A stretch of 64,000 bases of DNA from an uncultured Gammaproteobacteria bacterium. GTDB taxonomy: Bacteria > Patescibacteriota > Microgenomatia > Daviesbacterales > UBA10151. The stretch is from contig CAZFYQ010000003.1 in NCBI GenBank assembly GCA_964523905.1, positions 28,976 through 92,975 of the forward strand. Reading direction: 5' to 3'. Under the pieces are notes generated by a model, which saw only the letters and a program-made list of their open reading frames with translations, did not search any database and had not been told where the DNA came from. The position numbers and the translations under genes are program-made. Of this stretch, positions 1 through 64,000 are shown piece after piece (positions within the stretch are counted from its first letter, which is position 1; every line of letters begins with the position of its first letter).

Positions 1-31
1 AAAGGAAATAATTGACTGAACTCAGCAGTAA

Positions 32-1198
32 TCATAGAGTTGCTTGTGGTAACTCAACCTGGAGACTTGTGCCTTTGTTTATTTTAGATTTTATTTTTAC
101 ATCGCCGTGGTGGTTAGCAATAATATATTTTACTAAAGCTAGTCCTAGGCCCATTCCTTCTACCTGGTGTTCACCCCTGTAATAGGTTTCAAAGATTTGC
201 TCTAGATCCTTTTTAGGAATTCCGTGACCTTCATCTCTAACTTCGATAATTAGATTTTTACCTTTTTTGGTTAAGCTGATGGTAATGGGTTGTTCAGGAG
301 AAGAAAATTTAGCAGCGTTATCCAATAAATTTGTTAATACTTGTAATAACTTATCATAATCCCCAATAATAATATCTTTACCCTCCTCCACCTTATCATG
401 CAAAATGATTTTTCTATCAGGATGAGTAAATTTCGCAATGGATAAAGCTCTGTGAATAATTTGTTTTAGATGACATTCTCTCCATTTATAATCAAATTGC
501 CCACTTTTGATCCGGTTTACTTCTAGTAGTTCACTGACTAACTGTGTTAGACGGCTAGTCTCCCACATTAATTCTTCCACCCATCTTGACTCTGAAGTAT
601 TTCTCCCATAAAGCCGGGTATAAAGCAGCTGAATATAACCGTTTATAGTGGTTAAAGGGGTTCTTAGCTCATGCGCTGCCATAGAAATAAATAAGTCTCT
701 TGTTTCCAATGCCTTTTGGGTCTCGTTATTAAGTTGAGCTTTACGGATAGCCAAGCTGGCCATTGTGCTATATAGTTTAAAAGTATCTAATTCTTTTTCA
801 GTAATATTAGCCTTCTTAAATGAGTGAATAGATAAAACCCCGATGGATTTATTTTTATAAGATAAAGGAAGGCTAATTAGGGACTTTACTCCCACTTTTC
901 TAAATTCTGGCTGGATTCTATTTATTATTGATGGTTTATTGATGATGATTGCTTTTCTTGTTTTAAATGTTGTATAGGTAATTCCTTTTTTTCTGATCTG
1001 TATTTTATATAAATTCTCATAGCTACTATATACTCGCGTTAATAGTCCTGTAGAAGGATCTGGTAAGAAAATGGAACCCCGCTGGGCATCCATTAACTTA
1101 AGGGCTTCGTGAACTATAACAGGATAAGTTTCCTCCAGAGTTAACGGGGTGAGGAATTTAATAGCGGCCTTGTTAATCTTTTCAAGAATATTATTCAT
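32..1198 (-). CDS. Cytoplasmic sensor histidine kinase (GAF-like N-terminus, HisKA, HATPase_c)
   Basis: H-box SMAAHELRTPLTTINGYIQLL, N-box LTNLLDNAAKFS, G2-box GMGLGLALVKYII. No TM segment. No response regulator gene is adjacent. Confidence 0.8.
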   Translation of the reverse strand: MNNILEKINKAAIKFLTPLTLEETYPVIVHEALKLMDAQRGSIFLPDPSTGLLTRVYSSYENLYKIQIRKKGITYTTFKTRKAIIINKPSIINRIQPEFRKVGVKSLISLPLSYKNKSIGVLSIHSFKKANITEKELDTFKLYSTMASLAIRKAQLNNETQKALETRDLFISMAAHELRTPLTTINGYIQLLYTRLYGRNTSESRWVEELMWETSRLTQLVSELLEVNRIKSGQFDYKWRECHLKQIIHRALSIAKFTHPDRKIILHDKVEEGKDIIIGDYDKLLQVLTNLLDNAAKFSSPEQPITISLTKKGKNLIIEVRDEGHGIPKKDLEQIFETYYRGEHQVEGMGLGLALVKYIIANHHGDVKIKSKINKGTSLQVELPQATL

Positions 1199-1583
1199 GA
1201 GCAGACAAGTTGAATTTTACTAGATTATTACAAAAATTCAAGTTTTCCACTACGTGGAGGAGGCTTTTACTACAATTTTCTTACAGAAAAGATTATTTAT
1301 GTGGCTACTTTGAGCTTACCATTTGTAGAGGCGGCGCTCATTTTAACCAGGTTTTGCAAAATACTGGACACCGAAGACATCTCGACATCCAGTTCCTTTA
1401 AGACATCCATTTCTTTTTTGTATTTTAATTTTCTGGTCAGAAGTTCAAGTGTCATAGTCTAAAGACAAGGTGCTTTAAATAACTCGTAAATGAAATTTCC
1501 TTTAAATACTTTTTTCATATGAGCTAATATTACTGCGCAATATTAAGAAAAAAATAAAAATATTGTAAAGATTTGGTTAGAAA

Positions 1584-2531
1584 CTACTGAAGAGAGGCAA
1601 TTAATTTATTAAGCCCCTCTTCCAGCTCTATCTTGGGTTCCCAGCCTAGTTGGGTTTTGGCTTTGGTAATATCAGGACATCTTTGCATTGGATCATCCTG
1701 GGGTAAATCATGATATTCCAGCTGAGAAGATGAGTTAGTTAAAGCCTTAACCTTTTCTGCCAGTTCTAAGACCGTAAATTCATTAGGATTACCAATGTTA
1801 TATACCTCATCCTTTGACCCTTTTTCCATAGCAGCAATAATGCCATCAACCAAATCTGACACATAACAAAATGACCGGGTCTGGGTGCCTTTGCCAAAAA
1901 TAGGCAGCGGCTGATTTTTTAAAGCAGCTTGAACAAAAGTAATTACTACCCGGCCATCATCTAAGGCCATTTTAGGTCCGTAAGTGTTGAAAATACGGAT
2001 AATCCGGCCATCCAGACCTTTTGACCTAACATAGGCAGAAATAATGGTTTCCCCAAACCGCTTAGCTTCATCATAAACTGCTCTGGGACCAGTGGTAGAA
2101 ACATTACCGCGGTAAGATTCTTTTTGAGGATGCTCTTTGGGATCCCCATAAACCTCAGAGGTGGAGGCAAACAGTAATTTAGCTCCTGTTTTAACAGCCA
2201 ATTCTGCTAAATTCCAAGTTCCATCAGTATTAACCCTCATAGTCTCAAAAGCCAAGGCATGGTAACTCTTAGGACTATTTTCATTAGGAGAAGCTGGAGA
2301 TGCCAGATGATAAATCTGATCCACCTTGTCATCCCGGACTTGATCCGGAATCCATTTGGATATATCTTCATTTATAAATTTAAAGTTTGGATTGGATTTA
2401 AATTCTTCAATATTTTCCTCAGAGCCGGTTAACAGATTATCAATACAAATTACTTCATTGCCCTGTTCCAATAATTTTCCGCATAGATGTGATCCCAAAA
2501 ACCCCGCCCCGCCAGTAACAATAATTTTCAT
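1584..2531 (-). CDS. NAD-dependent epimerase/dehydratase (UDP-glucuronate decarboxylase / dTDP-glucose dehydratase-like SDR)
   Basis: N-terminal Rossmann motif MKIIVTGGAGFLGSHL, a YxxxK active-site segment, and UXS-like length of 315 aa. Confidence 0.75.
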   Translation of the reverse strand: MKIIVTGGAGFLGSHLCGKLLEQGNEVICIDNLLTGSEENIEEFKSNPNFKFINEDISKWIPDQVRDDKVDQIYHLASPASPNENSPKSYHALAFETMRVNTDGTWNLAELAVKTGAKLLFASTSEVYGDPKEHPQKESYRGNVSTTGPRAVYDEAKRFGETIISAYVRSKGLDGRIIRIFNTYGPKMALDDGRVVITFVQAALKNQPLPIFGKGTQTRSFCYVSDLVDGIIAAMEKGSKDEVYNIGNPNEFTVLELAEKVKALTNSSSQLEYHDLPQDDPMQRCPDITKAKTQLGWEPKIELEEGLNKLIASLQ

Positions 2532-2647
2532 AAATTTAAGAGGGTCTACCTTTTCTTTCGTAACATGGTAGGCAAAGCCAGTAGCACTAATACTAGAGCA
2601 AAAATGGCCAATATTAAATATACAAGTAAGGTATTATCCAAATAAAG

Positions 2648-2839
2648 TCACCTCCTTAACCAAAGACTGATATACCAAAATACAATTATACTAACAGTTC
2701 CGAGTACTATTTTAATAGAATCAAATCTATCAAATACAGCAGGTAATACTAGGGATGCTACTGATACTAAGGCTAAATCAGATGCTATATCAGATAATTT
2801 TTCCAGCTGTCTCTGATTCAATACTGGTATAGTGGGCAT
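2648..2839 (-). CDS. Small hydrophobic hypothetical protein (63 aa)
   Basis: ORF fits tightly between dinB and the epimerase gene on the same strand and has two predicted TM helices. A further 21-codon hydrophobic ORF lies at ~2546-2611 (-). Confidence 0.3.
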   Translation of the reverse strand: MPTIPVLNQRQLEKLSDIASDLALVSVASLVLPAVFDRFDSIKIVLGTVSIIVFWYISLWLRR

Positions 2840-2844
2840 CAGTT

Positions 2845-4119
2845 TTATTTTACCATAAATCTTCTGTCAGCTAAAAAGGAATTGGCTTTGCGGTAGATTT
2901 TGCCGGAACCTAACAAAATTCCTCTTTGTAGGGTAAATTCGCCGTATCTGTTATTAATTTTATCAATGGCTCTGATGATGGTTTCCTGCCGATTAGTTTC
3001 TGGAAGCAGACTTAAATTTTGCGGAGTTTGTGGTTTTAGATTGGCAATTGAGGCTCCAATCATTCGGATGGGACTACCATTCCAGATTTGATGAAAAATT
3101 TGCCAGGCGGCTTGAAAAATTTCCAGCCCATCACTGGTAACCGGGATACTAATCTGCATTCCATCACCTTCAAAATGCATCTTCAGCTTCCAACCCCCGG
3201 GGTTGATTACGTTCAAACCCCGGGGGTTAAGGGCATAGCGGAACCAGCAAGAAACGGTTTTTCCTACCAATTGTTTGGCCCGCAGTTTCCTGGCAATTAG
3301 CTCTGTTAGCTTAAGCAGAATCTGTTTTATTTCTACTTCATCTTTAGTGTCATGGAAAATAGTATGCCGGTGTCCGACAGATTTAACTTCTTCTTTTTCA
3401 TAAAACGGAGTAATTACTGATTCATCAATTCCTCGGGACATGTTATATAGAATCTGGCCATAAGATTTAAAACCAGCCAACAGGGCTTTTAAAGGTACTG
3501 CTCTTAATTTTTTAAAATCAGTTACACCCAGGTTAAACAGTCTTTGTTTAATGGCTCTGCCAATGCCGCAGATTTCATCCAGTTCTATTTGATCTAAAAT
3601 TTTGATAGCAGCTGACTCATCAGCGATAATTACCAACCCGTCCGGTTTTTTAAGATTGCTGGCCAGTTTAGCCATTAATTTATTGTAAGAAATTCCAATA
3701 GACACCCTCATCCATTCCCCAATTTCTGTCCTGATTCTTTGTTTAATCTCCTGGGCCATTACTACTGCCTGTAGCCTGGTGCCTGTGGCCTGTAAGAAGA
3801 CTTCATCAATCGAAAAAATTTCTATAGCCGGGCTGTAGTCTTTTAAAATATTTAAAAAACGCTTGGTTACTTCTAAATATTTATCCGAATCTCCACGTAC
3901 TAAGATAATATTTGGACAAAGTTTTTGAGCTTCCCAAATAGCCATACCGGTTTTAACTCCATATTGTTTGGCTTCAATAGATGCAGCTCCTATTACAGTC
4001 CGTTTCATCCTATCCCCTCCAGTTACTCCAATTGGTTTACCACGCAGTCTGGGATTAGCCTGCTGTTCAACTGTCGCAAAATAGGAATTGAAGTCAATAT
4101 GCATAATAAATTTATTCAT
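2845..4119 (-). CDS. dinB: DNA polymerase IV, Y-family translesion polymerase
   Basis: N-terminus MHIDFNSYFATVEQ and the SIDEVFLD catalytic motif. Y-family palm/fingers/little-finger architecture, 424 aa. Confidence 0.85.
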   Translation of the reverse strand: MNKFIMHIDFNSYFATVEQQANPRLRGKPIGVTGGDRMKRTVIGAASIEAKQYGVKTGMAIWEAQKLCPNIILVRGDSDKYLEVTKRFLNILKDYSPAIEIFSIDEVFLQATGTRLQAVVMAQEIKQRIRTEIGEWMRVSIGISYNKLMAKLASNLKKPDGLVIIADESAAIKILDQIELDEICGIGRAIKQRLFNLGVTDFKKLRAVPLKALLAGFKSYGQILYNMSRGIDESVITPFYEKEEVKSVGHRHTIFHDTKDEVEIKQILLKLTELIARKLRAKQLVGKTVSCWFRYALNPRGLNVINPGGWKLKMHFEGDGMQISIPVTSDGLEIFQAAWQIFHQIWNGSPIRMIGASIANLKPQTPQNLSLLPETNRQETIIRAIDKINNRYGEFTLQRGILLGSGKIYRKANSFLADRRFMVK

Positions 4120-4256
4120 AGGTATAATTCCTGCGATTTGCTACGCAAATCTAAAGAGTTAAAATCTATATGTAAAATGGTTTTATTCATAGGTATAATT
4201 CCTGCGCCTGGCTACGCCAGTCTTAGTCATTAAAATCAATATGTAAAATAGTTCTT
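4115..4256. repeat. 71-bp tandem direct repeat, two full units at 4115-4185 and 4186-4256
   Basis: Each unit holds the identical 21 nt ttcataggtataattcctgcg (contains TATAAT), then a hairpin with compensatory changes (gatttgc-tac-gcaaatc versus ctggc-tac-gccag), then ttaaaatcNatatgtaaaat. A diverged third copy overlaps the dinB start and first codons. Confidence 0.6.
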
Positions 4257-4307
4257 GACAGCATAATTTATTTAAGTTAACTTTTAACTAATGGCTAGAG
4301 AATATGA

Positions 4308-4535
4308 ATGGCTAGAGAATATGAACCCCCTGCAATTAGAGGTGCAGATATTTTATCTAATCTGACGTTTACTCCAGATCTCTCTCCTATGGATAGGATG
4401 GTTGAAGCTAATAAAGCTTTTGATAGATTAGGCATATCAGTGCCTTCTAATCAACCAGATCTTCCTCAACAGCCTGGAGAAACCACCTTAACCGCTCCAG
4501 GTCCAGAGTCAGTTGGTAATAATTTGCCCCACTAG
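4308..4535 (+). CDS. Hypothetical small protein (75 aa)
   Basis: ORF lies downstream of the repeat-borne TATAAT boxes. A 17-nt tandem duplication (aatggctagagaatatg x2) overlaps its start. No recognisable domain. Confidence 0.3.
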   Translation: MAREYEPPAIRGADILSNLTFTPDLSPMDRMVEANKAFDRLGISVPSNQPDLPQQPGETTLTAPGPESVGNNLPH

Positions 4536-4642
4536 AAACTGAGAAATGGTAAAATAACTTACTTCCTTGTTTAGAGGTGTGCACCAGGTTAATTTTATCT
4601 ATTTTAATTTGTCTGCCTCTCCACAGGAAAAACCGAGGTTGT

Positions 4643-6388
4643 ATGGAATTATTCTGGAAAAAAACACCGACATTAATAGCTTCATTAATTTCTGTCATCC
4701 TACTCTTTATATACCCCAACATAACCCAAAGTCAACAAGTATTTGCTACTTATAATCCTCTATCCGTTCCTAATAATAAATTTGGTATTCATTTAATTTC
4801 CGCCACTCGTGATGAGGCTTCCCCGGCTGCTTCACTGGTAAATTCTACAGGTGGTGACTGGGGCTATGTGACGGTTTTAATAGAGGGTAAAGATAAAAAT
4901 CAGGGTAAATGGCAGGAATTTTTTAATGAACTGCGAAGAAGGCATTTAATCCCCATTGTCAGACTGGCTTCTATTCCGGATGGCAATGTCTGGAAAATTC
5001 CGGACCCGGGAGAGGCTCAAAACTGGGCTGACTTTTTGGATTCTTTAATTTGGCCCACTAAAAACAGATATATCATTATTTATAATGAGCCGAATCAGGC
5101 CCATGAATGGGGCGGAGCTGTTGACGCTGCGGCCTATGCCAAAACTCTGGATGCTACTATTACTGCTTTAAAAACCAAAAATCCGGATTTTTTTGTATTA
5201 AATGCCGGCTTGGATGCATCAGCTCCGCAGCAAATGCCAAGCTATCAAGATGAAGTTGCTTATTTACAGGCTATGAATACTGCGGTTCCGGGAATTTTTG
5301 ATAAATTAGATGGTTGGGTATCCCATTCATATCCTAATCCCGGATTTGTGGGCTCTCCGGATGGCATAGGACGCGGTACAGTTCGTACCTGGCTTTGGGA
5401 GCTGCAACAGTTGCGGATTCTAGGCATTACTAAGAATCTACCGGTTTTCATTACAGAAACCGGCTGGAAACATGCGGAAGGGATGATTTATGATTTCTCT
5501 TTGCCGGATGCAGATACAGTAAGTAAATATTACGAGCAGGCTTTTGCAAGAGCCTGGAGTTCCAGTAATATTGTGACAGTTACTCCGTTTTTATTAAGTT
5601 ATCAGGAAAAGCTGTTTGATCACTTCTCGTTTAAAAGACTGGATGGAGTAAGTTCTGATCCGGGATATTATCCTCAGTTTGATGCGATTGCAAAAATGAG
5701 TAAAGTGGCTGGAAAACCAATACAGGAAAATAAAGCTAAGTTAAATAAGGGAGAAGTTTATTCCTCAATTGTAGCTGGTGAAACCTATGATATTTCTTTA
5801 ACCTTCCAAAATACCGGTCAATCAATTTGGGGTGATGGAAATTCTATCAATTTAATTGCCGGTGACGGAGCAAAGGAGCTGGGTATTGAATCTGTAGATT
5901 TGCCAAAGGATCAGAGGGTTGAACCAGGGCAGGAATATACCTTTCATTTAACTTTAAAGGCTCCGTTAGGAGGCACTTATCATGTTTCTCTAAACCTTTA
6001 TGATGGAGCCCAGCAGTTTGATAACAGTGCAGTGGAATTTACCACTGAGGTTAAGTCTCCGGTGATTGTGCGTATTCAAAACTTGTTAAAATGGAAAAAA
6101 GATTCCAGTGGTATTTATACCTTGACTGTTAAAGGTCCAACAGGAGAAAGTACCAGAAATATTACCTTAGATAAAAATGGTACTTCCCAGGACTTTGAAA
6201 TCCGCTATCTGCTTCCGGATTATAACTTTGAATTTACCCTGGATAAACCATACTATCATCCAAAAATCGTAAATCAAAAACTAACTACCGGAGTTAACAC
6301 CTTAAACTTTGGCATCATGGACCCGGAGCTGCTGATAACCATCGGTGATCCCAAAAAACTTTGGCAACTACTCCCCTTTTCAAACTGA
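4643..6388 (+). CDS. Membrane-anchored clan GH-A (GH5-like) glycoside hydrolase with C-terminal beta-sandwich domains
   Basis: IYNEPN fits an acid/base Glu motif and FITETGW fits a nucleophile Glu motif. The N-terminal hydrophobic anchor starts at the second Met (4643); the six-frame ORF starts at 4577. Confidence 0.55.
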   Translation: MELFWKKTPTLIASLISVILLFIYPNITQSQQVFATYNPLSVPNNKFGIHLISATRDEASPAASLVNSTGGDWGYVTVLIEGKDKNQGKWQEFFNELRRRHLIPIVRLASIPDGNVWKIPDPGEAQNWADFLDSLIWPTKNRYIIIYNEPNQAHEWGGAVDAAAYAKTLDATITALKTKNPDFFVLNAGLDASAPQQMPSYQDEVAYLQAMNTAVPGIFDKLDGWVSHSYPNPGFVGSPDGIGRGTVRTWLWELQQLRILGITKNLPVFITETGWKHAEGMIYDFSLPDADTVSKYYEQAFARAWSSSNIVTVTPFLLSYQEKLFDHFSFKRLDGVSSDPGYYPQFDAIAKMSKVAGKPIQENKAKLNKGEVYSSIVAGETYDISLTFQNTGQSIWGDGNSINLIAGDGAKELGIESVDLPKDQRVEPGQEYTFHLTLKAPLGGTYHVSLNLYDGAQQFDNSAVEFTTEVKSPVIVRIQNLLKWKKDSSGIYTLTVKGPTGESTRNITLDKNGTSQDFEIRYLLPDYNFEFTLDKPYYHPKIVNQKLTTGVNTLNFGIMDPELLITIGDPKKLWQLLPFSN

Positions 6389-6524
6389 CCTATTTTGACT
6401 GCTTTTGTCCCAGTTGACGGAATGTATTATTGGATGTATATTGATTAGACCTGTTAAAAACTTTAATCGTAAGAAAGAAGTTTACATTGGCCTTAAAAAC
6501 CAATACTTGACAGGTTCTCTAAAC

Positions 6525-6546
6525 AAGTCCCGCAAGGGACTTTTTT
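6525..6546 (+). terminator. Intrinsic terminator after the GH5-like gene
   Basis: Hairpin aagtccc-gcaa-gggactt (7 bp stem) followed by tttttt. Confidence 0.55.
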
Positions 6547-6559
6547 AGTGGTTTAAATG

Positions 6560-6568
6560 TGGTAAAAT
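6560..6568 (+). promoter_or_regulatory. Extended -10 promoter (TGgTAAAAT) for tRNA-His
   Basis: TGgTAAAAT lies 20 nt upstream of the tRNA 5' end. The -35 element is weak. Confidence 0.4.
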
Positions 6569-6588
6569 ATCTACTTGGTTAACGAAAC

Positions 6589-6661
6589 GGTGGCTGTAGC
6601 TCAGCGGCAGAGCGTCTGTTTGTGGAACAGAAAGTGGGGGGTTCAACTCCCCTCAGCCACC
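6589..6661 (+). tRNA. tRNA-His (anticodon GTG)
   Basis: Cloverleaf: acceptor gtggctg/cagccac, anticodon loop ttGTGga, and T-loop ttcaact. A His-specific G-1 is present and the discriminator is C. CCA is not fully encoded. Confidence 0.85.
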
Positions 6662-6681
6662 CAGCTTTTCGGTTCTACTTC

Positions 6682-7155
6682 CTATTCAGCCTCTGGATCT
6701 TGTGGAAAATCAATAAGATTACTTTCTATTTCAGTTTCTATTAAAAATAAGACCTTATCTTTATCAGTGGATTTTGACTCCGAAACCTTGCAGGCTAATT
6801 CATATAGGTCTACCGGATCTATATTTACCCACTTTTTATTTAAACCCAAATGAGTTAGTAAGCCCATTACTCCTATTCTTTTATTACCATTTTGGAATGG
6901 GTGATTCTTAATTAGTGAATAAAATAATATTGCTGCCTGTTTTGTTAAAGAAGGATATAATAATTTTCCGCCAAACATTTGTTGAGGGTTTGCTAATGCT
7001 GATTCTAAAAGACCTTGATCTTTTTCAGTATAATCAGGTATTGGTTCCTTATAACTCATTAACTCACGAGCTAAATCAAAACAGAGAAATTCAAAATCGT
7101 CGATCTTGAGAAATTTAAAATTATGTACTTGCAAGCCTTCGGAAAGTTTCGGCAT
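6682..7155 (-). CDS. Fic/Doc family protein (Doc-type toxin)
   Basis: Motif HPFQNGNKRIG matches the Fic/Doc core HxFx(D/N)GNKR. 157 aa. Confidence 0.75.
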   Translation of the reverse strand: MPKLSEGLQVHNFKFLKIDDFEFLCFDLARELMSYKEPIPDYTEKDQGLLESALANPQQMFGGKLLYPSLTKQAAILFYSLIKNHPFQNGNKRIGVMGLLTHLGLNKKWVNIDPVDLYELACKVSESKSTDKDKVLFLIETEIESNLIDFPQDPEAE

Positions 7156-7249
7156 ATTGTTTTACGCCTTTTGTTACGGACTTCTTTATAAGTCTGGCTT
7201 TATCTGGATTATTTCTTATGTATTTCTTCATTAAATCTTTATTTTTCAT
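7121..7249 (-). CDS. 43-codon basic ORF overlapping the Fic/Doc start (putative antitoxin)
   Basis: MKNKDLMKKYIRNNPDKARLIKKSVTKGVKQYAETFRRLAST. The ORF overlaps the Doc start by ~35 nt, the usual Phd/Doc layout. It is below the ORF-track length cutoff. Confidence 0.3.
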   Translation of the reverse strand: MKNKDLMKKYIRNNPDKARLIKKSVTKGVKQYAETFRRLAST

Positions 7250-7350
7250 AAATTTATAATATCACAGAATTGTAAGAAAAGACTGAGAATTTTACTACCT
7301 CAATATAATCTAGAATAGTATATAGCAACTGCGAGTCCAAATGAAATGTA

Positions 7351-7758
7351 TTAACAAGGAGTTTTAACTGCTTTTGATTTAGTAACTGTTCGGTGATCCG
7401 GATAAGGGAAGTATAATTTTAGGTCCAAGGTTTTACATCCGGGCAAATTATAAAAGTCGGTAATTATTTCTGTTGAACCATCGCCACCAACATATGCAGC
7501 ATTGTAAGGCTCCTGGTAAACTGTTCTTCCATTAACAAGTGCAATCCTGGCAGATGGTGTAAAGTTAGCACCGTCCACAATTACTGTGGTAATTCCTCCA
7601 CAACTAGGTGAAGAACAAGGTGGCACATAAACTGAGGTAATAGCTGGTCTTAACCTCTGTGGGGCTACGGCTTTAGCTGTAGATATGGCAATGTTAGAAC
7701 TGGCAACTGTAAGTCCTAAAAGAAACAAAACTAAAAACAAAAATTTCTTTATTCTCAT
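7351..7758 (-). CDS. Secreted Cys-containing hypothetical protein
   Basis: Clear signal peptide MRIKKFLFLVLFLLGLTVASS. No known domain. Confidence 0.5.
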   Translation of the reverse strand: MRIKKFLFLVLFLLGLTVASSNIAISTAKAVAPQRLRPAITSVYVPPCSSPSCGGITTVIVDGANFTPSARIALVNGRTVYQEPYNAAYVGGDGSTEIITDFYNLPGCKTLDLKLYFPYPDHRTVTKSKAVKTPC

Positions 7759-7814
7759 ATTAAGAAAGGAGTTTACTACTAAATTCCGCAGTTGTCAACT
7801 ATAGGTTAGATACT

Positions 7815-8657
7815 TCAATTCTCCCTGGTTAGTCTGAACAAAGTTAACACTGATACAAATATCATGGTATAGATACTGGTTATTACTGCGGTTTCACGGA
7901 CTGCATGAATATTCCACTGATATCCAGTTGCATCCGCGATCATCCCCCCTTTATCTAAAATCAAGTTAATAAAAAAACTTAGCCCAATGGTTAAGTATAA
8001 AATAGTGGACTGATACCAGTAGCTTTTTGATAGGGTAACTTCTCTGACTGGGTGATATTTTTGCAGATAGATGGCAAAAATCTGGAAAAATAAATAAACT
8101 GTAAAAAACCAACCCAAATAATTGCTTAAAGGTACTCCAAAAAATCCTCCACCGCTGTGCCAAATCCAAAGATGATTTATTGTTGAGCTGGTAGGATCCA
8201 TTACCAAATCCCACATCACCATAATAAATGAGGCTATAATGGGCAAAGCTATAACCTTAGGTGAGTTTAAATGCAGGTCAGCTTTTTCCAAAAGCACATT
8301 GCCAATGGTCCAGGACAAATACCCCGTAGAAAAATAAGCCGGCCCAATCAGTAAGGGTACTGCAAATAATTTAGGGCCTAATAGACCTGTGTAATGATAA
8401 AACCCAAAAGGAAAGCCGGTTTGAATACTTAAATTTTCCAATATATTACTAATTACTAAACAAAATCCAATAAAGATCACCATTCCACGAATTCCGTACC
8501 GCATTATTCCATGAGTAATGGCAAATAAAGAGCCTAAAACAACCACTGCCCCTGCATATACTAAAGGTGGAACGGATAAGAAAGGCAATACTAGATTGAC
8601 AGCTATATAACTAATAAAGAAAATCCACAGCAGCCGATTAGTAAAAGTATTGCTCAT
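7815..8657 (-). CDS. Polytopic integral membrane protein (hypothetical)
   Basis: About 8 hydrophobic helices; no soluble domain. Confidence 0.5.
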   Translation of the reverse strand: MSNTFTNRLLWIFFISYIAVNLVLPFLSVPPLVYAGAVVVLGSLFAITHGIMRYGIRGMVIFIGFCLVISNILENLSIQTGFPFGFYHYTGLLGPKLFAVPLLIGPAYFSTGYLSWTIGNVLLEKADLHLNSPKVIALPIIASFIMVMWDLVMDPTSSTINHLWIWHSGGGFFGVPLSNYLGWFFTVYLFFQIFAIYLQKYHPVREVTLSKSYWYQSTILYLTIGLSFFINLILDKGGMIADATGYQWNIHAVRETAVITSIYTMIFVSVLTLFRLTREN

Positions 8658-8663
8658 AAAATT

Positions 8664-9389
8664 TTAAAGGTTTGCTATACCAAAGAGTTTTCCGACACTG
8701 TAAGTTACTACCATTGCCAATGCTCCGCCAACAACAATCCGGATAGTAGCCCGAACAATATTGGCGCCCCCAATTTTGGCACTTAAAAAACCAGTTAATA
8801 TTAAAGCCACCAAAACTGCGACAAAAGCCACTGGGATTCGTATTGATTCAGGGGGAAGAATAATGGCAATTAACGGGATAACTGCTCCCAAAAGAAATGA
8901 AGCAGCTGAAGCCAGTGCTGCATGGTTGGGATTGGTTAAATTATTGGGATCAATGCCAAGCTCAGCATAGACATGAGCATTATAAGCATCATGAACTGTT
9001 AGTTCCTTGGCAACGACCACTGCTGTTTTTCTGGATAACCCCTTTTTCTGATAAATAGTTGTGAGTTCTTCTAATTCTTGCTCTGGGTGGTCTTGTAATT
9101 CTTGTTTCTCTTTTTTTAAGAGAATTTTTTCAGTATCCCGAGAGCTGCTAACTGAAACATATTCCCCTGCTGCCATAGAAATGGCTCCGGCAATAATGCC
9201 GGCAATACCAGCTGTTAGGATAACGCTGGAAGAAGTGGTGGCTCCGGCTACACCTACTACTAGGCCAGCAATGGATACAATGCCGTCATTGGCTCCTAAA
9301 ACTGAAGCCCTTAGCCAATTTAGCCTTGAAACATGACTGTAAACATGTGGTTCAGGAAAAACTTCTTCGTTATTTTTGGACATATCCAT
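8664..9389 (-). CDS. VIT1/CCC1 family iron/manganese transporter-like membrane protein
   Basis: N-terminal SRLNWLRASVLGANDGIVSIAGLVVG signature, a coiled spacer, and C-terminal TM helices. Confidence 0.7.
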   Translation of the reverse strand: MDMSKNNEEVFPEPHVYSHVSRLNWLRASVLGANDGIVSIAGLVVGVAGATTSSSVILTAGIAGIIAGAISMAAGEYVSVSSSRDTEKILLKKEKQELQDHPEQELEELTTIYQKKGLSRKTAVVVAKELTVHDAYNAHVYAELGIDPNNLTNPNHAALASAASFLLGAVIPLIAIILPPESIRIPVAFVAVLVALILTGFLSAKIGGANIVRATIRIVVGGALAMVVTYSVGKLFGIANL

Positions 9390-9533
9390 TAGTGTATCAT
9401 CTAATTAGGATGGGTATAGTAGCTTTAACATTAACTGAAATATTTGTAAATATTTTGCGGCCATTGATTTAAACTTATTATACACAGATCATAATTGCTA
9501 ATGCATCAAATCTCATGACTATAGGATTGTAAT

Positions 9534-10091
9534 TTGGCCTTGTTTTTGATATACTTAAATATAATGAACGTAGAAATGACTCGTAATCCTTTATCTAGGC
9601 CGAGGTTTGTGGCTGCAAATTTAAGTGATCTAGAACAATCTAGACCGGAGCTAGTAGTTTCTTTGAACCCTAAATTGCGTGCCTTTGTAGAAAGTCAAGG
9701 CAAGCTTCCAGATGACCTTAAGCCCTATGATAATTGTATTGTGGTTGTGGTAGCGAATATAAACCATTCCCCCGAACAGGATCTACCAGATCGAGAATAC
9801 GGCATAAAACTTTTTGATTATACAGGATCAGTTGACTGCCGAATTCCGGATCGTCTTGATAGAATTGCCAATAGATTTTTTTCTGGAGTTAATCTGAACT
9901 ATGATGGATATAGGAACATGGCCTGGTCTGCTAGAGAGGTTACACTTAAGTGGTGGATGTATCACGAGCCAGAGGAAGCTATTATACATCGGTCTGATTT
10001 TGAGCTAGTTTTTGTCCGTAATTTTCCGAAATATAGCACCGTAGGCTCTCCTATCGAGACTCGTATGCCTAGAGGTTTTGCATTGGCCTAA
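9534..10091 (+). CDS. Hypothetical protein
   Basis: ORF only; no motif recognised. An internal start at MNVEMTRNP is possible. Confidence 0.4.
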   Translation: MALFLIYLNIMNVEMTRNPLSRPRFVAANLSDLEQSRPELVVSLNPKLRAFVESQGKLPDDLKPYDNCIVVVVANINHSPEQDLPDREYGIKLFDYTGSVDCRIPDRLDRIANRFFSGVNLNYDGYRNMAWSAREVTLKWWMYHEPEEAIIHRSDFELVFVRNFPKYSTVGSPIETRMPRGFALA

Positions 10092-10125
10092 AAGTTTTAA
10101 TTTCTTTCTGTTAAAATTCGGGGAT

Positions 10126-11085
10126 ATGAATTTTTGGGAAAAGTTGAAGAAGCCGATTTTTGTTTTGGCTCCAATGGATGGGGTGACAGATACTGTATTT
10201 AGGCAGATTGTGGCATCTGTGGGAAGGCCGGATGTTTTTTTTACGGAATTTGTTCCGGTTGATGCCATTATGTCTTCAGCCCGGGAAAAGGTACTGGCAA
10301 AATCTTTGTCATATTCTGAGGTTGAAAGGCCTTTGGTGGCTCAAATCTGGGGCACTGATCCGGAAAAGTTTTATGAAGTAGCAAAACTTTTAGTCAAACT
10401 GGGCTTTGATGGGATTGATATTAACATGGGCTGTCCGGTTAGAGATGTAGTGGCTCATGGTTCTTGTTCTGCTTTAATTAAAACTCCGGATCTGGCTGTA
10501 GAAATTATCAATGCCACTATCAAAGGCGCCGGATCCCTACCAGTTTCTGTTAAAACCAGAATCGGCTTTGATAAAATTGAGACAGAATCCTGGGTCAAAA
10601 CTTTACTGCAAACTAACATTGCAGCTTTAACCTTGCACTTAAGAACGGCCGCTGAAATGTCCAAAGTTCCGGCTCATTGGGATGAAATGGAAAAGGCAAC
10701 AGGCATTAGGCAACAGGTTAGATCAAGTGCTCTAATTATCGGCAACGGAGATGTTAAAACACTTAATGAAGCCAAGGATAAATGTAAAAAGTATGGAATT
10801 GATGGAGTTATGATTGGCAGAGGAATCTTTGATAATGTGTGGGTTTTTAATGAAGCCGTTAATATTGATCAGGTTACACCGGCTCAAAAAATAGACATGT
10901 TACTAAAACATCTACAGCTTTATCAAAAGATTAAAGGTGAAGGTAAGCATTTTGAGTTAATGAAAAAATTCGTAAAATGTTATGTAAATAATTTTGATGG
11001 AGCAACCAAAATAAGAGAATCTTTAATGCAAACTAGAAAATTATCCGATCTTATCTCCGCAGTAGAAAAACTTATTTCTGCCTAA
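10126..11085 (+). CDS. dus: tRNA-dihydrouridine synthase (Dus family)
   Basis: FVLAPMDGVTDTVFRQI and GIDINMGCP match a flavin TIM-barrel Dus. Start set at the second Met (MNFWEKL); the track ORF starts at 10078. Confidence 0.8.
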   Translation: MNFWEKLKKPIFVLAPMDGVTDTVFRQIVASVGRPDVFFTEFVPVDAIMSSAREKVLAKSLSYSEVERPLVAQIWGTDPEKFYEVAKLLVKLGFDGIDINMGCPVRDVVAHGSCSALIKTPDLAVEIINATIKGAGSLPVSVKTRIGFDKIETESWVKTLLQTNIAALTLHLRTAAEMSKVPAHWDEMEKATGIRQQVRSSALIIGNGDVKTLNEAKDKCKKYGIDGVMIGRGIFDNVWVFNEAVNIDQVTPAQKIDMLLKHLQLYQKIKGEGKHFELMKKFVKCYVNNFDGATKIRESLMQTRKLSDLISAVEKLISA

Positions 11086-11294
11086 GTGTTATTTATCCAA
11101 AAAGTAACTTCTAAGGGAACTGGCTACTGTCTGTATTCGAGGTTTGTCACTAGGAGTAATTGCTACCTCACTATAGTGTACCCTGTGGATCTCAGTCAAG
11201 TAACCTGTAATTCCGTTAGCTCTCAGGCTGGTTTGATGTGCTTCGCCTAATGCAACAATAGTGTCTATTTCGTTAGGTGCGCCTTCTGGTCTTA

Positions 11295-12215
11295 TCATAT
11301 ATTTGAAGTATACACTACTATAGGTTTTTTGTCAAAGCCACTAATACAATCCCTTGAGCAAAAACCCGCTGATTTTTCTATACACTTATCACAACTAATG
11401 AAATGTCGTTTGCCCTGACAGAAGATATTTTTACAGTCAAAATAATGCTCAGCTGGCTTCTCACAAAACTTGCACTTCCCTACTATGATATGCGCCTTGG
11501 AATCCATATTAAAGCCCATGGTGACCCTGCCATCAAAGACATACAGTGATCCCAGAAAATCTTCATTAGGATATTTTTCCATGTAAGAAACTATCCCGCC
11601 ATAAAGTTGATAAACATCTTCGAAACCATTTTGCACTAAAAATCCGGAGGCTTTTTCACACCTAACTCCTCCAGTGCAAACAGTCACAATTGTCTTGTTT
11701 TTTAAATCCTTCAGGACTGGTAGTACTTTAGGTAAATCACGAAAATTTTCAAAAGGAGCGAGCAGGGAATTAGCAAAATATCCAACAGTTGTTTCATAGT
11801 CATTTCGCATATCAACTATATAGAACGCTTTGTCAGAATGAATCCATTCGTGTAATTGCTCTGGTTCCAGGTATTTCCCAGTAACTTGATTGGGATTTAA
11901 CCCTAGTTCAGAAATAGCTGAGCTGACAATATCATCTCGAATCTTGATGGATAATTTGGGAAAGGCCGATCCAGTACCCACACTTTTTTTAAAATGAATA
12001 TCAGAAAATCCGGAAATTTTTTGCATAGCCTTGATATATTTTTCAGTATCGGTAGTTCTACCTTCAACAGTGCCGTTAATTCCCTCGCTTGCAATGATAA
12101 TTCGGCCTGTTAGACCTAACTTCTCACATAAGGCTTTTTGATCCTGTAATAACTTCTGCGGAACCTCAATTTGAGTGTATTTATAATATAGTAAAACCTG
12201 GAATTTGCTTCCCAT
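11295..12215 (-). CDS. trhO: Rhodanese-domain tRNA uridine(34) hydroxylase (TrhO/YceA family) with C-terminal Cys-rich tail
   Basis: UPF0176 N-terminus KFQVLLYYKYT...IIASEGINGT, a rhodanese Cys in TVCTGGVRCEKA, and a C-terminal CxxC...CxxC cluster. Confidence 0.75.
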   Translation of the reverse strand: MGSKFQVLLYYKYTQIEVPQKLLQDQKALCEKLGLTGRIIIASEGINGTVEGRTTDTEKYIKAMQKISGFSDIHFKKSVGTGSAFPKLSIKIRDDIVSSAISELGLNPNQVTGKYLEPEQLHEWIHSDKAFYIVDMRNDYETTVGYFANSLLAPFENFRDLPKVLPVLKDLKNKTIVTVCTGGVRCEKASGFLVQNGFEDVYQLYGGIVSYMEKYPNEDFLGSLYVFDGRVTMGFNMDSKAHIIVGKCKFCEKPAEHYFDCKNIFCQGKRHFISCDKCIEKSAGFCSRDCISGFDKKPIVVYTSNI

Positions 12216-12243
12216 GATAGGGAAATTATATCATTTTAATCAA

Positions 12244-13362
12244 TTAGATTAGTTTTTTCTGGCGGAGAGTTTGATAATAATCTTTTTTAGTAGTGGCAAT
12301 GGCACCCAGGCCAATTAAAGCCACAATAAATCCAACAATCCCACCAACTATTGGAATTAACCCAATTAGTGAGATTATTGCTAGCCCTGAGGTGTAGATT
12401 AAATAAGCATTCCAGTTTTTCTTAAAATATTTAGTCAGAGCACTACCTAGAGCCACACTAACAAAGATCTTACTTAGCCAAAGCCCAAAGCCTAGAAATA
12501 CTATCCAAAGCAAAGCAAAAGGAATACCGATCACAGTCACTAACAGCAGAATCACTAAAAGCGGGGTCACTGCCAAAGCCAGCAAACCAATTCCCAGGCT
12601 TCTTAGCCAGTGAGCTCTCACTACTTCTGCTACAAAACTTGTATATTCAGGAATTAATTTAAGAATTAGAAAACCAATCAGTAACGCAGAAATAAAGCTA
12701 AACACTTTAACTGTAGTAAAAATACCTGCCAGCGCTGTTTTACTGACTTGTACTGCTTGGGGGCGGGTTGTTTGGGGTGGAATATTATGCGTAACTGCTC
12801 CTGAAATAGAAGCCTCAGAGCTAATATTAGCCGGGTTTCTACTCCAATAAGTGACGTCTCCTTTGATTCTAGCCGTATTACCCAAGTTAATTTGTCCACC
12901 TGCCAGATTTGCTTCTTTTCCAACCGGACCTAAAATAGTTAAATTTCCTCCGGCTGAAGTCAGGCTGCCGCTAATATTGGCATTTGGCCCCAGATTTATC
13001 TGTCCACCGGCTAGTGAAACATTACGTCCAACTTTACCATTAACAATAATGTTTCCGCCTGCGCCTCTGATATTACCGGTAACAAGTCCACTAATAGTGA
13101 CATTCCCCCCGGCAATTAATAAATCGCCGTTGATGACACCGTTTACATTCACATCTCCCCCTGCTAAATAAGCATCTCCGTTTACAGTACCATCCAAAGA
13201 AACATTTCTTCCAGCAGCAAAATAATCTTTGTTAACAACTTGATTTTCCGGTAAAGTTACAACTTGATAATTAGACTGGGCAAAGATCACCTGAGGAACT
13301 GCCAGAATTAGAAAGATAAAAACCAAAACCAGAATACGATTCATTGTAACTGCAATATACAT
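12244..13362 (-). CDS. Bactofilin-like beta-helical repeat protein with signal peptide and C-terminal polytopic membrane domain
   Basis: About 120 aa of G-x-(V/I)-x-(V/I)-x-G repeats (LAGGDVNVNGVINGDLLIAGGNVTISG...). The C-terminal ~150 aa are hydrophobic helices. Confidence 0.5.
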   Translation of the reverse strand: MYIAVTMNRILVLVFIFLILAVPQVIFAQSNYQVVTLPENQVVNKDYFAAGRNVSLDGTVNGDAYLAGGDVNVNGVINGDLLIAGGNVTISGLVTGNIRGAGGNIIVNGKVGRNVSLAGGQINLGPNANISGSLTSAGGNLTILGPVGKEANLAGGQINLGNTARIKGDVTYWSRNPANISSEASISGAVTHNIPPQTTRPQAVQVSKTALAGIFTTVKVFSFISALLIGFLILKLIPEYTSFVAEVVRAHWLRSLGIGLLALAVTPLLVILLLVTVIGIPFALLWIVFLGFGLWLSKIFVSVALGSALTKYFKKNWNAYLIYTSGLAIISLIGLIPIVGGIVGFIVALIGLGAIATTKKDYYQTLRQKKLI

Positions 13363-13372
13363 CTTAAGATTA

Positions 13373-14575
13373 TTATACCGCAGTGATTTGAGTCACAGAT
13401 CGCTTTTTGTGGTTTGACATCACTTTAAGGTATTTACTACCAAACAATATGATAAAAACTGTTACTACACCTGCTACTACAAATGGTACTCTTAAACTCA
13501 AAATCGCCAATGCGCCTCCGACAAAAGGTCCGAAAACCCGGCCTAATGCCCCAAAACTTTGGGTGGCTCCTAAAACTATGCCCTGTTCTTCCGGCTTACT
13601 TTCAATGGAAATCAAAGACTGAGTATTAACCATCAGAAGTCCCACAGCAAAAGGAGTGACCAGGCCGGTGATAATTGTTAACCACTGCCAGGGCGAAATA
13701 CCCATCACGACAATCGAGATACTAAAGATAACGAGTCCTAGTTTGATCATTTGAATCTCGGTAATCTTTTTAAGCATCAGTGAAATTAAAAACCCTTGAG
13801 TCAAAAACGAACCAACTCCAATTAAACCAAAGAAGTAGCCGTTTTGCGCTTCAGTCCAACCAAATTTGGCTGCTCCCAGTAGTGAAAATACACCAATGAT
13901 TAGAGATAAAGCAAAGTTAACAAAGAAAAACAGCAGCATTAAAAAAGCCATATTTTTCGGCCTTAGTACTTCCTTAGTCACTTCTAGATTTAAGAATTCA
14001 ATTTTAATGTGTTTTTGTAATAGCTTATTTGATTCCGGAAGAATTAGAAAGATTAAAACAGTGTTAAGTAAAGATAAAATTCCGGGAATGATAAAGGCAA
14101 CCTGTATGGAAAACATTGAAGAAACAATTCCGCCTAACACTGGGCCCACAATAAAACCTAAGCCAAAAGCAGCTCCCACCAGTCCCATTTTTCTGGTTCT
14201 TTCATGAGCAGATGAGGTATCTGCTATATAAGCCTGAGCAACGGAAATATTGGCACTACCAATTCCGGCTAGAACACGGGCAATGATAATAATCCAAATT
14301 AGCTGTGAGTAGAATAGCAGGAAATATGACATGGAATTTAAAAAGGCACTCAGAATTAGAATCGGCTTTCTGCCATATTTATCAGATAACCTTCCCAGGA
14401 TCGGAGAAAACAGAAACTGTACCAGGGAAAAAATTGAAATAACTGTGCCAACCAGTATTGTGCCTCCACCAATATGTTCAATCATCAAAGGCAGAATGGG
14501 AATAACCAGGCCAAAGCCGATTAAATCAATGAAAACTACCAGTAACAGGGTAAAAGTTTTGCGATCCATAAACAA
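13373..14575 (-). CDS. MFS transporter
   Basis: 12 TM helices and motif A GRLSDKYGRKPIL. Confidence 0.8.
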   Translation of the reverse strand: MFMDRKTFTLLLVVFIDLIGFGLVIPILPLMIEHIGGGTILVGTVISIFSLVQFLFSPILGRLSDKYGRKPILILSAFLNSMSYFLLFYSQLIWIIIIARVLAGIGSANISVAQAYIADTSSAHERTRKMGLVGAAFGLGFIVGPVLGGIVSSMFSIQVAFIIPGILSLLNTVLIFLILPESNKLLQKHIKIEFLNLEVTKEVLRPKNMAFLMLLFFFVNFALSLIIGVFSLLGAAKFGWTEAQNGYFFGLIGVGSFLTQGFLISLMLKKITEIQMIKLGLVIFSISIVVMGISPWQWLTIITGLVTPFAVGLLMVNTQSLISIESKPEEQGIVLGATQSFGALGRVFGPFVGGALAILSLRVPFVVAGVVTVFIILFGSKYLKVMSNHKKRSVTQITAV

Positions 14576-15493
14576 TTATTCTAACATTTTGCTTAAGGCT
14601 TGAATACTATCCAAATCATAAATAGAAACAGGTATTACCTGTTTTCCGGCAATTTTTTTAAGTTTAGGATGGTCAAGATCGGATTTAGTTAACAATATAA
14701 TCTCCTTTTTATCCAACAGTTTAGGATTATATTTTTCCAGCTCATCCCGGATAATTTGGTAATCCCTTTTCGGATCATCTGACTCAGTTGAGATGCAGTG
14801 AAGTAATAGTTTTACTTTTTCAATATGTTTTAAAAACCGATGGCCCAGGCCTTTTCCTTCTGATGCACCTTCTATTAAACCTGGAATATCAGCTAAAACT
14901 TTGCCTTTAACCACTCCCAGATTAGGTTCTAAAGTAGTAAAAGGATAATCACCAATTTTGGCATTGGCATTGGTAAGTTCATTTAATAAAGAACTTTTAC
15001 CGGCATTTGGTAATCCAATGAACCCGAAGTCAGCAATTAGTTTAAGTTTTAAGCTTAACTTTTTTTCTTCACCACTTAAGCCTGGCTGAGAATACCTGGG
15101 AGTAGTATTAGAGGGAGATTTAAAAAAGGCGTTACCTTTGCCGCCAATGCCACCTTTGGCCAACAGTTCCACCTGTCCTTCATGAGTTAGTTCAATTTCT
15201 CGACCGTTTTCATCAGTCAAAAAAGTGCCAATGGGCATTAGTAACACTAAGTCTTTACCATCACTGCCAGTACTTAAATTTCGACCACCGATTTTGCCGT
15301 CTTCGGCTTCCAGAATTTTATGGGAAACATATTGACCTAAACTATAAATATCAGTGGTGGTTTTAACATAAACATCTCCGCCTTTACCACCGTCTCCCCC
15401 ATCAGGTCCACCGGTTTTTTTGCCTTTAAACGACACTTTACCCGGTCCACCATGCCCGGCTTTGATATTAATTTTGGTTTCATCAACTAACAT
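14576..15493 (-). CDS. obg: GTPase Obg (short form)
   Basis: Gly-rich Obg fold at the N-terminus (GGPGKVSF...GGDGGKGGDVYV). G-domain motifs GLPNAGKSSLL and DIPGLIEGAS. 305 aa, lacking a long C-terminal domain. Confidence 0.85.
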   Translation of the reverse strand: MLVDETKINIKAGHGGPGKVSFKGKKTGGPDGGDGGKGGDVYVKTTTDIYSLGQYVSHKILEAEDGKIGGRNLSTGSDGKDLVLLMPIGTFLTDENGREIELTHEGQVELLAKGGIGGKGNAFFKSPSNTTPRYSQPGLSGEEKKLSLKLKLIADFGFIGLPNAGKSSLLNELTNANAKIGDYPFTTLEPNLGVVKGKVLADIPGLIEGASEGKGLGHRFLKHIEKVKLLLHCISTESDDPKRDYQIIRDELEKYNPKLLDKKEIILLTKSDLDHPKLKKIAGKQVIPVSIYDLDSIQALSKMLE

Positions 15494-15502
15494 AGGAATA
15501 TT

Positions 15503-15955
15503 CTATTTGATAGGAGCGATCTCAGGAGTAATGTTGGCATCGGTTCTCCACTGTAAATTAATCACCCGTTCTCCGACAATTACATCTTGCTTGGAGCTGC
15601 CTCTAAAGGATAACTTGGAAATATCACCTAAACCAACCCAGGAAAAGTCAGTATTTTTAAAACTGGAAAATTTTGGAGAATTTTTAACCACTGCATAAAA
15701 AACATAATTTATTTTCTCTAAAACCGGATGATTATAATCATAAATGGCATGAATATCTTTTGGTTTTAAGTTTAAATTAAGTAAACGGTTAACCACGCGT
15801 TGAAATGTCATATGCGCTTGCTCTCCGTCCTGGCCTTCTCCACCCAGAGTGGACCACTGAGATGGGCTGTCAGTGTTTTCTTGTGATTTAATTAAGAGAA
15901 TTTGGTGAGTTTTAAGACTATAAAGGAATCCGCTAGCGTAAAATGAAGTTTGCAC
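15503..15955 (-). CDS. Nudix-like hydrolase (degenerate Nudix box)
   Basis: LGGEGQDGEQAHMTFQRVVNRL loosely resembles Gx5Ex7REuxEExGu; the call is weak. Confidence 0.35.
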   Translation of the reverse strand: MQTSFYASGFLYSLKTHQILLIKSQENTDSPSQWSTLGGEGQDGEQAHMTFQRVVNRLLNLNLKPKDIHAIYDYNHPVLEKINYVFYAVVKNSPKFSSFKNTDFSWVGLGDISKLSFRGSSKQDVIVGERVINLQWRTDANITPEIAPIK

Positions 15956-16115
15956 AAACGTATTATAAACCTTTGCGGACTAGAAGTCCACCAATGGTTG
16001 TTTACAAGAAGCTGTAGAAAATTTTATCTTGAGAGTCGAAGTTTATGTCCGCAAACGACTGTAATCGCAGCTCCAACCTGGTTGAAGCTAATTTTCTGCT
16101 GCGATTATAGCAGGT

Positions 16116-17390
16116 TTAGCTAATAAATGTTAGAGCAAAGCCGGTTTTACCAGCGCGGCCGGTCCGACCAATACGGTGAATGTAATCTTCATAGGTTTCT
16201 GGCAAGTCATAATTGATCACATGAGTAACATTATCAATGTCTAAACCACGGGAAGCCACATCAGTAGCCAAAAGAATCTGAATTTCATTTCTTTTAAAGC
16301 TATCTAAGGTTCTTTTTCTTTGAGATTGTCTTTTGTTGCCATGTAAAGAACCGGTTTTAAAGCCCCGGTGAGTTAATTCATCATGTAATTTTTCAATACC
16401 ATGCTTGGTCCTACCAAAAATTAGCACCTTATCAAAGCCATCTTGGATTAATAAATCATGTAACTGTTCAATCTTTTTGGAAGAATCCCTGACCTTAACC
16501 ACATCTTGATCGACATTTTGAGCTGTATCTTGGGTTTTAACTGAAACTGTCACCGGATTTTGGACAAATGACTGTAAAATCTCACGAATTCTTGGTGAAA
16601 TAGTGGCAGAGAAAAACAAAGACTGACGGATTCTGGGTAAAAAAGACAGGAAATATTTCACTTCGTTAACAAATCCGATATCTACCATTAAATCAACTTC
16701 ATCCAACACAAAGATTTGGAAATCATTTAACCGAAGTAGGCCGCGTTCTATTAAATCCTTTAATCTGCCTGGTGTGCCAATAACTACCTGAGGATTTCTC
16801 CTTAAATCAGAAACTTGTCTGCCCATGTTGGATCCACCAATTAACAAAGCTGAATAAATACTCATATTTTGGGTAAAGGATCGCAGTTCCTCGTTAATCT
16901 GGACTGCTAATTCTCTGGTGGGAGTAATAATAATGGCTTTGTTGTTTTGGCGATCCTGGAAAATTTTGTCAATAATCGGAATTAAAAAAGCGGCTGTTTT
17001 ACCGGTTCCGGTATTAGCTAAACCAATCAGATCTCGGCCTTCCAGAATTGGTGGAATAGCCTGAATTTGAATTGGAGTTGGTGTAATGTAACCTTTATTT
17101 TGGATGTTAACCTTTAAATAATCAGAGATCTGAAAATCAGCAAAGGTCTGTGTGATCGCTTCAGTCGCTAAAGTCGCTTCAGTCGTAGGATTGGCTTTTT
17201 TAATAAACATATTAATATCAGCACCTTCCAGCTTGCTTCGTCTGGCTCCGCGGCTTTGGCCGTGTAATGAGCGATAACCATTAGAAGAACCACCGGGTCT
17301 ACCGAATCTATTGCTTGATGGCTTACCAAATCTGGATGAGCTACCAAAGCGGATTGACGAGCGATTTCTAAAACTATTGTTGTTATACAT
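16116..17390 (-). CDS. DEAD-box ATP-dependent RNA helicase (DEVD variant) with N-terminal RG-rich tail
   Basis: Q-motif TPIQ, motif I GLANTGTGKT, Ia PTRELA, II VLDEVD, III SAT, VI HRIGRTGRAG. Confidence 0.9.
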   Translation of the reverse strand: MYNNNSFRNRSSIRFGSSSRFGKPSSNRFGRPGGSSNGYRSLHGQSRGARRSKLEGADINMFIKKANPTTEATLATEAITQTFADFQISDYLKVNIQNKGYITPTPIQIQAIPPILEGRDLIGLANTGTGKTAAFLIPIIDKIFQDRQNNKAIIITPTRELAVQINEELRSFTQNMSIYSALLIGGSNMGRQVSDLRRNPQVVIGTPGRLKDLIERGLLRLNDFQIFVLDEVDLMVDIGFVNEVKYFLSFLPRIRQSLFFSATISPRIREILQSFVQNPVTVSVKTQDTAQNVDQDVVKVRDSSKKIEQLHDLLIQDGFDKVLIFGRTKHGIEKLHDELTHRGFKTGSLHGNKRQSQRKRTLDSFKRNEIQILLATDVASRGLDIDNVTHVINYDLPETYEDYIHRIGRTGRAGKTGFALTFIS

Positions 17391-17590
17391 AATAAATTAG
17401 TGTCTTCTTCATCGTAAATACATAGAGGATGAAGAAGAACAATATAAAAATTGAAAAAGAAAAAACTGATCCGGCATGCCGGAAGTCGGAGCTACTTGAA
17501 AAGTTAGTCCGTGAGGAAAAAAAGATCTGTAGCTTATGATTCTTAAATCAACTGCTAGCAGTGTAACACACTTACTGATTAATAGCAAAT

Positions 17591-18250
17591 CTATACAAGG
17601 TATCGTTCTAAAAGATCATCAAATGTCATAAAACAGAACCTTGCATTCAAAAAATCCCGGATGGGAAATTCCTTCGGCATATTGTTAAATACTCTTTTGG
17701 TAAACGCATCATATTTGGCTGCGATGTTAACAGGAATAGGTGTTTCGGCAACCGTAAAACCAAATCGTTTTGATACTGCTGCTAATTTATCAAAAGTCAA
17801 ACCTACTAATCTATCTGAAGGTAAACGATCACGGAATTCTTCAACATACATGGCTACATCCTGTAGTGACTCCCTTACTTGGGTATGAAAGGAAACATCG
17901 GGATCCAGCGGAGATAAGTGAATTCTTAAGTAATAGTCCCCACTCTTAATTGTAAGACCTGTGTTGGGATCGGAGTAATCATAAGTATGTTCTGTTTCGA
18001 TTAGATGTAAAGGATAAAATGTTTTGCAAGGATTATATCTAAAAGGACTTGTTAAAACCCGATCAACCCTTCTGTCAGTACGTTCATCTAAATGGTTAAT
18101 TAAGAAACGCATAGTACGCCATTGCAGATCAGTAAGAGGACTAAATTCAAAATTAGCCTGTGTTTTTTGTTCCAATCTATTATGGTAATCAATCAGGGGC
18201 TCCTCTATTGCTTCTGAGATACGTGCGGGCAAGCGAAATTCCATGTTCAC
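17591..18250 (-). CDS. Hypothetical protein
   Basis: ORF only, 219 aa, soluble, no motif recognised. Confidence 0.4.
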   Translation of the reverse strand: MNMEFRLPARISEAIEEPLIDYHNRLEQKTQANFEFSPLTDLQWRTMRFLINHLDERTDRRVDRVLTSPFRYNPCKTFYPLHLIETEHTYDYSDPNTGLTIKSGDYYLRIHLSPLDPDVSFHTQVRESLQDVAMYVEEFRDRLPSDRLVGLTFDKLAAVSKRFGFTVAETPIPVNIAAKYDAFTKRVFNNMPKEFPIRDFLNARFCFMTFDDLLERYLV

Positions 18251-18334
18251 TATTATACTTCAACAAGTACTTAAATTCAACCTATAGTAGTAGCAGGATC
18301 ATTCACTGTCAACTCGCTTCCATATTCTTCTAAA

Positions 18335-19228
18335 TTGGAATATATTAGTGTAATGAAAGCATATTTAGTTGCGTTTGTATCTATCGTCCTTTGGGGATCT
18401 TCGGGAGCAGTTGGTAAACTTTTACTTAATAATCTTTCTAATGTATCTGTAGAATTTTATTCATGTATTTTTGCCTTCATTGGCCTGTTTATTATTTGCC
18501 TATTTACTAACAAGATGGGCATAATTCGAAGCTATAAGCTAAAGGATTTCGGTACCTTTGCATTAATGGGGTTTTTGGGCGTATTCCTTTATCTATACTT
18601 CTTCTATGGCGGCCTAGCTTTGTTACCAGCGCAAGAAGGATTTATTATCAATTACTTATGGCCAATCATGGTTGTTTTATTTGCTGTCCCTGTATTAAAG
18701 GATAAATTAACAATGAAAAAAGTAATTGCCTTACTGATTTCTTTTACCGGGGTGGGAGTAGTAATAACTCAGGGGAATTTCCTGGGATTTAGATTGACAA
18801 ACATGCAAGGAGTTGTACTTGCCTTGGCAGCAGCAGTTGTTTATGGACTTTTTTCAACCTTGATTAAGAAATTACATTATGAGGAATTTACTAGCACAAT
18901 GTTTTATTACCTCTTTGCCAGTATCTATACTTTTATATTAATTCTCTTTACCTCATCTATTCCTAGCATTTCCGGAATTCAAACTGCAGGACTACTCTAT
19001 CTGGGTGTATTTTGCAGTGGCATTGCCTTTGCTACTTGGTTTCTGGCCCTAAAGCTGGGTGATACGGCCAAAATGGCAAATTTGATCTTCCTAACACCAT
19101 TTGCCTCTCTAGTCTTTATTTATTTTCTTGTTGGGGAAAAAATTACATTGGCTTCAATAGTAGGTTTAGTGCTAATTGTCATAGGAATATTAATTCAATC
19201 TACTAATAGTAAAGCTCACCCTCACTAA
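18335..19228 (+). CDS. EamA/DMT family transporter
   Basis: Ten TM helices in a duplicated 5+5 pattern. Confidence 0.7.
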   Translation: MEYISVMKAYLVAFVSIVLWGSSGAVGKLLLNNLSNVSVEFYSCIFAFIGLFIICLFTNKMGIIRSYKLKDFGTFALMGFLGVFLYLYFFYGGLALLPAQEGFIINYLWPIMVVLFAVPVLKDKLTMKKVIALLISFTGVGVVITQGNFLGFRLTNMQGVVLALAAAVVYGLFSTLIKKLHYEEFTSTMFYYLFASIYTFILILFTSSIPSISGIQTAGLLYLGVFCSGIAFATWFLALKLGDTAKMANLIFLTPFASLVFIYFLVGEKITLASIVGLVLIVIGILIQSTNSKAHPH

Positions 19229-19253
19229 ATATAAACTTTGATATACTTATAAA

Positions 19254-20414
19254 ATGGAATTTTGGGAATTAACTATTTTACATTTTTTAAATGATGGAGT
19301 TAGAACTACCTTTCCTACCCTACTGCCATTTATTGCCAAAGATCTGTCTATTAATTTATCTAGTGTAGGGTTTTTAGGTTCCAGTAATTCTTTATTCCAA
19401 ACTATCCTAGCACTTCCTGCTGGCTTTTTTGCAGCTAAATTCGGTCAAATTAAACTCCTAATTGTCTTACTTTTAGTATATTCATTAGGCTCTCTAGCCA
19501 CCGCTTTTTCCCCAAACATTTTCTTTGTGGCAGCAGGATTTTATCTAGGCTCAATGGGATTTGGGATGTTTCATCCCGTCAGTTTTTCCTTTATTGCCAA
19601 AAAATCCCATTCGTCAAATCTTGGTAAAAAAATGGGTGATTTTACGGCGTTAGGTGATGTAGGCAGGATTGTCATTCCCCCTTTGGCTGTGTTGGTAGTT
19701 TCTTTATTTAATTGGAGAATAGCCTTAATTTTAATAGCTGCTTTGGGATTTTTATTATTTATAGCACTAACTATTTATCAGCTTAGTCACAAACAGGAGA
19801 TATTGCCAGAAAAAAGGGAAACACACGCTGATTTTATAAAGCAAAGTCTAATATTACTAAAAGATAAAAAACTATTTTTGACTTTTGCTGCTGCGATGTT
19901 GGATTCCTTTGCCTCAAGTCCTGTTTTTTTATTTCTTCCTTTTTTAATCTTTTCCAAGGGTATTACAGTGCCTCAATATGCTATTGTTACCGGTTTTTTC
20001 TTTGCTGGAAGTCTATTGGGGAAATTTATACTGGGAAGAGGTGTTGACAAGGTTGGTAATATTAAGGTTTTTAGCGTATCCGAGTGCCTAATGGCTGTTT
20101 GTTTAGTTCTTCTAACTATTACAAATCAATTCTTTGCTTTACTAGTTGTATGCTTACTTTTAGGAGTATTTACCAGGGGTACAATTCCCGTAATACAAAC
20201 TATTATTTCACAGATTGCCCATAAAAAACATTACGATAAAATTTATTCTTTATCTGAATTCTTCATAGCCATAGCTTCAACTTTAACTATACTTATTATG
20301 GGCATTGTTGCAGAGAAGGCTGGTATTCCATCTGTTTTCTATCTGTCAGCAATATTTGCAGTTGTTACTTTAGTCCCCGTCTTTTTCCTGAGCAGAATAA
20401 ACACAGCTATTTAA
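19254..20414 (+). CDS. MFS transporter
   Basis: About 12 TM helices; MFS-like spacing of charged loops. Confidence 0.7.
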   Translation: MEFWELTILHFLNDGVRTTFPTLLPFIAKDLSINLSSVGFLGSSNSLFQTILALPAGFFAAKFGQIKLLIVLLLVYSLGSLATAFSPNIFFVAAGFYLGSMGFGMFHPVSFSFIAKKSHSSNLGKKMGDFTALGDVGRIVIPPLAVLVVSLFNWRIALILIAALGFLLFIALTIYQLSHKQEILPEKRETHADFIKQSLILLKDKKLFLTFAAAMLDSFASSPVFLFLPFLIFSKGITVPQYAIVTGFFFAGSLLGKFILGRGVDKVGNIKVFSVSECLMAVCLVLLTITNQFFALLVVCLLLGVFTRGTIPVIQTIISQIAHKKHYDKIYSLSEFFIAIASTLTILIMGIVAEKAGIPSVFYLSAIFAVVTLVPVFFLSRINTAI

Positions 20415-20526
20415 GTATTACAAGATAACCCCATAGTTTGCTATTTAGGTTGGATTCTGTTAGAATAGGGCATCTCTTTAATTTGCATTTTAGGTAACTT
20501 TATGTATATAGTTAAGGATATAAATT

Positions 20527-20889
20527 ATGGAACTTTTGTCACTAGTACCTGCCACAGCCTTGGGTTATCTGACTCTTCGCGCTACCACTCATCCTAATGC
20601 TAGGATTCGTCGAAAGATGCCTAATATCAAAGTAAAAAGAGTGCAAGTCTTCCCTGTTTTAAGAATCAATTTGTTTGGCAGAGTGATCCATTTTCATCAT
20701 TGGGTAAGCTTTTCCATTCTTTTGATCATCTCTTTATTTACTTCCATCGGAATTTTAGATCTGCTTTTTACTAAGGGAATGCTTTTGGGTGGAATTATCC
20801 AAGGTTTAAGTTTGCCTAAAGAACACCGTAAAATTATCTACCGTGATTTTTCCCTTGAAAGATTAACTCAAATTACTCATAATAATTAA
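20527..20889 (+). CDS. Hypothetical membrane protein
   Basis: ORF with two hydrophobic helices. Its stop abuts the GTG start of the gmk-like gene. Confidence 0.35.
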   Translation: MELLSLVPATALGYLTLRATTHPNARIRRKMPNIKVKRVQVFPVLRINLFGRVIHFHHWVSFSILLIISLFTSIGILDLLFTKGMLLGGIIQGLSLPKEHRKIIYRDFSLERLTQITHNN

Positions 20890-21492
20890 GTGACAAAGTC
20901 TCTTCTTATTGTACTGACAGGTAAAACTGCCTCAGGCAAAGACACTATCCAAAGTAAACTTCGTCAAAAATATCCTAATTTACATCGCATTATTACTTCC
21001 ACCTCACGGGTGATCAGACCAGGTGAGAAAAAGGATGTTGACTACCATTTTTATTCCCGCGCTGAATTTAAAGCCAAAGTTGAGACTGGTGATTTTGTAG
21101 AATGGGTTGAATACGGCACTAATTTATATGGCACTGAAAAAAAGGAGCTGGCTGCTGCACTAACTGAAGATTGTATTTGGCGAATAGATCCTTCCCGAGC
21201 CGGTGAAACCAGAGATTTTATTAAACGGGCCTTTGATCCCACTGATGCTGAAAAGTTATTAAGTAATTTAGTAGTTTTATATATCACCACAGATCAGGAA
21301 ACCATACTTAAGCGACTTCAAGGTCGCCGTTTACCTGCTGCGGAAATTGAAGGCAGAATGAAAGATGATGAAATGATTTGGCAAGAATATAAAGATAAGT
21401 ATGACTATGTTATTGAAAATACCCCTGGAAAATTAGATGAAACTGTTGATAAGATTATTAATATAATCAGTACGAACCATGAAACTGCCTAA
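20890..21492 (+). CDS. gmk: Guanylate kinase-like nucleotide kinase (GTG start)
   Basis: P-loop GKTASGKD, then a Gmk-like substrate segment TSTSRVIRPGEKKDVDYHFYSRAEFKAKVETGDFVEWVEYGTNLYGT. Confidence 0.6.
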   Translation: MTKSLLIVLTGKTASGKDTIQSKLRQKYPNLHRIITSTSRVIRPGEKKDVDYHFYSRAEFKAKVETGDFVEWVEYGTNLYGTEKKELAAALTEDCIWRIDPSRAGETRDFIKRAFDPTDAEKLLSNLVVLYITTDQETILKRLQGRRLPAAEIEGRMKDDEMIWQEYKDKYDYVIENTPGKLDETVDKIINIISTNHETA

Positions 21493-22660
21493 GATAAAAA
21501 TCCCCCAGCTTTCTTCTAAGGTACTACTACCAGTAACTATTGCTGTGATCCTGATTGCCGGTTCCAGTGGCGCCTGGATGTATCAGGCCTATCATCAGAT
21601 CCAAGATCAAAAAAATCAACTGATTGTTAATTTAAACCAAAGCAATAAAAAGGTCCAAGATCTTGAGAAGCGAGATGAATTTAAAATTAACGAAGCCCAG
21701 AAAAAGGAAATGGATTCAATTAAGAAAACCTATACAGACTCAATTTCTGCTTATGAAAAACTGACAGATTTAAAAGCCCAAAAACTAGATACTTCCAAAC
21801 TGGATGTTTTATATGCCCAAATTGTTAAATACTTATCAGACAAAAATTATGCTTCTGCCTCTGCTGCTTTGGCAGATCTAAATAATAAGATTGTGGAGCT
21901 AACACCAAAAGCAGCTGTATCTGTAGCCAGTTCACCGACAGCTGCCACCCAAAGCAATACTCCTCCTGGATCAGGTTACTCATACCAATCAGTGGCTGCT
22001 GACGGGCAAAATTATAATGTGGATATTATTGCCGCTGATATGAATTCCACAAAAATAGTGATTGATACTGCCTCGGATTCTGATTGTTCCAATAATTGCC
22101 CTGTTCTGCCTTTAGCTGATTATGTATCCAGAAACGGAGCCTATGCCGGTATTAACGGTTCTTTTTTCTGTCCGGCTGAATATCCTTCTTGTGCTGGTAA
22201 AACTGGTTCATTTGATACGCTTTTAATGAACTTTAAAAAGCACTATTTTAATTCAGATAATAATGTTTATTCTACGATTCCGGCGGCAATCTTTTCCCCT
22301 GGTTCAGCCAGATTTGTGTCCCAGTCTTTGCAATGGGGACGGGATACCGGAGTTGACGGAGTGATCGCCAATTACCCCTTGCTGGTTTCCGGAGGGAATA
22401 TTAATTTTACCGAATCTCCTAATGAACCGAAATTCGGTGCCAAAGGCAATCGCAATTTCATTGCAGCTAAAGGAAACATTGTTTATATTGGAGTAATCCA
22501 CGGAGCCACCATGGGAGAAGCAGCTAAAGTCCTTCATGCACTTGGCATGGGTGAGGCCTTAAACCTTGATGAAGGTGGTTCAAGTGCCCTCTGGTCCGGT
22601 GGTTACAAAGTAGGTCCAGGTCGTAATATCCCTAATGCCGTGTTATTTGTGAGGCGTTAA
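21479..22660 (+). CDS. Phosphodiester glycosidase family protein (DUF2233-like), membrane-anchored
   Basis: N-terminal TM plus coiled coil; C-terminal NGAYAGINGSFF and LNLDEGGSSALW signatures. Confidence 0.6.
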   Translation: MKLPKIKIPQLSSKVLLPVTIAVILIAGSSGAWMYQAYHQIQDQKNQLIVNLNQSNKKVQDLEKRDEFKINEAQKKEMDSIKKTYTDSISAYEKLTDLKAQKLDTSKLDVLYAQIVKYLSDKNYASASAALADLNNKIVELTPKAAVSVASSPTAATQSNTPPGSGYSYQSVAADGQNYNVDIIAADMNSTKIVIDTASDSDCSNNCPVLPLADYVSRNGAYAGINGSFFCPAEYPSCAGKTGSFDTLLMNFKKHYFNSDNNVYSTIPAAIFSPGSARFVSQSLQWGRDTGVDGVIANYPLLVSGGNINFTESPNEPKFGAKGNRNFIAAKGNIVYIGVIHGATMGEAAKVLHALGMGEALNLDEGGSSALWSGGYKVGPGRNIPNAVLFVRR

Positions 22661-22682
22661 TCACACATGTTAAGATAAGTAG

Positions 22683-23714
22683 ATGAGATTTAGGTTTCTA
22701 ATTAACAGGAAAAGAATTATTATCGGGATAATACTGCTTTTAATTCTCGGTACAATCTTCTTTTTCATTAGGCGTTCCAGTAAACCACCCGTGTATCAAT
22801 TCGCGGCTGTTAAAATACAAAACCTGACTGCTAATGTTTCCGGATCAGGTTCTTTAACCGGTAAAGAAACTGCTGATCTTAGATTCAAATCTTCCGGCAA
22901 GCTGGGCTATCTTAATGTCAAAGCCGGAGACGTAGTAACTAAAGGCGAAGTTATTGCCGGTTTAGATACCCAGGATTTAAATATTACGCTGCAGCAAGCC
23001 CAAAATAGTTTACGGGATAAACAGGCTATTGTGGATCAGGTCTTGGATAATGTCAAAGACCATTCCAGTGATGAAACCTTCACCCAAAAACAGGAACGGA
23101 CCACTGCTCAGGTAGCCAGAGATAATGCATTTGATAATGTTAAAGCAGCTCAAAGGGCTTTTCAGGATGCGGTGATTGTGTCCCCGATTGATGGTCTAGT
23201 GACCCAGGCAAAACCAGTGGCCGGTCAAGTAGTGACCTCAGATATAATTGCTGAAATTGTTGATACCTCAGAAATTTATTTCGACACTGATGTTGATGAG
23301 GCTGATATTGGTAAAGTCAAAGTAGGACAGCAAGCAGAGGTCACTTTAGACTCCTATCCTAACCAAGTATTTAAAGGTCTGGTTTCCAAGGTACTGCCAA
23401 CTACCAAAACCACTTCTTCCGGAGCCACTGTGGTCACTGTGCGGATTATTTTAACCCAACATGATTTAACTTTTGTAAATGGACTAAGCGGTCAGGGTTC
23501 AATCATTTATGCCAGTGTTAATCATGTTTTGACTGTGCCTCAAGAAGCCTTGCGTGAGGATAACACTATAGTAATGCAGCAAGGTAAAATACTGGTAGCA
23601 AAGAAGGTGGAAGTAGGAATCTCCTCTGATACAGATATTGAAATCAAATCCGGTTTAAGTGAGGGAGAAAAAGTGGTACTTAATCCTCCGGCTGTAGGCG
23701 CCAAGTTAAATTAA
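22683..23714 (+). CDS. HlyD/MacA-type periplasmic adaptor (membrane fusion protein)
   Basis: N-terminal TM, a biotinyl-lipoyl-like hairpin and a coiled coil, followed by ABC genes. Confidence 0.75.
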   Translation: MRFRFLINRKRIIIGIILLLILGTIFFFIRRSSKPPVYQFAAVKIQNLTANVSGSGSLTGKETADLRFKSSGKLGYLNVKAGDVVTKGEVIAGLDTQDLNITLQQAQNSLRDKQAIVDQVLDNVKDHSSDETFTQKQERTTAQVARDNAFDNVKAAQRAFQDAVIVSPIDGLVTQAKPVAGQVVTSDIIAEIVDTSEIYFDTDVDEADIGKVKVGQQAEVTLDSYPNQVFKGLVSKVLPTTKTTSSGATVVTVRIILTQHDLTFVNGLSGQGSIIYASVNHVLTVPQEALREDNTIVMQQGKILVAKKVEVGISSDTDIEIKSGLSEGEKVVLNPPAVGAKLN

Positions 23715-23716
23715 CC

Positions 23717-24385
23717 ATGGATGTAGTTAAGCTCTCCAAGATCAATAAAATTTACTCCTCAGGAGAAGTCTCTTTTCAAGCATTAAAGGATATTAATTTC
23801 GCTGTTAAAAAAGGAGAATTTGTGGCTATTATTGGTGCTTCCGGTTCTGGAAAATCTACTTTAATGAATATTATCGGACTGCTGGATCACCCGACCACTG
23901 GACATTATGAACTAGACGGCGAGGACGCTTCGCACTTGCGAGAGAATAAATTAGCCGGAATTAGAAATAAAAAGATTGGTTTTGTGTTTCAGTCATTTAA
24001 TCTTTTATCCAGAACCTCGGCTTTAGATAATGTGGCGCTACCTTTAATTTATGCTAAAGTTTCAGCCAGCGAAAGAAGATTAAGGGCCAAGCAAGCTTTA
24101 GAAATAGTCGGTTTAGGTGATAAATTAGGCTCCCATCCCAATCAATTATCCGGCGGTCAACAACAAAGAGTTGCCATTGCTAGAGCCTTAGTAACTGATC
24201 CCGAGCTAATCCTAGCTGATGAGCCAACTGGAAACTTGGATTCTAAGTCGGGTGTAGAGATTATGAAGATTTTTCATAAATTAAATAATGAGGGTAAAAC
24301 TATTATTATGATAACTCATGAAGATGATATTGCCAAAAATGCCAAACGGGTAATTCGAATAAAAGACGGAGAAATTGTTAAATAA
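23717..24385 (+). CDS. ABC transporter ATP-binding protein (MacB/LolD-type)
   Basis: Walker A GASGSGKST, signature LSGGQQQRVAIARAL, Walker B ILADEPTGNLD. Confidence 0.9.
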   Translation: MDVVKLSKINKIYSSGEVSFQALKDINFAVKKGEFVAIIGASGSGKSTLMNIIGLLDHPTTGHYELDGEDASHLRENKLAGIRNKKIGFVFQSFNLLSRTSALDNVALPLIYAKVSASERRLRAKQALEIVGLGDKLGSHPNQLSGGQQQRVAIARALVTDPELILADEPTGNLDSKSGVEIMKIFHKLNNEGKTIIMITHEDDIAKNAKRVIRIKDGEIVK

Positions 24386-25569
24386 TGGAGACTTTAAAAT
24401 TGGCAATGGTGGCAATTTGGGCTAATAAATTACGTTCCAGTTTAACAGTTCTGGGAATTGTCATCGGGGTCATGTCAGTGATTTTATTAATCTCTTTGGT
24501 CACCGGTTTGCAAACCTTTATTACTGGACAAATACAGGGATTGGGATCAAATTTATTATTTGTAATTCCCGGCAGAGTGGGCGGAGCCAGGTCACCAGGC
24601 GGAGTACAGGCTAATAAGCTGGTTTATTCTGATGCCAATACTTTGGCTGCTAGATTAACCGGGCAGGCCGTTGTATCTGCAGCTATTCAACGAACTACTA
24701 CTTTAAAATATAGTAATAAAAATGACAAAAACACCGCGGTTTTTGGAGTTGATGCAACTTATCCTAAAGTTATCAGCTCCTTAAAATTAACAGAAGGCCG
24801 ATTTTTTAAAGAATCGGATGCGGTTTCCGCCAGAAGAGTAGCAGTAATTGGTCAAACAGTTAAAACCAATTTATTTGGCACTTCCTCAACTGTTGGCAAA
24901 GTAATTGATGTGGGAGGAGTTAAATACACTGTCATCGGGGTGTTAGATAAACGGGGCTCTTTATTTGGAATTGATCAGGATAATTCAATTTACTCCCCTT
25001 TTCTGGCAATTCAAAGGCAATTTGGTTTAAATAATCTAAATACTATATATATTTCGGCTAATGATTCCGCTAATGTCAAAACCGTACAGAAAAAAGCCAC
25101 CAACATCTTGTTAAAACGTTTGTCTGAAGATGATTTTACAGTGCAGTCTCAGGAACAAGCCTTATCAACTATTTCTCAAATTACCGGGGTCTTAACAGCT
25201 GCTTTGGGAGGCATAGCAGCTATTTCTCTTCTGGTTGGTGGAATTGGCATCATGAATATCATGCTAGTATCTGTCACAGAAAGAACCAGAGAAATTGGCC
25301 TGCGCAAAGCCATTGGTGCCACCCCGGGCAATATCCGTAATCAATTTTTAATTGAGGCTTTAACCTTGTCTGGCTTTGGAGGGATCTTAGGAATTGCCAT
25401 TGGATTTGGAATATCTCTTATTATTGGGATCTTCTTTACCACCACAGTACCGCTATGGTCAGTGGCTTTATCATTTGGATTCTCAATGTTAGTGGGAGTG
25501 ATCTTTGGCGTAGCGCCGGCTATTCGAGCATCCAGATTGGATCCAATTACAGCTCTTCGTTATGAATAA
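24385..25569 (+). CDS. ABC transporter permease, FtsX/MacB family
   Basis: N-terminal TM, a large periplasmic domain, and a C-terminal 3-TM FtsX bundle. It is translationally coupled to the ATPase gene (ATGA overlap). Confidence 0.85.
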   Translation: METLKLAMVAIWANKLRSSLTVLGIVIGVMSVILLISLVTGLQTFITGQIQGLGSNLLFVIPGRVGGARSPGGVQANKLVYSDANTLAARLTGQAVVSAAIQRTTTLKYSNKNDKNTAVFGVDATYPKVISSLKLTEGRFFKESDAVSARRVAVIGQTVKTNLFGTSSTVGKVIDVGGVKYTVIGVLDKRGSLFGIDQDNSIYSPFLAIQRQFGLNNLNTIYISANDSANVKTVQKKATNILLKRLSEDDFTVQSQEQALSTISQITGVLTAALGGIAAISLLVGGIGIMNIMLVSVTERTREIGLRKAIGATPGNIRNQFLIEALTLSGFGGILGIAIGFGISLIIGIFFTTTVPLWSVALSFGFSMLVGVIFGVAPAIRASRLDPITALRYE

Positions 25570-25578
25570 TTTACGTTT

Positions 25579-25593
25579 ACACCTGAGAGGTGT
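25579..25593. repeat. Solo REP-like hairpin ACACCT-gag-AGGTGT between convergent genes
   Basis: Same arms as the hairpins flanking transposase copy 1. Confidence 0.5.
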
Positions 25594-25597
25594 CAGG

Positions 25598-26233
25598 CTA
25601 AATAAATTGGAATACTCCGCCTAAATTGTTTAATACTTTATCTGCCTGGCTAAAATCCCCGTCCATAGTTTCTTTACCAGGTATAGCAAATACAGTCATA
25701 CCTGCTGCTACAGCTGCTGCCACCCCAATCGGTGAATCTTCCAGCACTAAACAATCATTGGGGTCCACGCTGATTGCTTTAGCAGTTAGTAAATAGACAT
25801 CTGGAGCGGGTTTTCCTCTCTTAACATTTTCTGCAGAATACAACGCATCAAAAAAATCGCCAACCTCTAAGGCCTTGACAATAATATTAATAGTGGCAAT
25901 CTGAGAACTGGAAGCAATGGCCATTTTGATACCTACTCGCCTTAAATCATTTAATAGATCCATTAAACCAGGACGAGGGAGAATTTTATCTAGAAGTTGT
26001 CTGGTAATAACTTGCTTTTGATCAAATAATTCCTCAGCAGTTATGGGTAGCTGGTAACGGGTGACCATGTCTACAGCGCAATCCATGTCTGTTTTACCAA
26101 GATACAACTTTATGTTATCTTCTTCAGTGAATTGTTTGCCGTATTTTTGAAACACCTGATCAAAAGCCTGCTGATGAATTGGCTCGGAATCCACCATTAG
26201 TCCATCCATATCAAAAATCACTGCTTTAAACAT
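25598..26233 (-). CDS. HAD-superfamily hydrolase (beta-phosphoglucomutase-like phosphatase)
   Basis: Motif I VIFDMDGLMVDSEP, motif IV GKPAPD...LEDSPIG. Start set at MFKAVIFD; the track ORF extends to 26311. Confidence 0.75.
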   Translation of the reverse strand: MFKAVIFDMDGLMVDSEPIHQQAFDQVFQKYGKQFTEEDNIKLYLGKTDMDCAVDMVTRYQLPITAEELFDQKQVITRQLLDKILPRPGLMDLLNDLRRVGIKMAIASSSQIATINIIVKALEVGDFFDALYSAENVKRGKPAPDVYLLTAKAISVDPNDCLVLEDSPIGVAAAVAAGMTVFAIPGKETMDGDFSQADKVLNNLGGVFQFI

Positions 26234-26236
26234 TGT

Positions 26237-27280
26237 TTGATTATACCAAAGGTATATAATAAGAGTATGAATTTGTCTCATACTGAACAGGAAATGCTGG
26301 AAGCTAAGCAAGTTTGTCTAAACTTCGACTTCGCTATTACTAAAGATATTGCAGAAAAAATTGGCCAATCTAATATTATCTTCGCCGGAATGGGTAGTAG
26401 CTTAATTTTTCCCGGAAAACAAGCCAAAAATCGGGCCTTAAAACTAGGCATCAGTAATAAGGTTGAAGCGTTCTTTGCCTCAGATTTATTTCAATACGAA
26501 GATTTTTCTAACACCTACGTATTTTTATGTAGTAATTCTGGTAAAACCAAAGAAGTAATTCTTTTATTGGATTATGCACAAAAACATGGAGCTAAATGTA
26601 TTGCTGTCACTGCTGTAGCTGATTCTATCCTGGCTCAAAGAGCAGATGAAAAGATTATTCTAACCTGTGGTTTTGAACAAGGCGTAGCCGCAACTAAATC
26701 CGTGATTGAACAGGGATTGGTATATGATTCACTAATCTTTCACTTGGCGAAAAACCAAGGCAAAGATGTTGACTTTGATTTTCTAAAACAAGAACTGGAT
26801 AAAACTGCTGAGATCTTAGAAAGCAATGTTAATGCTAAATTGGATGCGAAACTACTTGAGCAGTTAGTTAAAGAAAATCTATACTATGTAGCTGGTTTGG
26901 ATAATGGTGTTGCTGAGGAAATTGCTCTAAAGTCTTATGAAATAGCACGTAAAATGGCCATATTCTTTGCCGACACCCACACGGTGCATGGACCGGAGGA
27001 AGGTATTGATAATGGCTGCGTAATACTTATAGAACCCAACTATTTCAAGGAGTATTTGTCAGATTTTCAAAAATTCGTTGATAAAACCAAAACTACTTTA
27101 ATTGGAGTCGACCAGGATTTATTAATTCCCGGCTTGGAAATTCAAATTAATGATACTTTCCGTAATTATTGCCTGTTAGCTGGTGGTTGGGCCTTGCTTA
27201 GAAACATCGGCGTAGAAATGGGCATTGATATTGATCATCCAGTCAAAGCTTCCAAAGTCGGCAATCCTTTTGAGGGATAA
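26237..27280 (+). CDS. SIS-domain sugar-phosphate isomerase/binding protein
   Basis: Two SIS-like halves; GMGSS and SNSGKT motifs. Confidence 0.6.
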   Translation: MIIPKVYNKSMNLSHTEQEMLEAKQVCLNFDFAITKDIAEKIGQSNIIFAGMGSSLIFPGKQAKNRALKLGISNKVEAFFASDLFQYEDFSNTYVFLCSNSGKTKEVILLLDYAQKHGAKCIAVTAVADSILAQRADEKIILTCGFEQGVAATKSVIEQGLVYDSLIFHLAKNQGKDVDFDFLKQELDKTAEILESNVNAKLDAKLLEQLVKENLYYVAGLDNGVAEEIALKSYEIARKMAIFFADTHTVHGPEEGIDNGCVILIEPNYFKEYLSDFQKFVDKTKTTLIGVDQDLLIPGLEIQINDTFRNYCLLAGGWALLRNIGVEMGIDIDHPVKASKVGNPFEG

Positions 27281-27330
27281 TTTTAGGAACTAATCTTGAT
27301 CCTATAGTTAAAATAAGCTATACTATAGAG

Positions 27331-29058
27331 ATGACAGAAACACAGTCTGAAGCAGTCGGTTATCCATATGCATTCAGCTTAAATGGTAGGATGCTTCCAA
27401 TTAAACCTGATTTACAAGCTCACCTTGGTCAAACAAGGGACAAGATAGAATCCGCATTTAGAAAGACTCTTTCCAGCCAAGAACTGGAGGTAATTGAAAA
27501 AATAGAGGCGGGCTTACCTTCTGATGCTCCTCCAGCGATGACTGCCATGGATTATCTTTTTCTTCGCCATAATTTGGGAACATCCTTAAACGTTATCGGG
27601 AGGGATTTAGGTATTGCAGGTAATACTCTGGGTAGAATGTTTGATAGGTTAGGACTACCCAGAATAAGCAAGACCGATGCCACTAAAATATCTAAGAGAC
27701 CGCCACAGATCGACATTGAAGCAATGGTTCAATTAATGAGTGAGCAGATAAGACTACATAGGGAAGATCCAAGCTACGAACTATCCACAAATGCCCAGTT
27801 AGGAGATATTCTTGGCTCCCATAAGTCATTAATTGGTAAATTAGCGGCTGAGTTTTTTACTCCGGAGGATCGGAAATACAGAGAGCAATCAATAAAAAGG
27901 CAGAGATTTGCAATTAGTGCAAAGAGAAATCGCGAAACGGGGAAACGTCGAGTTAGCCACATAAATCCTTTAACAGGGAATACATACGCCCACGATGCCG
28001 GGGTTATAAACGGCAAAAGATCTTATGAATTGGGCACCGGCGTTCACGCATTAACCCGTGAGCAGAGAGAAAAATACGGCAGAATTGGGGGAATCATTAC
28101 AGCTGAAGCGGGAATGGGAGTTCATGCTTTAACTCATGAGCAGCATATGGCAGCAGGACATAAGGGCGGTTCAAAGTCACGAGATAATCAATCAGGCATG
28201 TTCACTTTATCCCCGGAAAGAAAAGCGGCAATTGGATTAGCCCAGGCGATGCGTAGCATGGAAGAAGGAACAGGTATTTTTGGTTTATCTGATGAAGAAA
28301 AGAAAAAATATGCTCAGATGGGCGGCAGGACTGTTAGAGATATGGGCAAGGGGGTCTTTGGGGTCGATCCTGAGACGAATGTTCCCTACAGACTTATTGG
28401 GGGCCGTAACGCCTATCTCCAAGGTGCAGGTATTCATGGTTTGTCAATTGAACGCAGGAGAGCTATAGGAGTTGCTGCATCAGAGGTACCTAATAGTAAT
28501 AAAACCTATACGGAAACAGAGTATTTTGATTCCGTGATGGAAGCAGCTACTGCTGTACTTTTAGAGCGGTACATACCAGGCTTTCATATTGAGCGTGGTG
28601 AAACATACCAAATCAGCACTGGTATTTTAAAGAAAATAGACTTTTTAATAAACCAAGTTTTTGTCGAATTTAACCCAATTCTGTTAACTTATACAGAGGG
28701 CTCATTAGGTGCTTTTGAAACAGAGAATGAGTTTATAGAATATCAAGAGGAATTAGGTAGGCTTTCTCCAATGGAGCGAAAGCGCTACAAAAATGCCACT
28801 AGAGAAATACTTAAAGGTAGGTATTTTCAAAGAAGACGAGAGGCATTGGATGAAAATCCTGATTACAGAAAGTCTGAGCTGGTTGTTGTCACTGACCCAA
28901 TAGAACTTTATGATCAGGTTATCCAAAGGTTTGGTGCAGAAATTCCCACGCTTCAACAATTTTTAAAGGAATTTGAGGTTTTGCGAGTTGTGATTAAAGA
29001 CCAATCAGAAAAAATTAAAAACCAAAAAGATTCATCTACTTCTCCAACTGTTCTTTAA
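27331..29058 (+). CDS. Large hypothetical protein with HTH-like N-terminus and six ~30-aa Gly-bracketed repeats
   Basis: Repeats: GVHALTREQREKYGRIGG, GVHALTHEQHMAAGHKGG, GMFTLSPERKAAIGLAQA, GIFGLSDEEKKKYAQMGG, GVFGVDPETNVPYRLIGG, GIHGLSIERRRAIGVAAS. The TATACT -10 ends 6 nt before the ATG (leaderless-type). Confidence 0.5.
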   Translation: MTETQSEAVGYPYAFSLNGRMLPIKPDLQAHLGQTRDKIESAFRKTLSSQELEVIEKIEAGLPSDAPPAMTAMDYLFLRHNLGTSLNVIGRDLGIAGNTLGRMFDRLGLPRISKTDATKISKRPPQIDIEAMVQLMSEQIRLHREDPSYELSTNAQLGDILGSHKSLIGKLAAEFFTPEDRKYREQSIKRQRFAISAKRNRETGKRRVSHINPLTGNTYAHDAGVINGKRSYELGTGVHALTREQREKYGRIGGIITAEAGMGVHALTHEQHMAAGHKGGSKSRDNQSGMFTLSPERKAAIGLAQAMRSMEEGTGIFGLSDEEKKKYAQMGGRTVRDMGKGVFGVDPETNVPYRLIGGRNAYLQGAGIHGLSIERRRAIGVAASEVPNSNKTYTETEYFDSVMEAATAVLLERYIPGFHIERGETYQISTGILKKIDFLINQVFVEFNPILLTYTEGSLGAFETENEFIEYQEELGRLSPMERKRYKNATREILKGRYFQRRREALDENPDYRKSELVVVTDPIELYDQVIQRFGAEIPTLQQFLKEFEVLRVVIKDQSEKIKNQKDSSTSPTVL

Positions 29059-30049
29059 AATAATCTACCCACGGGATTAAACTGGGGTCTTGGCCATAGA
29101 GCATGGCTAACTCATAAGTTAAGTAACCTCCGAAAGACAAGACATTTAAGACTTGGGATAATTTAGAAGAACCAGATGGCTTATATTCATCAAACTCGAC
29201 ATTATTTTTACCAACCACATCTTTAGTTAGTTCCACCCGTTTTTTTAATTTATCAGAATATAAATCAGAGTTTAAAAATAAAATGAAAAGTTTCTTACCG
29301 GCAGGGTTTTTCAAACCTTCCATTAGATGATGGTTCAGCTCAGACAGCTCAGAGAATGCAGAGAAACTTTTGGCTGTTTCATTAGTTTGGTTTCTGACAA
29401 TGTGAGCATTGCCGTTTAGAAATTCGGCTGCAAAATAAACCGGAATTGACCCATTAATTTTGTCAGCCAGTCTTTTGGCTTGTTGCTTAATTACTTCTGA
29501 AGCCTTTTTTAGTTCTGAAATTGCGGTTGCGACTTCTTCATCACTAACTGATAAATAGCCCAGCCTATTCAGCAAGGCAATAGTTCCCAGGACCATATAA
29601 CCTGTTCCTAGTCTTGGTTGTCCAGAAGGGTTAAACTTTGGTTCAAACTTAAGCCCTGGTAAGTTTTGTCCCCCGCTAATTCCGGTTAACTGCAGATTTT
29701 TTTGCTGGGCCTCTTTAAGACAGGATAAAACTTCCTCAGTGGTGCCGGAATAACTGGATAGAATAGCTAAAGTTTCCTCACTGGCAAATCCTGGCAAGTG
29801 ATAGTCATTATTAGAATATAAAGGCACTTTTAATTCATCTTTATATAAAGCAGAGACAATGTAGCCACCATAAGCAGAACCACCCATGCCGCAAACTACA
29901 ATATCTTTAGCATTCTTTAATTCCTCAGGAAAATCTGTTTCTTTAGCCAGCTGCCAGATTTGTTCACATTGATCAGCAAACATTCCAGTGGAACCTAATA
30001 CATCTTTGGGATCAAGTGGATTCATCCTCCTTATATTAACATGTGACAA
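29036..30049 (-). CDS. Bifunctional phosphoglucose/phosphomannose isomerase (SIS, PGI/PMI family)
   Basis: IVVCGMGGSAYGG and SYSGTTEE motifs typical of the archaeal-type PGI/PMI family. Confidence 0.75.
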   Translation of the reverse strand: MSHVNIRRMNPLDPKDVLGSTGMFADQCEQIWQLAKETDFPEELKNAKDIVVCGMGGSAYGGYIVSALYKDELKVPLYSNNDYHLPGFASEETLAILSSYSGTTEEVLSCLKEAQQKNLQLTGISGGQNLPGLKFEPKFNPSGQPRLGTGYMVLGTIALLNRLGYLSVSDEEVATAISELKKASEVIKQQAKRLADKINGSIPVYFAAEFLNGNAHIVRNQTNETAKSFSAFSELSELNHHLMEGLKNPAGKKLFILFLNSDLYSDKLKKRVELTKDVVGKNNVEFDEYKPSGSSKLSQVLNVLSFGGYLTYELAMLYGQDPSLIPWVDYFKEQLEK

Positions 30050-30077
30050 TCAGTAGGAAAAGTGGTATGTTTTAGGC

Positions 30078-31526
30078 ATGGATTCTTACGCTCTAATAAT
30101 CTTCGGCATTACCGGCAACTTAGCACAAATCAAATTAATCCCTGTTCTATATGACATGGCAGAGAAAGATTTACTGCCAGAGGGAATGATTATCCTTGGC
30201 ATTGCCAGAAAACCAATGACCAAAGAAGAATTTCAGGATTATTTTTATCAGACTCTAAAATCAGGTAACATTCATCACCAACATGAGATCAAAGATGAGG
30301 TATTTAAGAAGTTAAGTTCTAAAATTCATTATTTAGATGGTACGGTTGATGATCCTAATTTCTACCCTAGATTGAAAGATTATTTAGCAGACCTAAATAA
30401 AAAGGGCTATCACTGTGATAATCGAATTTATTATTTGGCAACTTATCCTGATCTCTATTCAAAAGTTTTTGAAGGCTTACAGAAAAGTGGCTTAAATAAA
30501 CAGGATGATGGTTGGGTACGTCTAATGATTGAAAAACCAATCGGACATGACTTGGAATCTGCAAAGGAGTTAAACCAACTATTACTAAAATACTTTACTG
30601 AGGATCAAATTTACAGATTGGATCATTACTTAGGCAAAGAAACCTTACAAAATATCCTCACCTTTAGATTTTCTAACGGCATTTTTGATCCGTTAATTAA
30701 TAAAGACTATATTGATCACATTCAAATCACAGCATCTGAGGACTTTGGTATTGGTAAACGCGGTGGTTATTATGACCAAACCGGTGCATTAAAAGATGTT
30801 GGTCAAAATCACCAGCTGCAAATGTTGGCTTTTGCCACCATGGATGCACCAGCTGAGTTTAGTAATGAAGCAGTAACCCGGGAACGCTTAAAAATTCTAC
30901 AAAGCTTAGTAGCAAAGCCAGAAGATGTGGTGTTTGGGCAATATGAGGATTATGATAAAGAGCCTAATGTTGATCCCAAATCAACCACTGATACTTACTA
31001 TGCTTTGAAAACTTATATTGATAACGAGCGGTTTAAAGGAGTGCCAATTTATATCCGTGCTGGCAAAAAATTAAACCAAACTGTGACTGAAATTAGCATT
31101 GTATTTAAAAACCCAATCAACCGGCTGTTAAAAAATGTTGCCGCAGGAGATAACCCTAATGTTTTAATTTATCGGATACAGCCTAATGAAGGCATTGTTT
31201 TAAAAATTCTGACTAAGGTTCCCGGCCATGAAATTAAATTAGAACCAGAGTATATGCAATTTTGCTACAAACTGGACCCTCATCAGCACTATATTCCTGA
31301 TCCTTATGAACGATTATTAGTTGATACTATGCAAGGAGACCAAACCTTTTTTAACGATGCCGAGGAAGTGGAAGCTCAGTGGGCTTTTATTGATAAACTA
31401 GTCGCTAAAAGAGGCAAACCAACTATATATAAGGCCGGATCATGGGGTCCTAAAGAGGCTGATGAATTACTAGAAAAAGATGGTCGAAGCTGGCTGGAAC
31501 CTTCCATGGATTTCTGTCGTATATGA
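30078..31526 (+). CDS. zwf: Glucose-6-phosphate 1-dehydrogenase
   Basis: NAD(P) motif IIFGITGNLAQIKL, active site RLDHYLGKE, and a C-terminal G6PD domain. Confidence 0.9.
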   Translation: MDSYALIIFGITGNLAQIKLIPVLYDMAEKDLLPEGMIILGIARKPMTKEEFQDYFYQTLKSGNIHHQHEIKDEVFKKLSSKIHYLDGTVDDPNFYPRLKDYLADLNKKGYHCDNRIYYLATYPDLYSKVFEGLQKSGLNKQDDGWVRLMIEKPIGHDLESAKELNQLLLKYFTEDQIYRLDHYLGKETLQNILTFRFSNGIFDPLINKDYIDHIQITASEDFGIGKRGGYYDQTGALKDVGQNHQLQMLAFATMDAPAEFSNEAVTRERLKILQSLVAKPEDVVFGQYEDYDKEPNVDPKSTTDTYYALKTYIDNERFKGVPIYIRAGKKLNQTVTEISIVFKNPINRLLKNVAAGDNPNVLIYRIQPNEGIVLKILTKVPGHEIKLEPEYMQFCYKLDPHQHYIPDPYERLLVDTMQGDQTFFNDAEEVEAQWAFIDKLVAKRGKPTIYKAGSWGPKEADELLEKDGRSWLEPSMDFCRI

Positions 31527-32239
31527 AAATAACTTTTCTGGGCACTAATGGCTGGTATACTACTCCTACAGGTAACACACCGAGTGTTTTAATCGATGCT
31601 AAGGAAGGCTATGTTGTCTTTGATGCCGGTAATGGAATTTATAAACTGGCTGATTATATTAAAGAAGATAAGCCAGTTAGTCTATTTATCTCCCATTTTC
31701 ATCTGGATCATGTTTCAGGATTACATTCCAGTGTAATGAATGTCAATATGAATGTGTATATGGGACCGAATCGAAAAAAAGACTATGACATTTTAATGAA
31801 TCCTCCATTTAGCAACCCCAAACCATGGCAGGTAAAAGAGTTAAACTTAGGGATTAATGATGTGGGTTTTCCTGTTGAGGTGTTTGAAATGCATCATGCC
31901 TATACTGACCACGGTTTTCGAGTGACTTTGGAAGGTAAAACTATTTCCTACTCCGGAGACACCGGAATTTGTGATAATTCTATTCCTTTAGCCAAAGACT
32001 GCGATCTACTTATCCATGAATGCTCCGGCTTAGATAAAGGCGATCCCGAGTGGGGTCATGTAAATGCGACAGAAGCTGCTCAGTTGGCTAAAGATACTAA
32101 TGTTAAAAAGCTAGTACTTAACCATTTTGATGCTTCTGTATATACAGACTTAGAGAAAAGAAAGATTGCTGAAAACATGGCCCAGGAAATTTTCCCTGAA
32201 TCTCAAATAGCCACTGATAACCTAACAATTACTCTGTAA
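31523..32239 (+). CDS. MBL-fold metallo-hydrolase (candidate lactonase)
   Basis: HFHLDH (HxHxDH) metal motif. Start overlaps the zwf stop (ATGA). Confidence 0.75.
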   Translation: MKITFLGTNGWYTTPTGNTPSVLIDAKEGYVVFDAGNGIYKLADYIKEDKPVSLFISHFHLDHVSGLHSSVMNVNMNVYMGPNRKKDYDILMNPPFSNPKPWQVKELNLGINDVGFPVEVFEMHHAYTDHGFRVTLEGKTISYSGDTGICDNSIPLAKDCDLLIHECSGLDKGDPEWGHVNATEAAQLAKDTNVKKLVLNHFDASVYTDLEKRKIAENMAQEIFPESQIATDNLTITL

Positions 32240-33194
32240 TCTTTTTAACCGGGTGCCTACCAAATTGCCACCTCATAGCAGCTACTACCTTATTTCTAAA
32301 ACCAGCTGGAGAATCTTCTTTGTCCTGATCAGAAGCCCGTCTAACTGCCAATGAGGCCTCTATCACTGGTACCGGTACTTTTTTATCATGGGCAATTTCA
32401 ATGGTCCAGTCTGCTTCTGCTTTGGTTTTACCAGCTCCCCCACCGGAACCAATAACAGAAGAAATGGTTTTTAGCTCTGGGTCTTCCTGAAGTTCTTTTA
32501 ATGTCCAATCCACCAAACGTGAATCAACTATTGATTCATTATTATAAACTCTAAACACCTCTTTTAGGTCTAATTTAAAGTCAGAGTACTTCAATATTGC
32601 CGCACCTTCGGCAATTGCTTCCATCATGCCATATTCAATTCCGTTATGTACCATTTTGACAAAATGTCCGGCACCTAAATTACCCATCCATCCATAAGCT
32701 TTCGGCGCAGCAACTGCTTTAAAAAAAGGTTCGGCCATACCATAAGCTTCTTTCGGACCACCAATCATTAAGCAGGCTCCGGTTCTGGCTCCTTCTACCC
32801 CGCCTGAGGTGCCAACATCCATAAAATGGATTCCTTTTTCAGCTAATTGTTGGCCGCGTTTAATACTATCCTGGTAAAAAGAGTTACCTCCATCAATGAT
32901 AATGTCACCTTTAGATAGTTTAGGGATTAAATCAGTAAGTACCGCATCAACTGCCTCTGCTGAAACCATTAGCCAAATAATTCTGGGAGTATCTAGCTTT
33001 TCTATTAATTGATCAGTGGTTTCTGTAATTATTAAGTTCTCTGAACCATTTGATAAAACATCGGCCTCTTCTCTTAATTCTTCCCTGGGTTTTTCTGATC
33101 TGTTCCAGGCAATTACTTCAATATTGTGTTCCAGCAAATTAAGCGCAATATTTTTGCCCATCCGTCCCAAGCCAATAAAACCAATCTGTTGCAT
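32229..33194 (-). CDS. gnd: 6-phosphogluconate dehydrogenase, decarboxylating (short YqeC/Gnd-like form)
   Basis: IGFIGLGRMGKNIALNL Rossmann motif and the GHFVKMVHNGIEYG 6PGDH signature. Confidence 0.85.
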   Translation of the reverse strand: MQQIGFIGLGRMGKNIALNLLEHNIEVIAWNRSEKPREELREEADVLSNGSENLIITETTDQLIEKLDTPRIIWLMVSAEAVDAVLTDLIPKLSKGDIIIDGGNSFYQDSIKRGQQLAEKGIHFMDVGTSGGVEGARTGACLMIGGPKEAYGMAEPFFKAVAAPKAYGWMGNLGAGHFVKMVHNGIEYGMMEAIAEGAAILKYSDFKLDLKEVFRVYNNESIVDSRLVDWTLKELQEDPELKTISSVIGSGGGAGKTKAEADWTIEIAHDKKVPVPVIEASLAVRRASDQDKEDSPAGFRNKVVAAMRWQFGRHPVKKITE

Positions 33195-33238
33195 AGTGCT
33201 TGTAATTGTAAACTGAAAATTGTAAATTGTAAATTGAG

Positions 33239-34072
33239 ATGTATCTTGTATTTGACATTGGTGGTACGAAAATGAGAATTGCTACGGCCAGTGGCAATGA
33301 AGTTGGTGAACCCCGGATTATTCCCACTCCTTCAGGATTTGAAGAAGGATTACAGCAGATTAGAGCAATTGCCGGTGAACTGGCTCCTGGAGAAATTATT
33401 CAGGGTATTGCCGGTGGAATTGCCGGGCCACTGAACCCTGAAAAAACCATGCTGGTGAAAAGCCCTCACGTTGGTAATTGGGTGAATCAGCCTCTAAAGC
33501 AGAAGTTACAGGAAATGTTTAACTGCCCGGTTTTTCTGGAAAATGATGCTGATTTAGGAGGCTTGGGGGAAGCAACCCATGGAGCTGGCCAGCATCATAA
33601 TATTGTGGCATTTTTTACAATCAGCACCGGTGTTGGTGGAGCCAGAATCGTTGATCAAAAAATTGACCGGAATTCTTTAGGATTTGAGCCAGGACATCAA
33701 ATTATTGTGCCTAATGGAAACCAATGTGAATGCGGCGGTCAAGGCCACTTGGAGTCATACGTTGGCGGATTATACCTACAGAGAATTTATGGTTTAAAAG
33801 GCATCGAGATTACTGATCCAAAAACTTGGGACCAGATTGCTCATTTCCTGGCCCTGGGACTGACTAATAGCGTAGTTCATTGGTCACCGGATATCATCGT
33901 ACTTGGAGGCAGTGTTTCTAACAGTCTGCCGATTGAAACAGTGCAAAATTATTTACAAGAATATTTAACTATTTTTCCGAAAGGCCCGCAGGTTGTTAAA
34001 GGGACATTGGGAGATAAGGCCGGTTTATACGGGGGGTTAGCTTTGTTAAATACTGCCAATGAAAAAGGGTAA
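33239..34072 (+). CDS. ROK family glucokinase / sugar kinase
   Basis: ATP motif FDIGGTKMRIA and the ROK zinc motif CECGGQGHLESY. Confidence 0.8.
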   Translation: MYLVFDIGGTKMRIATASGNEVGEPRIIPTPSGFEEGLQQIRAIAGELAPGEIIQGIAGGIAGPLNPEKTMLVKSPHVGNWVNQPLKQKLQEMFNCPVFLENDADLGGLGEATHGAGQHHNIVAFFTISTGVGGARIVDQKIDRNSLGFEPGHQIIVPNGNQCECGGQGHLESYVGGLYLQRIYGLKGIEITDPKTWDQIAHFLALGLTNSVVHWSPDIIVLGGSVSNSLPIETVQNYLQEYLTIFPKGPQVVKGTLGDKAGLYGGLALLNTANEKG

Positions 34073-34535
34073 GCTTTCTTTGCCTACCCTTATCATTCCG
34101 TCACTAATTCTCTGTCAAGTATCAAATAGCTACTCCGATCACAATATCTGCCCATATATCTCTGCCTGATGTTCCTCTCCAACCACCCCTGGCAATATCC
34201 TGATGTAACACCTCATCTCTAGTAAACTCAAACATTTCAGTGTCCTGATCCTTTTTAATACTTGGATTTCTTTTCTTACCTTTTCTTAACTTCGGCATAT
34301 TTATTTTTACCTCCTTTCTTTAAAGATAAACCTCCTTACCGACCACTAACTTTAGTGGCCGGACTCATCCTGTTCAGGCTGTTCCTGATTAGTTTGATCT
34401 TCTTTGGTTTGGTCTTGATCTTGATTCATTTTTTACCTCCTTTCTTTATGGATTTTCAGTATGCTGGTATCATAAAGCACATAGGTGAGAGAAAAAGAAA
34501 AATTAGGTAAGTAATCTGTTAGAATAAGGGTGTCC

Positions 34536-34608
34536 GCCCCTGTAGCTCAGTAGATAGAGCGCTTCGCTTCGGACGAATAGGCCGAGGGTGCAATTCCTTC
34601 CAGGGGCA
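34536..34608 (+). tRNA. tRNA-Arg (anticodon TCG), atypical
   Basis: Acceptor gcccctg/caggggc, D arm gctc...gagc, anticodon loop ctTCGga. A C:U mismatch closes the anticodon stem. The T-loop tgcaatt has G at position 55 instead of T/Psi. No CCA is encoded. Confidence 0.55.
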
Positions 34609-34702
34609 CACAGTGCAAGCAAGGGTTCGTTCATCCCGATTATGATCGGAATGCTTTGCAAAGCAAAGTTCCTGCCGGGGGCACATATGCTAGAATAATT
34701 TA

Positions 34703-36229
34703 GTGCAGATTTTATATTCCAAAAAATTTCTTACAGTTGCTGCTTTAATACTGACAATTTTAGTTTTAATCATTGGACATCAAAAAAGATCAATTGCTTA
34801 TTCAACCACCCCTGATAGCGGTATTTTAGATGAGTTAAGTTATACCTGGGAAGGCATGAGTATCCGTCAAACAGGTGTGCCTGTTGGCTGGTCAGATAGC
34901 GGGGTTTATCATGGTGGTGATATTAACAAACGTGGTGAGGTGGGAGGAATTAAAGACTTTTATATTCAGTTAGATGGCAAACAAGTAAATTTTGCCAATA
35001 TTCATCAATTTAAAACACCTTTTTATGCTATTTTAGATTTTGATATTTCCAAGCAGACCCAAAGCCGGGACCGGATGGGCTTAAGCCAAATTGATCTGGT
35101 GGCACCTTTTTTTGATCATCCACCGCTGGGAGGCTTAATTTATAGCTTGGCAGTAACTCCGCAGACTAAAACTTTTAGTGATGTTACAACTTTCCAAACC
35201 CGCAAAGTCAGTTTGTATTTGGCAATTATTACTGGCGCATTACTTTTTATTCTGGCTTTTCTAATTACAGGTAATCCTTGGGTGGGTTTGTTGGCAACTT
35301 CGATCTATAATTTTGCTCCGGCATATTTTTTTGCCAGCAGGCCAGCATTTTTGGAAAATGTAATTGCTCCTTTTGCGCTGTTACAGCTGGTCTTGTTGTT
35401 TCTTAGTTTCCGCTATCCTGCTAAAAAAATGTGGTTAATGGGACTGGCAGGTTTGGTTGCTGGTTTAACAGTGTTAGTTAAGGAATCCGGATTAGGATTC
35501 ATGCTCGGCTCTTTGATAATTATGAGACTTCAGAAGCTGGAAAGAAAAGATTTCTATGCTTACCTGAAATTTTTTGCAGTGCCGGTGGTTCTATATATTG
35601 TTTGGGGCATGTATTTATCAGCTGACACCTTTTTTAAGATCATTATTTTTAATGGCAGTAGACAATTTTGGGGAGCTTTGAATTTCCTAACCATGTTTAC
35701 ATCCCTCAGGCTGAAGGATTTTCCATTTGATGGCTGGTGGGTGTTTGGTTTTATATCCTGGATGATTTTAGCCTTAAATAAAGGTAAAATTTCTAATACT
35801 TGGATGATTGCACCGCTGGCTCACCTGATATTGATCCTTTTTCTGGGCGGATTTAACTATTCCTGGTATTACTTGGCTTTAGTCCCATTCTTGGCTTTAG
35901 GTTCAGCGATAGTGCTATGGCAACTATTAATTGCCCCTGGGCTGGTGGAACTAATTACTTTTTTTGTTTTTCCAGCATCCAGTAGTTTGTACTGGGGACA
36001 TGAGCTGACTCAGTTTACTCCTTCTATTTTGGAGTACCGTTTGTTTATGTTAGCTACTTTTGGCCTGGGCTCTTTAGCAATCCTTAAGAATAATAAAAAA
36101 TTGCTGCTAGCTTGGAGAATATTTCTGATAATAACCCTGATAATCCTAATGGCCTTTAATTACAAATCCCTTTCCTACATCATGTCCCACTGGGGCAAAT
36201 CATCCTACCCCAGCCTACCCCCAACGTAA
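34703..36229 (+). CDS. GT-C fold glycosyltransferase (GT39/GT83, PMT/ArnT-like) polytopic membrane protein
   Basis: N-terminal TM, then a DE motif (ILDELSY) in the first extracytoplasmic loop, then ~10 more TM helices. Confidence 0.55.
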   Translation: MQILYSKKFLTVAALILTILVLIIGHQKRSIAYSTTPDSGILDELSYTWEGMSIRQTGVPVGWSDSGVYHGGDINKRGEVGGIKDFYIQLDGKQVNFANIHQFKTPFYAILDFDISKQTQSRDRMGLSQIDLVAPFFDHPPLGGLIYSLAVTPQTKTFSDVTTFQTRKVSLYLAIITGALLFILAFLITGNPWVGLLATSIYNFAPAYFFASRPAFLENVIAPFALLQLVLLFLSFRYPAKKMWLMGLAGLVAGLTVLVKESGLGFMLGSLIIMRLQKLERKDFYAYLKFFAVPVVLYIVWGMYLSADTFFKIIIFNGSRQFWGALNFLTMFTSLRLKDFPFDGWWVFGFISWMILALNKGKISNTWMIAPLAHLILILFLGGFNYSWYYLALVPFLALGSAIVLWQLLIAPGLVELITFFVFPASSSLYWGHELTQFTPSILEYRLFMLATFGLGSLAILKNNKKLLLAWRIFLIITLIILMAFNYKSLSYIMSHWGKSSYPSLPPT

Positions 36230-36236
36230 ATCTTTC

Positions 36237-36773
36237 TTGTATAATGACCCTATGAAAGAAGGAACACCGCAAGATATTGTAGAGCAGTACAAGACAGTAA
36301 CCGGAAATTTAGATCAAATGTTTGTAATAGCTAGTTCTAGAACAAAACAAGAGTTTTGGCGGCAAGACGGTGTGGGAAGTTGTGCAGTAGTAACAAATAA
36401 GGCAATTGCTGAGCTTGGTATTTTAGATAATGAGGCTGGTAGACTGTTAATTGTTGCGCGCGAAGATAAAGATAGAGAAATCAGGGGGAGATCCGGAGCT
36501 ACTGGCTGTCCATACCATAGAATTAACCATGGTTGTATTTTAGGGGAATTAAAATCACCAATTTGTGTGGGCTATTTTGATAATCCTGATGAATGGGAAA
36601 ACAAATTCGGTATTGATGCAGACCAGCTTAGAGAGGAAATAAGTAATACCTTATACAGCGTTCTAACTGGGCAAGGCTTAGAAGAACCACAACCTATAAA
36701 TGAATTTGTTATGAAAATTAAGGATCTTACGGCTCATATTGAACAGAAACCCATGTTATTTGATAAATCTTAA
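36237..36773 (+). CDS. Hypothetical Cys/His-containing protein
   Basis: ORF only. The CPYHRINHGC...PICVGYF cluster may bind metal. Confidence 0.4.
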   Translation: MYNDPMKEGTPQDIVEQYKTVTGNLDQMFVIASSRTKQEFWRQDGVGSCAVVTNKAIAELGILDNEAGRLLIVAREDKDREIRGRSGATGCPYHRINHGCILGELKSPICVGYFDNPDEWENKFGIDADQLREEISNTLYSVLTGQGLEEPQPINEFVMKIKDLTAHIEQKPMLFDKS

Positions 36774-36842
36774 ATTTGTGATCCGGGTGAGAAAATATGC
36801 CCTTTTTCTTCGAAAAAGAGCGAACTCACAACCAATTAGATG

Positions 36843-36914
36843 TGGGTCGGCCGGGATTCGAACCCGGAACCAATAACTTAAGAGGCTACTGCTCTACCGT
36901 TGAGCTACCGACCC
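36843..36914 (-). tRNA. tRNA-Lys (anticodon CTT)
   Basis: Reverse complement folds as acceptor gggtcgg/ccgaccc, anticodon loop ctCTTaa, and T-loop ttcgaat. Confidence 0.85.
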
Positions 36915-36947
36915 AATTTGTATATTCTAGCAATTTATGAGTAAAAA

Positions 36948-36956
36948 TGGTATTAT
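36948..36956 (+). promoter_or_regulatory. Extended -10 promoter (TGgTATTAT) for typA
   Basis: Sequence match about 43 nt upstream of the typA ATG. Confidence 0.4.
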
Positions 36957-36972
36957 ACGTTACCTGCCAGCG

Positions 36973-36995
36973 ATCCCGCTTAGGCGGGATTTTTT
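36973..36995 (+). terminator. Terminator-like hairpin in the typA leader
   Basis: Hairpin atcccgc-ttag-gcgggat followed by TTTTT, ending 3 nt before the typA start codon. It lies downstream of the TGgTATTAT -10 element. Confidence 0.45.
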
Positions 36996-36998
36996 AAT

Positions 36999-38777
36999 AT
37001 GGATATAAGGAACGTCGCCATCATTGCTCACGTTGATCACGGTAAAACTACTTTGGTAGATGCCTTGCTTCGTCAATCTTCAACTGATTTAGGTAAAGGT
37101 TTTACTGATGAAAGCCATTTAATTATGGATAGTAATGACTTGGAAAAAGAACGCGGCATTACGATTTTCTCCAAGAATGCCTCTGTTCACTGGAAAGACA
37201 CTAAAATTAATATCATTGATACACCGGGGCATGCTGATTTTGGTGGTGAAGTGGAGAGAGTCTTAAAAATGGCAGATGGTGCCTTACTTTTAATTGATGC
37301 TAAAGAAGGTCCAATGCCACAAACCCGATTTGTTTTGAAAAAAGCTTTGGAAATGAAGCTAAAAATTATTGTGGTGGTTAATAAAATTGATAAACCGGAT
37401 GCCAGAATCAGCCATGTCCTCAATAAAGTGTTTGACCTATTTATCGAGCTGGGTGCAGATGAGGAAACAGCCTACTTCCCCACTCTTTATGCTTCTGGAA
37501 AACAAGGCAAAGCTGGTTTAGAACCAGATTTGTCAAAGATGACTAATATTTCTCCAGTATTTGATGCCATTGTTAAAGAAATCCCAGCTCCGGCTTCTGA
37601 TGAAACAGCACCTTTGCAAATCCTGATTACCAATACTTTGTATGATAATTTTAAAGGCCGAATTGCCACTGGTCGAGTTTACAATGGCACTGTTAAAACC
37701 GGACAAGACGTGGCACACATCAACCGTGATGGCCTGGTCAAAAAGTTTAAGTTAACTTCTTTAATGGGTTTTGAAGGGTTAAATAGGGTGGATATTACTG
37801 AGGCCAAAGCCGGAGACATTATTGCTTTGTCAGGAATTCCGGATATTACTATTGGTGAAACTATTGCTGATCCAATTACCCCGATTGCTTTACCTGTTTT
37901 AGATATTGAAGAATCAACTGTTAGGATGAGTTTTGGAGTCAATACTTCCCCATTTGCCGGACGGGAGGGTGAGTTTAAAACAGCCAGACAAATTAGGGAC
38001 CGCTTACTTAAAGCCGCAGAAGCTGATGTGGCTTTAACAGTAGAAGATGGTGCATCCGGTGAAATGAAAGTGTCCGGCCGTGGAGAGCTACATTTGGCAA
38101 TTTTGATTGAAAGACTGCGTCGTGAAGGTTATGAATTCCAAGTTGGTAAGCCACAAGTGATTGAAAAAACTGAAAACGGCAAACTAATGACTCCTTATGA
38201 AAAAGTGGCGATTGAGGTTCCGGAAAACTTGTCTGGTACAGTAATGCAAAATATGGGTCTTAGACACGGTACCTTGGTAGAAATGAGCACAGAAAGTAAT
38301 GTTACTTACATGGAATTTATTATTGCTACTAAAGAATTCTTTGGTTACCGTAGCCAATTTGTGACTGACACCAAAGGCTTAGGGGTATTAAATTCCTCCT
38401 TCTTTGAATATCGGGTTGATCCTGGTGGTAAATATGAAAGACAACAAGGGTCTTTGGTGGTTCATGAAACCGGATCTACTAAACTGTATGCTTTAACAGG
38501 AGCTCAAGACAGAGGAAACTTGTTTATTGGTCCGGCTACAGAGGTTTACAAGGGTCAGGTAATTGGTTCCAGCTCCCGAGGAGATGATATTAGTATTAAT
38601 GTTTGTAAAGAAAAACAGCAAACCAACCATCGTTCATCCGGTGAAGGAATTTCTGATCACTTTAATACACCAAAACTAATGAGCTTGGAAAACGCTATTG
38701 AATATATTAATGACACCGAACTAGTTGAAGTAACCCCCAAAAACATCCGCATCCGCAAAATAGATTTAGGAAGGTAA
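36999..38777 (+). CDS. typA: Translational GTPase TypA/BipA
   Basis: AIIAHVDHGKTTLVDALL G1, DTPGHADF, NKIDK; 592 aa with EF-G-like domains. Confidence 0.9.
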   Translation: MDIRNVAIIAHVDHGKTTLVDALLRQSSTDLGKGFTDESHLIMDSNDLEKERGITIFSKNASVHWKDTKINIIDTPGHADFGGEVERVLKMADGALLLIDAKEGPMPQTRFVLKKALEMKLKIIVVVNKIDKPDARISHVLNKVFDLFIELGADEETAYFPTLYASGKQGKAGLEPDLSKMTNISPVFDAIVKEIPAPASDETAPLQILITNTLYDNFKGRIATGRVYNGTVKTGQDVAHINRDGLVKKFKLTSLMGFEGLNRVDITEAKAGDIIALSGIPDITIGETIADPITPIALPVLDIEESTVRMSFGVNTSPFAGREGEFKTARQIRDRLLKAAEADVALTVEDGASGEMKVSGRGELHLAILIERLRREGYEFQVGKPQVIEKTENGKLMTPYEKVAIEVPENLSGTVMQNMGLRHGTLVEMSTESNVTYMEFIIATKEFFGYRSQFVTDTKGLGVLNSSFFEYRVDPGGKYERQQGSLVVHETGSTKLYALTGAQDRGNLFIGPATEVYKGQVIGSSSRGDDISINVCKEKQQTNHRSSGEGISDHFNTPKLMSLENAIEYINDTELVEVTPKNIRIRKIDLGR

Positions 38778-38818
38778 AATTTTTAATTATATCCTTCACT
38801 TCGTTCAGGATGACAAGA

Positions 38819-39718
38819 TTATTTTTTAAAGGCTGTGACTTTGTACATGGAAAATAACAGTACTACTACTCCCAAAATTTGAGTCAGGGTTAATCCCTGG
38901 TGGAAATAAAAGTAGCCAATGAAAATGGCTGAAGCCGGCCAAATTAATTCATAAATAGTACTGGTACGGGCCGGAATTTTCTTTAAGCCATAATAATAAA
39001 TCGCCAAAGCCACCATACCAGTAGAAAAGGTAATTGTTAGCAGAGCCAGCCACTGATTTGTGTTCAAAGTAGTTAGAGCCGCGGTTTGGTGTAACCCCAC
39101 AATCAAGGCAAATGCCATAATTGGAGCCAGCAGAAAACGTAAGCCAGTAACAGTTAATGAGGAAGTTTTGTTCAGCACGTATTTACTAATTGCAGTTGAA
39201 GATCCCCACATCATCCCGGCAAGGAGTGCCAAGCCACCAGCAATGGCAGTACCTCCACCAGTTTGCAAATTAACGCTTAAATCTTTAAAAGTAATAAAGT
39301 AGGTAGAGACTAAAGCCACGACAGCCCAAAGTAAGAAGTTTTTGGTCAGTTTTTCTCTTAATAACAAAGCAGCAGTTGAGATAGTCCAAATAGGCTGCAA
39401 TTGTTGCAGTAAAACCACAACCGAAAATTGGATATAGTTAATCTGACCCAAAGCTGCAGTATAAAAAAGAGTACCTAAAACCGATGCAAATAAAGCTACC
39501 AGCGCAATGGCAATCCACTCCTTTTTGGTCATCTTACCAATGTCTTTAACCCATTTTGGAGCTAAGAATAGTAGTACAATAATTCCCAGAAGATGTTCGT
39601 AGAAAACTACCACTGCCGGAGGTAAGGCGTATAAGCTGACCCGAAGCAGGCCATCAAGACTCCACAAAAGAGCTGCAATAATAACAAACAGCGGACCAAA
39701 GTCCTTTAATTTTTTCAT
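38819..39718 (-). CDS. EamA/DMT family transporter
   Basis: Ten TM helices, duplicated EamA pattern. Confidence 0.7.
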   Translation of the reverse strand: MKKLKDFGPLFVIIAALLWSLDGLLRVSLYALPPAVVVFYEHLLGIIVLLFLAPKWVKDIGKMTKKEWIAIALVALFASVLGTLFYTAALGQINYIQFSVVVLLQQLQPIWTISTAALLLREKLTKNFLLWAVVALVSTYFITFKDLSVNLQTGGGTAIAGGLALLAGMMWGSSTAISKYVLNKTSSLTVTGLRFLLAPIMAFALIVGLHQTAALTTLNTNQWLALLTITFSTGMVALAIYYYGLKKIPARTSTIYELIWPASAIFIGYFYFHQGLTLTQILGVVVLLFSMYKVTAFKK

Positions 39719-39868
39719 CGTTCAATCTTTCATTCTGACTTTACAGCCGCTACCGGAGTTTCGCCGGTTCGTGTCCGGCAATGCCGGACTCGTGGAGTGT
39801 ACCACCGATTAGGATTTTCACCTGACCCCGAAAGAACATTTTTATCTTATGCAGATAGTTCTGGTTTG

Positions 39869-40888
39869 TCAATTACTAGAATGAGAAGTTACATGAACAT
39901 AGGGACTTGTTAACTCTTCAAGCAAACAAGCTACTACTCCGCTAGCTATCATGAAAGCTCTAGTAGAATTTTTCCTAATAACCTTTTTAAAAGAAGGTTG
40001 CTCCATTGCTAGAGCTACCACCTCTGGTACTAAACGAGCCCTTGCATTGATAAAATCACCAGTACTATCTTTTAATAACTTTAGTTTGCCAAAACCGTTT
40101 AAGTAATCTAATAATGGTTCAATTTCAGTCATTCCTTCTTGATATTCTCTAGTTGCTACTGAAACTAAATCCTGTCCGGGATTTGATCCCTCCTCTAGAT
40201 CTGTCCATAAATTCTCTTTAAGATGATGTTCATTTTCTGCATAATCCTCAGCCATTTTATCTTCAGCTCCCCCAAAAGCGTCAATAGCCCTTTGCCAATC
40301 CTTAAAACCCATATCACCCAAGTAAGTTGTTGGACCAATAAACTTTATTAAAAGTTCATTTCTTGGAGTGTTACGCGGGTCACTTGATACAGTTAAAATA
40401 TCATTTGCATTTAACCATTTTGCTTGAGTATTAAATGCTCGTGTATAAAAATCACGATATCTTCCTTGGAATCCTTTGTTAGGAAATTGCGCTAGTAAGG
40501 AAGTCGTTCTTACTAAATCGGCCTCTATTTGAACTGGATCATCTACCGTACCCAAAGTCAGTGTGGCATAGAAAGAATTTGGTGCCCCTCTTGGTTTATC
40601 CAAATCTATACCATATAAATCTTGCCAATGTAGGTATTGGAAGTGAGAGAAAACAGTTGGATCACTAAATCCCCCCTGTCTTATTTGAAAAATGCCTCCC
40701 CTTAATAAAGTAATAGCACGCTTTGCGTTTTCTGCAACTGGCTGAATATCTGATGTTGCTAAATTTTGAATTGCCCTATTAAACTTAGTAGTAGCTTTAA
40801 AGACATCTGGATTAACTTCCCGTCCAAAAAAACCTGCCTGGTCTGGGTTTTCAGGAAGCGGACCTATTTCTATTTGTTGCGCATTCAT
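39869..40888 (-). CDS. Hypothetical soluble protein (339 aa) downstream of the Y1 transposase gene
   Basis: ORF only; no motif recognised. Confidence 0.4.
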   Translation of the reverse strand: MNAQQIEIGPLPENPDQAGFFGREVNPDVFKATTKFNRAIQNLATSDIQPVAENAKRAITLLRGGIFQIRQGGFSDPTVFSHFQYLHWQDLYGIDLDKPRGAPNSFYATLTLGTVDDPVQIEADLVRTTSLLAQFPNKGFQGRYRDFYTRAFNTQAKWLNANDILTVSSDPRNTPRNELLIKFIGPTTYLGDMGFKDWQRAIDAFGGAEDKMAEDYAENEHHLKENLWTDLEEGSNPGQDLVSVATREYQEGMTEIEPLLDYLNGFGKLKLLKDSTGDFINARARLVPEVVALAMEQPSFKKVIRKNSTRAFMIASGVVACLLEELTSPYVHVTSHSSN

Positions 40889-40942
40889 TTATTTAATAGT
40901 TTGAATTTAACATACACTCTCCCACTTTTCAACATTAGGCAG

Positions 40943-41655
40943 ACACCTTAAAGGTGAGTGCGTAAAAATTAGTCGTTTATATCTATTAATTGGTGTTTAA
41001 TAATTTCTAATTCACTACCATAAGCTATTTGGTCCTCTGTGAATTCTTTATATCTCTCAGGCGAGGAGAAGAAAGCCAGAACCTCACCTAAGGCGCAATA
41101 CCTTGAGTTACCTGATAAATATTCCTCATAAGATGACCAAGGATAAGCTTCCAGCTCTTTTACCATTCCCGACACTATTGGATTTAAATGAATATAGCGG
41201 GACACATGGACGAATTGCTCATCTGACTCAATTAAAACAGATTTAAATGTGCCTTGAAAAAGTGATCCTACCCGTCGGTATTTAGTATTGAAGTATTTGG
41301 TATAACTGTTAGCCAGCTGACTTGAAAAAAGTGAAATACCGCCATCCTTTAGTTGTTTTACCAGAAAATGGAAATGATTTGGCATTAAGCAATAAGCCAG
41401 AATTTCAACCAGTTTCTTATCCTGTTGAGGTATAAAGGAACTAAATGTATTTCTTGATAGCTTAGACAATCGGGATTTTGGTCCTTGGTATTGATAGTAA
41501 TAGAAGGTATTTTGAAACCTGCGATAATCTCTAGGTTGGGTAAAGATATCACGTTTCTCACTACCTCTATTGTAGATATGATAAATCTCACCGCTTACTA
41601 GTGGAACTAGTCTTCCTGGCATTATCTTTAGTTTACGAGTACACCTTAAAGGTGT
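40943..41655 (-). mobile_element. RAYT/IS200-like unit bounded by identical palindromes ACACCTTAAAGGTG
   Basis: Hairpin copies at 40943-40956 and 41641-41655 tightly bracket only the transposase gene. Confidence 0.55.
40969..41622 (-). CDS. HUH Y1 tyrosine transposase, RAYT/IS200-like (copy 1)
   Basis: N-terminal YHIYNRG, HuH motif LMPNHFHFLV, catalytic-Tyr region RYIHLNP, and a C-terminal YPWSSY motif as in RAYTs. Start set at MPGRLVPL; the track ORF runs to 41658 and would include the upstream hairpin. Confidence 0.75.
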   Translation of the reverse strand: MPGRLVPLVSGEIYHIYNRGSEKRDIFTQPRDYRRFQNTFYYYQYQGPKSRLSKLSRNTFSSFIPQQDKKLVEILAYCLMPNHFHFLVKQLKDGGISLFSSQLANSYTKYFNTKYRRVGSLFQGTFKSVLIESDEQFVHVSRYIHLNPIVSGMVKELEAYPWSSYEEYLSGNSRYCALGEVLAFFSSPERYKEFTEDQIAYGSELEIIKHQLIDIND

Positions 41656-41707
41656 CAAGCTAATGCAAAGAAGTTATATTTAAGCTTGCTTATGATAAAC
41701 TAAGAAT

Positions 41708-43312
41708 ATGCTGGTTTTACTGTTGTTTGCTTTTATTTCCGGATTGGTAACTATTTTAGCTCCTTGTATTTGGCCGCTTTTGCCTATTATTTTATCTTCC
41801 ACTGCCAGCGGAGGCCACAAAAAACCTTTAGGAATTACCGTGGGAATTATGGCCAGTTTTGCAGTATTTACCCTAGCTATTTCTTATATAGTTAAAATAA
41901 TCCCTTTTGACCCCAATGTTTTGCGGCTATTTGCAGTAATAGTGATTGGATTTCTCGGACTTACTCTAATTATCCCGGCTCTATCACAGCTGCTGGAAGG
42001 CTGGGTCAGTAGATTAAGCGGACGGTTTGCTCCTACCTCCACAAATCCTAGCAGCGGATTTGTATCTGGCTTAGTGACCGGATTTTCATTAGGACTAGTT
42101 TGGTCTCCTTGTGCCGGGCCAATCTTAGCTTCTATTGCCACTTTAGCAGCCACCAGGGCTGTTAATTTGGAGATAATTTTAGTTACTTTTGCCTATGTGT
42201 TAGGAACTGGAATCCCTTTATTTATTTTTGCTACAGTGGGCCGAAAATTATTAACTGGTACTTCCCGGCTCTCACCCTATACCGGTTTAATTCAGCGGAT
42301 TTTTGGGGTGTTAATGATTCTAACAGCCATTGCTATTTATACCGGCTATGACAAAGTGATTCAGACCAATCTACTGAATTTATTTCCGGCTTATACTCAG
42401 GGTTTGACTAATTTGGAAAATCAGCCAGGGGTGCAAAAAGAAATTAAAAGTTTAACCGGTAATTCCAGCCAGCCCAATTATGGTCCGGCACCGGATTTTG
42501 TTGGCGGCACTAAATGGCTGAACACTCCTTCCCCGCTAACCATTCAGAGCTTGCGCGGTAAAGTAGTGTTAGTAGATTTCTGGACTTATACTTGTATTAA
42601 CTGTATCCGTACTTTACCGTTTGTGACCAGTTGGTATGACAAATATCATACTCAGGGTTTTGTGGTAATTGGTGTACATACACCAGAATTTGAATTTGAA
42701 AAGAATACTGACAATGTTTTAGCTGCTATTAAACAATATAATATTCATTACCCGGTGGTACAGGATAATAATTATGCCATTTGGCAATCTTATTCTAACC
42801 AGTACTGGCCAGCGGAATATTTAATTGATGCTAAGGGTAATATCAGGCATACTCATTTTGGTGAAGGTGAATATGATCAAACTGAAAAAGCGATTCAGGA
42901 TTTGTTAAAGGAAGCTGGAGCAGCCAGTGTCAGCGCCGGTTTGGTTAATATGCCGGATCAAACCCCGACCCAGCAATTAACTCCAGAAACCTATTTAGGA
43001 TCCAGTAAGACTGAGGATAATGGAGAGACTTTAAATAATAATTGGGATATTCAACCAGAGTATGCCCAGGCCAAAGCAGGTGCTAGCTTAGATTTTGATT
43101 TTACTGCAGCCAAAGTTTTTCTGGTGATGACACCAGCTACTACTGCTGATGCCGTGGCAGTAACTTTAGATGGAAATCCGATTAATGAAATTATGATTAA
43201 TGAATCCAAGCTTTATACACTGGTTGATTTACAAACTGTTGGCAAACATAAACTGCATTTAGACTTCAAGACACCTGGAACTAAAGTTTACGCCTTCACG
43301 TTCGGAAGTTAA
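41708..43312 (+). CDS. CcdA/DsbD-type thiol:disulfide transmembrane domain fused to a TlpA-like thioredoxin domain
   Basis: TM-embedded Cys motifs LAPCIWPLLP and WSPCAGPIL; periplasmic CxxC WTYTCINCIRTLP; an extra ~150-aa C-terminal domain. Confidence 0.75.
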   Translation: MLVLLLFAFISGLVTILAPCIWPLLPIILSSTASGGHKKPLGITVGIMASFAVFTLAISYIVKIIPFDPNVLRLFAVIVIGFLGLTLIIPALSQLLEGWVSRLSGRFAPTSTNPSSGFVSGLVTGFSLGLVWSPCAGPILASIATLAATRAVNLEIILVTFAYVLGTGIPLFIFATVGRKLLTGTSRLSPYTGLIQRIFGVLMILTAIAIYTGYDKVIQTNLLNLFPAYTQGLTNLENQPGVQKEIKSLTGNSSQPNYGPAPDFVGGTKWLNTPSPLTIQSLRGKVVLVDFWTYTCINCIRTLPFVTSWYDKYHTQGFVVIGVHTPEFEFEKNTDNVLAAIKQYNIHYPVVQDNNYAIWQSYSNQYWPAEYLIDAKGNIRHTHFGEGEYDQTEKAIQDLLKEAGAASVSAGLVNMPDQTPTQQLTPETYLGSSKTEDNGETLNNNWDIQPEYAQAKAGASLDFDFTAAKVFLVMTPATTADAVAVTLDGNPINEIMINESKLYTLVDLQTVGKHKLHLDFKTPGTKVYAFTFGS

Positions 43313-44694
43313 TTCTCTAAGGCTAACACTTGTTTGAGTAAGGCTTCTTTTTTGCTTAAGTAAGCAATGTTATACTTGGGAAAGTACAAAAATACTGCCG
43401 GAGAATCCTCCAGTAACACTTTTTGTAAATCAAAATAGTTGGCCTTGCGGTCTTTTTCAGCAATGACCTTTCGACCATCTTCCAAATCCTTATCTGCTCT
43501 TTTAGAGTCATATTTAGTTAAATTAGTAGCTGTTTGAGTGGCATGCCACAGTACATATTGATCAGGGTCAACCGGAATGCTTTGAGTAATTAGCATGGCC
43601 TGGAAATTTTGCGGAATTCCGGATTCAATCCTCATCTTGGCATTAATTCCCAGATTATCCCAGTCTTTAACAATCTGGTTTCCAACATCCTCCAAATTAG
43701 AGGTAGTCGTTAAAATAATTTGTTCCTTAAGCTGATCATCAGTTAAATTACCTTTGGCACGACCTAAGGCAGACTTGGCTTCATCTATATTATCCAAATA
43801 TTTTTTAGAATCCGGATCATAAGCCCACAAAGTGGGTGGATAAGGATTATTAGCCTCTTTTTCCCCGGCAATCTTGGGGGCAGAATAAGCCAGGGCCTGA
43901 CGCAAGGAACGGCTAGACAGCGCAGCATCCTTGGTATTGAACAAAATACTAACTAGTTTGGTATAGTCAGTTTGAGAAATTAAGGAGACATGAGAGCCAG
44001 AGGGAAAATCTTTGGAATTATTAAAACCTAATAAAGCTTGGGCCTCTCCTAAATCAAATCCAGTGACAGCTACTTTTTCACTAGGGTAAAAACGCACTGA
44101 CAAAGCTGGTAATTGCCCTTGCGGAGCTTGCAAATCAATTTTGGTAATAAAAATTCGGGATTTCTCAATTCTGGTAATTTTGTAAGGCCCGGTGCCAATT
44201 AAGGTACCTTTTTTAACAATTGGTTTTATTAATAAGGAGGGAAACGGTGAATAAGCTTCTTTTAAATTAAACTGAATAGTTTGGTCATTAGGATAGGAAA
44301 CTGTCACATTAGGGATTTCAAAATCCAAATCTGTGGATTTAATAGTTGAACCGTCAGTCCATTTCAAATTGGACTTTAATTTAAATTTAAAGATAGTGGC
44401 ATCATTGTTAACTTCCCAACCAGAGGCTAAATTAGGCTTTAAACGACCATTTTCATCCGGCTTCACCAAACTGTCAGAAATTAAATTGGTTACTTGCACT
44501 GGTAAATCATGCTCTTGATAAGTACCAATTAAGGCAATGGTCAGGGTGTTAGGATTATAAAACAGACTAAATTCCACTTGGGCAAAAATCACCAAGGCCA
44601 CGGTTAAAAACCCCAGGAAAAACCACAGCTTGGCGCGCTTAACGTAGCCAAAAGCAATTAATACCCACAGTTTTAAAGCACGGAAACTCTTCAT
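43309..44694 (-). CDS. Family-5 solute-binding protein-like (peptide/nickel SBP fold), membrane-anchored
   Basis: N-terminal TM, then LVKPDENGRLKPNLASGWEVNNDATIFKFKLKSNLKWTDGS typical of SBP_bac_5. Confidence 0.5.
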   Translation of the reverse strand: MKSFRALKLWVLIAFGYVKRAKLWFFLGFLTVALVIFAQVEFSLFYNPNTLTIALIGTYQEHDLPVQVTNLISDSLVKPDENGRLKPNLASGWEVNNDATIFKFKLKSNLKWTDGSTIKSTDLDFEIPNVTVSYPNDQTIQFNLKEAYSPFPSLLIKPIVKKGTLIGTGPYKITRIEKSRIFITKIDLQAPQGQLPALSVRFYPSEKVAVTGFDLGEAQALLGFNNSKDFPSGSHVSLISQTDYTKLVSILFNTKDAALSSRSLRQALAYSAPKIAGEKEANNPYPPTLWAYDPDSKKYLDNIDEAKSALGRAKGNLTDDQLKEQIILTTTSNLEDVGNQIVKDWDNLGINAKMRIESGIPQNFQAMLITQSIPVDPDQYVLWHATQTATNLTKYDSKRADKDLEDGRKVIAEKDRKANYFDLQKVLLEDSPAVFLYFPKYNIAYLSKKEALLKQVLALEN

Positions 44695-44698
44695 AAAC

Positions 44699-44917
44699 TT
44701 AGAAAGCTAAGCCAATTAACGAGGATAAGATTAACACGGTAGAGATGACAATAGTGGCATAAAATAAAAACTTTTCCGCTCCTCTTTTGGTACGATAAAA
44801 ACTGGCCTCAGTGCCACCAAAAGAATTGCCTAAACCAGACCCTTTTTGCTGTACCAGGATTACTACCACCAGTAAGACCGCCAGGATTATTTGAAATAAA
44901 GAAATTACAGCACGCAT
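44699..44917 (-). CDS. secG: Preprotein translocase subunit SecG
   Basis: 72 aa, two TM helices, Gly-rich loop LVQQKGSGLGNSFGG. Confidence 0.7.
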   Translation of the reverse strand: MRAVISLFQIILAVLLVVVILVQQKGSGLGNSFGGTEASFYRTKRGAEKFLFYATIVISTVLILSSLIGLAF

Positions 44918-44938
44918 TTGAGTTATTATACACTACAA

Positions 44939-45340
44939 TCAGTGGGCTAGCCACTGCAGGAAATGGGTGATTACTCCAATTGATAAACTGGCTAATACGG
45001 CTACCCAAAAAACAGTTAAATCCATTGAAGGAATTGACACTACATTAAGATTAATTCCCGGGAAACGATATGATACCAAAGCAAAATCCGTAACCAGTGT
45101 GGTCAGAGCATATAAAGCCAATACATTAATTAACCAGGCAAACAGGCCTACGGTCAACAAATTCAAAGGTAAAAACAATACTTTCAAAAGCGGTACTAGC
45201 AGCCAATTAATTAACATAAAAGCCGCCGCCCCAATCGCCAAACTCTTAAATCCGCCATTAATAGTAAACCCGGGTACTAACCTGGCAGTAACAGTTAACG
45301 AAACCGCATTAATTAAAAATGCCCTAAGCAGTGTTTTCAT
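44939..45340 (-). CDS. DUF360/phage-holin-family-4-like small membrane protein
   Basis: Four hydrophobic helices. Start set at MKTLLRAF; the track ORF runs to 45376. Confidence 0.45.
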   Translation of the reverse strand: MKTLLRAFLINAVSLTVTARLVPGFTINGGFKSLAIGAAAFMLINWLLVPLLKVLFLPLNLLTVGLFAWLINVLALYALTTLVTDFALVSYRFPGINLNVVSIPSMDLTVFWVAVLASLSIGVITHFLQWLAH

Positions 45341-45374
45341 TGAATATTTTAATATTACTATATATAATCCAGAC

Positions 45375-46799
45375 ATGGCTATACCAGAAAATACTATTGA
45401 GATAATTGGGTCTGGGTTTATTGGTGATAAAGCAGACCAGTTGCTTCAAAAAAGAGAGGCAATTGTTGCTGCCGGTTTTTCTATCCCACCTACTATTGTC
45501 CTCGCACAGGATGTTTTTGAACCAATGATAGATATTGCTAGGGGTGGTAAGTTTAATAATAACCAACGTAGACTTTTTCAAGAGGTGGTCGAACAGTTTG
45601 GTAATCGCCCGCTTGTTGTTAGATCCTCTGCTGCGGGAGACGCTAGAGGAAGCGGAATTTATTTCTCTGAATTTGTTCCAGCCTCAGCACTAAGAGTGCG
45701 TTATGCTATCGGGAATGTATTAAGCAGTTATTATAGCGAAAGCGCTAAAGCTTTTAGAAAAGATGCTGCTACAGGTGAGGGTATGGCAGTAATGATTCAA
45801 CCCGTGGTTGGACAGGTACTTATCGACGTGGGAGGTGGCAAATCCATATTTGCTCCACATTATTCTGGATTTGGTTACAGTTCAACCGCAAGAGAGGATA
45901 CAACTATCTCTATCGTCCCGGGTTTAGGAGGAGGAGTAAATAATAGAGATGGCATCGATTTAAGTCTAGGTCAAGCTAGAATGTATGGCCATCCTTTACC
46001 AAATAGGTATCAAGCCTATTTTCATAATTCTAAAAAATCATTTGACTATATTGGACATGATAGTCATGAATTGGTAAATGGAGGACGGTGGTATAGTGAT
46101 CACTATTATGAAGAGGATTTCGATTTCTTACCTTTGTTAGAGAAGTTGGAATTGCTAGAGGGGAAATTGGGTAATCCACAATATCTTGAATGGGCAGCCA
46201 CACTCGAGGATAATGATCCACGATTTTGGATGCTACAAATTGCAGACGCGGATATAAAATTGGATGCATTTCATTTTGAGGATTATGGAGACATTATATA
46301 CGAAGGAGGTATTGACGTAGTGGGATCCGGGGTTAAACGTTGCAATCAGATTGTTGATCTTAAAGGCTCCAGTGGTTTGAATGCGCTTTATAATTTTAAT
46401 CAACAAAATTCAGGTTATATAGCCTTTTTGCCTGCTTTCTTATCTTCTCCGCGGCAAGAATACAGAACAGATAGTAGGCGGCTGGTTTATGCTGATTTTT
46501 CAAATGCATCGGTGGTCTTTGGGAATTCTGGGGAGCGTGGAACTTTGAAAGATCACCTAGGAACTACAATGGATTTAACAAATAAGTTATACGGAACTAT
46601 TTTAGGTTACAGAGAACTAGGCTTAGAAGAAGAGGGGGATGTTCGGAGTAAAAGATTAAGTAATCTCGAACGAGAAATAGTTGGAGATGGATTAACTATC
46701 ATAAAAGGTAATTTTACTGTGGTTGCCAGCGAGAGACAAAATCGAATGATTATTACTTACCAAGGACCGATTTCTGATGAAGTTTGCGATGATAAGTAA
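45375..46799 (+). CDS. Stand-alone PEP-utilising-enzyme N-terminal (PPDK_N ATP-grasp-like) domain protein
   Basis: LVVRSSAAGDARGSGIYFSEF and AVMIQPVVGQ resemble the nucleotide-binding domain of PEP synthase, pyruvate phosphate dikinase and rifampin phosphotransferase. No phosphohistidine swivel motif is seen. Start moved to an internal ATG because the 5' part of the track ORF (from 44967) is antisense to the DUF360 gene. Confidence 0.5.
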   Translation: MAIPENTIEIIGSGFIGDKADQLLQKREAIVAAGFSIPPTIVLAQDVFEPMIDIARGGKFNNNQRRLFQEVVEQFGNRPLVVRSSAAGDARGSGIYFSEFVPASALRVRYAIGNVLSSYYSESAKAFRKDAATGEGMAVMIQPVVGQVLIDVGGGKSIFAPHYSGFGYSSTAREDTTISIVPGLGGGVNNRDGIDLSLGQARMYGHPLPNRYQAYFHNSKKSFDYIGHDSHELVNGGRWYSDHYYEEDFDFLPLLEKLELLEGKLGNPQYLEWAATLEDNDPRFWMLQIADADIKLDAFHFEDYGDIIYEGGIDVVGSGVKRCNQIVDLKGSSGLNALYNFNQQNSGYIAFLPAFLSSPRQEYRTDSRRLVYADFSNASVVFGNSGERGTLKDHLGTTMDLTNKLYGTILGYRELGLEEEGDVRSKRLSNLEREIVGDGLTIIKGNFTVVASERQNRMIITYQGPISDEVCDDK

Positions 46800-48033
46800 T
46801 GGCAAATCTGTGGGCTTCGTCGCGGATTTTGGTGACCATTTTTAAGGCTTCAGAGTGTTTGGGAAGTTTTACAACACTACCATCCGGTGCATACAACCAT
46901 TCAAAACGTTTGGCTAATCCAAACATAGGAACGCTAACATTTCTCTCCTGAAAAACTTGATGAATGGCACTTACTTGGCCAGCTCCCCCATCAATGATAA
47001 ATAAATCAGGCATTGGCCATTCGGGGTGATTTAGCCTTCTTCGCATCATTTCCTGATGCATAGCGTAATCATTAGGCTTGCCAGTAATATGAATCTTAAA
47101 TTTACGATATTGTGATTTATCAATGTCGCCATGGGTTAAAACTACCATTGAACCCGTTGATTCATGACCTTGGATATTAGAGATGTCGTAACATTCAATC
47201 CGCTCCGGAAGTGTTGGCAAATTTAAAACTTTTTGCAGCTCTTCCAGGCCAATTTGATATTGATCCTGCAGGAAATTGGGATTCTCTAAATAGCTGCCGG
47301 TTCTATTAGTCTGCGTTAAATATTCAACTCCTGATAAAGTCTGTTTAATCCTGCCGGCTTGTTCAAAATCTTGATCTTTGGATGCCGCAACCATTTCCTT
47401 GGTTAATTCCTTAACCAGACTGTCTTTATCTCCATTTAGAAACTTAACTAGTCTGTTAATGATTTTTTTATAATCTTTTTGATTAATTACTCCTGCACAA
47501 GGACCCGGGCATTGACCTAAGTGATAGTAAAAACAAGGCTTTAGCTTCGCAAGGCGTTGCCTTGGAGGCTGAGAGCACCAAGGGAAAACACGGCGCAAGG
47601 ATTTTAAAGTTGACCGGACTGTTTGAGCAGAAGGAAAAGGCCCAAAATATTTCAAAGCTGTTTTTAAATCAGCTTTTCTGGCTGTTAACACCCTTGGAAA
47701 ATCTTCTTTAGTGATTAATATATATAAGTAGGATTTATCATCTTTTAAACTGACATTAAAAATTGGCCAATACTTTTTAATTAGATTAGCTTCCAGAATT
47801 AAAGCTTCCAACTCTGATTCCACAATAATGGTTTCTATACCAGCAATCTGCTCCACTAATGTCAATAACTTTACGTTCCCATTTGACAAGTGGGAAGCTG
47901 AAAAATATGACGCAACACGGTGATATAAATCAATAGCTTTACCAACATAAATTACTTTGTTAGCATGATCCTTATAAATATAAACTCCGGGTTTGTGCGG
48001 AACTTGTGACTTATCTATAAATTTTGGAAGCAT
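46753..48033 (-). CDS. uvrC: Excinuclease ABC subunit C (short form lacking C-terminal HhH)
   Basis: GIY-YIG N-terminus (KPGVYIYKD...IYVGKA), Cys-rich UvrC segment CFYYHLGQCPGPCAG, and an RNase H-like domain with YDISN. Confidence 0.8.
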   Translation of the reverse strand: MLPKFIDKSQVPHKPGVYIYKDHANKVIYVGKAIDLYHRVASYFSASHLSNGNVKLLTLVEQIAGIETIIVESELEALILEANLIKKYWPIFNVSLKDDKSYLYILITKEDFPRVLTARKADLKTALKYFGPFPSAQTVRSTLKSLRRVFPWCSQPPRQRLAKLKPCFYYHLGQCPGPCAGVINQKDYKKIINRLVKFLNGDKDSLVKELTKEMVAASKDQDFEQAGRIKQTLSGVEYLTQTNRTGSYLENPNFLQDQYQIGLEELQKVLNLPTLPERIECYDISNIQGHESTGSMVVLTHGDIDKSQYRKFKIHITGKPNDYAMHQEMMRRRLNHPEWPMPDLFIIDGGAGQVSAIHQVFQERNVSVPMFGLAKRFEWLYAPDGSVVKLPKHSEALKMVTKIRDEAHRFAITYHRKLHQKSVLGK

Positions 48034-48081
48034 AAGGAGAATTATACTTAAATTAAACTTAAGTCACAATCCAGTTAGCAA

Positions 48082-48756
48082 TTACTTTGCGGTAGGTTGA
48101 TCCCTGTGGAAGAACTTTTCGTGTGTTAATAATGCCATTGGCTGTTCTTTATACCGCAGTATTTCGTGACCGGAAGCAGGTTTTCCTTCAACAAGCCATT
48201 TTCTGGCCGGAGAAGAATCCCCAGGTTGCACATAAGTCATTGCTAGAACCAGTTGTTCATCTTGTATAGAAAAGGCACGATCAATTCCTCGCTTAATTTT
48301 TCCTTGTATAAGAATTTCTCCCCGTACATTAAGCTCAGCAGCGATAAAGTTATCACTACCATTTGTACCTGTTTTATAATCAGGTTCCCAAAGCAACAGC
48401 CAACGATAGGTTGGAGAAATACCAGTTTTAGGATCTCCCACCAATCCTTCGGCTGAAGTTGGATAGATTGGAATACGGTGGTTCACGGGCTCTTGATCAG
48501 AATGCTCTGCTAATCTTTGAGAGTGAGCTACTTCACGATCCATTAAAGCAACTTTTAACTCTCTAAGCACCTTAGCCGTTATTGTAAAACCAGCTAATTG
48601 CTCTAGCATACTGGCTTGAGCTTGCCAGACTTTCGGTGTAGTCTTATCTTGTGACTGAACTGTCCTGTTATACTCAAATGTTTCAGCAAATGCTCTAGAC
48701 TTATGGTCAATTTCCTGGTTTCTTGCTATTTCAGATGCTGCTTCAAGTATTGACAT
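48082..48756 (-). CDS. Hypothetical protein (cassette gene 3)
   Basis: ORF in a tight co-directional cluster; no motif recognised. Confidence 0.4.
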   Translation of the reverse strand: MSILEAASEIARNQEIDHKSRAFAETFEYNRTVQSQDKTTPKVWQAQASMLEQLAGFTITAKVLRELKVALMDREVAHSQRLAEHSDQEPVNHRIPIYPTSAEGLVGDPKTGISPTYRWLLLWEPDYKTGTNGSDNFIAAELNVRGEILIQGKIKRGIDRAFSIQDEQLVLAMTYVQPGDSSPARKWLVEGKPASGHEILRYKEQPMALLTHEKFFHRDQPTAK

Positions 48757-48817
48757 TTAAGTGGAATTTATATCTTTAAAGTATATTTGTCAAGAACAAT
48801 GAAACTTGGCAGCATAT

Positions 48818-49417
48818 TTAGCTTGTAAATGATTCCTGATAATGTTCCTGTTGTTCCTTAGGAGTTGGAAGCTGATAAAGAGACGCACCGTCAATTTCAT
48901 TATACAACTGTGTAAGCTGGTCAGGTTTTAATAGGTAATTACCAGGATAACTGGTTTTATATTTGGCGGCATTAAAAAAGTGAGGGACTTGGTAGGGATC
49001 CTTGATTTTTCCAGTCTTCCAATCCACTCTCTCATTTGGAACTAACTCTATTGGACCCCTGATTTGAGCTCCAGTAATATTTGCCACAGCCCACATTTCC
49101 ACCTCAGTCTTTGATCCTAAACCAATTCTTACTTTGTCAGAGTCGAATTTCTGACCTTGAGTTGATAGCTTCTCTGCAAGTCGTTCCCAGATTTTCTTAG
49201 TGGATGCTTCTATTTGCTGGGCTTCATTTTCATTGGGAATATATCTTCCAATACGAGGGTGATAAATTGGAACATTAATTTTCCAAAACCGCATATATGT
49301 CCAACGACTATCAAAATTAAAATGATGAGCAACCTCACTAGCCTGTTTTCCTGCTTCTGCATTCATAACCTGAAGAGTATACAGCGATTTTATTTTTTTA
49401 CAAGCCTGTAGGCTCAT
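48818..49417 (-). CDS. Hypothetical protein (cassette gene 2)
   Basis: ORF whose start overlaps the upstream gene by 20 nt; no motif recognised. Confidence 0.4.
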   Translation of the reverse strand: MSLQACKKIKSLYTLQVMNAEAGKQASEVAHHFNFDSRWTYMRFWKINVPIYHPRIGRYIPNENEAQQIEASTKKIWERLAEKLSTQGQKFDSDKVRIGLGSKTEVEMWAVANITGAQIRGPIELVPNERVDWKTGKIKDPYQVPHFFNAAKYKTSYPGNYLLKPDQLTQLYNEIDGASLYQLPTPKEQQEHYQESFTS

Positions 49418-50075
49418 TCCAATATGCTTCGTAATGAGGACTCACCGGAAGCTGCTTGTCGTAAGTATCTATCATTGCTTCGATCAGGTGATCATATATT
49501 CCATTTTTGACTTCTATGTATTTTTGACCAGGAGGAGTTCTTTTGCCTAGGGCTTCTGTAACCTCATCTTCAGTTGGTTGATAAAACAATGTTGCTTTCT
49601 TAATTCTGCTAAATGGAAAAATACCCTCGGGTAACCTAGAACTACTATCCCTATAAGGCCAATCTTTTCTACCTACACCAATTTCTGGATCAAATTCCAT
49701 TCTAAGGTGATCAAATATAGTACGACTAACCACGCCCGAAACATAACAAGGCAATTTACGCTCATCATTCCTACCCACTGTTGCTGTATAGAGTTTAGGA
49801 AAAGGGATTAAAATAGAATCAGCAAAAGATTCACCCTGCACATCACTCATTATTAAATTTCTTTTACCATCGACCTCCATACCAGCAACTATAGTCTCGC
49901 CCATTCTTAGGCCTACATAGTTCAATTGAGCGCTTAGAAAATCATATGTGGATACAGGTTTGGACTTTGGAGATATTGGTGTAGTTTCTGCTGGAGAATC
50001 TTTTAGAGAAAGGGCATTTCTTACTCTTCCCCAAAGTGCTTGAGTTGTTCTTTCTACTTGTGCACCGACTGCCAT
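49398..50075 (-). CDS. Hypothetical protein (cassette gene 1)
   Basis: ORF 24 nt downstream of the transglutaminase-like gene; no motif recognised. Confidence 0.4.
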   Translation of the reverse strand: MAVGAQVERTTQALWGRVRNALSLKDSPAETTPISPKSKPVSTYDFLSAQLNYVGLRMGETIVAGMEVDGKRNLIMSDVQGESFADSILIPFPKLYTATVGRNDERKLPCYVSGVVSRTIFDHLRMEFDPEIGVGRKDWPYRDSSSRLPEGIFPFSRIKKATLFYQPTEDEVTEALGKRTPPGQKYIEVKNGIYDHLIEAMIDTYDKQLPVSPHYEAYWNEPTGL

Positions 50076-50099
50076 ATTATTTACGAGTATATCACTGGA

Positions 50100-52028
50100 T
50101 TATTTTTTTACAATAGTCTTTTTGAAGCGGCGGCGGTAAATTAGGCCGCCTAAAATTACCAAATATGTGACTCCCATTAAAGAAATAATGCCAATAGCGA
50201 TTAAAGGCACGGTTTGGAAAATAAAGAAAGGCTGGATCGAGACATCTTTAGTAAACTTTTGTGAGCCTACTGATACCACAATTTGATCATTAAAGCGATC
50301 AAACAAAGAAGTAGTTCTGGTATTAAAATCAAAGCTGGCCGTGCCAAAAGGAGCTACTGGTCCTAGATTTTGAGTCCCACCCCCCAGAATCAGAAGTTTA
50401 GAGGAAGCGACGCTCAGTGAATCCGGCGGATAAACTGAATTACCAAGATTGGAAATTTTAACTGTTACTTTTCCCGGGAAACCAGCCCATATTGGGTTGG
50501 AATTTTCAATCTGCACATTAAGTTGTGGCTTACCTAAGAAATCATTATCAGACAAAGTAACTTTAACATCATGAGTATCCTGACCCGGATATTTATAGGA
50601 ACCAGCCGGAATCGGAGACACTGAAGATGTACCCTTAATGGCAAAGGTAAAGTGATTTAAGTCCAGTTTATTAAAATAATCCACACCTCCTGTGGTATTT
50701 TCCCAAGTTGGATCAACCATCACCCAACCTTTGGACTCATCCCAATATTCCGGCCAAGCATGTAAAACATCTTTAGAAAAAGACAACGGACGAAGCGTCG
50801 GATTAGAAGTATAGGCAAAACCATCCAGCTCCCGGGTGGGAATTCCAGCAGCACGGGCCAAAGCAATAAATAAATCCGTAAACTCCATACAAACTGCTTG
50901 AGTGGGATTGTTTAAGATAGCCACAGCTCCCAGACGTTCAATATTGTCATTAATCCGACCAGGATCATAAGTTAAGGTATTAACCACGTAATGATAAATT
51001 AAACGGGCTTTTTCAGTGGGATTTTGGGGCGGATTTGTTCCTAGGATTTCCGCTAATTTAGACTGAATTTGCGGATTATCCTTTTCCCAGTATTTATCGG
51101 TTTTGGTGTAGGCTTGCCTTAAATTATCAGGTAGCTCCGGATTTTTAACTTTACTATTGGTATAAAGCTTGGCTGAACCATTGACCTTAACATCTAATTT
51201 TTCTCCCCTGGTCAGCCGATACCAAGCCAAGTAGTTACCGTCATCATCTACTGTGACATTTTCCGGCTTAGGTTCGATTCTTGATGTAATCACATCCTGA
51301 TAAGCAGTGTCCGGAGGAAGTGCCACGCTGGTTAAAATTGGCACCAGGTTGGTGTTTTCTAAATGGTAAGTGAGGTCAAAGTCAAATAGTTGAAAAGTAC
51401 CAAAAGAAGCAGAGACACCGGATTGCTGCAGTTGGTCTTTAGAAAATGTCAAAAACATCCGGTCCCCGGAGACAGTTTGGGTTTTAGGAGTTGGGGCAAT
51501 CAAGCTGGGATCACCAAAAGATGTAGGCACGGAAATAGTCAGGTTATAACTTTCTAAATTACCGGAAGAAACCTTGGGAGCACGCACTTCCCAAACTTTA
51601 CCAGTACGTTCTGCAAAATCTTTGGATTTAAATTGCAAAGTCCAGGGTAAGATTTTATCTTTTCCCACCACCTGAGAATTAAACTTAACTGAAAGAGTGG
51701 TAGAAGTCCCGGTCTGCTGCTGTGAAACCGGCATTGGGCCAGTTGCATCTGAGGCTTTTAAATCATAAATCTGAGTGGCACCAATAATTAATTTAAATTC
51801 AGAAGCATAGTATTCGGAGGTTAAATTACGCAGATTAACTTTTTCAGTAACTGTAGTTACTCCATCAGTACCTACATCATAGGCCACATCATAGGCTGTG
51901 GAAAATTGCGAGGTAGTGGGGGCTGAAGTATCAGCAGCATATACATATGTAGGCAGCAGGCTGTAGGCAACAGGCATCAGTAGAACTAAGGCTAGGAATA
52001 CTGAGAGAAGTTTATGCAAAATCCGCAT
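50100..52028 (-). CDS. Transglutaminase-like cysteine protease superfamily protein, secreted with C-terminal TM anchor
   Basis: Signal peptide. Cys-His-Asp core: AVCMEFTDLFIALARAAGIPTR ... LHAWPEYW ... VMVDPTW. C-terminal hydrophobic helix followed by RRRFKKT. Confidence 0.75.
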   Translation of the reverse strand: MRILHKLLSVFLALVLLMPVAYSLLPTYVYAADTSAPTTSQFSTAYDVAYDVGTDGVTTVTEKVNLRNLTSEYYASEFKLIIGATQIYDLKASDATGPMPVSQQQTGTSTTLSVKFNSQVVGKDKILPWTLQFKSKDFAERTGKVWEVRAPKVSSGNLESYNLTISVPTSFGDPSLIAPTPKTQTVSGDRMFLTFSKDQLQQSGVSASFGTFQLFDFDLTYHLENTNLVPILTSVALPPDTAYQDVITSRIEPKPENVTVDDDGNYLAWYRLTRGEKLDVKVNGSAKLYTNSKVKNPELPDNLRQAYTKTDKYWEKDNPQIQSKLAEILGTNPPQNPTEKARLIYHYVVNTLTYDPGRINDNIERLGAVAILNNPTQAVCMEFTDLFIALARAAGIPTRELDGFAYTSNPTLRPLSFSKDVLHAWPEYWDESKGWVMVDPTWENTTGGVDYFNKLDLNHFTFAIKGTSSVSPIPAGSYKYPGQDTHDVKVTLSDNDFLGKPQLNVQIENSNPIWAGFPGKVTVKISNLGNSVYPPDSLSVASSKLLILGGGTQNLGPVAPFGTASFDFNTRTTSLFDRFNDQIVVSVGSQKFTKDVSIQPFFIFQTVPLIAIGIISLMGVTYLVILGGLIYRRRFKKTIVKK

Positions 52029-52122
52029 GAAGATATTGTAACAAACTCAAAATTTTATTGCATTTAGTTTGATATAGATAATGTGTCTTGTTATTTAAAA
52101 CTTTGAATATTATTATCAAACT

Positions 52123-52503
52123 ATGGCTGATGATACTATCAAGCAAATTTCTCAACTTTTAGATTCAAAAATCAAACCATTACATGGAGAAATAGCCAAA
52201 ATTCACCATGATTTATCTGATCTTAGGTCTTCTTATCTACAAAATAGTGTTGGAATAAAAAATATTAGAAATGATACCGCTAGAATTGATAGTGAGTTAG
52301 AAAATATCAGAGGATCACTTGAAAATCCCGATATTGGATTGAAAACGATAAATGAAAAGCTAGATCTTCAGGCTGAAATGTTAGATAATCACACTGAAAC
52401 TCTCAATGATATGGCTGTAAAAGTAGAAAAAAGACTAGGTTCGTTAGAAGACGGTGCAGATATTAAAGTTTCTCCTAAACTCCAATTAGTTGATATTGCC
52501 TAA
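52123..52503 (+). CDS. Hypothetical coiled-coil protein
   Basis: Heptad-rich ORF convergent with uvrA. Confidence 0.35.
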   Translation: MADDTIKQISQLLDSKIKPLHGEIAKIHHDLSDLRSSYLQNSVGIKNIRNDTARIDSELENIRGSLENPDIGLKTINEKLDLQAEMLDNHTETLNDMAVKVEKRLGSLEDGADIKVSPKLQLVDIA

Positions 52504-55439
52504 ATAATTTTGGCTAAGTAGTGGCCGGTGTGGGAGGTTTTGACTTTGGCAACTTGGGCAGGAGTGCCTTCGGCAATGACTTGACCGCCACCAGTACCAC
52601 CTTCCGGACCCAGATCAATAATCCAGTCAGTATTTTTAATTACATCCAAGTTATGTTCAATAATAATGACGGTGTTACCAAAATTAACTAGTTTTCTAAG
52701 GATCGCCAGTAGTCTTTCAATGTCTGCAAAGTGCAAACCAGTGGTTGGTTCATCTAAGATATAAATGGTTTGCCCGGTTTGTCTTTTGGACAGTTCACTG
52801 GATAATTTAATCCTCTGGGCTTCCCCACCTGACAAAGTCGGAGCCGGCTGACCCAAGCGGATATAACTCAAACCAACATCATTTAATACCTGGATTTTGT
52901 TTTTAATATTAGGGATATTTTCAAAGAATTTTAAGGCTTCTTCTACAGTCATTTCCAACACTTCTGAGATATTTTTATCCTTAAAATGAATGTCTAAAGC
53001 TTCACGGTTATAGCGTTTACCACCACAAGCCTCACAAGTGACATAAACATCCGGCAAAAACTGCATTTCTATTTTAATTTGACCCTCTCCTTCACAAACT
53101 TCACAGCGGCCTCCTTTAACATTAAAACTAAATCTACCCGGACCATATCCGCGGATTTTAGCCTCGGGTGATGCAGCAAATAATTCCCTAATAAAAGTGA
53201 AGGCGCCGGTATAAGTGGCTGGGTTAGACCTGGGGGTACGTCCGATGGGTGACTGATCAACCAAGATCACTTTGTCTATTTTGTCAGCGCCTTCCATTGA
53301 CTTAAACTGGCCGGGTTTTTGCCTAGAACCGTACACTTTTTGAGCCAAAGCCCGGTATAAAATATCATGTACTAAAGTGGATTTACCGGATCCAGATACT
53401 CCGGTTACTGCTACAAACTGTCCAAATGGAAAAGTGACTGTGACATTTTGTAAATTGTGCTCAGAAGCTCCGGTTAAAGTTAGTTTGCCCATATCTACGT
53501 ATGGCCGCTGCAGTTCTTCAGAGATTTTGACAGTTCTTTTGCCAGATAGATATTGGCCGGTTAAAGAATCAGGATTTTTTTTGATCTCATCAGGAGTACC
53601 AATGGCCACAATTCTACCGCCATGTTCCCCTGCTCCTGGTCCAATTTCTACCATTAAATCAGCTGCTTCCATGGTTTCTGAATCATGCTCATTAACCACT
53701 ACGGTATTACCTAAATCTCGCAGGCGTTTTAGAGTCTCAATCAAACGAGTGTTATCCCTTTGATGTAAGCCAATTGATGGTTCATCCAAAACATAGAGCA
53801 CTCCGGATAAACCTGAGCCGATTTGAGAGGCTAAACGGATTCTTTGAGCTTCACCACCAGCTAGAGTCATGGAAGCCCGGTCAATGGTTAGATAATCCAA
53901 ACCAACATCAACCAAAAACTTTAGACGCGAGATTATCTCTTTCAAAATAGATTTAGCAATTTGTTTTTCTCTTTCAGATAGTAATGGATCCAGTTTACTA
54001 AACCAATTCAAAGCCTCGTTAATAGCCTGAGTAGTAACCTCGGAGATATTTAAGCCATCTATTGTTATTCCTAACGCTTCCGGTTTCAGTCTGGCTCCAT
54101 GACACTCGGGACAAATCTCGGTTAACATGTATTTTTCGATCTCGGCTTTAACAAAATCCGATTCAGTTTCTTTATATCTTCGCTCCAAATACGTAATAAT
54201 ACCTTCAAAATTACTGTCAAAATGAGTCCAACGACCAAAACGATTTTGCCCTTGTACTTTAAATACTTCACCGCCAGTCCCATTTAATAGAATCTGTCGG
54301 GCTTTTTCTGACAACTGACCCAGGCGGGTACTTAAATCAAAGTCATATTCTTTACCAACAGCTTCAATTAAACGGGTAAACCAGGTTTCACTGCTACCCA
54401 GTTTGCTCCAAGGTAAGATTCCGCCTTCGGCAATCGACAGGATTGGATTTAGCACTAAACTGGAATCTATTTTTAACAAGGTACCCAAGCCAGTACACTT
54501 GGTACAGGCCCCGTGAGGTGAATTAAAAGAAAAGGTCCGCGGTTCGATTTCCGGCAAGGAAATATTGTCTACCGGACAAGCAAAACGCTCGGAATAAAGA
54601 TGATCCTCCATTTTTTTAGGATTGGTGGGAAATTCCAGGGATTTGTCCATTACATCTGCCACAACTACTGATCCCTCCCCTAATTTTAAGGCTGTTTCAA
54701 TACTTTGAGTTAAACGGGAAATAATATTAGGATCTTTGGTACTCTTTTTATCCAAAACCAGCCGGTCAATCACAGCATCAATAGTATGTTTGTTGGTTTT
54801 AATTAATACTAAGTCATCACTTAAATCACTAACCTGCCCATCAACGCGCACCTTAGAGAAACCTTTTTTTCGAAGGTCCTCAAATACTGATGAATACTCA
54901 CCTTTACGGTCTTTGACAACCGGAGCTAAGATCATTATCCTTCTCCCTGCGTTGCCTGTTGCCTGTTGCCTGTTGCCTGTAATCTGTTCCACTATCTGCT
55001 GCACTGACATTTGAGTGATTTCCCGGCCACAAATTGGACAATGTGGGTGACCAACACGGGCGAATAACAACCTCATATAGTCATAAATTTCCGTGGTAGT
55101 TCCCACAGTGGAACGCGGATTATGGGAAGCGGATTTTTGATCAATAGAAATAGCCGGTGATAAACCTTCAATATTATCTACATCAGGCTTGTCCATTACT
55201 CCCAAAAACTGCCGGGCATAGGCTGAAAGGGATTCTACATAACGGCGTTGGCCCTCTGCATAAAGAGTATCAAAAGATAAGGAGGATTTGCCTGATCCGG
55301 AAATTCCAGTAATCACCACTAATTTGTCCTTTGGAATTTCCAAATCAATGTTTTTGAGGTTATGTTGTCTGGCCCCTCGTATGATAATTTTATCTGCTGC
55401 CATAGTTTTCCCGAAGAATGAAGAGTCTATTATAACCAA
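52500..55439 (-). CDS. uvrA: Excinuclease ABC subunit A
   Basis: Two ABC modules ([10 protein letters not shown] / [10 protein letters not shown] Walker A, LSGGE signatures), Zn-finger Cys pairs, and [13 protein letters not shown]. Confidence 0.95.
54952..54979. repeat. Perfect heptanucleotide tandem repeat (ttgcctg x4) inside the uvrA ORF
   Basis: Four exact units followed by a degenerate fifth (taatctg). They encode the loop insert [10 protein letters not shown] of UvrA. Confidence 0.8.
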
Positions 55440-55474
55440 CTTAGCAAGATTATGGAAGACCCTATTAGACTAAT

Positions 55475-55503
55475 TTGACATCTAAATATAACTATGAGAT
55501 TAT
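55475..55503 (+). promoter_or_regulatory. Sigma70-like promoter TTGACA-17-GATTAT abutting the ATG at 55511 (leaderless-type)
   Basis: Sequence match. The predicted transcription start coincides with the start codon. Confidence 0.4.
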
Positions 55504-55510
55504 TTGGCCA

Positions 55511-55828
55511 ATGAGACGATATGATGGGGAACCAAATCTAGGCAATGAATTAATAAAATATGCCGCAAGAAAATTTGAAGGATCTCCGCTGAGTGAGTCC
55601 CTAAGAAGGGTATGGGAACAAATACCGGCTTATCCGATAAAAGAATCTGAACCTATTACTGCCGCTGCGGCACTGGCAACTAGCATGTTAGTTTCTATCC
55701 CCGGAATGATTGCAATAAATGAAGGCATAAAGCATGAAAACTACGCAGAAACTGCATTAGGACTAGCTTGGGTGGCATTACAATATGCAATTATTCGGGT
55801 AAGCGTCGGCCGTGGTATCGGAAGATAA
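55511..55828 (+). CDS. Hypothetical small protein (105 aa)
   Basis: ORF. The track begins it at a TTG (55475) that is the -35 box. Confidence 0.35.
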   Translation: MRRYDGEPNLGNELIKYAARKFEGSPLSESLRRVWEQIPAYPIKESEPITAAAALATSMLVSIPGMIAINEGIKHENYAETALGLAWVALQYAIIRVSVGRGIGR

Positions 55829-55837
55829 ATTAATTAG

Positions 55838-55882
55838 TTAATTCTTTAATTTGATCTCTGATTCTGGCTGCTTCTTCAAAGA
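55838..55882. repeat. Direct repeat copy A of the uvrB 3' end (~45 nt)
   Basis: About 87% identical to 57931-57975. On the minus strand it encodes FEEAARIRDQIKELTN-stop, i.e. the UvrB C-terminal UVR motif, preceded in frame by a stop. Confidence 0.8.
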
Positions 55883-55906
55883 ATTATACCGTGGTATAAT
55901 TGGATT

Positions 55907-56107
55907 ATGAATAATGCTTCATATATAGCCATTCAAAAGAAATATCCAGGTAAATTAGTAGCCATTTCTAAGCAAGAAGGAAAAGTAGTAGCTTCTGGTA
56001 AATCCTCCGAGGTTCTGGAAAAAGAACTTAAAAGGAAAAAACTCAATCCCAGTGAATATCTTTTCCTTGGACCAATTGAGCGATATAATCAGATTAGTGT
56101 CTACTAA
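55907..56107 (+). CDS. Small hypothetical protein (66 aa), possibly DUF5678-like
   Basis: Motif YPGKLVAISKQEGKVVASGKSSEVLEKELKRK. A TGgTATAAT extended -10 sits immediately upstream, partly inside repeat A. Confidence 0.4.
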   Translation: MNNASYIAIQKKYPGKLVAISKQEGKVVASGKSSEVLEKELKRKKLNPSEYLFLGPIERYNQISVY

Positions 56108-56266
56108 AATCGTTTTTCCCTATGGGTCAAGAGAAATTCACCGTTCGCTGTTACTTTGTTAAAAGTAATACCCTTCCTCTTCTAGGAAGAATTGATATTT
56201 GGAATAAGTTTAATTTGTTTTTTGATAATAAAAAAGAGCAGGTGGTTTTCGAAAAGTTTTAAAGAC

Positions 56267-56310
56267 TTAATTCTTTAATTTGGTCACGGATTCTTCGGCT
56301 TCTCCAAAGT
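56267..56310. repeat. Direct repeat copy B of the uvrB 3' end (more diverged)
   Basis: ttaattctttaatttggtcacggattcttcggcttctccaaagt is about 80% identical to the uvrB terminus. Confidence 0.7.
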
Positions 56311-56338
56311 TGATTTTCTAGGCTAAATGTCCTATAAT
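56310..56338 (+). promoter_or_regulatory. Near-consensus sigma70 promoter TTGATT-17-TATAAT
   Basis: The -10 ends 6 nt before the ATG at 56345, so a leaderless transcript is predicted. Confidence 0.5.
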
Positions 56339-56344
56339 ATACAG

Positions 56345-57403
56345 ATGCAGTCACCTGACCGACAACCAACATATACAAGACGCGAAGCCATGGGCTTAAT
56401 TGGAGGGCTATTTATAGTAGCTAGTGGAATCGAAAGTGCATGTGGTCCTACTCCTTCATCTGAACCCATTCGAAGTAAATTCCCTACTGCTATTACAGCA
56501 CCGAAGGATATTGTAAGTACTATTACTGAACTTGAAAATAAACAGTCTAAAACTCAACTCCCTAGTATAGCAACCCTTACTGAACATAGCCGACTAGTGG
56601 CAGAATATTATACTCAGGCAACAGGCTCAGAAATTAATGCTTCAAGTCTTGCATCGAGAATCCATTTAGTAACGCAGGCGGAATTTAGAAGTTTGGTAGT
56701 AAAGGCAAATTCGCCCCATGTTGATGCAAGTGATGTTGATTCCGTACCGATGATGACCGATATAGCCCAGCCTGATCGACCAATTTATTCCAATATCCAA
56801 CATAAAGGTTACCTTTCCTCTAGCTTAGTTGATATACGATGGGTTAGCCCACAGGCAGATGCTGTAACTAAAATTAAAAGGACACCCATGGAATTATTTA
56901 GAGTAGCCTTACTTCATGAATTTATTCATTCAGATTTAATCACTAAATCTATCTCCCAGATGCTTAATTTAGAGAATGGCCGATTCGAGACAAAACAAGC
57001 TAATGGTTTTCAAGTAGAAGGCACATTAACTGACAGCAAGGAGCCTAAAACAATTTTTCTAGAAATTGAGGAATCTAGTGCTGTAACTCTAAGCGGCTTT
57101 TTAAACCGACCATTCACTGATGGTAAATTTATAGTACCTGACTTTGGAATTCCAGAAATCATGGGAGGTACTGTAATGCTATACAAGCTAATCACCGAAA
57201 ATGGATTGGATTATTTAGATATTGCCAGGCTGCATCGATCATCTGAAGTATTAGAAACTATGGACTTTTTAAGATCCTCACTACCAGCATTAAAAAACCC
57301 AGTACCCTCTACAAACTGGGAAATGTTAGGTGAACTAAGTAAGGGTAGCCCAAAAGGATTTAATAATTTATTTGTAGAACCTGTATTAACTAACGGTCTA
57401 TAA
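56345..57403 (+). CDS. Secreted/lipoprotein-like putative zinc metallopeptidase (HExxH)
   Basis: RR-containing hydrophobic N-terminus TRREAMGLIGGLFIVASGIESACG and HExxH in ALLHEFIHSDL. The track start at 56327 falls inside the promoter. Confidence 0.5.
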   Translation: MQSPDRQPTYTRREAMGLIGGLFIVASGIESACGPTPSSEPIRSKFPTAITAPKDIVSTITELENKQSKTQLPSIATLTEHSRLVAEYYTQATGSEINASSLASRIHLVTQAEFRSLVVKANSPHVDASDVDSVPMMTDIAQPDRPIYSNIQHKGYLSSSLVDIRWVSPQADAVTKIKRTPMELFRVALLHEFIHSDLITKSISQMLNLENGRFETKQANGFQVEGTLTDSKEPKTIFLEIEESSAVTLSGFLNRPFTDGKFIVPDFGIPEIMGGTVMLYKLITENGLDYLDIARLHRSSEVLETMDFLRSSLPALKNPVPSTNWEMLGELSKGSPKGFNNLFVEPVLTNGL

Positions 57404-57451
57404 TATAGCGATCAACGAATTACTCTAAAACCAGCTAGAAAACTTTAAGGA

Positions 57452-57562
57452 TTATTTACGTGTCTTGCTGCCGTAGCGCATAGTAGCATAGGCCACAATC
57501 GCAATTGCTAAGGCTAAAATTGCAAGTATTAAATAAAAAATGTAGAGTCCATCAATAATCAT
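57452..57562 (-). CDS. Small hydrophobic peptide (36 aa)
   Basis: MIIDGLYIFYLILAILALAIAIVAYATMRYGSKTRK: a single TM helix with a basic tail. Below the ORF-track cutoff. Confidence 0.35.
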   Translation of the reverse strand: MIIDGLYIFYLILAILALAIAIVAYATMRYGSKTRK

Positions 57563-57587
57563 ATGAACCGTATTTATAAAGTGCTAA

Positions 57588-57695
57588 TTAGGATTTCTTT
57601 TGGGAAACTAGGTAAGCTAATACGATCAAAATCATTACCACACCACCTGCAATATAAAAGAGTAAAATTCCATTAGTTGCGTTATCGATATTCAT
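57588..57695 (-). CDS. Small hydrophobic peptide (35 aa), paralog of the 36-aa peptide
   Basis: MNIDNATNGILLFYIAGGVVMILIVLAYLVSQKKS. Same architecture: MxID, TM helix, basic tail. Confidence 0.35.
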   Translation of the reverse strand: MNIDNATNGILLFYIAGGVVMILIVLAYLVSQKKS

Positions 57696-57698
57696 AAT

Positions 57699-57902
57699 TT
57701 ATAGTTTTCCTTTCTCAGCAAATAAAGCTGAAAAATATACTGCCATAATAGTTAGTAACAAACCTAATGATATCACAAACCAACTATTGTTAACAATGGA
57801 ACCTGTAAAAAAAGGTAGAATCAAGGAAGCTAGAAAAACTGCTGAAAATCCAGAAAAAATCGAAGAAAAAGCCTTATAAGAGGACTTAGTAAATTTGAAC
57901 AT
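57699..57902 (-). CDS. Small membrane protein (67 aa, two TM helices)
   Basis: ORF immediately downstream of uvrB on the same strand. Confidence 0.4.
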   Translation of the reverse strand: MFKFTKSSYKAFSSIFSGFSAVFLASLILPFFTGSIVNNSWFVISLGLLLTIMAVYFSALFAEKGKL

Positions 57903-57922
57903 AATTTTATTATAGCAAATGA

Positions 57923-59893
57923 CTAAATACTTAATTCTTTAATCTGATCTCGGATTCTGGCGGCTTCTTCAAAGTCTAAAACTGCTGCGGCTTCTTTCAT
58001 TTCGGTTTCTAATAGTTTTATCATTTTCTGACGTTCGTCTGCCGGGATATCCTCCGGTTTTAAAATGTCTTTGCCTAATTTTTCCTGGACCTCTTCCAAT
58101 TGTTCTATTAAGCGATCACGCAAAGGCTTAATGATTGATTTAGGAGTAATGTGATGTTCCTTATTATATTGTTCCTGATACTCGCGTCGTCTGGTAACCT
58201 CATCAATAGCTGCTTTCATGGATTTGGTAACTGTATCTGCATACATAATCACATGACCATGTACATGCCGGGCTGCCCGGCCCATGGTCTGTACTAAGGA
58301 AGTTCTGGATCTTAGAAAGCCTTCTTTATCCGCATCAATAATAGCCACTAAAGATACTTCCGGCAAATCCAAACCCTCCCGAAGCAGATTAATTCCCACC
58401 AACACATCAAATTCTCCCAGTCTTAATGAATTTAAAATATCCGATCTTTCCAGGGTAGCCACATCAGAATGTAGATATTGCACTTTCAAGCCTTTTTCTT
58501 TTAGATAATCCGTTAAATCCTCGGCCATTCTTTTGGTTAGGGTCGTTACCAGCACCCGTTCACCTTGTTTAACTCGTTTCTCAATCTCTAGCTGTAAATC
58601 AGCAATCTGACCTTGAGTTGGACGAACATCAACTTTCGGATCCAATAGCCCGGTTGGTCTAATTAACTGCTCTGCAATATTGCTTCCAGCTAAGCTCAAT
58701 TCATATTCATCCGGAGTTGCAGAAGTATAAATTGCCTGATGAACCCGTCTTTGAAATTCATCAAACTTTAACGGCCGGTTATCCAAAGCAGAAGGCAGCC
58801 TAAACCCAAATTCTATTAAGGTTTCCTTGCGGGCCCGGTCCCCGTTATACATCCCCCTAATTTGTGGCAAAGTAATGTGAGACTCATCAATAATTACTAA
58901 ATAATCTTTCGGAAAGTAATTTAATAAAGAATATGGCGCAGAACCAGGCTCACGGCCATCAAAATAGCGGGAATAATTTTCAATGCCATTACAATAACCA
59001 TACTGACGAATCATTTCTAAGTCAAAATTAGTTCTTTGTTCCAACCTTTGAGCTTCTACCAGCTTACCCTGGCTTTTCAGTTCCTTTAACCTAGCTGCTA
59101 AGTCTTCTTCAATTTGTTTTATTCCCGGCACAATTCTTTGTTCCGGTGTAATGTAGTGCTTGGCTGGATAAATTACCTGAGTACCTTGTAAATCCTCAGT
59201 ATTACCGGTTAAAGGGTCTAGCTTAGCAACTTTTTCAATCTTGTCACCTAGAAACTGTAATCTGTAGCCCGTGTCTAAATATGAAGCAAAAATATCAATT
59301 GTTTCACCGCGGACCCGATATGCACCTCGTTTGAAATCAATATCGTTCCTTTCATAATACATTTTCTGGAGAATTTTCATGATTTGTTGAAACGTGGCTT
59401 TCATACCCTGGCCTACTTCTAAAATAGCCTGGCCATATTCAATTGGAGAACCCAAGTTATAAATTGCGGAAACTGACGCTACTACGACTGTATCCTTGCG
59501 GGTTAATAAGGAAGCTGTGGTGGAAAGCCGCAGCTTTTCGATCTCTTCATTAATAGAGGCATCCTTTTCTATATAGGTGTCAGATGAAGGAAGATATGCT
59601 TCTGGCTGGTAATAATCATAATAAGAAACAAAATATTCCACGGCATTATCCGGAAAGAACATTTTAAATTCCTGAGTAAGTTGTGCAGCCAGAGTCTTAT
59701 TGTGGGAAATAATCAGAGTCGGCCGCTGCACAGCTTGGATCACATTAGCCATGGTAAAAGTCTTACCAGAACCAGTTACTCCCAGCAAAACCTGGTGTTC
59801 ATCACCTTTATTTAACCCTTTAACCAGCTTTTCAATAGCCTGTGGCTGATCACCAGTTGGCTTAAATCCGGAAATAATCTTAAAATTTGGCAT
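57923..59893 (-). CDS. uvrB: Excinuclease ABC subunit B
   Basis: Helicase motifs GVTGSGKT and DESH, the beta-hairpin region, and the C-terminal UVR motif FEEAARIRDQIKEL. Confidence 0.95.
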   Translation of the reverse strand: MPNFKIISGFKPTGDQPQAIEKLVKGLNKGDEHQVLLGVTGSGKTFTMANVIQAVQRPTLIISHNKTLAAQLTQEFKMFFPDNAVEYFVSYYDYYQPEAYLPSSDTYIEKDASINEEIEKLRLSTTASLLTRKDTVVVASVSAIYNLGSPIEYGQAILEVGQGMKATFQQIMKILQKMYYERNDIDFKRGAYRVRGETIDIFASYLDTGYRLQFLGDKIEKVAKLDPLTGNTEDLQGTQVIYPAKHYITPEQRIVPGIKQIEEDLAARLKELKSQGKLVEAQRLEQRTNFDLEMIRQYGYCNGIENYSRYFDGREPGSAPYSLLNYFPKDYLVIIDESHITLPQIRGMYNGDRARKETLIEFGFRLPSALDNRPLKFDEFQRRVHQAIYTSATPDEYELSLAGSNIAEQLIRPTGLLDPKVDVRPTQGQIADLQLEIEKRVKQGERVLVTTLTKRMAEDLTDYLKEKGLKVQYLHSDVATLERSDILNSLRLGEFDVLVGINLLREGLDLPEVSLVAIIDADKEGFLRSRTSLVQTMGRAARHVHGHVIMYADTVTKSMKAAIDEVTRRREYQEQYNKEHHITPKSIIKPLRDRLIEQLEEVQEKLGKDILKPEDIPADERQKMIKLLETEMKEAAAVLDFEEAARIRDQIKELSI

Positions 59894-59936
59894 CTAGTTA
59901 TTATACAGCGAAATTTACCCGAAAAGAAGAGCTTAG

Positions 59937-60158
59937 TTAATGAGTTGGGTGGAGTTCTAATGGAAATAAAGGGACTATATTAGACTGTTCAGATAAAGGA
60001 GTAGTAGCTGTTTTAGAGACATTTAACCTTGGCTTTTTTGTGAATTCGGGTAAATCCACCCTTAAATCCACAGCTGTATGTAATGCCTGTCTTTGAAGTT
60101 CATGGATATCATTTTCCATAGTTCTTAACCGAAATTCATATTCTGAAGAAGTTGGCAT
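59937..60158 (-). CDS. Small hypothetical protein (73 aa), paralog of the 61760-61990 product
   Basis: The N-terminal ~35 aa MENDIHELQRQALHTAVDLRVDLPEF align with MQEDLDQIRVSAIELASVVVLLDPKP. Confidence 0.35.
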   Translation of the reverse strand: MPTSSEYEFRLRTMENDIHELQRQALHTAVDLRVDLPEFTKKPRLNVSKTATTPLSEQSNIVPLFPLELHPTH

Positions 60159-60207
60159 CAGGCTATTTTAGCATAGCAAAGATTATTTGTTGTTAATAGC
60201 AACTATC

Positions 60208-60967
60208 AACCTGGGAGGTGGACTACGTTGACACCTAGGGAAAATTTGAATATTGTTATATTATGCCCGGAAGAAAGATTCCTCTAATTACTGGTGAGAC
60301 ATACCATGTATTTAACAGAGGTATTGATAGAAGACCCACCTTTACCAATAAAAGGGAATTAGACAGGGCTCAAAAGACCATCAGTTTTTACAATTTTTTT
60401 GAACCACCGGTTAGTTTATCAAAATTCCTAAGACTTGAGACAAAGAAGCAAAATGAAATTCTTGATGCTTTAGCCCAAAACAAGAAATTAGTTGAGATTT
60501 TTTGTTATTGCTTAATGCCTAATCATTTTCATCTATTAGTAAGACAAGAGCGAGACAAAGGAATTGCTAAATTTCTAAGCAATTTACAAAATAGTTACAC
60601 GCGATACTTTAATGTAAAACACTCCAGAGATGGTTCACTTTTTCTGGACCAATTTAAAGCCGTGCGGATAGAAACTGACGAGCAGCTCTTGCACGTATCC
60701 CGCTATATTCACTTAAATCCCCATACCGGTTTTGTGGTGAAAACTCTGGATGAACTTGAAAATTACCCTTGGTCCTCATTTCCAGATTACCTACAAAATA
60801 ATGACCAGGTTGTGGATACTGAATTCATACTAGGTTTATTTAAGAATGCTAAACAATATAAGGAGTATGTATTCGATCAAGCTGATTATCAGCGAGAATT
60901 AAGCTTAATAAAACATTTAGTTTTGGAATAATCCCTAGGTTGCCTATCTGGATAACCTCCCAGGTGG
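60208..60967 (+). mobile_element. RAYT/IS200-like unit bounded by ~35-bp imperfect terminal inverted repeats built from ACCT/AGGT hairpins
   Basis: Left end aACCTgggAGGTgg...ACACCTAGGG (60208-60240). Right end CCCTAGGT...aACCTcccAGGTgg (60933-60967), beginning 2 nt after the stop codon. Confidence 0.55.
60263..60931 (+). CDS. HUH Y1 tyrosine transposase, RAYT/IS200-like (copy 2)
   Basis: YHVFNRG, HuH CLMPNHFHLLV, SRYIHLNP, and C-terminal YPWSSF. About 45% identical to copy 1. Confidence 0.75.
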   Translation: MPGRKIPLITGETYHVFNRGIDRRPTFTNKRELDRAQKTISFYNFFEPPVSLSKFLRLETKKQNEILDALAQNKKLVEIFCYCLMPNHFHLLVRQERDKGIAKFLSNLQNSYTRYFNVKHSRDGSLFLDQFKAVRIETDEQLLHVSRYIHLNPHTGFVVKTLDELENYPWSSFPDYLQNNDQVVDTEFILGLFKNAKQYKEYVFDQADYQRELSLIKHLVLE

Positions 60968-60983
60968 GATTTTTAGAAAATAA

Positions 60984-61373
60984 TTAGGGCTTAATGCGGC
61001 GTTCCGTGTATTGTATTGCATCTCTAGCGCTGGAAAAACGATTGGCCACTTGATATCTAACTTCTACTGACCCAATTACTCTGGTGGACCAAACAGAAAT
61101 AGCACCATGCACATCACTTAGTTCATCACTGGCTACAGCTAATGAATGGAATACATCTCTGGCATGACCCAGTCTTTCCCTGCCCCTTTCATCCATAGGT
61201 TTGCCTTGTTCATCTATAGCGGCAGTTTCCAAGGCATAAGTAAAAGCTTGTCTAAAGTTTAAACCTTCATGGCGCATTTGGTAAGTTACACCATTTTGAT
61301 GGGCCCACCTTATTGCTTGCTCTATCTGGCGAGGTTTAAAAGAAGTAAGTTCTCTTTCTCTAAAATCTGCCAT
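60984..61373 (-). CDS. Hypothetical protein (129 aa)
   Basis: Third gene of a three-gene minus-strand operon; no motif recognised. Confidence 0.35.
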   Translation of the reverse strand: MADFRERELTSFKPRQIEQAIRWAHQNGVTYQMRHEGLNFRQAFTYALETAAIDEQGKPMDERGRERLGHARDVFHSLAVASDELSDVHGAISVWSTRVIGSVEVRYQVANRFSSARDAIQYTERRIKP

Positions 61374-61385
61374 GGGTGGATTTTA

Positions 61386-61754
61386 TCACACTCCAAAAGG
61401 AATAAAACCAGGAGGGAATAAAAAGGTCAGGTTATCAGTAGAATCTTCTGCTGGCTCAAACTCCACGGTATTTGCTTCAAGATATTTTCTAAATTCTTCT
61501 AGTCTGGGAGAAAATAACCTGGGGAAAGCTACAATATTTGAAGGCAGTTCCTGTTGTGGTAATAAAGCACTAAAATTTAAAGGTGGAGGTAGCACGGGCA
61601 AAGGCACATCATTAGAATCTGGATCTATTCCTCGTAAGGCATGCAGAACTGAAAGCAAGTTAGCTTCTTCTACTGTGAAGATAATTTCTGGTAAGTTTTC
61701 TAATCCGCCTTCTATTATTGTTAACTGTGGCTGCCCTTTATCAAACTCTGTCAT
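61386..61754 (-). CDS. Hypothetical acidic Pro-rich protein (122 aa)
   Basis: Middle gene of the operon, with 12-nt and 5-nt intergenic gaps. Confidence 0.35.
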   Translation of the reverse strand: MTEFDKGQPQLTIIEGGLENLPEIIFTVEEANLLSVLHALRGIDPDSNDVPLPVLPPPLNFSALLPQQELPSNIVAFPRLFSPRLEEFRKYLEANTVEFEPAEDSTDNLTFLFPPGFIPFGV

Positions 61755-61759
61755 ATGGG

Positions 61760-61990
61760 TTATTGAAACATGATCTCACAATAATACAGACGTGAATGCG
61801 GGTCAGCAGTGGTGTTAGCAACCGGGGGATTAAGAATTTGGTCAATTTTCTTACCACGTAGGCTTGCTCTTCGGGGTTTAGGGTCTAAAAGGACCACAAC
61901 ACTAGCTAATTCTATTGCGCTGACCCTAATCTGATCAAGGTCTTCCTGCATTGCATCCAAGCGCGCTTCATTTTCTAAAGGAATTGCCAT
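61760..61990 (-). CDS. Small hypothetical protein (76 aa), paralog of the 59937-60158 product
   Basis: Leading gene of the operon; its N-terminal region is similar to the 73-aa protein. Confidence 0.35.
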   Translation of the reverse strand: MAIPLENEARLDAMQEDLDQIRVSAIELASVVVLLDPKPRRASLRGKKIDQILNPPVANTTADPHSRLYYCEIMFQ

Positions 61991-62048
61991 GCCTGTATTT
62001 TACCATAAAGAAGGATTGCAAACTTGTTGAAGGTATGTTACGTTAAAA

Positions 62049-63224
62049 ATGATGTATAAATTTCTGGGGCTGCTTTTTGCTTTATCCCTAATTTTTTTGG
62101 TTTCTCCGGCTTATGCTAAAAACTTAGATAAACCCCACCAGGCTGTTTGTGGTAAACAACATGATGAATTTAACTGTCATGCCAGAGTGATTACAGATGA
62201 CCAGGGCAAACCAGCAGTGACCAACTCACCGTTTGGATACGGGCCGGTACAGTTTAGAAATGCTTATGGTGTTTCCGGTAGTGTTACTGCTCCACAGACT
62301 ATTGCCATTGTTGATGCTTATGATGACCCAAATATTTTAGCTGACTTAAATAGCTATAGTTCGGCCCTGGGAATTCCCGGGTTAAGTTCTTGTCCGGCTT
62401 CTTCTGGAACCCCCACCCATCCTTGTTTTCAAAAAGTTAACCAAAATGGCCTTAGTAATTATCCGCAAAAAAATGCCGGCTGGTCTTTAGAAATGTCTCT
62501 TGACGTAGAAACCGCCCATGCCATGTGCCAAAACTGTAATATTTTGTTGGTGGAGGCCAATTCTGCCAGCTATAGTAATTTAATGTCGGCAGTAGACCAA
62601 GCAGTGACAATGGGAGCCAAGGTGGTTTCTAATTCATACGGTTCTAATGAGTTTAGTAGTGAAACCACTTTTGATTCTCATTTTAATAAACCTGGAATTG
62701 CGTTTACTTTTAGTTCCGGTGACTCCGGGTATGGTGCCTCTTATCCAGCTGCTTCCCAATATGTCACTGCTGTTGGAGGAACAACCCTAAATTTAAACAA
62801 CAATAATTATGTCAGTGAGTCGGTGTGGAATGGAGCTGGTAGCGGTTGTAGTGTTTATGAAAGCAAACCGGGTTTCCAACATGACACAGGATGTGCTAAA
62901 AGAATGATTTCTGATGTATCAGCAGATGCAAATCCTAATACCGGAGCAGCTGTTTATGACACCACCCCTTATCAGGGGCAAAGAGGTTGGTTCCAGGTGG
63001 GCGGTACCAGTTTAGCTTCACCGATCATTGCAGCTACCTATATATATGGTGGAATTGCTGGCAGCTCAATGGCTAATAGCTTACCTTATGCTAACTCAGG
63101 AGCTCTACATGATGTTACATCAGGATCTAACGGAACCTGTAGTATTCCTTATTTATGTAATGGAGTGAGCGGATATGATGGCCCATCTGGCCTTGGTAGT
63201 CCAAACGGATCCGCAGCCTTTTAA
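62049..63224 (+). CDS. Secreted subtilase-fold serine peptidase (S53 sedolisin-like / S8)
   Basis: Signal peptide, AIVDAYDDPN, SGDSGYG, and the nucleophile motif GGTSLASP. Confidence 0.6.
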   Translation: MMYKFLGLLFALSLIFLVSPAYAKNLDKPHQAVCGKQHDEFNCHARVITDDQGKPAVTNSPFGYGPVQFRNAYGVSGSVTAPQTIAIVDAYDDPNILADLNSYSSALGIPGLSSCPASSGTPTHPCFQKVNQNGLSNYPQKNAGWSLEMSLDVETAHAMCQNCNILLVEANSASYSNLMSAVDQAVTMGAKVVSNSYGSNEFSSETTFDSHFNKPGIAFTFSSGDSGYGASYPAASQYVTAVGGTTLNLNNNNYVSESVWNGAGSGCSVYESKPGFQHDTGCAKRMISDVSADANPNTGAAVYDTTPYQGQRGWFQVGGTSLASPIIAATYIYGGIAGSSMANSLPYANSGALHDVTSGSNGTCSIPYLCNGVSGYDGPSGLGSPNGSAAF

Positions 63225-63272
63225 GAAAAGCTATGATTTAGGCTATTGCTTTTTTAATTTTCTTATAGTATT

Positions 63273-64000
63273 GTGAAAAACGTGAAGCTTCTAAATAAAT
63301 TAATTTCCTCTGTTGCCATTCTCTCTTTGTTGTTTTTCCAAATGGTTACACCTTTGGAGGTGTTGGCTCAGGAAGCTACTGTTACTCCTACCCCTACTGA
63401 CACCGTACAAACTGATGCTACTCCAACACCTACTCCAACTGACTCTGTAAGTCCAACGGAAACCCCCGCCCCAACTGACCAGCCAACCGTCACTCCCGCT
63501 GACACGTCTACACCAACTCCTGCACTAACTGAAACTCCTGCTCCAACAAACACACCTACCCCAACTGAAACACAATCAGCTCCTGTTCAATTAGTAGCTT
63601 ATGTCTACACTGACCAGTCAGATTACTCACCAACTCAAAAAGTATTAATCTATGGAAAAGACTTTTCTGTAAACGAAGGCTACACTGTCAAAGTCAGCTC
63701 AACTGATGAACCAGCAGTTGAAGCTCCGCTGTCTGTAACTACAGATGCAGCTGGATCATTTTCTACAGCATACCAACTAGACGGCAACTACCGACCAAAC
63801 TATGCCGTAGCTGTGGTAGACGGTTCAGGAAATACAGTTGCTACTACAACATTTACAGACAGCACTAACAAAGTTGGAACAGTAACTGTAGGGGCACAAA
63901 GCGGATCATTAACGGCAGGTACTGCTGGTAGCGCAACGTATTTAATAACTGTCAATAGTAATGGTGGCGCTTTTACAGCGAATTTGACATTACCATCTCT
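63273..64000 (+). CDS. Secreted protein with Thr/Pro-rich linker and beta-sandwich-like domain (partial; 3' end outside window)
   Basis: GTG start, signal peptide VKNVKLLNKLISSVAILSLLFFQMVTPLEVLA, about 70 aa of TP-rich linker, then a Gly/Thr-rich domain. It is not in the ORF track because it has no stop within the window. Confidence 0.5.
   Translation, partial: MKNVKLLNKLISSVAILSLLFFQMVTPLEVLAQEATVTPTPTDTVQTDATPTPTPTDSVSPTETPAPTDQPTVTPADTSTPTPALTETPAPTNTPTPTETQSAPVQLVAYVYTDQSDYSPTQKVLIYGKDFSVNEGYTVKVSSTDEPAVEAPLSVTTDAAGSFSTAYQLDGNYRPNYAVAVVDGSGNTVATTTFTDSTNKVGTVTVGAQSGSLTAGTAGSATYLITVNSNGGAFTANLTLPS
63348..63363. repeat. Solo REP-like hairpin ACACCT-ttgg-AGGTGT
   Basis: Same arm sequence. 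It lies within the 5' signal-peptide coding part of the last gene. Confidence 0.4.

What the first reader, a model, noticed from the sequence alone, without database searches (positions are those of the whole stretch)
57452..57902. Operon of three tiny hydrophobic peptides, two paralogous at 35-36 aa, immediately downstream of uvrB
The two short peptides share MxID, a single TM helix, and a basic C-terminus (MIIDGLYIFYLILAILALAIAIVAYATMRYGSKTRK and MNIDNATNGILLFYIAGGVVMILIVLAYLVSQKKS). A 67-aa two-TM protein precedes them. This layout resembles type I toxin, membrane-depolarising or bacteriocin-like peptides. They sit inside the repeat-bounded islet, which adds to the suspicion of an accessory or addiction function. 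They are too small for the ORF track and would be missed by standard annotation.
Basis: partly seen in the sequence, partly recalled or inferred. Interest (0 to 1): 0.5.

Follow-up and report, generated by a model that had tools for sequence, protein, structure and literature searches.

The report
Conserved hairpin-plus-peptide small membrane protein operon
The three tiny ORFs after uvrB are real genes of an undescribed, conserved module (a 67-aa two-helix membrane protein always followed by one to three ~30-37-aa single-helix peptides) from uncultured groundwater bacteria; nothing tested here supports a type I toxin or bacteriocin, and its function is unknown.

Summary
ORF1 (67 aa) and ORF2 (35 aa) are conserved in frame in a ~75%-identical groundwater relative, with dN/dS about 0.09 and changes concentrated at third codon positions. 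A profile search places ORF1 in an unannotated family of about 48 clusters of 63-72-aa helical hairpins. In all 11 distinct loci examined, the hairpin gene is followed at -4 to +3 nt by a 31-42-aa peptide, usually M[NT]FDNQTIGLLLFY + TM + KKK, and sometimes by two or three such peptides. ORF3 is absent from the nearest relative. I found no Pfam, NCBIfam, PHROG, PADLOC, Rfam, phage or plasmid match, no conserved antisense promoter, and no conserved neighbours. ORF1 has the genome's usual leaderless start (TGcTATAAT-N6-ATG). The module lies between direct repeats of the last ~50 nt of uvrB, in both lineages. Best reading: a translationally coupled small membrane-protein complex that was inserted long ago and has been inherited vertically since. 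A membrane toxin/immunity pair cannot be excluded.

The parts
57909..57917 (-). Extended -10 promoter TGcTATAAT, 6 nt before the ORF1 ATG (leaderless start)
   Evidence: Read from the sequence. It is conserved as TGaTATAAT-N6-ATG in L083. The same TATAAT-N6/7-ATG arrangement precedes uvrB, uvrC and 11 other ORFs of at least 66 aa in the window. That transcription starts here is inferred.
57699..57902 (-). ORF1: 67-aa two-TM helical hairpin, probably N-in/C-in; member of the undescribed hairpin family (consensus ..KLTKSxYRALS....NFSAVFLASLVIP.F..D....PVLLLGL..T.....LSL.FAEKGKL)
   Evidence: dN/dS 0.088 against L083. 49 proteins at E<=1e-3 in 1.84e9 representatives, nearly all 63-72 aa and matched end to end. 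AF2 pLDDT 88.
57705..57716 (-). Purine-rich SD-like stretch GAGAAAGGAAAA, formed by the conserved E-K-G-K codons of ORF1 upstream of ORF2
   Evidence: Equivalent GAGAAGGG/GAGAGAGG stretches lie 5-6 nt before the peptide ATG in other loci. Its role as a ribosome-binding site is inferred.
57588..57695 (-). ORF2: 35-aa single-pass peptide of the long-N-tail type (MNIDNATNGILLFY + TM + QKKS), probably N-out/C-in
   Evidence: 83% identical in L083, dN/dS 0.084, differences by codon position 8/2/16. Homologues follow the hairpin gene directly in L086, L087, L091, L095, L099 and L100.
57452..57562 (-). ORF3: 36-aa single-pass peptide of the short-N-tail type (MIIDGLYIFY + TM + basic tail); specific to the window lineage, expression signals unclear
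   Evidence: Absent from L083. Homologous to the L097 peptide MINIEGLYIFY... (score 66, p<1e-4). Family HMM 10.9 bits. Peptides of this subtype are under purifying selection between L097 and L101 (pN/pS 0.25). No SD and no canonical -10 lie upstream.
57924..57974 (-). Repeat copy A: the functional 3' end of uvrB (...FEEAARIRDQIKELSI*)
56260..56310 (-). Repeat copy B: fossil uvrB 3' end with a 1-nt deletion; its stop codon lies at the same alignment column as in uvrB (...KELSL*)
   Evidence: 83% identical to copy A
55831..55881 (-). Repeat copy C: fossil uvrB 3' end (FEEAARIRDQIKELTN*), preceded by an in-frame stop
   Evidence: 85-90% identical to copy A
55470..57587 (.). Segment present in the window but absent from the relative L083. 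It contains ORF3, a 352-aa HExxH protein (56345-57403 +), copy B, a 46-aa ORF, a DUF5678 ORF (55907-56107 +), copy C and a 117-aa ORF (55475-55828 +).
   Evidence: BLASTN of the window against L083: homology stops at the ORF2 stop and resumes about 30 nt upstream of the uvrA ORF.
57923..59893 (-). uvrB (context; the upstream gene and the apparent target of the insertion)
   Evidence: (Pfam domains of the L083 orthologue)

Best explanation
ORF1, ORF2 and ORF3 form an operon for very small integral-membrane proteins of a conserved, previously undescribed two-component module. The first component is a ~67-aa helical hairpin with basic N- and C-termini and a short outer loop, so probably N-in/C-in. 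The second is one or more ~30-37-aa single-pass peptides with a short acidic/polar N-tail, one TM helix and a Lys/Arg C-tail, so probably N-out/C-in.

The operon is probably transcribed from its own extended -10 promoter as a leaderless mRNA starting at the ORF1 ATG. ORF2 is translated just downstream, using a purine-rich site built from ORF1's conserved EKGK codons. In other genomes the two genes overlap as ATGA.

The obligatory adjacency and coupling suggest that hairpin and peptide assemble into a membrane-embedded hetero-oligomer of three TM helices per unit. This could be a small channel, or a stabilising or regulatory subunit that serves the host cell. ORF3 is a second peptide paralogue of the short-N-tail subtype and could be an alternative or additional partner.

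The module entered the uvrB-uvrA spacer before the window and L083 lineages split, by an event that duplicated the last ~50 nt of uvrB. It has been inherited vertically under purifying selection since then.

Shown: coding status, family membership, the invariant gene pairing, the promoter architecture and the flanking repeats.

Inferred: topology, complex formation, a host-beneficial rather than toxic role, and the assignment of the organisms to CPR/Patescibacteria.
For: - **ORFs and junctions:**
- **Conservation against the relative L083/84/85:** in-frame conservation of ORF1 and ORF2; dN/dS ORF1 0.088, ORF2 0.084, uvrB 0.036; third-position bias 35 of 61 and 16 of 26 differences. The ORF1-ORF2 gap differs by 1 nt between the two lineages, yet both frames stay open.
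- **Family size:** 49 proteins at E<=1e-3 and 13 at E<=1e-10, nearly all 63-72 aa and matched end to end. A wider profile search gave 20 more or overlapping members, none named and none with a Pfam domain.
- **Pairing:** 11 distinct loci (window, L083, L086, L087, L091, L092, L095, L097, L099, L100, L101) all carry a 31-42-aa single-TM ORF starting -4 to +3 nt from the hairpin stop. L086 has three such peptides; L097 and L101 have two. L099 and L101 are close relatives of L087 and L097, so about 8-9 of these contexts are independent.
- **Independent selection test:** in the L097/L101 pair, pN/pS is 0.25-0.30 for the hairpin and both peptides.
- **ORF3 membership:**
- **Fold:** hairpin with pLDDT 88.
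- **Gene start:** leaderless architecture typical of this genome.
- **Positional stability:** window and L083 share the uvrB site; L087 and L099 share the downstream 89-aa gene.
- **Mobile collections:** absent from the viral contig, phage and plasmid collections searched.
Against: - No function can be read from homology. There were no hits in Pfam, NCBIfam, PHROGs, PADLOC, PDB sequences or Foldseek.
- Complex formation rests only on gene adjacency and coupling. No multimer model or co-variation analysis could be run.
- The genomic context varies between distant members. It includes an antisense insertion between rpsJ and rplC and a target-duplicating insertion at uvrB. This would also fit a selfish cassette.
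- ORF3 lacks a recognisable SD or promoter and is missing from the closest relative, so it may not be expressed.
- Only two lineages share the uvrB location, so the purifying-selection test at this locus rests on one pairwise comparison near synonymous saturation (pS 0.65-0.71).
Confidence: 0.55

Rival explanations
1. Membrane toxin plus membrane antitoxin or immunity protein, acting as an addiction-type selfish cassette. The single-pass peptide(s) would be pore-forming or depolarising toxins. The co-translated hairpin would neutralise them within the membrane. The cassette would persist and spread by inserting at the 3' ends of housekeeping genes.
For: - The peptides have the size, hydrophobicity and basic tail of many small membrane toxins.
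- The order hairpin first, peptide second, with translational coupling, mirrors the usual antitoxin-toxin order.
- The module is autonomous, with no conserved neighbours, and sits directly at or overlapping the ends of uvrB, serS, a glyoxalase gene and a PHO4 gene, and inside the S10 operon.
- At uvrB it is flanked by a ~50-nt target duplication.
- The peptide gene occurs in tandem copies.
Against: - No match to any toxin, antitoxin or defence model.
- No phage, plasmid or viral-contig copies.
- No flanking repeats at the three other loci examined (L086, L087, L091), and no shared terminal inverted repeats at any locus.
- The position is stable between moderately diverged genomes, and synonymous divergence is comparable to that of uvrB (dS 1.5-2.3 vs 2.5), which indicates long vertical inheritance.
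- The most conserved part of the peptide is a short polar N-tail motif (FDNQT.G), not an amphipathic or pore-like feature.
Confidence: 0.2
2. Classical type I toxin-antitoxin locus: a hydrophobic toxin peptide repressed by an antisense RNA.
For: Small hydrophobic ORFs with basic tails lie next to a DNA-repair gene. One promoter-like site lies on the opposite strand at 57712-57741.
Against: - Promoter-like sites are no more frequent than in shuffled sequence (6 found vs 4.8 +/- 2.2 expected).
- The antisense site is not conserved in L083: its -10 equivalent reads TACACA (read).
- No Rfam hit even at E<=10.
- Synonymous sites are not unusually conserved.
- The peptides are always coupled to a protein partner.
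- No homology to known type I toxin families in Pfam or NCBIfam.
Confidence: 0.04
3. Bacteriocin-like secreted peptides (ORF2/ORF3), with ORF1 as the immunity protein.
For: Tandem paralogous small peptides next to a small multi-TM protein recall two-peptide or leaderless bacteriocin loci with small immunity proteins. This comparison rests on general knowledge, not on a test made here.
Against: - No double-glycine or other leader.
- Net charge is about +1 and GRAVY is 1.1-1.2, which fits a membrane anchor rather than a soluble cationic amphipathic peptide.
- None of the 11 loci has an ABC exporter, C39 peptidase or modification enzyme nearby.
- No Pfam or NCBIfam bacteriocin match.
Confidence: 0.03
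4. ORF3 alone is a decaying, unexpressed relic of a second module, while ORF1 and ORF2 are functional.
For: - ORF3 is absent from L083 and sits at the edge of the window-specific 2.1-kb segment.
- It has no SD and no TATAAT-N6 start.
- Its subtype normally pairs with a different hairpin subtype (IAQ[IV][FL]FAS..., as in P0049 and P0060), which is not present here.
Against: - The ORF is intact, with the full motif GLYIFY, a TM segment and a basic tail.
- Gene callers predict it on the Logan contigs.
- Tandem extra peptides are normal in this family.
Confidence: 0.35

Closest known systems
Type I toxins (Hok, Ldr, Fst, TisB, Ibs/ShoB, TxpA/BsrG families)
   Same: Peptides under 60 aa with one TM helix and a charged tail, encoded on the chromosome next to housekeeping genes and sometimes in tandem copies.
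   Different: No antisense RNA or conserved antisense promoter was found, and there is no sequence homology. The peptide gene is always translationally coupled to a conserved two-TM protein gene. A short polar N-tail motif is the most conserved feature.
Small accessory subunits of membrane complexes (e.g. KdpF, CydX, AcrZ, MgtS; the divisome-associated YmgF and Blr of E. coli). Recalled from general knowledge.
   Same: Proteins of 30-70 aa with one or two TM helices that function only as parts of membrane complexes and are under purifying selection. YmgF is a ~72-aa two-TM protein and Blr a ~41-aa one-TM protein.
   Different: No homology. Those proteins are encoded within or near the operon of their large partner, or are known to bind one. 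This module has no conserved neighbour, and any larger partner is unknown.
Pf3-coat-type membrane proteins (short acidic N-tail out, one TM, basic C-tail in; YidC-dependent insertion). Recalled from general knowledge.
   Same: The charge distribution and length class of ORF2 and ORF3 predict the same N-out/C-in topology without a signal peptide.
   Different: No phage context, no viral-contig or PHROG hit, and the peptides are shorter (31-37 aa against 44 aa).
Genomic islets integrated at the 3' end of a gene with att-like direct repeats (tRNA or gene-3'-end integrative elements, cis-mobilisable elements)
   Same: The insert is flanked by direct repeats of the last ~50 nt of the target gene. 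The repeats have a sharp left boundary and the stop codon lies at the same alignment column in every copy. The target reading frame is restored. The three tandem copies suggest accretion.
   Different: The units are tiny (0.39-1.7 kb) and no integrase lies inside them. Only an IS200-like Y1 transposase gene lies 2.3 kb away, outside the repeats. No empty site and no excised form was observed.

Membership tests
Type I toxin-antitoxin system | Small (<60 aa) hydrophobic toxin ORF with a TM helix | tested here: met
   ORF2 is 35 aa and ORF3 is 36 aa. The maximum Kyte-Doolittle score over 15 residues is 2.8-3.1, and both have basic C-termini.
Type I toxin-antitoxin system | Antisense or divergent small-RNA antitoxin gene with its own promoter | tested here: not met
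   No Rfam family matched at gathering score or at E<=10. Promoter-like sites are not enriched. The one antisense site is not conserved in L083. Synonymous divergence is not reduced. No transcriptome was available, so an unrecognised RNA cannot be excluded.
Type I toxin-antitoxin system | Homology to a described type I toxin family | tested here: not met
   No significant Pfam or NCBIfam hit for ORF1, ORF2, ORF3 or the family members.
Type I toxin-antitoxin system | Toxicity or membrane depolarisation on overexpression | not testable with these tools
   Needs controlled expression of ORF2 and ORF3, with and without ORF1.
Class II, two-peptide or leaderless bacteriocin locus | Leader peptide, or a cationic amphipathic leaderless peptide | tested here: not met
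   No GG leader. Net charge is about +1 and GRAVY is 1.1-1.2, with a continuous hydrophobic core.
Class II, two-peptide or leaderless bacteriocin locus | Linked exporter, processing protease or dedicated immunity genes | tested here: not met
   None of the 11 loci has such neighbours.
Holin/antiholin | Prophage or endolysin context, or a match to a holin family | tested here: not met
   No significant PHROG match (weak hits for ORF3 only, E 0.08-0.09) and no Pfam holin hit. Neighbours are housekeeping genes. No viral contig or phage record matched.
   ORF1 seeded the profile, so its own score is circular. Independent members score E from 6.8e-14 to 3e-4 over their full length.
   Seen in 11 of 11 distinct loci, including the window, where the gap is 3 nt.
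Integrative element / att-flanked islet at a gene 3' end | Direct repeats of the target gene's 3' end flanking the insert, with the target ORF restored | tested here: met
   Three copies in the window (57924-57974, 56260-56310, 55831-55881) and two in L083 (about 4735-4785 and 5120-5172). They share a left boundary and the stop codon falls at the same alignment column.
Integrative element / att-flanked islet at a gene 3' end | Site-specific recombinase encoded in the element | tested here: not met
   The ORFs between the repeats have no recombinase domain. The only transposase-like gene, an IS200-like Y1 at 60263-60931, lies outside the repeats.
Integrative element / att-flanked islet at a gene 3' end | An empty target site in related genomes | tested here: inconclusive
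   L083 lacks the 2.1-kb distal part but still has ORF1 and ORF2 between repeats. No relative with an uninterrupted uvrB-uvrA spacer was recovered. The genome-contig scan returned only distant UvrB relatives of at most 60% identity.

The most novel reading that the evidence does not exclude
The hairpin-plus-peptide module is a new kind of miniature selfish cassette in ultra-small groundwater bacteria. It would be an all-protein, all-membrane toxin/immunity pair that inserts at the 3' ends of essential or housekeeping genes (uvrB, serS, a phosphate transporter gene, the S10 operon). At uvrB it would do so by a recombination that duplicates and restores the last ~50 nt of the target, building a small multi-cassette array between uvrB and uvrA.
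Probability: 0.12. Interest if true: 0.7.

Novelty: new variant of a known kind. Interest (0 to 1): 0.4.

Why it matters
Small membrane proteins are under-annotated, and few have known partners. This module is a clean, conserved two-component case: a two-TM hairpin that is always followed by one to three single-TM peptides. It comes from organisms that are probably genome-reduced (CPR-like), where long retention under purifying selection implies a useful role. It gives a defined pair to test for complex formation, channel activity or toxicity. It adds a family that Pfam and NCBIfam lack. The duplicated uvrB 3' ends mark a possible insertion hot spot whose mechanism could be studied. The practical value is modest until a function is shown.

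Tried and rejected
- **Exact look-up of the window's UvrB:** not on record.
- **Direct search with the 35-aa peptide:** A concatenated ORF2+ORF3 query found nothing.
- **Metagenome scan with the two-sequence ORF1 alignment:** recovered only another contig of the L083 species.
- **Viral-contig scans with the ORF1 and ORF2 alignments:** no relatives. The 38-sequence alignment was too diverse for pattern search.
- **Family libraries:** Pfam, NCBIfam, PHROGs and PADLOC gave no significant hit.
- **Structure:** the Foldseek search of the PDB gave only generic TM hairpins at E>=1.2 (GtrB/ArnC C-terminal hairpins, small OST subunits), which I reject as uninformative. The PDB profile search found nothing.
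- **Terminator:** none in the ORF3 / 352-aa-ORF convergent spacer (z=0.67).
- **Mobile-element signature:** no shared terminal inverted repeats around modules in nine loci, and no target-gene duplication at L086, L087 or L091.
- **Orthology of the fossil repeats:** pairwise identities between lineages (74-85%) were not discriminating.
- **Recurring 89-aa neighbour:** it is shared only by the related loci L087 and L099. The 89-aa ORF of L097 is unrelated.
- **Retropepsin remnant:** the idea that the 46-aa ORF at 56122-56262 is one got no Pfam support and was dropped.
- **Cluster look-ups:** gave no names or taxonomy.
- **Literature searches for the run accessions:** nothing for the SRR runs. 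PRJEB22302 appears in one preprint that used public groundwater metagenomes chosen because CPR bacteria are prevalent in them.
Full report
**1. What is in the sequence**

On the minus strand, uvrB (57923-59893) ends with TAG at 57923-57925. Three short ORFs follow:
- ORF1, 57699-57902, 67 aa: MFKFTKSSYKAFSSIFSGFSAVFLASLILPFFTGSIVNNSWFVISLGLLLTIMAVYFSALFAEKGKL.
- ORF2, 57588-57695, 35 aa: MNIDNATNGILLFYIAGGVVMILIVLAYLVSQKKS.
- ORF3, 57452-57562, 36 aa: MIIDGLYIFYLILAILALAIAIVAYATMRYGSKTRK.

The gaps are 20 nt (uvrB to ORF1), 3 nt (ORF1 to ORF2) and 25 nt (ORF2 to ORF3). ORF3 converges, across 48 nt, on a plus-strand ORF that ends at 57403. Hydropathy gives two hydrophobic segments in ORF1 and one each in ORF2 and ORF3. 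AlphaFold2 with a 20-sequence alignment models ORF1 as a confident helical hairpin, H6-33 and H41-64, mean pLDDT 88.

**2. Are they genes?**

ORF1 is already a called protein in public data (P0001, NCBI and Logan). It had one 72%-identical homologue in the word-indexed search (P0002). Two Logan contigs are 100% identical to the window, and gene callers there predicted all three ORFs.

P0002 comes from groundwater metagenome contigs (L083, L084 and later L085) that are about 75% identical in DNA. They have the gene order uvrB, ORF1 homologue, ORF2 homologue (MNFNNATQGTLLFYIAAGVVMILIVLAYLLSQKKS), uvrA.

A Nei-Gojobori comparison of the window with L083 gives:

| Gene | pS | pN | dN/dS | Differences by codon position |
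|---|---|---|---|---|
| ORF1 | 0.71 | 0.17 | 0.088 | 15/11/35 |
| ORF2 | 0.65 | 0.12 | 0.084 | 8/2/16 |
| uvrB | 0.72 | 0.086 | 0.036 | 108/35/307 |

The ORF1-ORF2 spacer differs by one nucleotide between the lineages, yet both frames remain open. ORF1 and ORF2 are thus protein-coding and under purifying selection. Synonymous sites are about as diverged as in uvrB, which argues against an overlapping constrained RNA.

**3. A family, and an invariant partner**

A profile of the two ORF1 sequences, run against 1.84 billion cluster representatives, found 49 proteins at E<=1e-3 and 13 at E<=1e-10. One of them is a 2361-aa repetitive protein, matched only over 34-residue stretches, that I regard as spurious. 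Nearly all the others are 63-72 aa and matched end to end.

Their alignment shows a clear consensus: basic N-terminus KLTKSxYRALS, TM1 NFSAVFLASLVIP, a short loop containing D, TM2 around LLLGL..T, and the C-terminus FAEKGKL. A second search with the 38-sequence profile returned 20 members, none with a name or a Pfam domain.

I looked up the genomic context of ten members. In every distinct locus the hairpin gene is followed directly by a tiny single-TM ORF. The two genes usually overlap as ATGA; otherwise the gap is 2-3 nt.

| Locus | Position of the module | Peptide(s) after the hairpin |
|---|---|---|
| L086 | after a CvpA-CAP gene | MTFNDPTIGLLTFY... (37 aa), MNWDNQTVGTALFY... (34 aa), a 30-aa third copy |
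| L087-90 | overlapping the serS 3' end | MTFDNQTIGLLLFY... (34 aa) |
| L099 | related to L087 | MNFDTQTVGLLLFY... (34 aa) |
| L091 | divergent from a Vut_1 gene | MTFDNQTIGLLLFY... (34 aa) |
| L092-94 | abutting a glyoxalase gene | a divergent 37-aa peptide |
| L095/96 | between rpsJ and rplC, on the opposite strand | MNFDNQTIGLLLFY... (33 aa) |
| L100 | 1 nt after a PHO4 transporter gene | MTFDNTTIGLLLFY... (42 aa) |
| L097/98 and L101 | divergent from an upstream gene on the opposite strand (an 89-aa ORF; a tRNA_bind gene) | MIN[IV]EG[LF]YI[FS]Y... (31/33 aa), then MNI..IRTITFILLG... (28 aa) |

No neighbouring gene recurs across independent loci, so the module is self-contained.

In the independent pair L097/L101, the hairpin and both peptides have pN/pS of 0.25-0.30 with third-position bias. 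The conserved EKGK codons at the hairpin's end form a purine-rich stretch (GAGAAAGG...) just upstream of the peptide ATG. This looks like its ribosome-binding site (the function is inferred).

**4. ORF3**

ORF3 is absent from L083. Homology between the window and L083 stops exactly at the ORF2 stop and resumes about 30 nt upstream of the uvrA ORF.

- A direct ORF2-ORF3 comparison is not significant (p=0.057; 0.27 when the architecture is preserved).
- Against an HMM of seven ORF2-type peptides, ORF3 scores 10.9 bits (p=0.001 and 0.0125 against shuffles). The third L086 peptide scores 11.2 bits.
- These two are the only outliers among 179 natural hydrophobic small ORFs from 1.1 Mb; the next best scores 5.9 bits.
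- ORF3 (MIIDGLYIFYL...) matches the L097 peptide MINIEGLYIFYM... with score 66 (p<1e-4 under both shuffles). That peptide in turn matches ORF2 (p=7e-4 and 7e-3).

Whether ORF3 is expressed is open. It has no SD-like sequence and no TATAAT-N6 start. Elsewhere its subtype accompanies a different hairpin subtype.

**5. Expression signals**

ORF1 is preceded by TGcTATAAT-N6-ATG (57909-57917). L083 has TGaTATAAT-N6-ATG. Of the 64 TATAAT hexamers in the window, 16 lie 4-9 nt before an ATG. Thirteen of those open ORFs of at least 66 aa, including uvrB, uvrC, the 352-aa ORF and the DUF5678 ORF. Leaderless starts therefore appear to be the norm in this genome, and ORF1 has the standard gene start.

The generic promoter scan found no excess of sites. 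The one antisense candidate (plus strand, 57712-57741) reads TACACA at its -10 in L083, so it is not conserved. No terminator-like structure follows ORF3.

**6. The repeat-bounded islet**

The last ~50 nt of uvrB (copy A, 57924-57974...FEEAARIRDQIKELSI*) recur as fossils at 56260-56310 (copy B) and 55831-55881 (copy C).
- The copies share a sharp left boundary at CTTTGAAG.
- A stop codon lies at the same alignment column in each copy (ELSL*, ELTN*).
- L083 has the same feature. A fossil (DFEEAARIRDQIKERSL*) starts immediately after the ORF2 stop.

So ORF1 and ORF2 lie inside an insertion that duplicated and restored the uvrB terminus, and this predates the split of the two lineages.

The window carries a further 2.1 kb that L083 lacks:
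- ORF3;
- a 352-aa protein with an HEFIH motif and an RR-containing N-terminus;
- copy B;
- a 46-aa ORF and a DUF5678 ORF;
- copy C;
- a 117-aa ORF.

No recombinase lies between the repeats. An IS200-like Y1 transposase gene (60263-60931) lies on the other side of uvrB. The other module loci examined show no target duplication (L086, L087, L091) and no common terminal repeats. The signature looks like att-type site-specific integration with tandem accretion, but the mechanism is not established.

**7. What it is not**

- No Pfam, NCBIfam, PHROG or PADLOC family matched.
- No Rfam family matched in the region at E<=10. At gathering scores the window has only an FMN riboswitch and three tRNAs.
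- There was no PDB sequence or fold match of any significance.
- No phage, plasmid or viral-contig relative was found.
- Type I toxin-antitoxin membership fails on the antisense RNA, on homology and on the stand-alone criterion.
- Bacteriocin membership fails on leader or charge properties and on linked export or immunity genes.
- Holin membership fails on context.

**8. Best explanation and rivals**

The invariant adjacency and translational coupling of a hairpin with one to three single-pass peptides point to a membrane-embedded hetero-oligomer. So do the conservation concentrated in the peptide's short outer N-tail and in polar or small residues of the hairpin's helices (N, S, P, G, T), the long vertical retention, and the genome-standard promoter. 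By the positive-inside rule, the hairpin would be N-in/C-in and the peptide N-out/C-in. Its role (channel, stabiliser or regulator of another membrane machine) cannot be derived from the sequence. I give this reading a confidence of about 0.55.

The main rival, at about 0.2, is an all-protein membrane toxin/immunity cassette. That would explain the autonomy of the module, its habit of sitting at the very ends of housekeeping genes, the insertion into the S10 operon and the duplicated uvrB end. Classical type I TA (about 0.04) and bacteriocin (about 0.03) readings are poorly supported. Separately, ORF3 may be an unexpressed relic (about 0.35).

The organisms are uncultured groundwater bacteria. 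Assigning them to the CPR/Patescibacteria is an inference. It rests on sample types (one of the source projects appears among CPR-rich groundwater datasets), on the many unannotated ORFs, and on the lack of any close genome relative.

**9. Novelty and score**

The module is not described in the libraries or in the literature I could search. It is a new small-membrane-protein family with a distinctive two-component layout, but no function has been shown. I score interest at 0.4. The most novel reading left open is a miniature selfish membrane toxin/immunity cassette that targets gene 3' ends. I give it a probability of about 0.12, and it would merit an interest of about 0.7 if true.

Noticed in passing
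window 57924-57974, 56260-56310, 55831-55881; L083 about 4735-4785 and 5120-5172: The last ~50 nt of uvrB occur three times in the window and twice in the relative. The copies share a left boundary and the stop codon falls at the same alignment column. This looks like att-type duplication from repeated insertion at the uvrB 3' end, but no integrase lies between the copies.
   Followed up: partly
window 56345-57403 (+): A 352-aa ORF specific to the window lineage. It has an HEFIH (HExxH) motif and an RR-containing hydrophobic N-terminus, so it may be a secreted metalloprotease. It has no significant Pfam, PHROG or PADLOC match and no phage match. Its true start is the second ATG, behind TATAAT-N6.
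   Followed up: partly
window 55907-56107 (+) and 56122-56262 (+): A DUF5678 ORF (Pfam E=4e-5, just above the gathering score) with a leaderless TGgTATAAT-N6-ATG start, followed by a 46-aa ORF of unknown nature. Both lie between repeat copies C and B.
   Followed up: partly
window 55475-55828 (+): A 117-aa ORF with no family match. It lies directly against repeat copy C, on the uvrA side, and replaces about 14 nt of the L083 spacer. It is therefore another lineage-specific insertion next to a repeat boundary.
   Followed up: no
window 60263-60931 (+): An IS200-like Y1 transposase gene (PF01797, E=6e-10) just upstream of uvrB. It is absent from the corresponding position in L083.
   Followed up: no
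whole window (e.g. 59893, 48033, 36252, 26267, 26233, 18244): TATAAT lies 6-7 nt before the ATG of many ORFs, including uvrB and uvrC, so leaderless mRNAs seem to be the usual gene-start architecture in this genome.
   Followed up: partly
L095 2821-3131; L096 706-1016: In another lineage the hairpin-plus-peptide module sits between rpsJ (S10) and rplC (L3) on the opposite strand. It interrupts the normally tight S10 operon.
   Followed up: no
L087 6391-6660; L099 508-777: An 89-aa two-TM protein (54% identical between the two loci) follows the module in these related genomes. A perfect 14+14-nt palindrome lies at L087 6356-6383.
   Followed up: partly
window 46753-59893; L083 2815-12231: uvrB, uvrA, a transglutaminase-like gene and uvrC are clustered and syntenic between the window and L083. 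They differ by indels: L083 has a methyltransferase gene where the window has a 126-aa ORF at 52123-52503.
   Followed up: no
window 39718-39839 (-): An FMN riboswitch (77.9 bits) lies directly upstream of the ORF at 38819-39718.
   Followed up: no

What the first reader, a model, noticed from the sequence alone, without database searches (positions are those of the whole stretch)
60208..60967. Second diverged RAYT-like gene with compound inverted-repeat ends, inserted between paralogous small genes
The ends form nested inverted repeats: ACACCTAGGG and CCCTAGGT inside, ACCT-ggg-AGGT and ACCT-ccc-AGGT outside. The right end begins 2 nt after the stop codon. The element separates two paralogous small genes (73 aa at 59937-60158 and 76 aa at 61760-61990). 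This suggests insertion into a former tandem array, or duplication mediated by the element. The two transposase copies are only about 45% identical, so they are old paralogs rather than one active IS.
Basis: seen in the sequence. Interest (0 to 1): 0.5.

Follow-up and report, generated by a model that had tools for sequence, protein, structure and literature searches.

The report
Hairpin-flanked RAYT-like transposase gene
This is a single-copy gene for a REP-type (Y1 HUH) tyrosine transposase, bracketed by two inverted copies of its own 35-nt hairpin motif; the same motif is scattered without the gene between genes in related Candidate Phyla Radiation genomes, so it is a known kind of element in a little-studied phylum.

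Summary
The inverted-repeat ends are real and not chance. Window 60263-60931 (+) encodes a 222-aa Y1 HUH protein with HUH H88/H90 and Tyr148 in a YIHLNP motif. Its closest solved structure is E. coli TnpA-REP.

Each end is one copy of a 32-35 nt module, on the top strand at the left and the bottom strand at the right. The module is a short hairpin (ACCT-GGG-AGGT), a 13-14 nt spacer, and the box ACCTAGGG.

Homologues 57-78% identical sit in unrelated gene neighbourhoods but keep these ends. Conservation stops at the outer hairpins.

A scan of 185,579 species genomes found at least 118 loci with the module. About 100 have no transposase gene nearby, they are mostly between genes, and one MAG has at least 14 copies. 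This is a REPtron/TIRtron arrangement in Patescibacteria.

This 64-kb window holds only the two gene-flanking copies.

The 73-aa and 76-aa ORFs give no BLASTP or HMMER match to each other. The closest relative replaces the whole 2.1-kb block with unrelated ORFs.

The second copy at 40969-41622 is 49% identical. It has its own hairpin type, plus one gene-less copy of that hairpin at 25569-25604.

It is a new member of a known kind, of moderate interest.

The parts
60208..60241 (+). Left-end module. Outer hairpin A-ACCT-GGG-AGGT-G (60208-60220), 13-nt spacer, inner box CACCTAGGG (60232-60240).
   Evidence: Covariance model hit 60201-60247, 54.3 bits, E 5.7e-12. The same sequence lies upstream of homologues in other neighbourhoods.
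60228..60256 (+). Promoter-like site inside the left end: TTGACA, 17 nt, TATTGT, ending 6 nt before the ATG. The mRNA would have little or no leader (inferred).
   Evidence: 10 of 12 consensus positions. TTGACACCT is invariant upstream of homologues whose hairpins differ. The paralogue has TTGACA-17-TAAACT.
60263..60931 (+). 222-aa Y1 HUH tyrosine transposase of the TnpA-REP/RAYT class. HUH at 60524-60532 (H88-F-H90). Catalytic Tyr148 at 60704-60706, in RYIHLNP.
   Evidence: Pfam PF01797 above cut-off. HUH and Tyr are invariant in 30 homologues. PDB profile hit 4ER8 aligns HUH, Y---NP and WSSF. AlphaFold2 pLDDT 89; top Foldseek hit 4ER8, E 6.5e-7.
60933..60966 (-). Right-end module, read on the bottom strand: C-ACCT-GGG-AGGT-T, 14-nt spacer TATCCAGATAGGCA, box AACCTAGGG. 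On the top strand it also fits a terminator-like stem followed by ATTTTT.
   Evidence: Covariance model hit 60926-60973 (-), 48.7 bits, E 1.4e-10. Conserved downstream of homologues. Terminator-like site 60943-60968; this feature is not conserved in relatives.
40969..41622 (-). Paralogous RAYT-like gene, 49% identical. It is flanked by its own inverted ~35-nt motif, TTTACG-N3-4-CACCT-NNN-AGGTGTC-NNGCTAA, with hairpin cores at 41642-41654 and 40944-40956.
25569..25604 (+). Gene-less copy of the paralogue's end motif (TTTACGTTTA-CACCT-GAG-AGGTGTC-AGGCTAA), in the 28-bp gap between convergent ORFs.
   Evidence: three CACCTNNNAGGTG sites in the window against 0.02 expected. Searches give the sequence comparison.

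Best explanation
The locus is a REPtron/TIRtron-type unit. It consists of a low-copy gene for a TnpA-REP-class (RAYT-like) Y1 HUH endonuclease/transposase, bracketed by two inverted copies of its cognate DNA motif. The motif is a short hairpin with a 3-nt loop, a 13-14 nt spacer, and a box that repeats the 5' arm of the hairpin.

Inferred mechanism, by analogy with E. coli TnpA-REP and IS608 TnpA:
- The protein recognises the folded motif on single-stranded DNA, for example at the replication fork.
- It cuts with Tyr148, using HUH-bound metal, and rejoins the strands.
- This moves or copies the ~35-nt motif, and rarely the whole gene-plus-ends unit.

The left-end motif also supplies the gene's -35 promoter box.

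Shown here:
- The protein class and its intact catalytic residues.
- Conservation and covariation of the end motifs.
- Their presence as gene-less, mostly intergenic copies in related genomes.
- The different genomic locations of the gene in different lineages.

Inferred, not shown: binding, cleavage sites, strand choice, and current activity in this genome.
For: Protein:
- Searches give the family, catalytic residues and fold.

Ends conserved with sharp boundaries, in different neighbourhoods:
- Homologues at 73% and 70% identity.
- 13 more loci.
- 70 protein-ascertained metagenome loci each have their own hairpin at both ends. A left/right inverted word of >=10 nt occurs in 33/70 loci, against 6/350 mismatched controls.

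Covariation:
- Hairpin pairs 8-20 (CG 81, AU 24) and 7-21 (four pair types, 97/116 paired).
- The box covaries with the same 3' arm (GC 82, UA 21).

Dispersal:
- At least 118 genome loci carry the motif, and about 100 of them have no transposase gene within 8 kb.
- Match lengths are 31 or 32 nt in 120 of 130 matches.
- Only 23% of copies lie inside long open frames, against 86% of random positions.
- Copy numbers per MAG are lower bounds: 14, 10, 7 and 7 in the four richest.
- Two near-identical gene-less copies lie beside a 70%-identical homologue.

Single-copy behaviour:
- Almost every 90% protein cluster has one member.
- The gene sits at the same site in four assemblies of one species.
Against: - In this window only the two gene-flanking copies exist. 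A dispersed family is therefore not shown for this genome, of which only 64 kb was read.
- The window's own hairpins are weak: 4 bp, with an A.G or C.T mismatch at the next pair. Their DNA folding energies are not significantly better than shuffles (z -0.4 to -1.8).
- The protein scores below NCBI's REP_Tyr_transpos cut-off (49 against 80 bits).
- The motif lacks the GTAG foot of classical REPs.
- No biochemical data exist for this subfamily.
Confidence: 0.75

Rival explanations
1. It is an autonomous, currently mobile minimal insertion sequence of IS200 type that transposes as a 760-bp unit. The gene-less motifs are only decay products or solo ends.
For: - Conservation stops exactly at the outer hairpins.
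- The gene lies in unrelated neighbourhoods in different lineages.
- It is absent from the syntenic site of the closest relative.
- Back-to-back right-end/left-end fusions that look like excision junctions occur in one MAG.
Against: - No near-identical copies were found. 90% clusters have one member, and the location is fixed within a species.
- The two copies in the window are only 49% identical.
- Gene-less motifs outnumber genes about 7 to 1, and some are identical to each other with unrelated flanks.
- The tyrosine motif is Y---NP (TnpA-REP class), not Y----Q of IS200 (PMC6006769).
- The ends are inverted, whereas IS200/IS605 hairpins lie on one strand (established knowledge).
Confidence: 0.15
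2. The element was inserted into, or created, a tandem pair of paralogous small genes (73 aa and 76 aa).
For: Both ORFs are on the minus strand. They share a weak 24-residue match at the same N-terminal position, with shuffle p about 0.0125.
Against: - No BLASTP alignment.
- The 76-aa protein finds nothing but itself in 1.84 billion proteins.
- The 129-aa neighbour has no homologue in the databases searched.
- The closest relative has unrelated ORFs in this interval.
- The two ORFs are separated by the transposase plus two other ORFs, not by the transposase alone.
Confidence: 0.05
3. The flanking repeats are only the gene's own promoter and terminator, with no role as DNA substrates.
For: A TTGACA-17-TATTGT site lies in the left end, and a terminator-like stem plus T-run lies in the right end.
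Against: - The same motifs occur about 100 times without any gene.
- The right-end T-run is not conserved in homologues.
- Left and right ends are inverted copies of one module.
Confidence: 0.03

Closest known systems
TIRtron / TIRYT (Di Nocera et al. 2013, PMC3733652), which probably corresponds to TnpA-Y1 subclass 2.1 and RAYT group 1 (PMC6006769, PMC5581495)
   Same: - A RAYT-like gene flanked by inverted repeats unrelated to GTAG REPs.
- The repeats are partly self-complementary.
- They form moderately abundant dispersed families in some genomes and are absent in others.
- The protein is longer than E. coli RAYT, with a C-terminal extension carrying conserved serines.
   Different: - The GGGGWSAS motif seen in some TIRs is absent.
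- The hosts are Patescibacteria, which those surveys did not cover.
- Assignment to subclass 2.1 was not tested, because no reference sequences were available here. PMC6006769 found no REP-like repeats for subclass 2.1, whereas this family has them.
E. coli REPtron (tnpA-REP/yafM flanked by REPs; structure 4ER8)
   Same: - Best structural and profile match.
- Y---NP tyrosine motif.
- Single-copy gene bracketed by inverted copies of a short imperfect palindrome, which is also dispersed between genes.
   Different: - About 15% sequence identity.
- The motif has no GTAG foot, a much shorter stem with a 3-nt loop, and an extra box 13-14 nt away.
- Copy numbers are tens per genome rather than hundreds.
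- Most copies are singlets rather than REPIN/BIME doublets.
IS200/IS605 family (IS608, ISDra2 TnpA)
   Same: - Y1 HUH fold.
- Hairpin-containing ends.
- Compact size.
- The box complementary to the hairpin's 3' arm recalls the guide/cleavage-site pairing of IS608. This is a resemblance only.
   Different: - Tyrosine motif is Y---NP, not Y----Q.
- The ends are inverted, not on one strand.
- No tnpB gene.
- No multi-copy identical elements.

Membership tests
Y1 HUH transposase superfamily (Pfam PF01797) | Profile match above the curated cut-off | tested here: met
   39.7 bits against a cut-off of 23.
Y1 HUH transposase superfamily (Pfam PF01797) | HUH metal-binding motif and a single catalytic tyrosine | tested here: met
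   H88-F-H90 and Y148 are invariant in 30 homologues and align with 4ER8.
Y1 HUH transposase superfamily (Pfam PF01797) | The fold | tested here: met
   AlphaFold2 pLDDT 89. Foldseek top hits are 4ER8, 2XO6, 2A6M and 2VJV.
TnpA-REP / RAYT (class 2 of PMC6006769) | Y---NP tyrosine signature | tested here: met
   RYIHLNP; Y148, N152 and P153 are invariant.
TnpA-REP / RAYT (class 2 of PMC6006769) | Low copy number, and no near-identical copies in a genome | tested here: met
   Two copies in the window, 49% identical. 90% clusters have about one member. Whole genome not seen.
TnpA-REP / RAYT (class 2 of PMC6006769) | Gene flanked by its cognate palindromic repeats in inverted orientation | tested here: met
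TnpA-REP / RAYT (class 2 of PMC6006769) | The same repeat dispersed between genes in the host genome | tested here: inconclusive
   None besides the two flanking copies in this 64-kb window. Met in related genomes.
TnpA-REP / RAYT (class 2 of PMC6006769) | GT[AG]G tetranucleotide foot 5' of the hairpin (canonical REP) | tested here: not met
   The alignment of 116 motif copies shows no GTAG; the 5' flank is variable.
TnpA-REP / RAYT (class 2 of PMC6006769) | NCBIfam NF047646 equivalog score | tested here: not met
   49.3 bits against a cut-off of 80; the paralogue scores 61.7.
TnpA-REP / RAYT (class 2 of PMC6006769) | Sequence-specific binding and cleavage of the single-stranded repeat | not testable with these tools
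   Needs biochemistry.
TIRtron / TIRYT (PMC3733652) | RAYT-like gene bracketed by inverted repeats unrelated to GTAG REPs | tested here: met
TIRtron / TIRYT (PMC3733652) | GGGGWSAS motif in the TIR (present in only some TIRYT groups) | tested here: not met
   Absent from the left and right ends.
IS200/IS605 insertion sequence | Y----Q tyrosine motif, multiple near-identical copies, hairpins on one strand at both ends | tested here: not met
   Y---NP motif. No identical copies. Ends are inverted.
REPIN (inverted REP doublet) | Two motif copies in inverted orientation close together, forming a long hairpin | tested here: not met
   Not in the window. Most copies elsewhere are singlets. Fused doublets were seen only in MAG QZIP01.

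The most novel reading that the evidence does not exclude
The hairpin-plus-box module may be a mechanistic variant of Y1 substrate recognition. Three segments covary: the 5' arm, the 3' arm and the distal box. The 3' arm could therefore pair with either partner, acting as a built-in guide or switch that presents a cleavage site.

Short tandem duplications of 'outer flank + outer arm up to the loop' are seen at many ends across subfamilies. These would be footprints of cutting at the arm/loop junction.

If so, Patescibacteria, and possibly the DPANN archaea that share the motif, carry an undescribed active family of REP-like elements with readable cleavage scars.
Probability: 0.25. Interest if true: 0.6.

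Novelty: new member of a known kind. Interest (0 to 1): 0.4.

Why it matters
REP/RAYT systems have been studied almost only in Proteobacteria, and how the enzyme moves its repeats is still unknown. This work identifies a large RAYT-like family in the small genomes of Patescibacteria (more than 7,700 database proteins). Three features could guide biochemical tests: a short, easily synthesised substrate, clear covariation, and candidate cleavage scars. For annotating this window, the practical message is that the gene should not be called an active IS, and that the small ORFs around it are lineage-specific with no homologues found.

Tried and rejected
- PDB search with the single protein found nothing. 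Only the profile and the predicted fold reached 4ER8.
- Folding the window's ends as single-stranded DNA gave no significant stability. Support for structure comes from covariation across copies, not from energy.
- The synteny test through the 129-aa neighbour failed, because that protein has no homologue in 5.8 billion sequences. UvrB-based synteny shows a replaced block, not a clean empty site. A third UvrB relative had no DNA available.
- A long-range stem between the 3' arm and the box is supported for only one variable pair. The next two pairs are mostly unpaired, so I do not claim a long imperfect hairpin.
- Viral contigs hold only 30%-identical relatives and one motif match. A phage vehicle is unlikely.
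- Rfam finds no known RNA family over the region.
- No terminal repeats bound the 2.1-kb variable block, so I do not propose it is a larger mobile island.
- I could not derive a convincing mechanism for the tandem junction duplications. They are reported as unexplained.

Full report
**1. What is in the sequence**

The ORF 60263-60931 (+) encodes 222 aa. ACCTGGGAGGT lies at 60209-60219, and its exact complement ACCTCCCAGGT lies at 60955-60965. These are the only two exact matches in the window. ACCTAGGG lies at 60233-60240, and CCCTAGGT lies at 60933-60940, starting at the second base after the stop codon.

Read on the bottom strand, the right end has the same layout as the left end. The left end is ACCT-GGG-AGGT, 13 nt, ACCTAGGG. 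The right end is ACCT-GGG-AGGT, 14 nt, ACCTAGGG. The "nested" repeats are therefore two inverted copies of one module.

The window has 38.8% G+C. The nearest homologues of its UvrB and of this protein are named Daviesbacteria, Levybacteria or Microgenomates. The host is therefore a Patescibacteria (CPR) bacterium. This is inferred from names given by the sources.

**2. The protein**

- Pfam Y1_Tnp scores 39.7 bits against a cut-off of 23.
- NCBIfam REP_Tyr_transpos scores 49 bits, below its cut-off of 80.
- In an alignment of 30 homologues, the HUH motif (M-P-N-H-F-H) and R-Y-I-H-x-N-P are invariant. Y---NP is the class-2 (TnpA-REP) signature of PMC6006769; IS200 transposases have Y----Q.
- A profile search of the PDB gives E. 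coli TnpA-REP (4ER8) as the best hit. It is weak (E 0.049) but spans HUH, the tyrosine motif and the WSSF motif.
- The AlphaFold2 model has pLDDT 89 and pTM 0.84. Its best Foldseek match is 4ER8 (E 6.5e-7, TM 0.69 on the target), followed by ISDra2 and IS608 TnpA.

**3. The ends are conserved functional units**

Homologues 73% (P0010) and 70% (P0021) identical lie between entirely different genes. Both keep AACCTGGGAGGT...TTGA.ACCTAGGG upstream and CCTAGGTTGCCTATCT...AACCTCCCAGGTG downstream. Similarity stops at the outer hairpins. Thirteen further loci show the same pattern.

Four assemblies of one species have the gene at the same site. Almost every 90% protein cluster has a single member.

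In 80 metagenome loci found through the protein alone (33-61% identity), each gene carries its own hairpin at both ends. Examples are CCACCT-tcg-AGGTGG, TACACCT-ccg-AGGTGTA, TTCAACAC-cgg-GTGTTGAA and GTGCAATAT-cag-ATATTGCAC. A left/right inverted word of 10 nt or more occurs in 33 of 70 loci, against 6 of 350 mismatched pairs. TTGACACCT upstream of the gene is invariant whatever the hairpin. With TATTGT 17 nt downstream it fits a promoter ending 6 nt before the ATG.

**4. The module exists without the gene**

- Match lengths are 31 or 32 nt in 120 of 130 matches. The spacers fall into a left-end type (..TAGCTTGAC) and a right-end type (..AGCTAGGMA).
- About 100 loci have no homologue of the protein within the 8-kb stretch.
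- Flanks are unrelated between copies.
- Only 23% of copies lie wholly inside a stop-free frame of 300 nt or more, against 86% of random positions. The motif's own TAG closes one frame in three, which does not explain the difference.
- Lower-bound counts of exact copies per assembly are 14 (CAZDTO01), 10 (QZIP01), 7 (JBGTMH01) and 7 (MFJR01).
- The covariance model finds about 14 extra, non-exact copies in 690 kb.
- Next to the 70%-identical homologue there are two gene-less copies, identical over 33 nt, with unrelated flanks. This points to recent copying of the motif alone.

Many records are titled "uncultured Gammaproteobacteria". At least one of these (CAZXEC01) carries the same locus as a Daviesbacteria MAG (L002 and L003), so I treat those titles as unreliable.

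In this window the model finds only the two flanking copies.

**5. Structure of the module**

On 116 copies, the outer hairpin extends beyond the fixed ACCT/AGGT core.

- Pair 8-20 is CG in 81 copies and AU in 24.
- Pair 7-21 has four pair types, and 97 of 116 copies are paired.
- No shuffle reaches the observed covariation score (0 of 500), and slid controls score far lower.

The base before the box covaries with the same 3'-arm base (GC 82, UA 21), but the next two candidate pairs do not hold. The box is therefore a partial direct copy of the 5' arm, and the 3' arm could pair with either.

A 49%-identical subfamily has CACCC-tca-GGGTG, a compensated change in the core.

The window's own two hairpins have only 4 bp, with a mismatch at the next position. 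They are not stable by energy.

**6.

The closest relative found has UvrB 88% identical. It keeps the S8 peptidase gene and uvrB, but has 566 bp with two unrelated ORFs (64 and 79 aa) where the window has 2.1 kb (59913-62015).

The 129-aa and 76-aa proteins have no homologues in the databases searched. The 73-aa and 76-aa ORFs give no BLASTP alignment, and only a marginal 24-residue similarity. The "paralogous genes / tandem array" reading is not supported. The interval is simply a variable spot.

**7. The other copy**

The paralogue at 40969-41622 (-) is 49% identical. It is flanked by inverted copies of TTTACG-N-CACCT-NNN-AGGTGTC-NNGCTAA. A third, gene-less copy of that motif lies at 25569-25604, between convergent ORFs. 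That makes three CACCTNNNAGGTG sites against 0.02 expected. Each paralogue thus has its own motif, as described for genomes with several RAYTs (PMC6006769).

**8. Comparison with known systems**

RAYT-like genes bracketed by inverted repeats unrelated to GTAG REPs were named TIRtrons/TIRYTs (PMC3733652). Their repeats are sometimes self-complementary and moderately repeated. They were linked to TnpA-Y1 subclass 2.1 and RAYT group 1 (PMC6006769; PMC5581495).

This locus fits that description. The canonical REP features (GTAG foot, NCBIfam equivalog score) are not met.

I found no paper that describes such repeats in CPR bacteria. One preprint mentions a REP-associated transposase annotation in passing. 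This literature search was not exhaustive.

**9. An unexplained signature**

At many ends, the outer flank plus the outer hairpin arm, up to the first loop base, is duplicated in tandem. An example is cctagcatccACCTG-cctagcatccACCTGGGAGG.

- It occurs in 14 of 122 pattern-found copies. ACCTG occurs 22 times in the 45 nt upstream and 3 times downstream.
- In the protein-found set, short tandem repeats occur in 26 of 140 end windows, against 2.2% of control windows. Some of those 26 are the hairpin/box repeat itself.
- The window's element does not show it.

The fixed inner boundary suggests a defined break near the arm/loop junction. I have no tested mechanism for it.

**10. Verdict**

The element is a REPtron/TIRtron-type unit: a new member of a known kind, in a phylum where it has not been described. 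The paralogous-gene idea should be dropped. Interest is moderate.

Noticed in passing
window 25569-25604: A gene-less copy of the end motif of the other RAYT-like gene (40969-41622). It sits in the 28-bp gap between convergent ORFs 24385-25569 (+) and 25598-26311 (-). The hairpin is ACACCT-GAG-AGGTGT.
   Followed up: partly
L112, L034, L051, L089, L103, L105, L107, L124, L084 (pattern set); L140, L195, L204, L176, L177 (protein set): Short tandem duplication of 'outer flank + outer hairpin arm up to the first loop base' directly abutting the motif. It occurs at gene-flanking and gene-less copies and across subfamilies with different hairpin sequences. It is enriched about 8-fold over control windows. 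The mechanism is unknown; it may be a cleavage scar.
   Followed up: partly
L083 3594-3641 and 4417-4464; L063; L111 (MAG QZIP01): Left-end-type and right-end-type modules fused back to back around a single central hairpin (CCCTAAGT-spacer-ACCT-GGG-AGGT-spacer-ACCTAGGG). This looks like a gene-less right-end/left-end junction or a REPIN-like doublet.
   Followed up: partly
window 57935-57979, 56260-56310, 55838-55881: The last ~45 nt of uvrB, coding the C-terminal UVR motif ..EEAARIRDQIKEL, recur twice more downstream of uvrB at 80-88% identity. The relative L126 also carries extra copies.
   Followed up: no
window 59884-59905 and 60149-60170: The start regions of uvrB and of the 73-aa ORF share a 22-nt stretch at 77% identity (rc: TATAATAACTAGATGCCAAATT versus TAAAATAGCCTGATGCCAACTT). 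The 73-aa ORF may have arisen from a duplicated uvrB 5' region.
   Followed up: no
window 59937-60158, 60984-61373, 61386-61754, 61760-61990: Four co-directional small ORFs (73, 129, 122 and 76 aa) around the transposase have no Pfam or NCBIfam match. The 129-aa and 76-aa proteins have no homologue in multi-billion-protein searches. The closest relative lacks the whole block.
   Followed up: partly
L045, L069 (Pacearchaeota MAG JAWAAV01); L091, L116 (Bathyarchaeia MAGs): Well-formed copies of the same motif occur in contigs binned as archaea. This is either mis-binning of CPR contigs or sharing of the element between CPR bacteria and archaea.
   Followed up: no
L126 5003-5020: At the syntenic intergenic site of the closest relative there is a solitary hairpin, CAACC-TCCCG-GGTTG, followed by ACA (making TTGACA). 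It resembles a degraded outer hairpin but is not significant with the covariance model.
   Followed up: partly
L008-L125 record titles; L003 versus L002: Many MAGs titled 'uncultured Gammaproteobacteria/Pseudomonadales (binchicken)' carry this CPR-type motif and gene. Assembly CAZXEC01 shares an identical locus with a Daviesbacteria MAG, so these titles look like wrong or placeholder taxonomy.
   Followed up: partly
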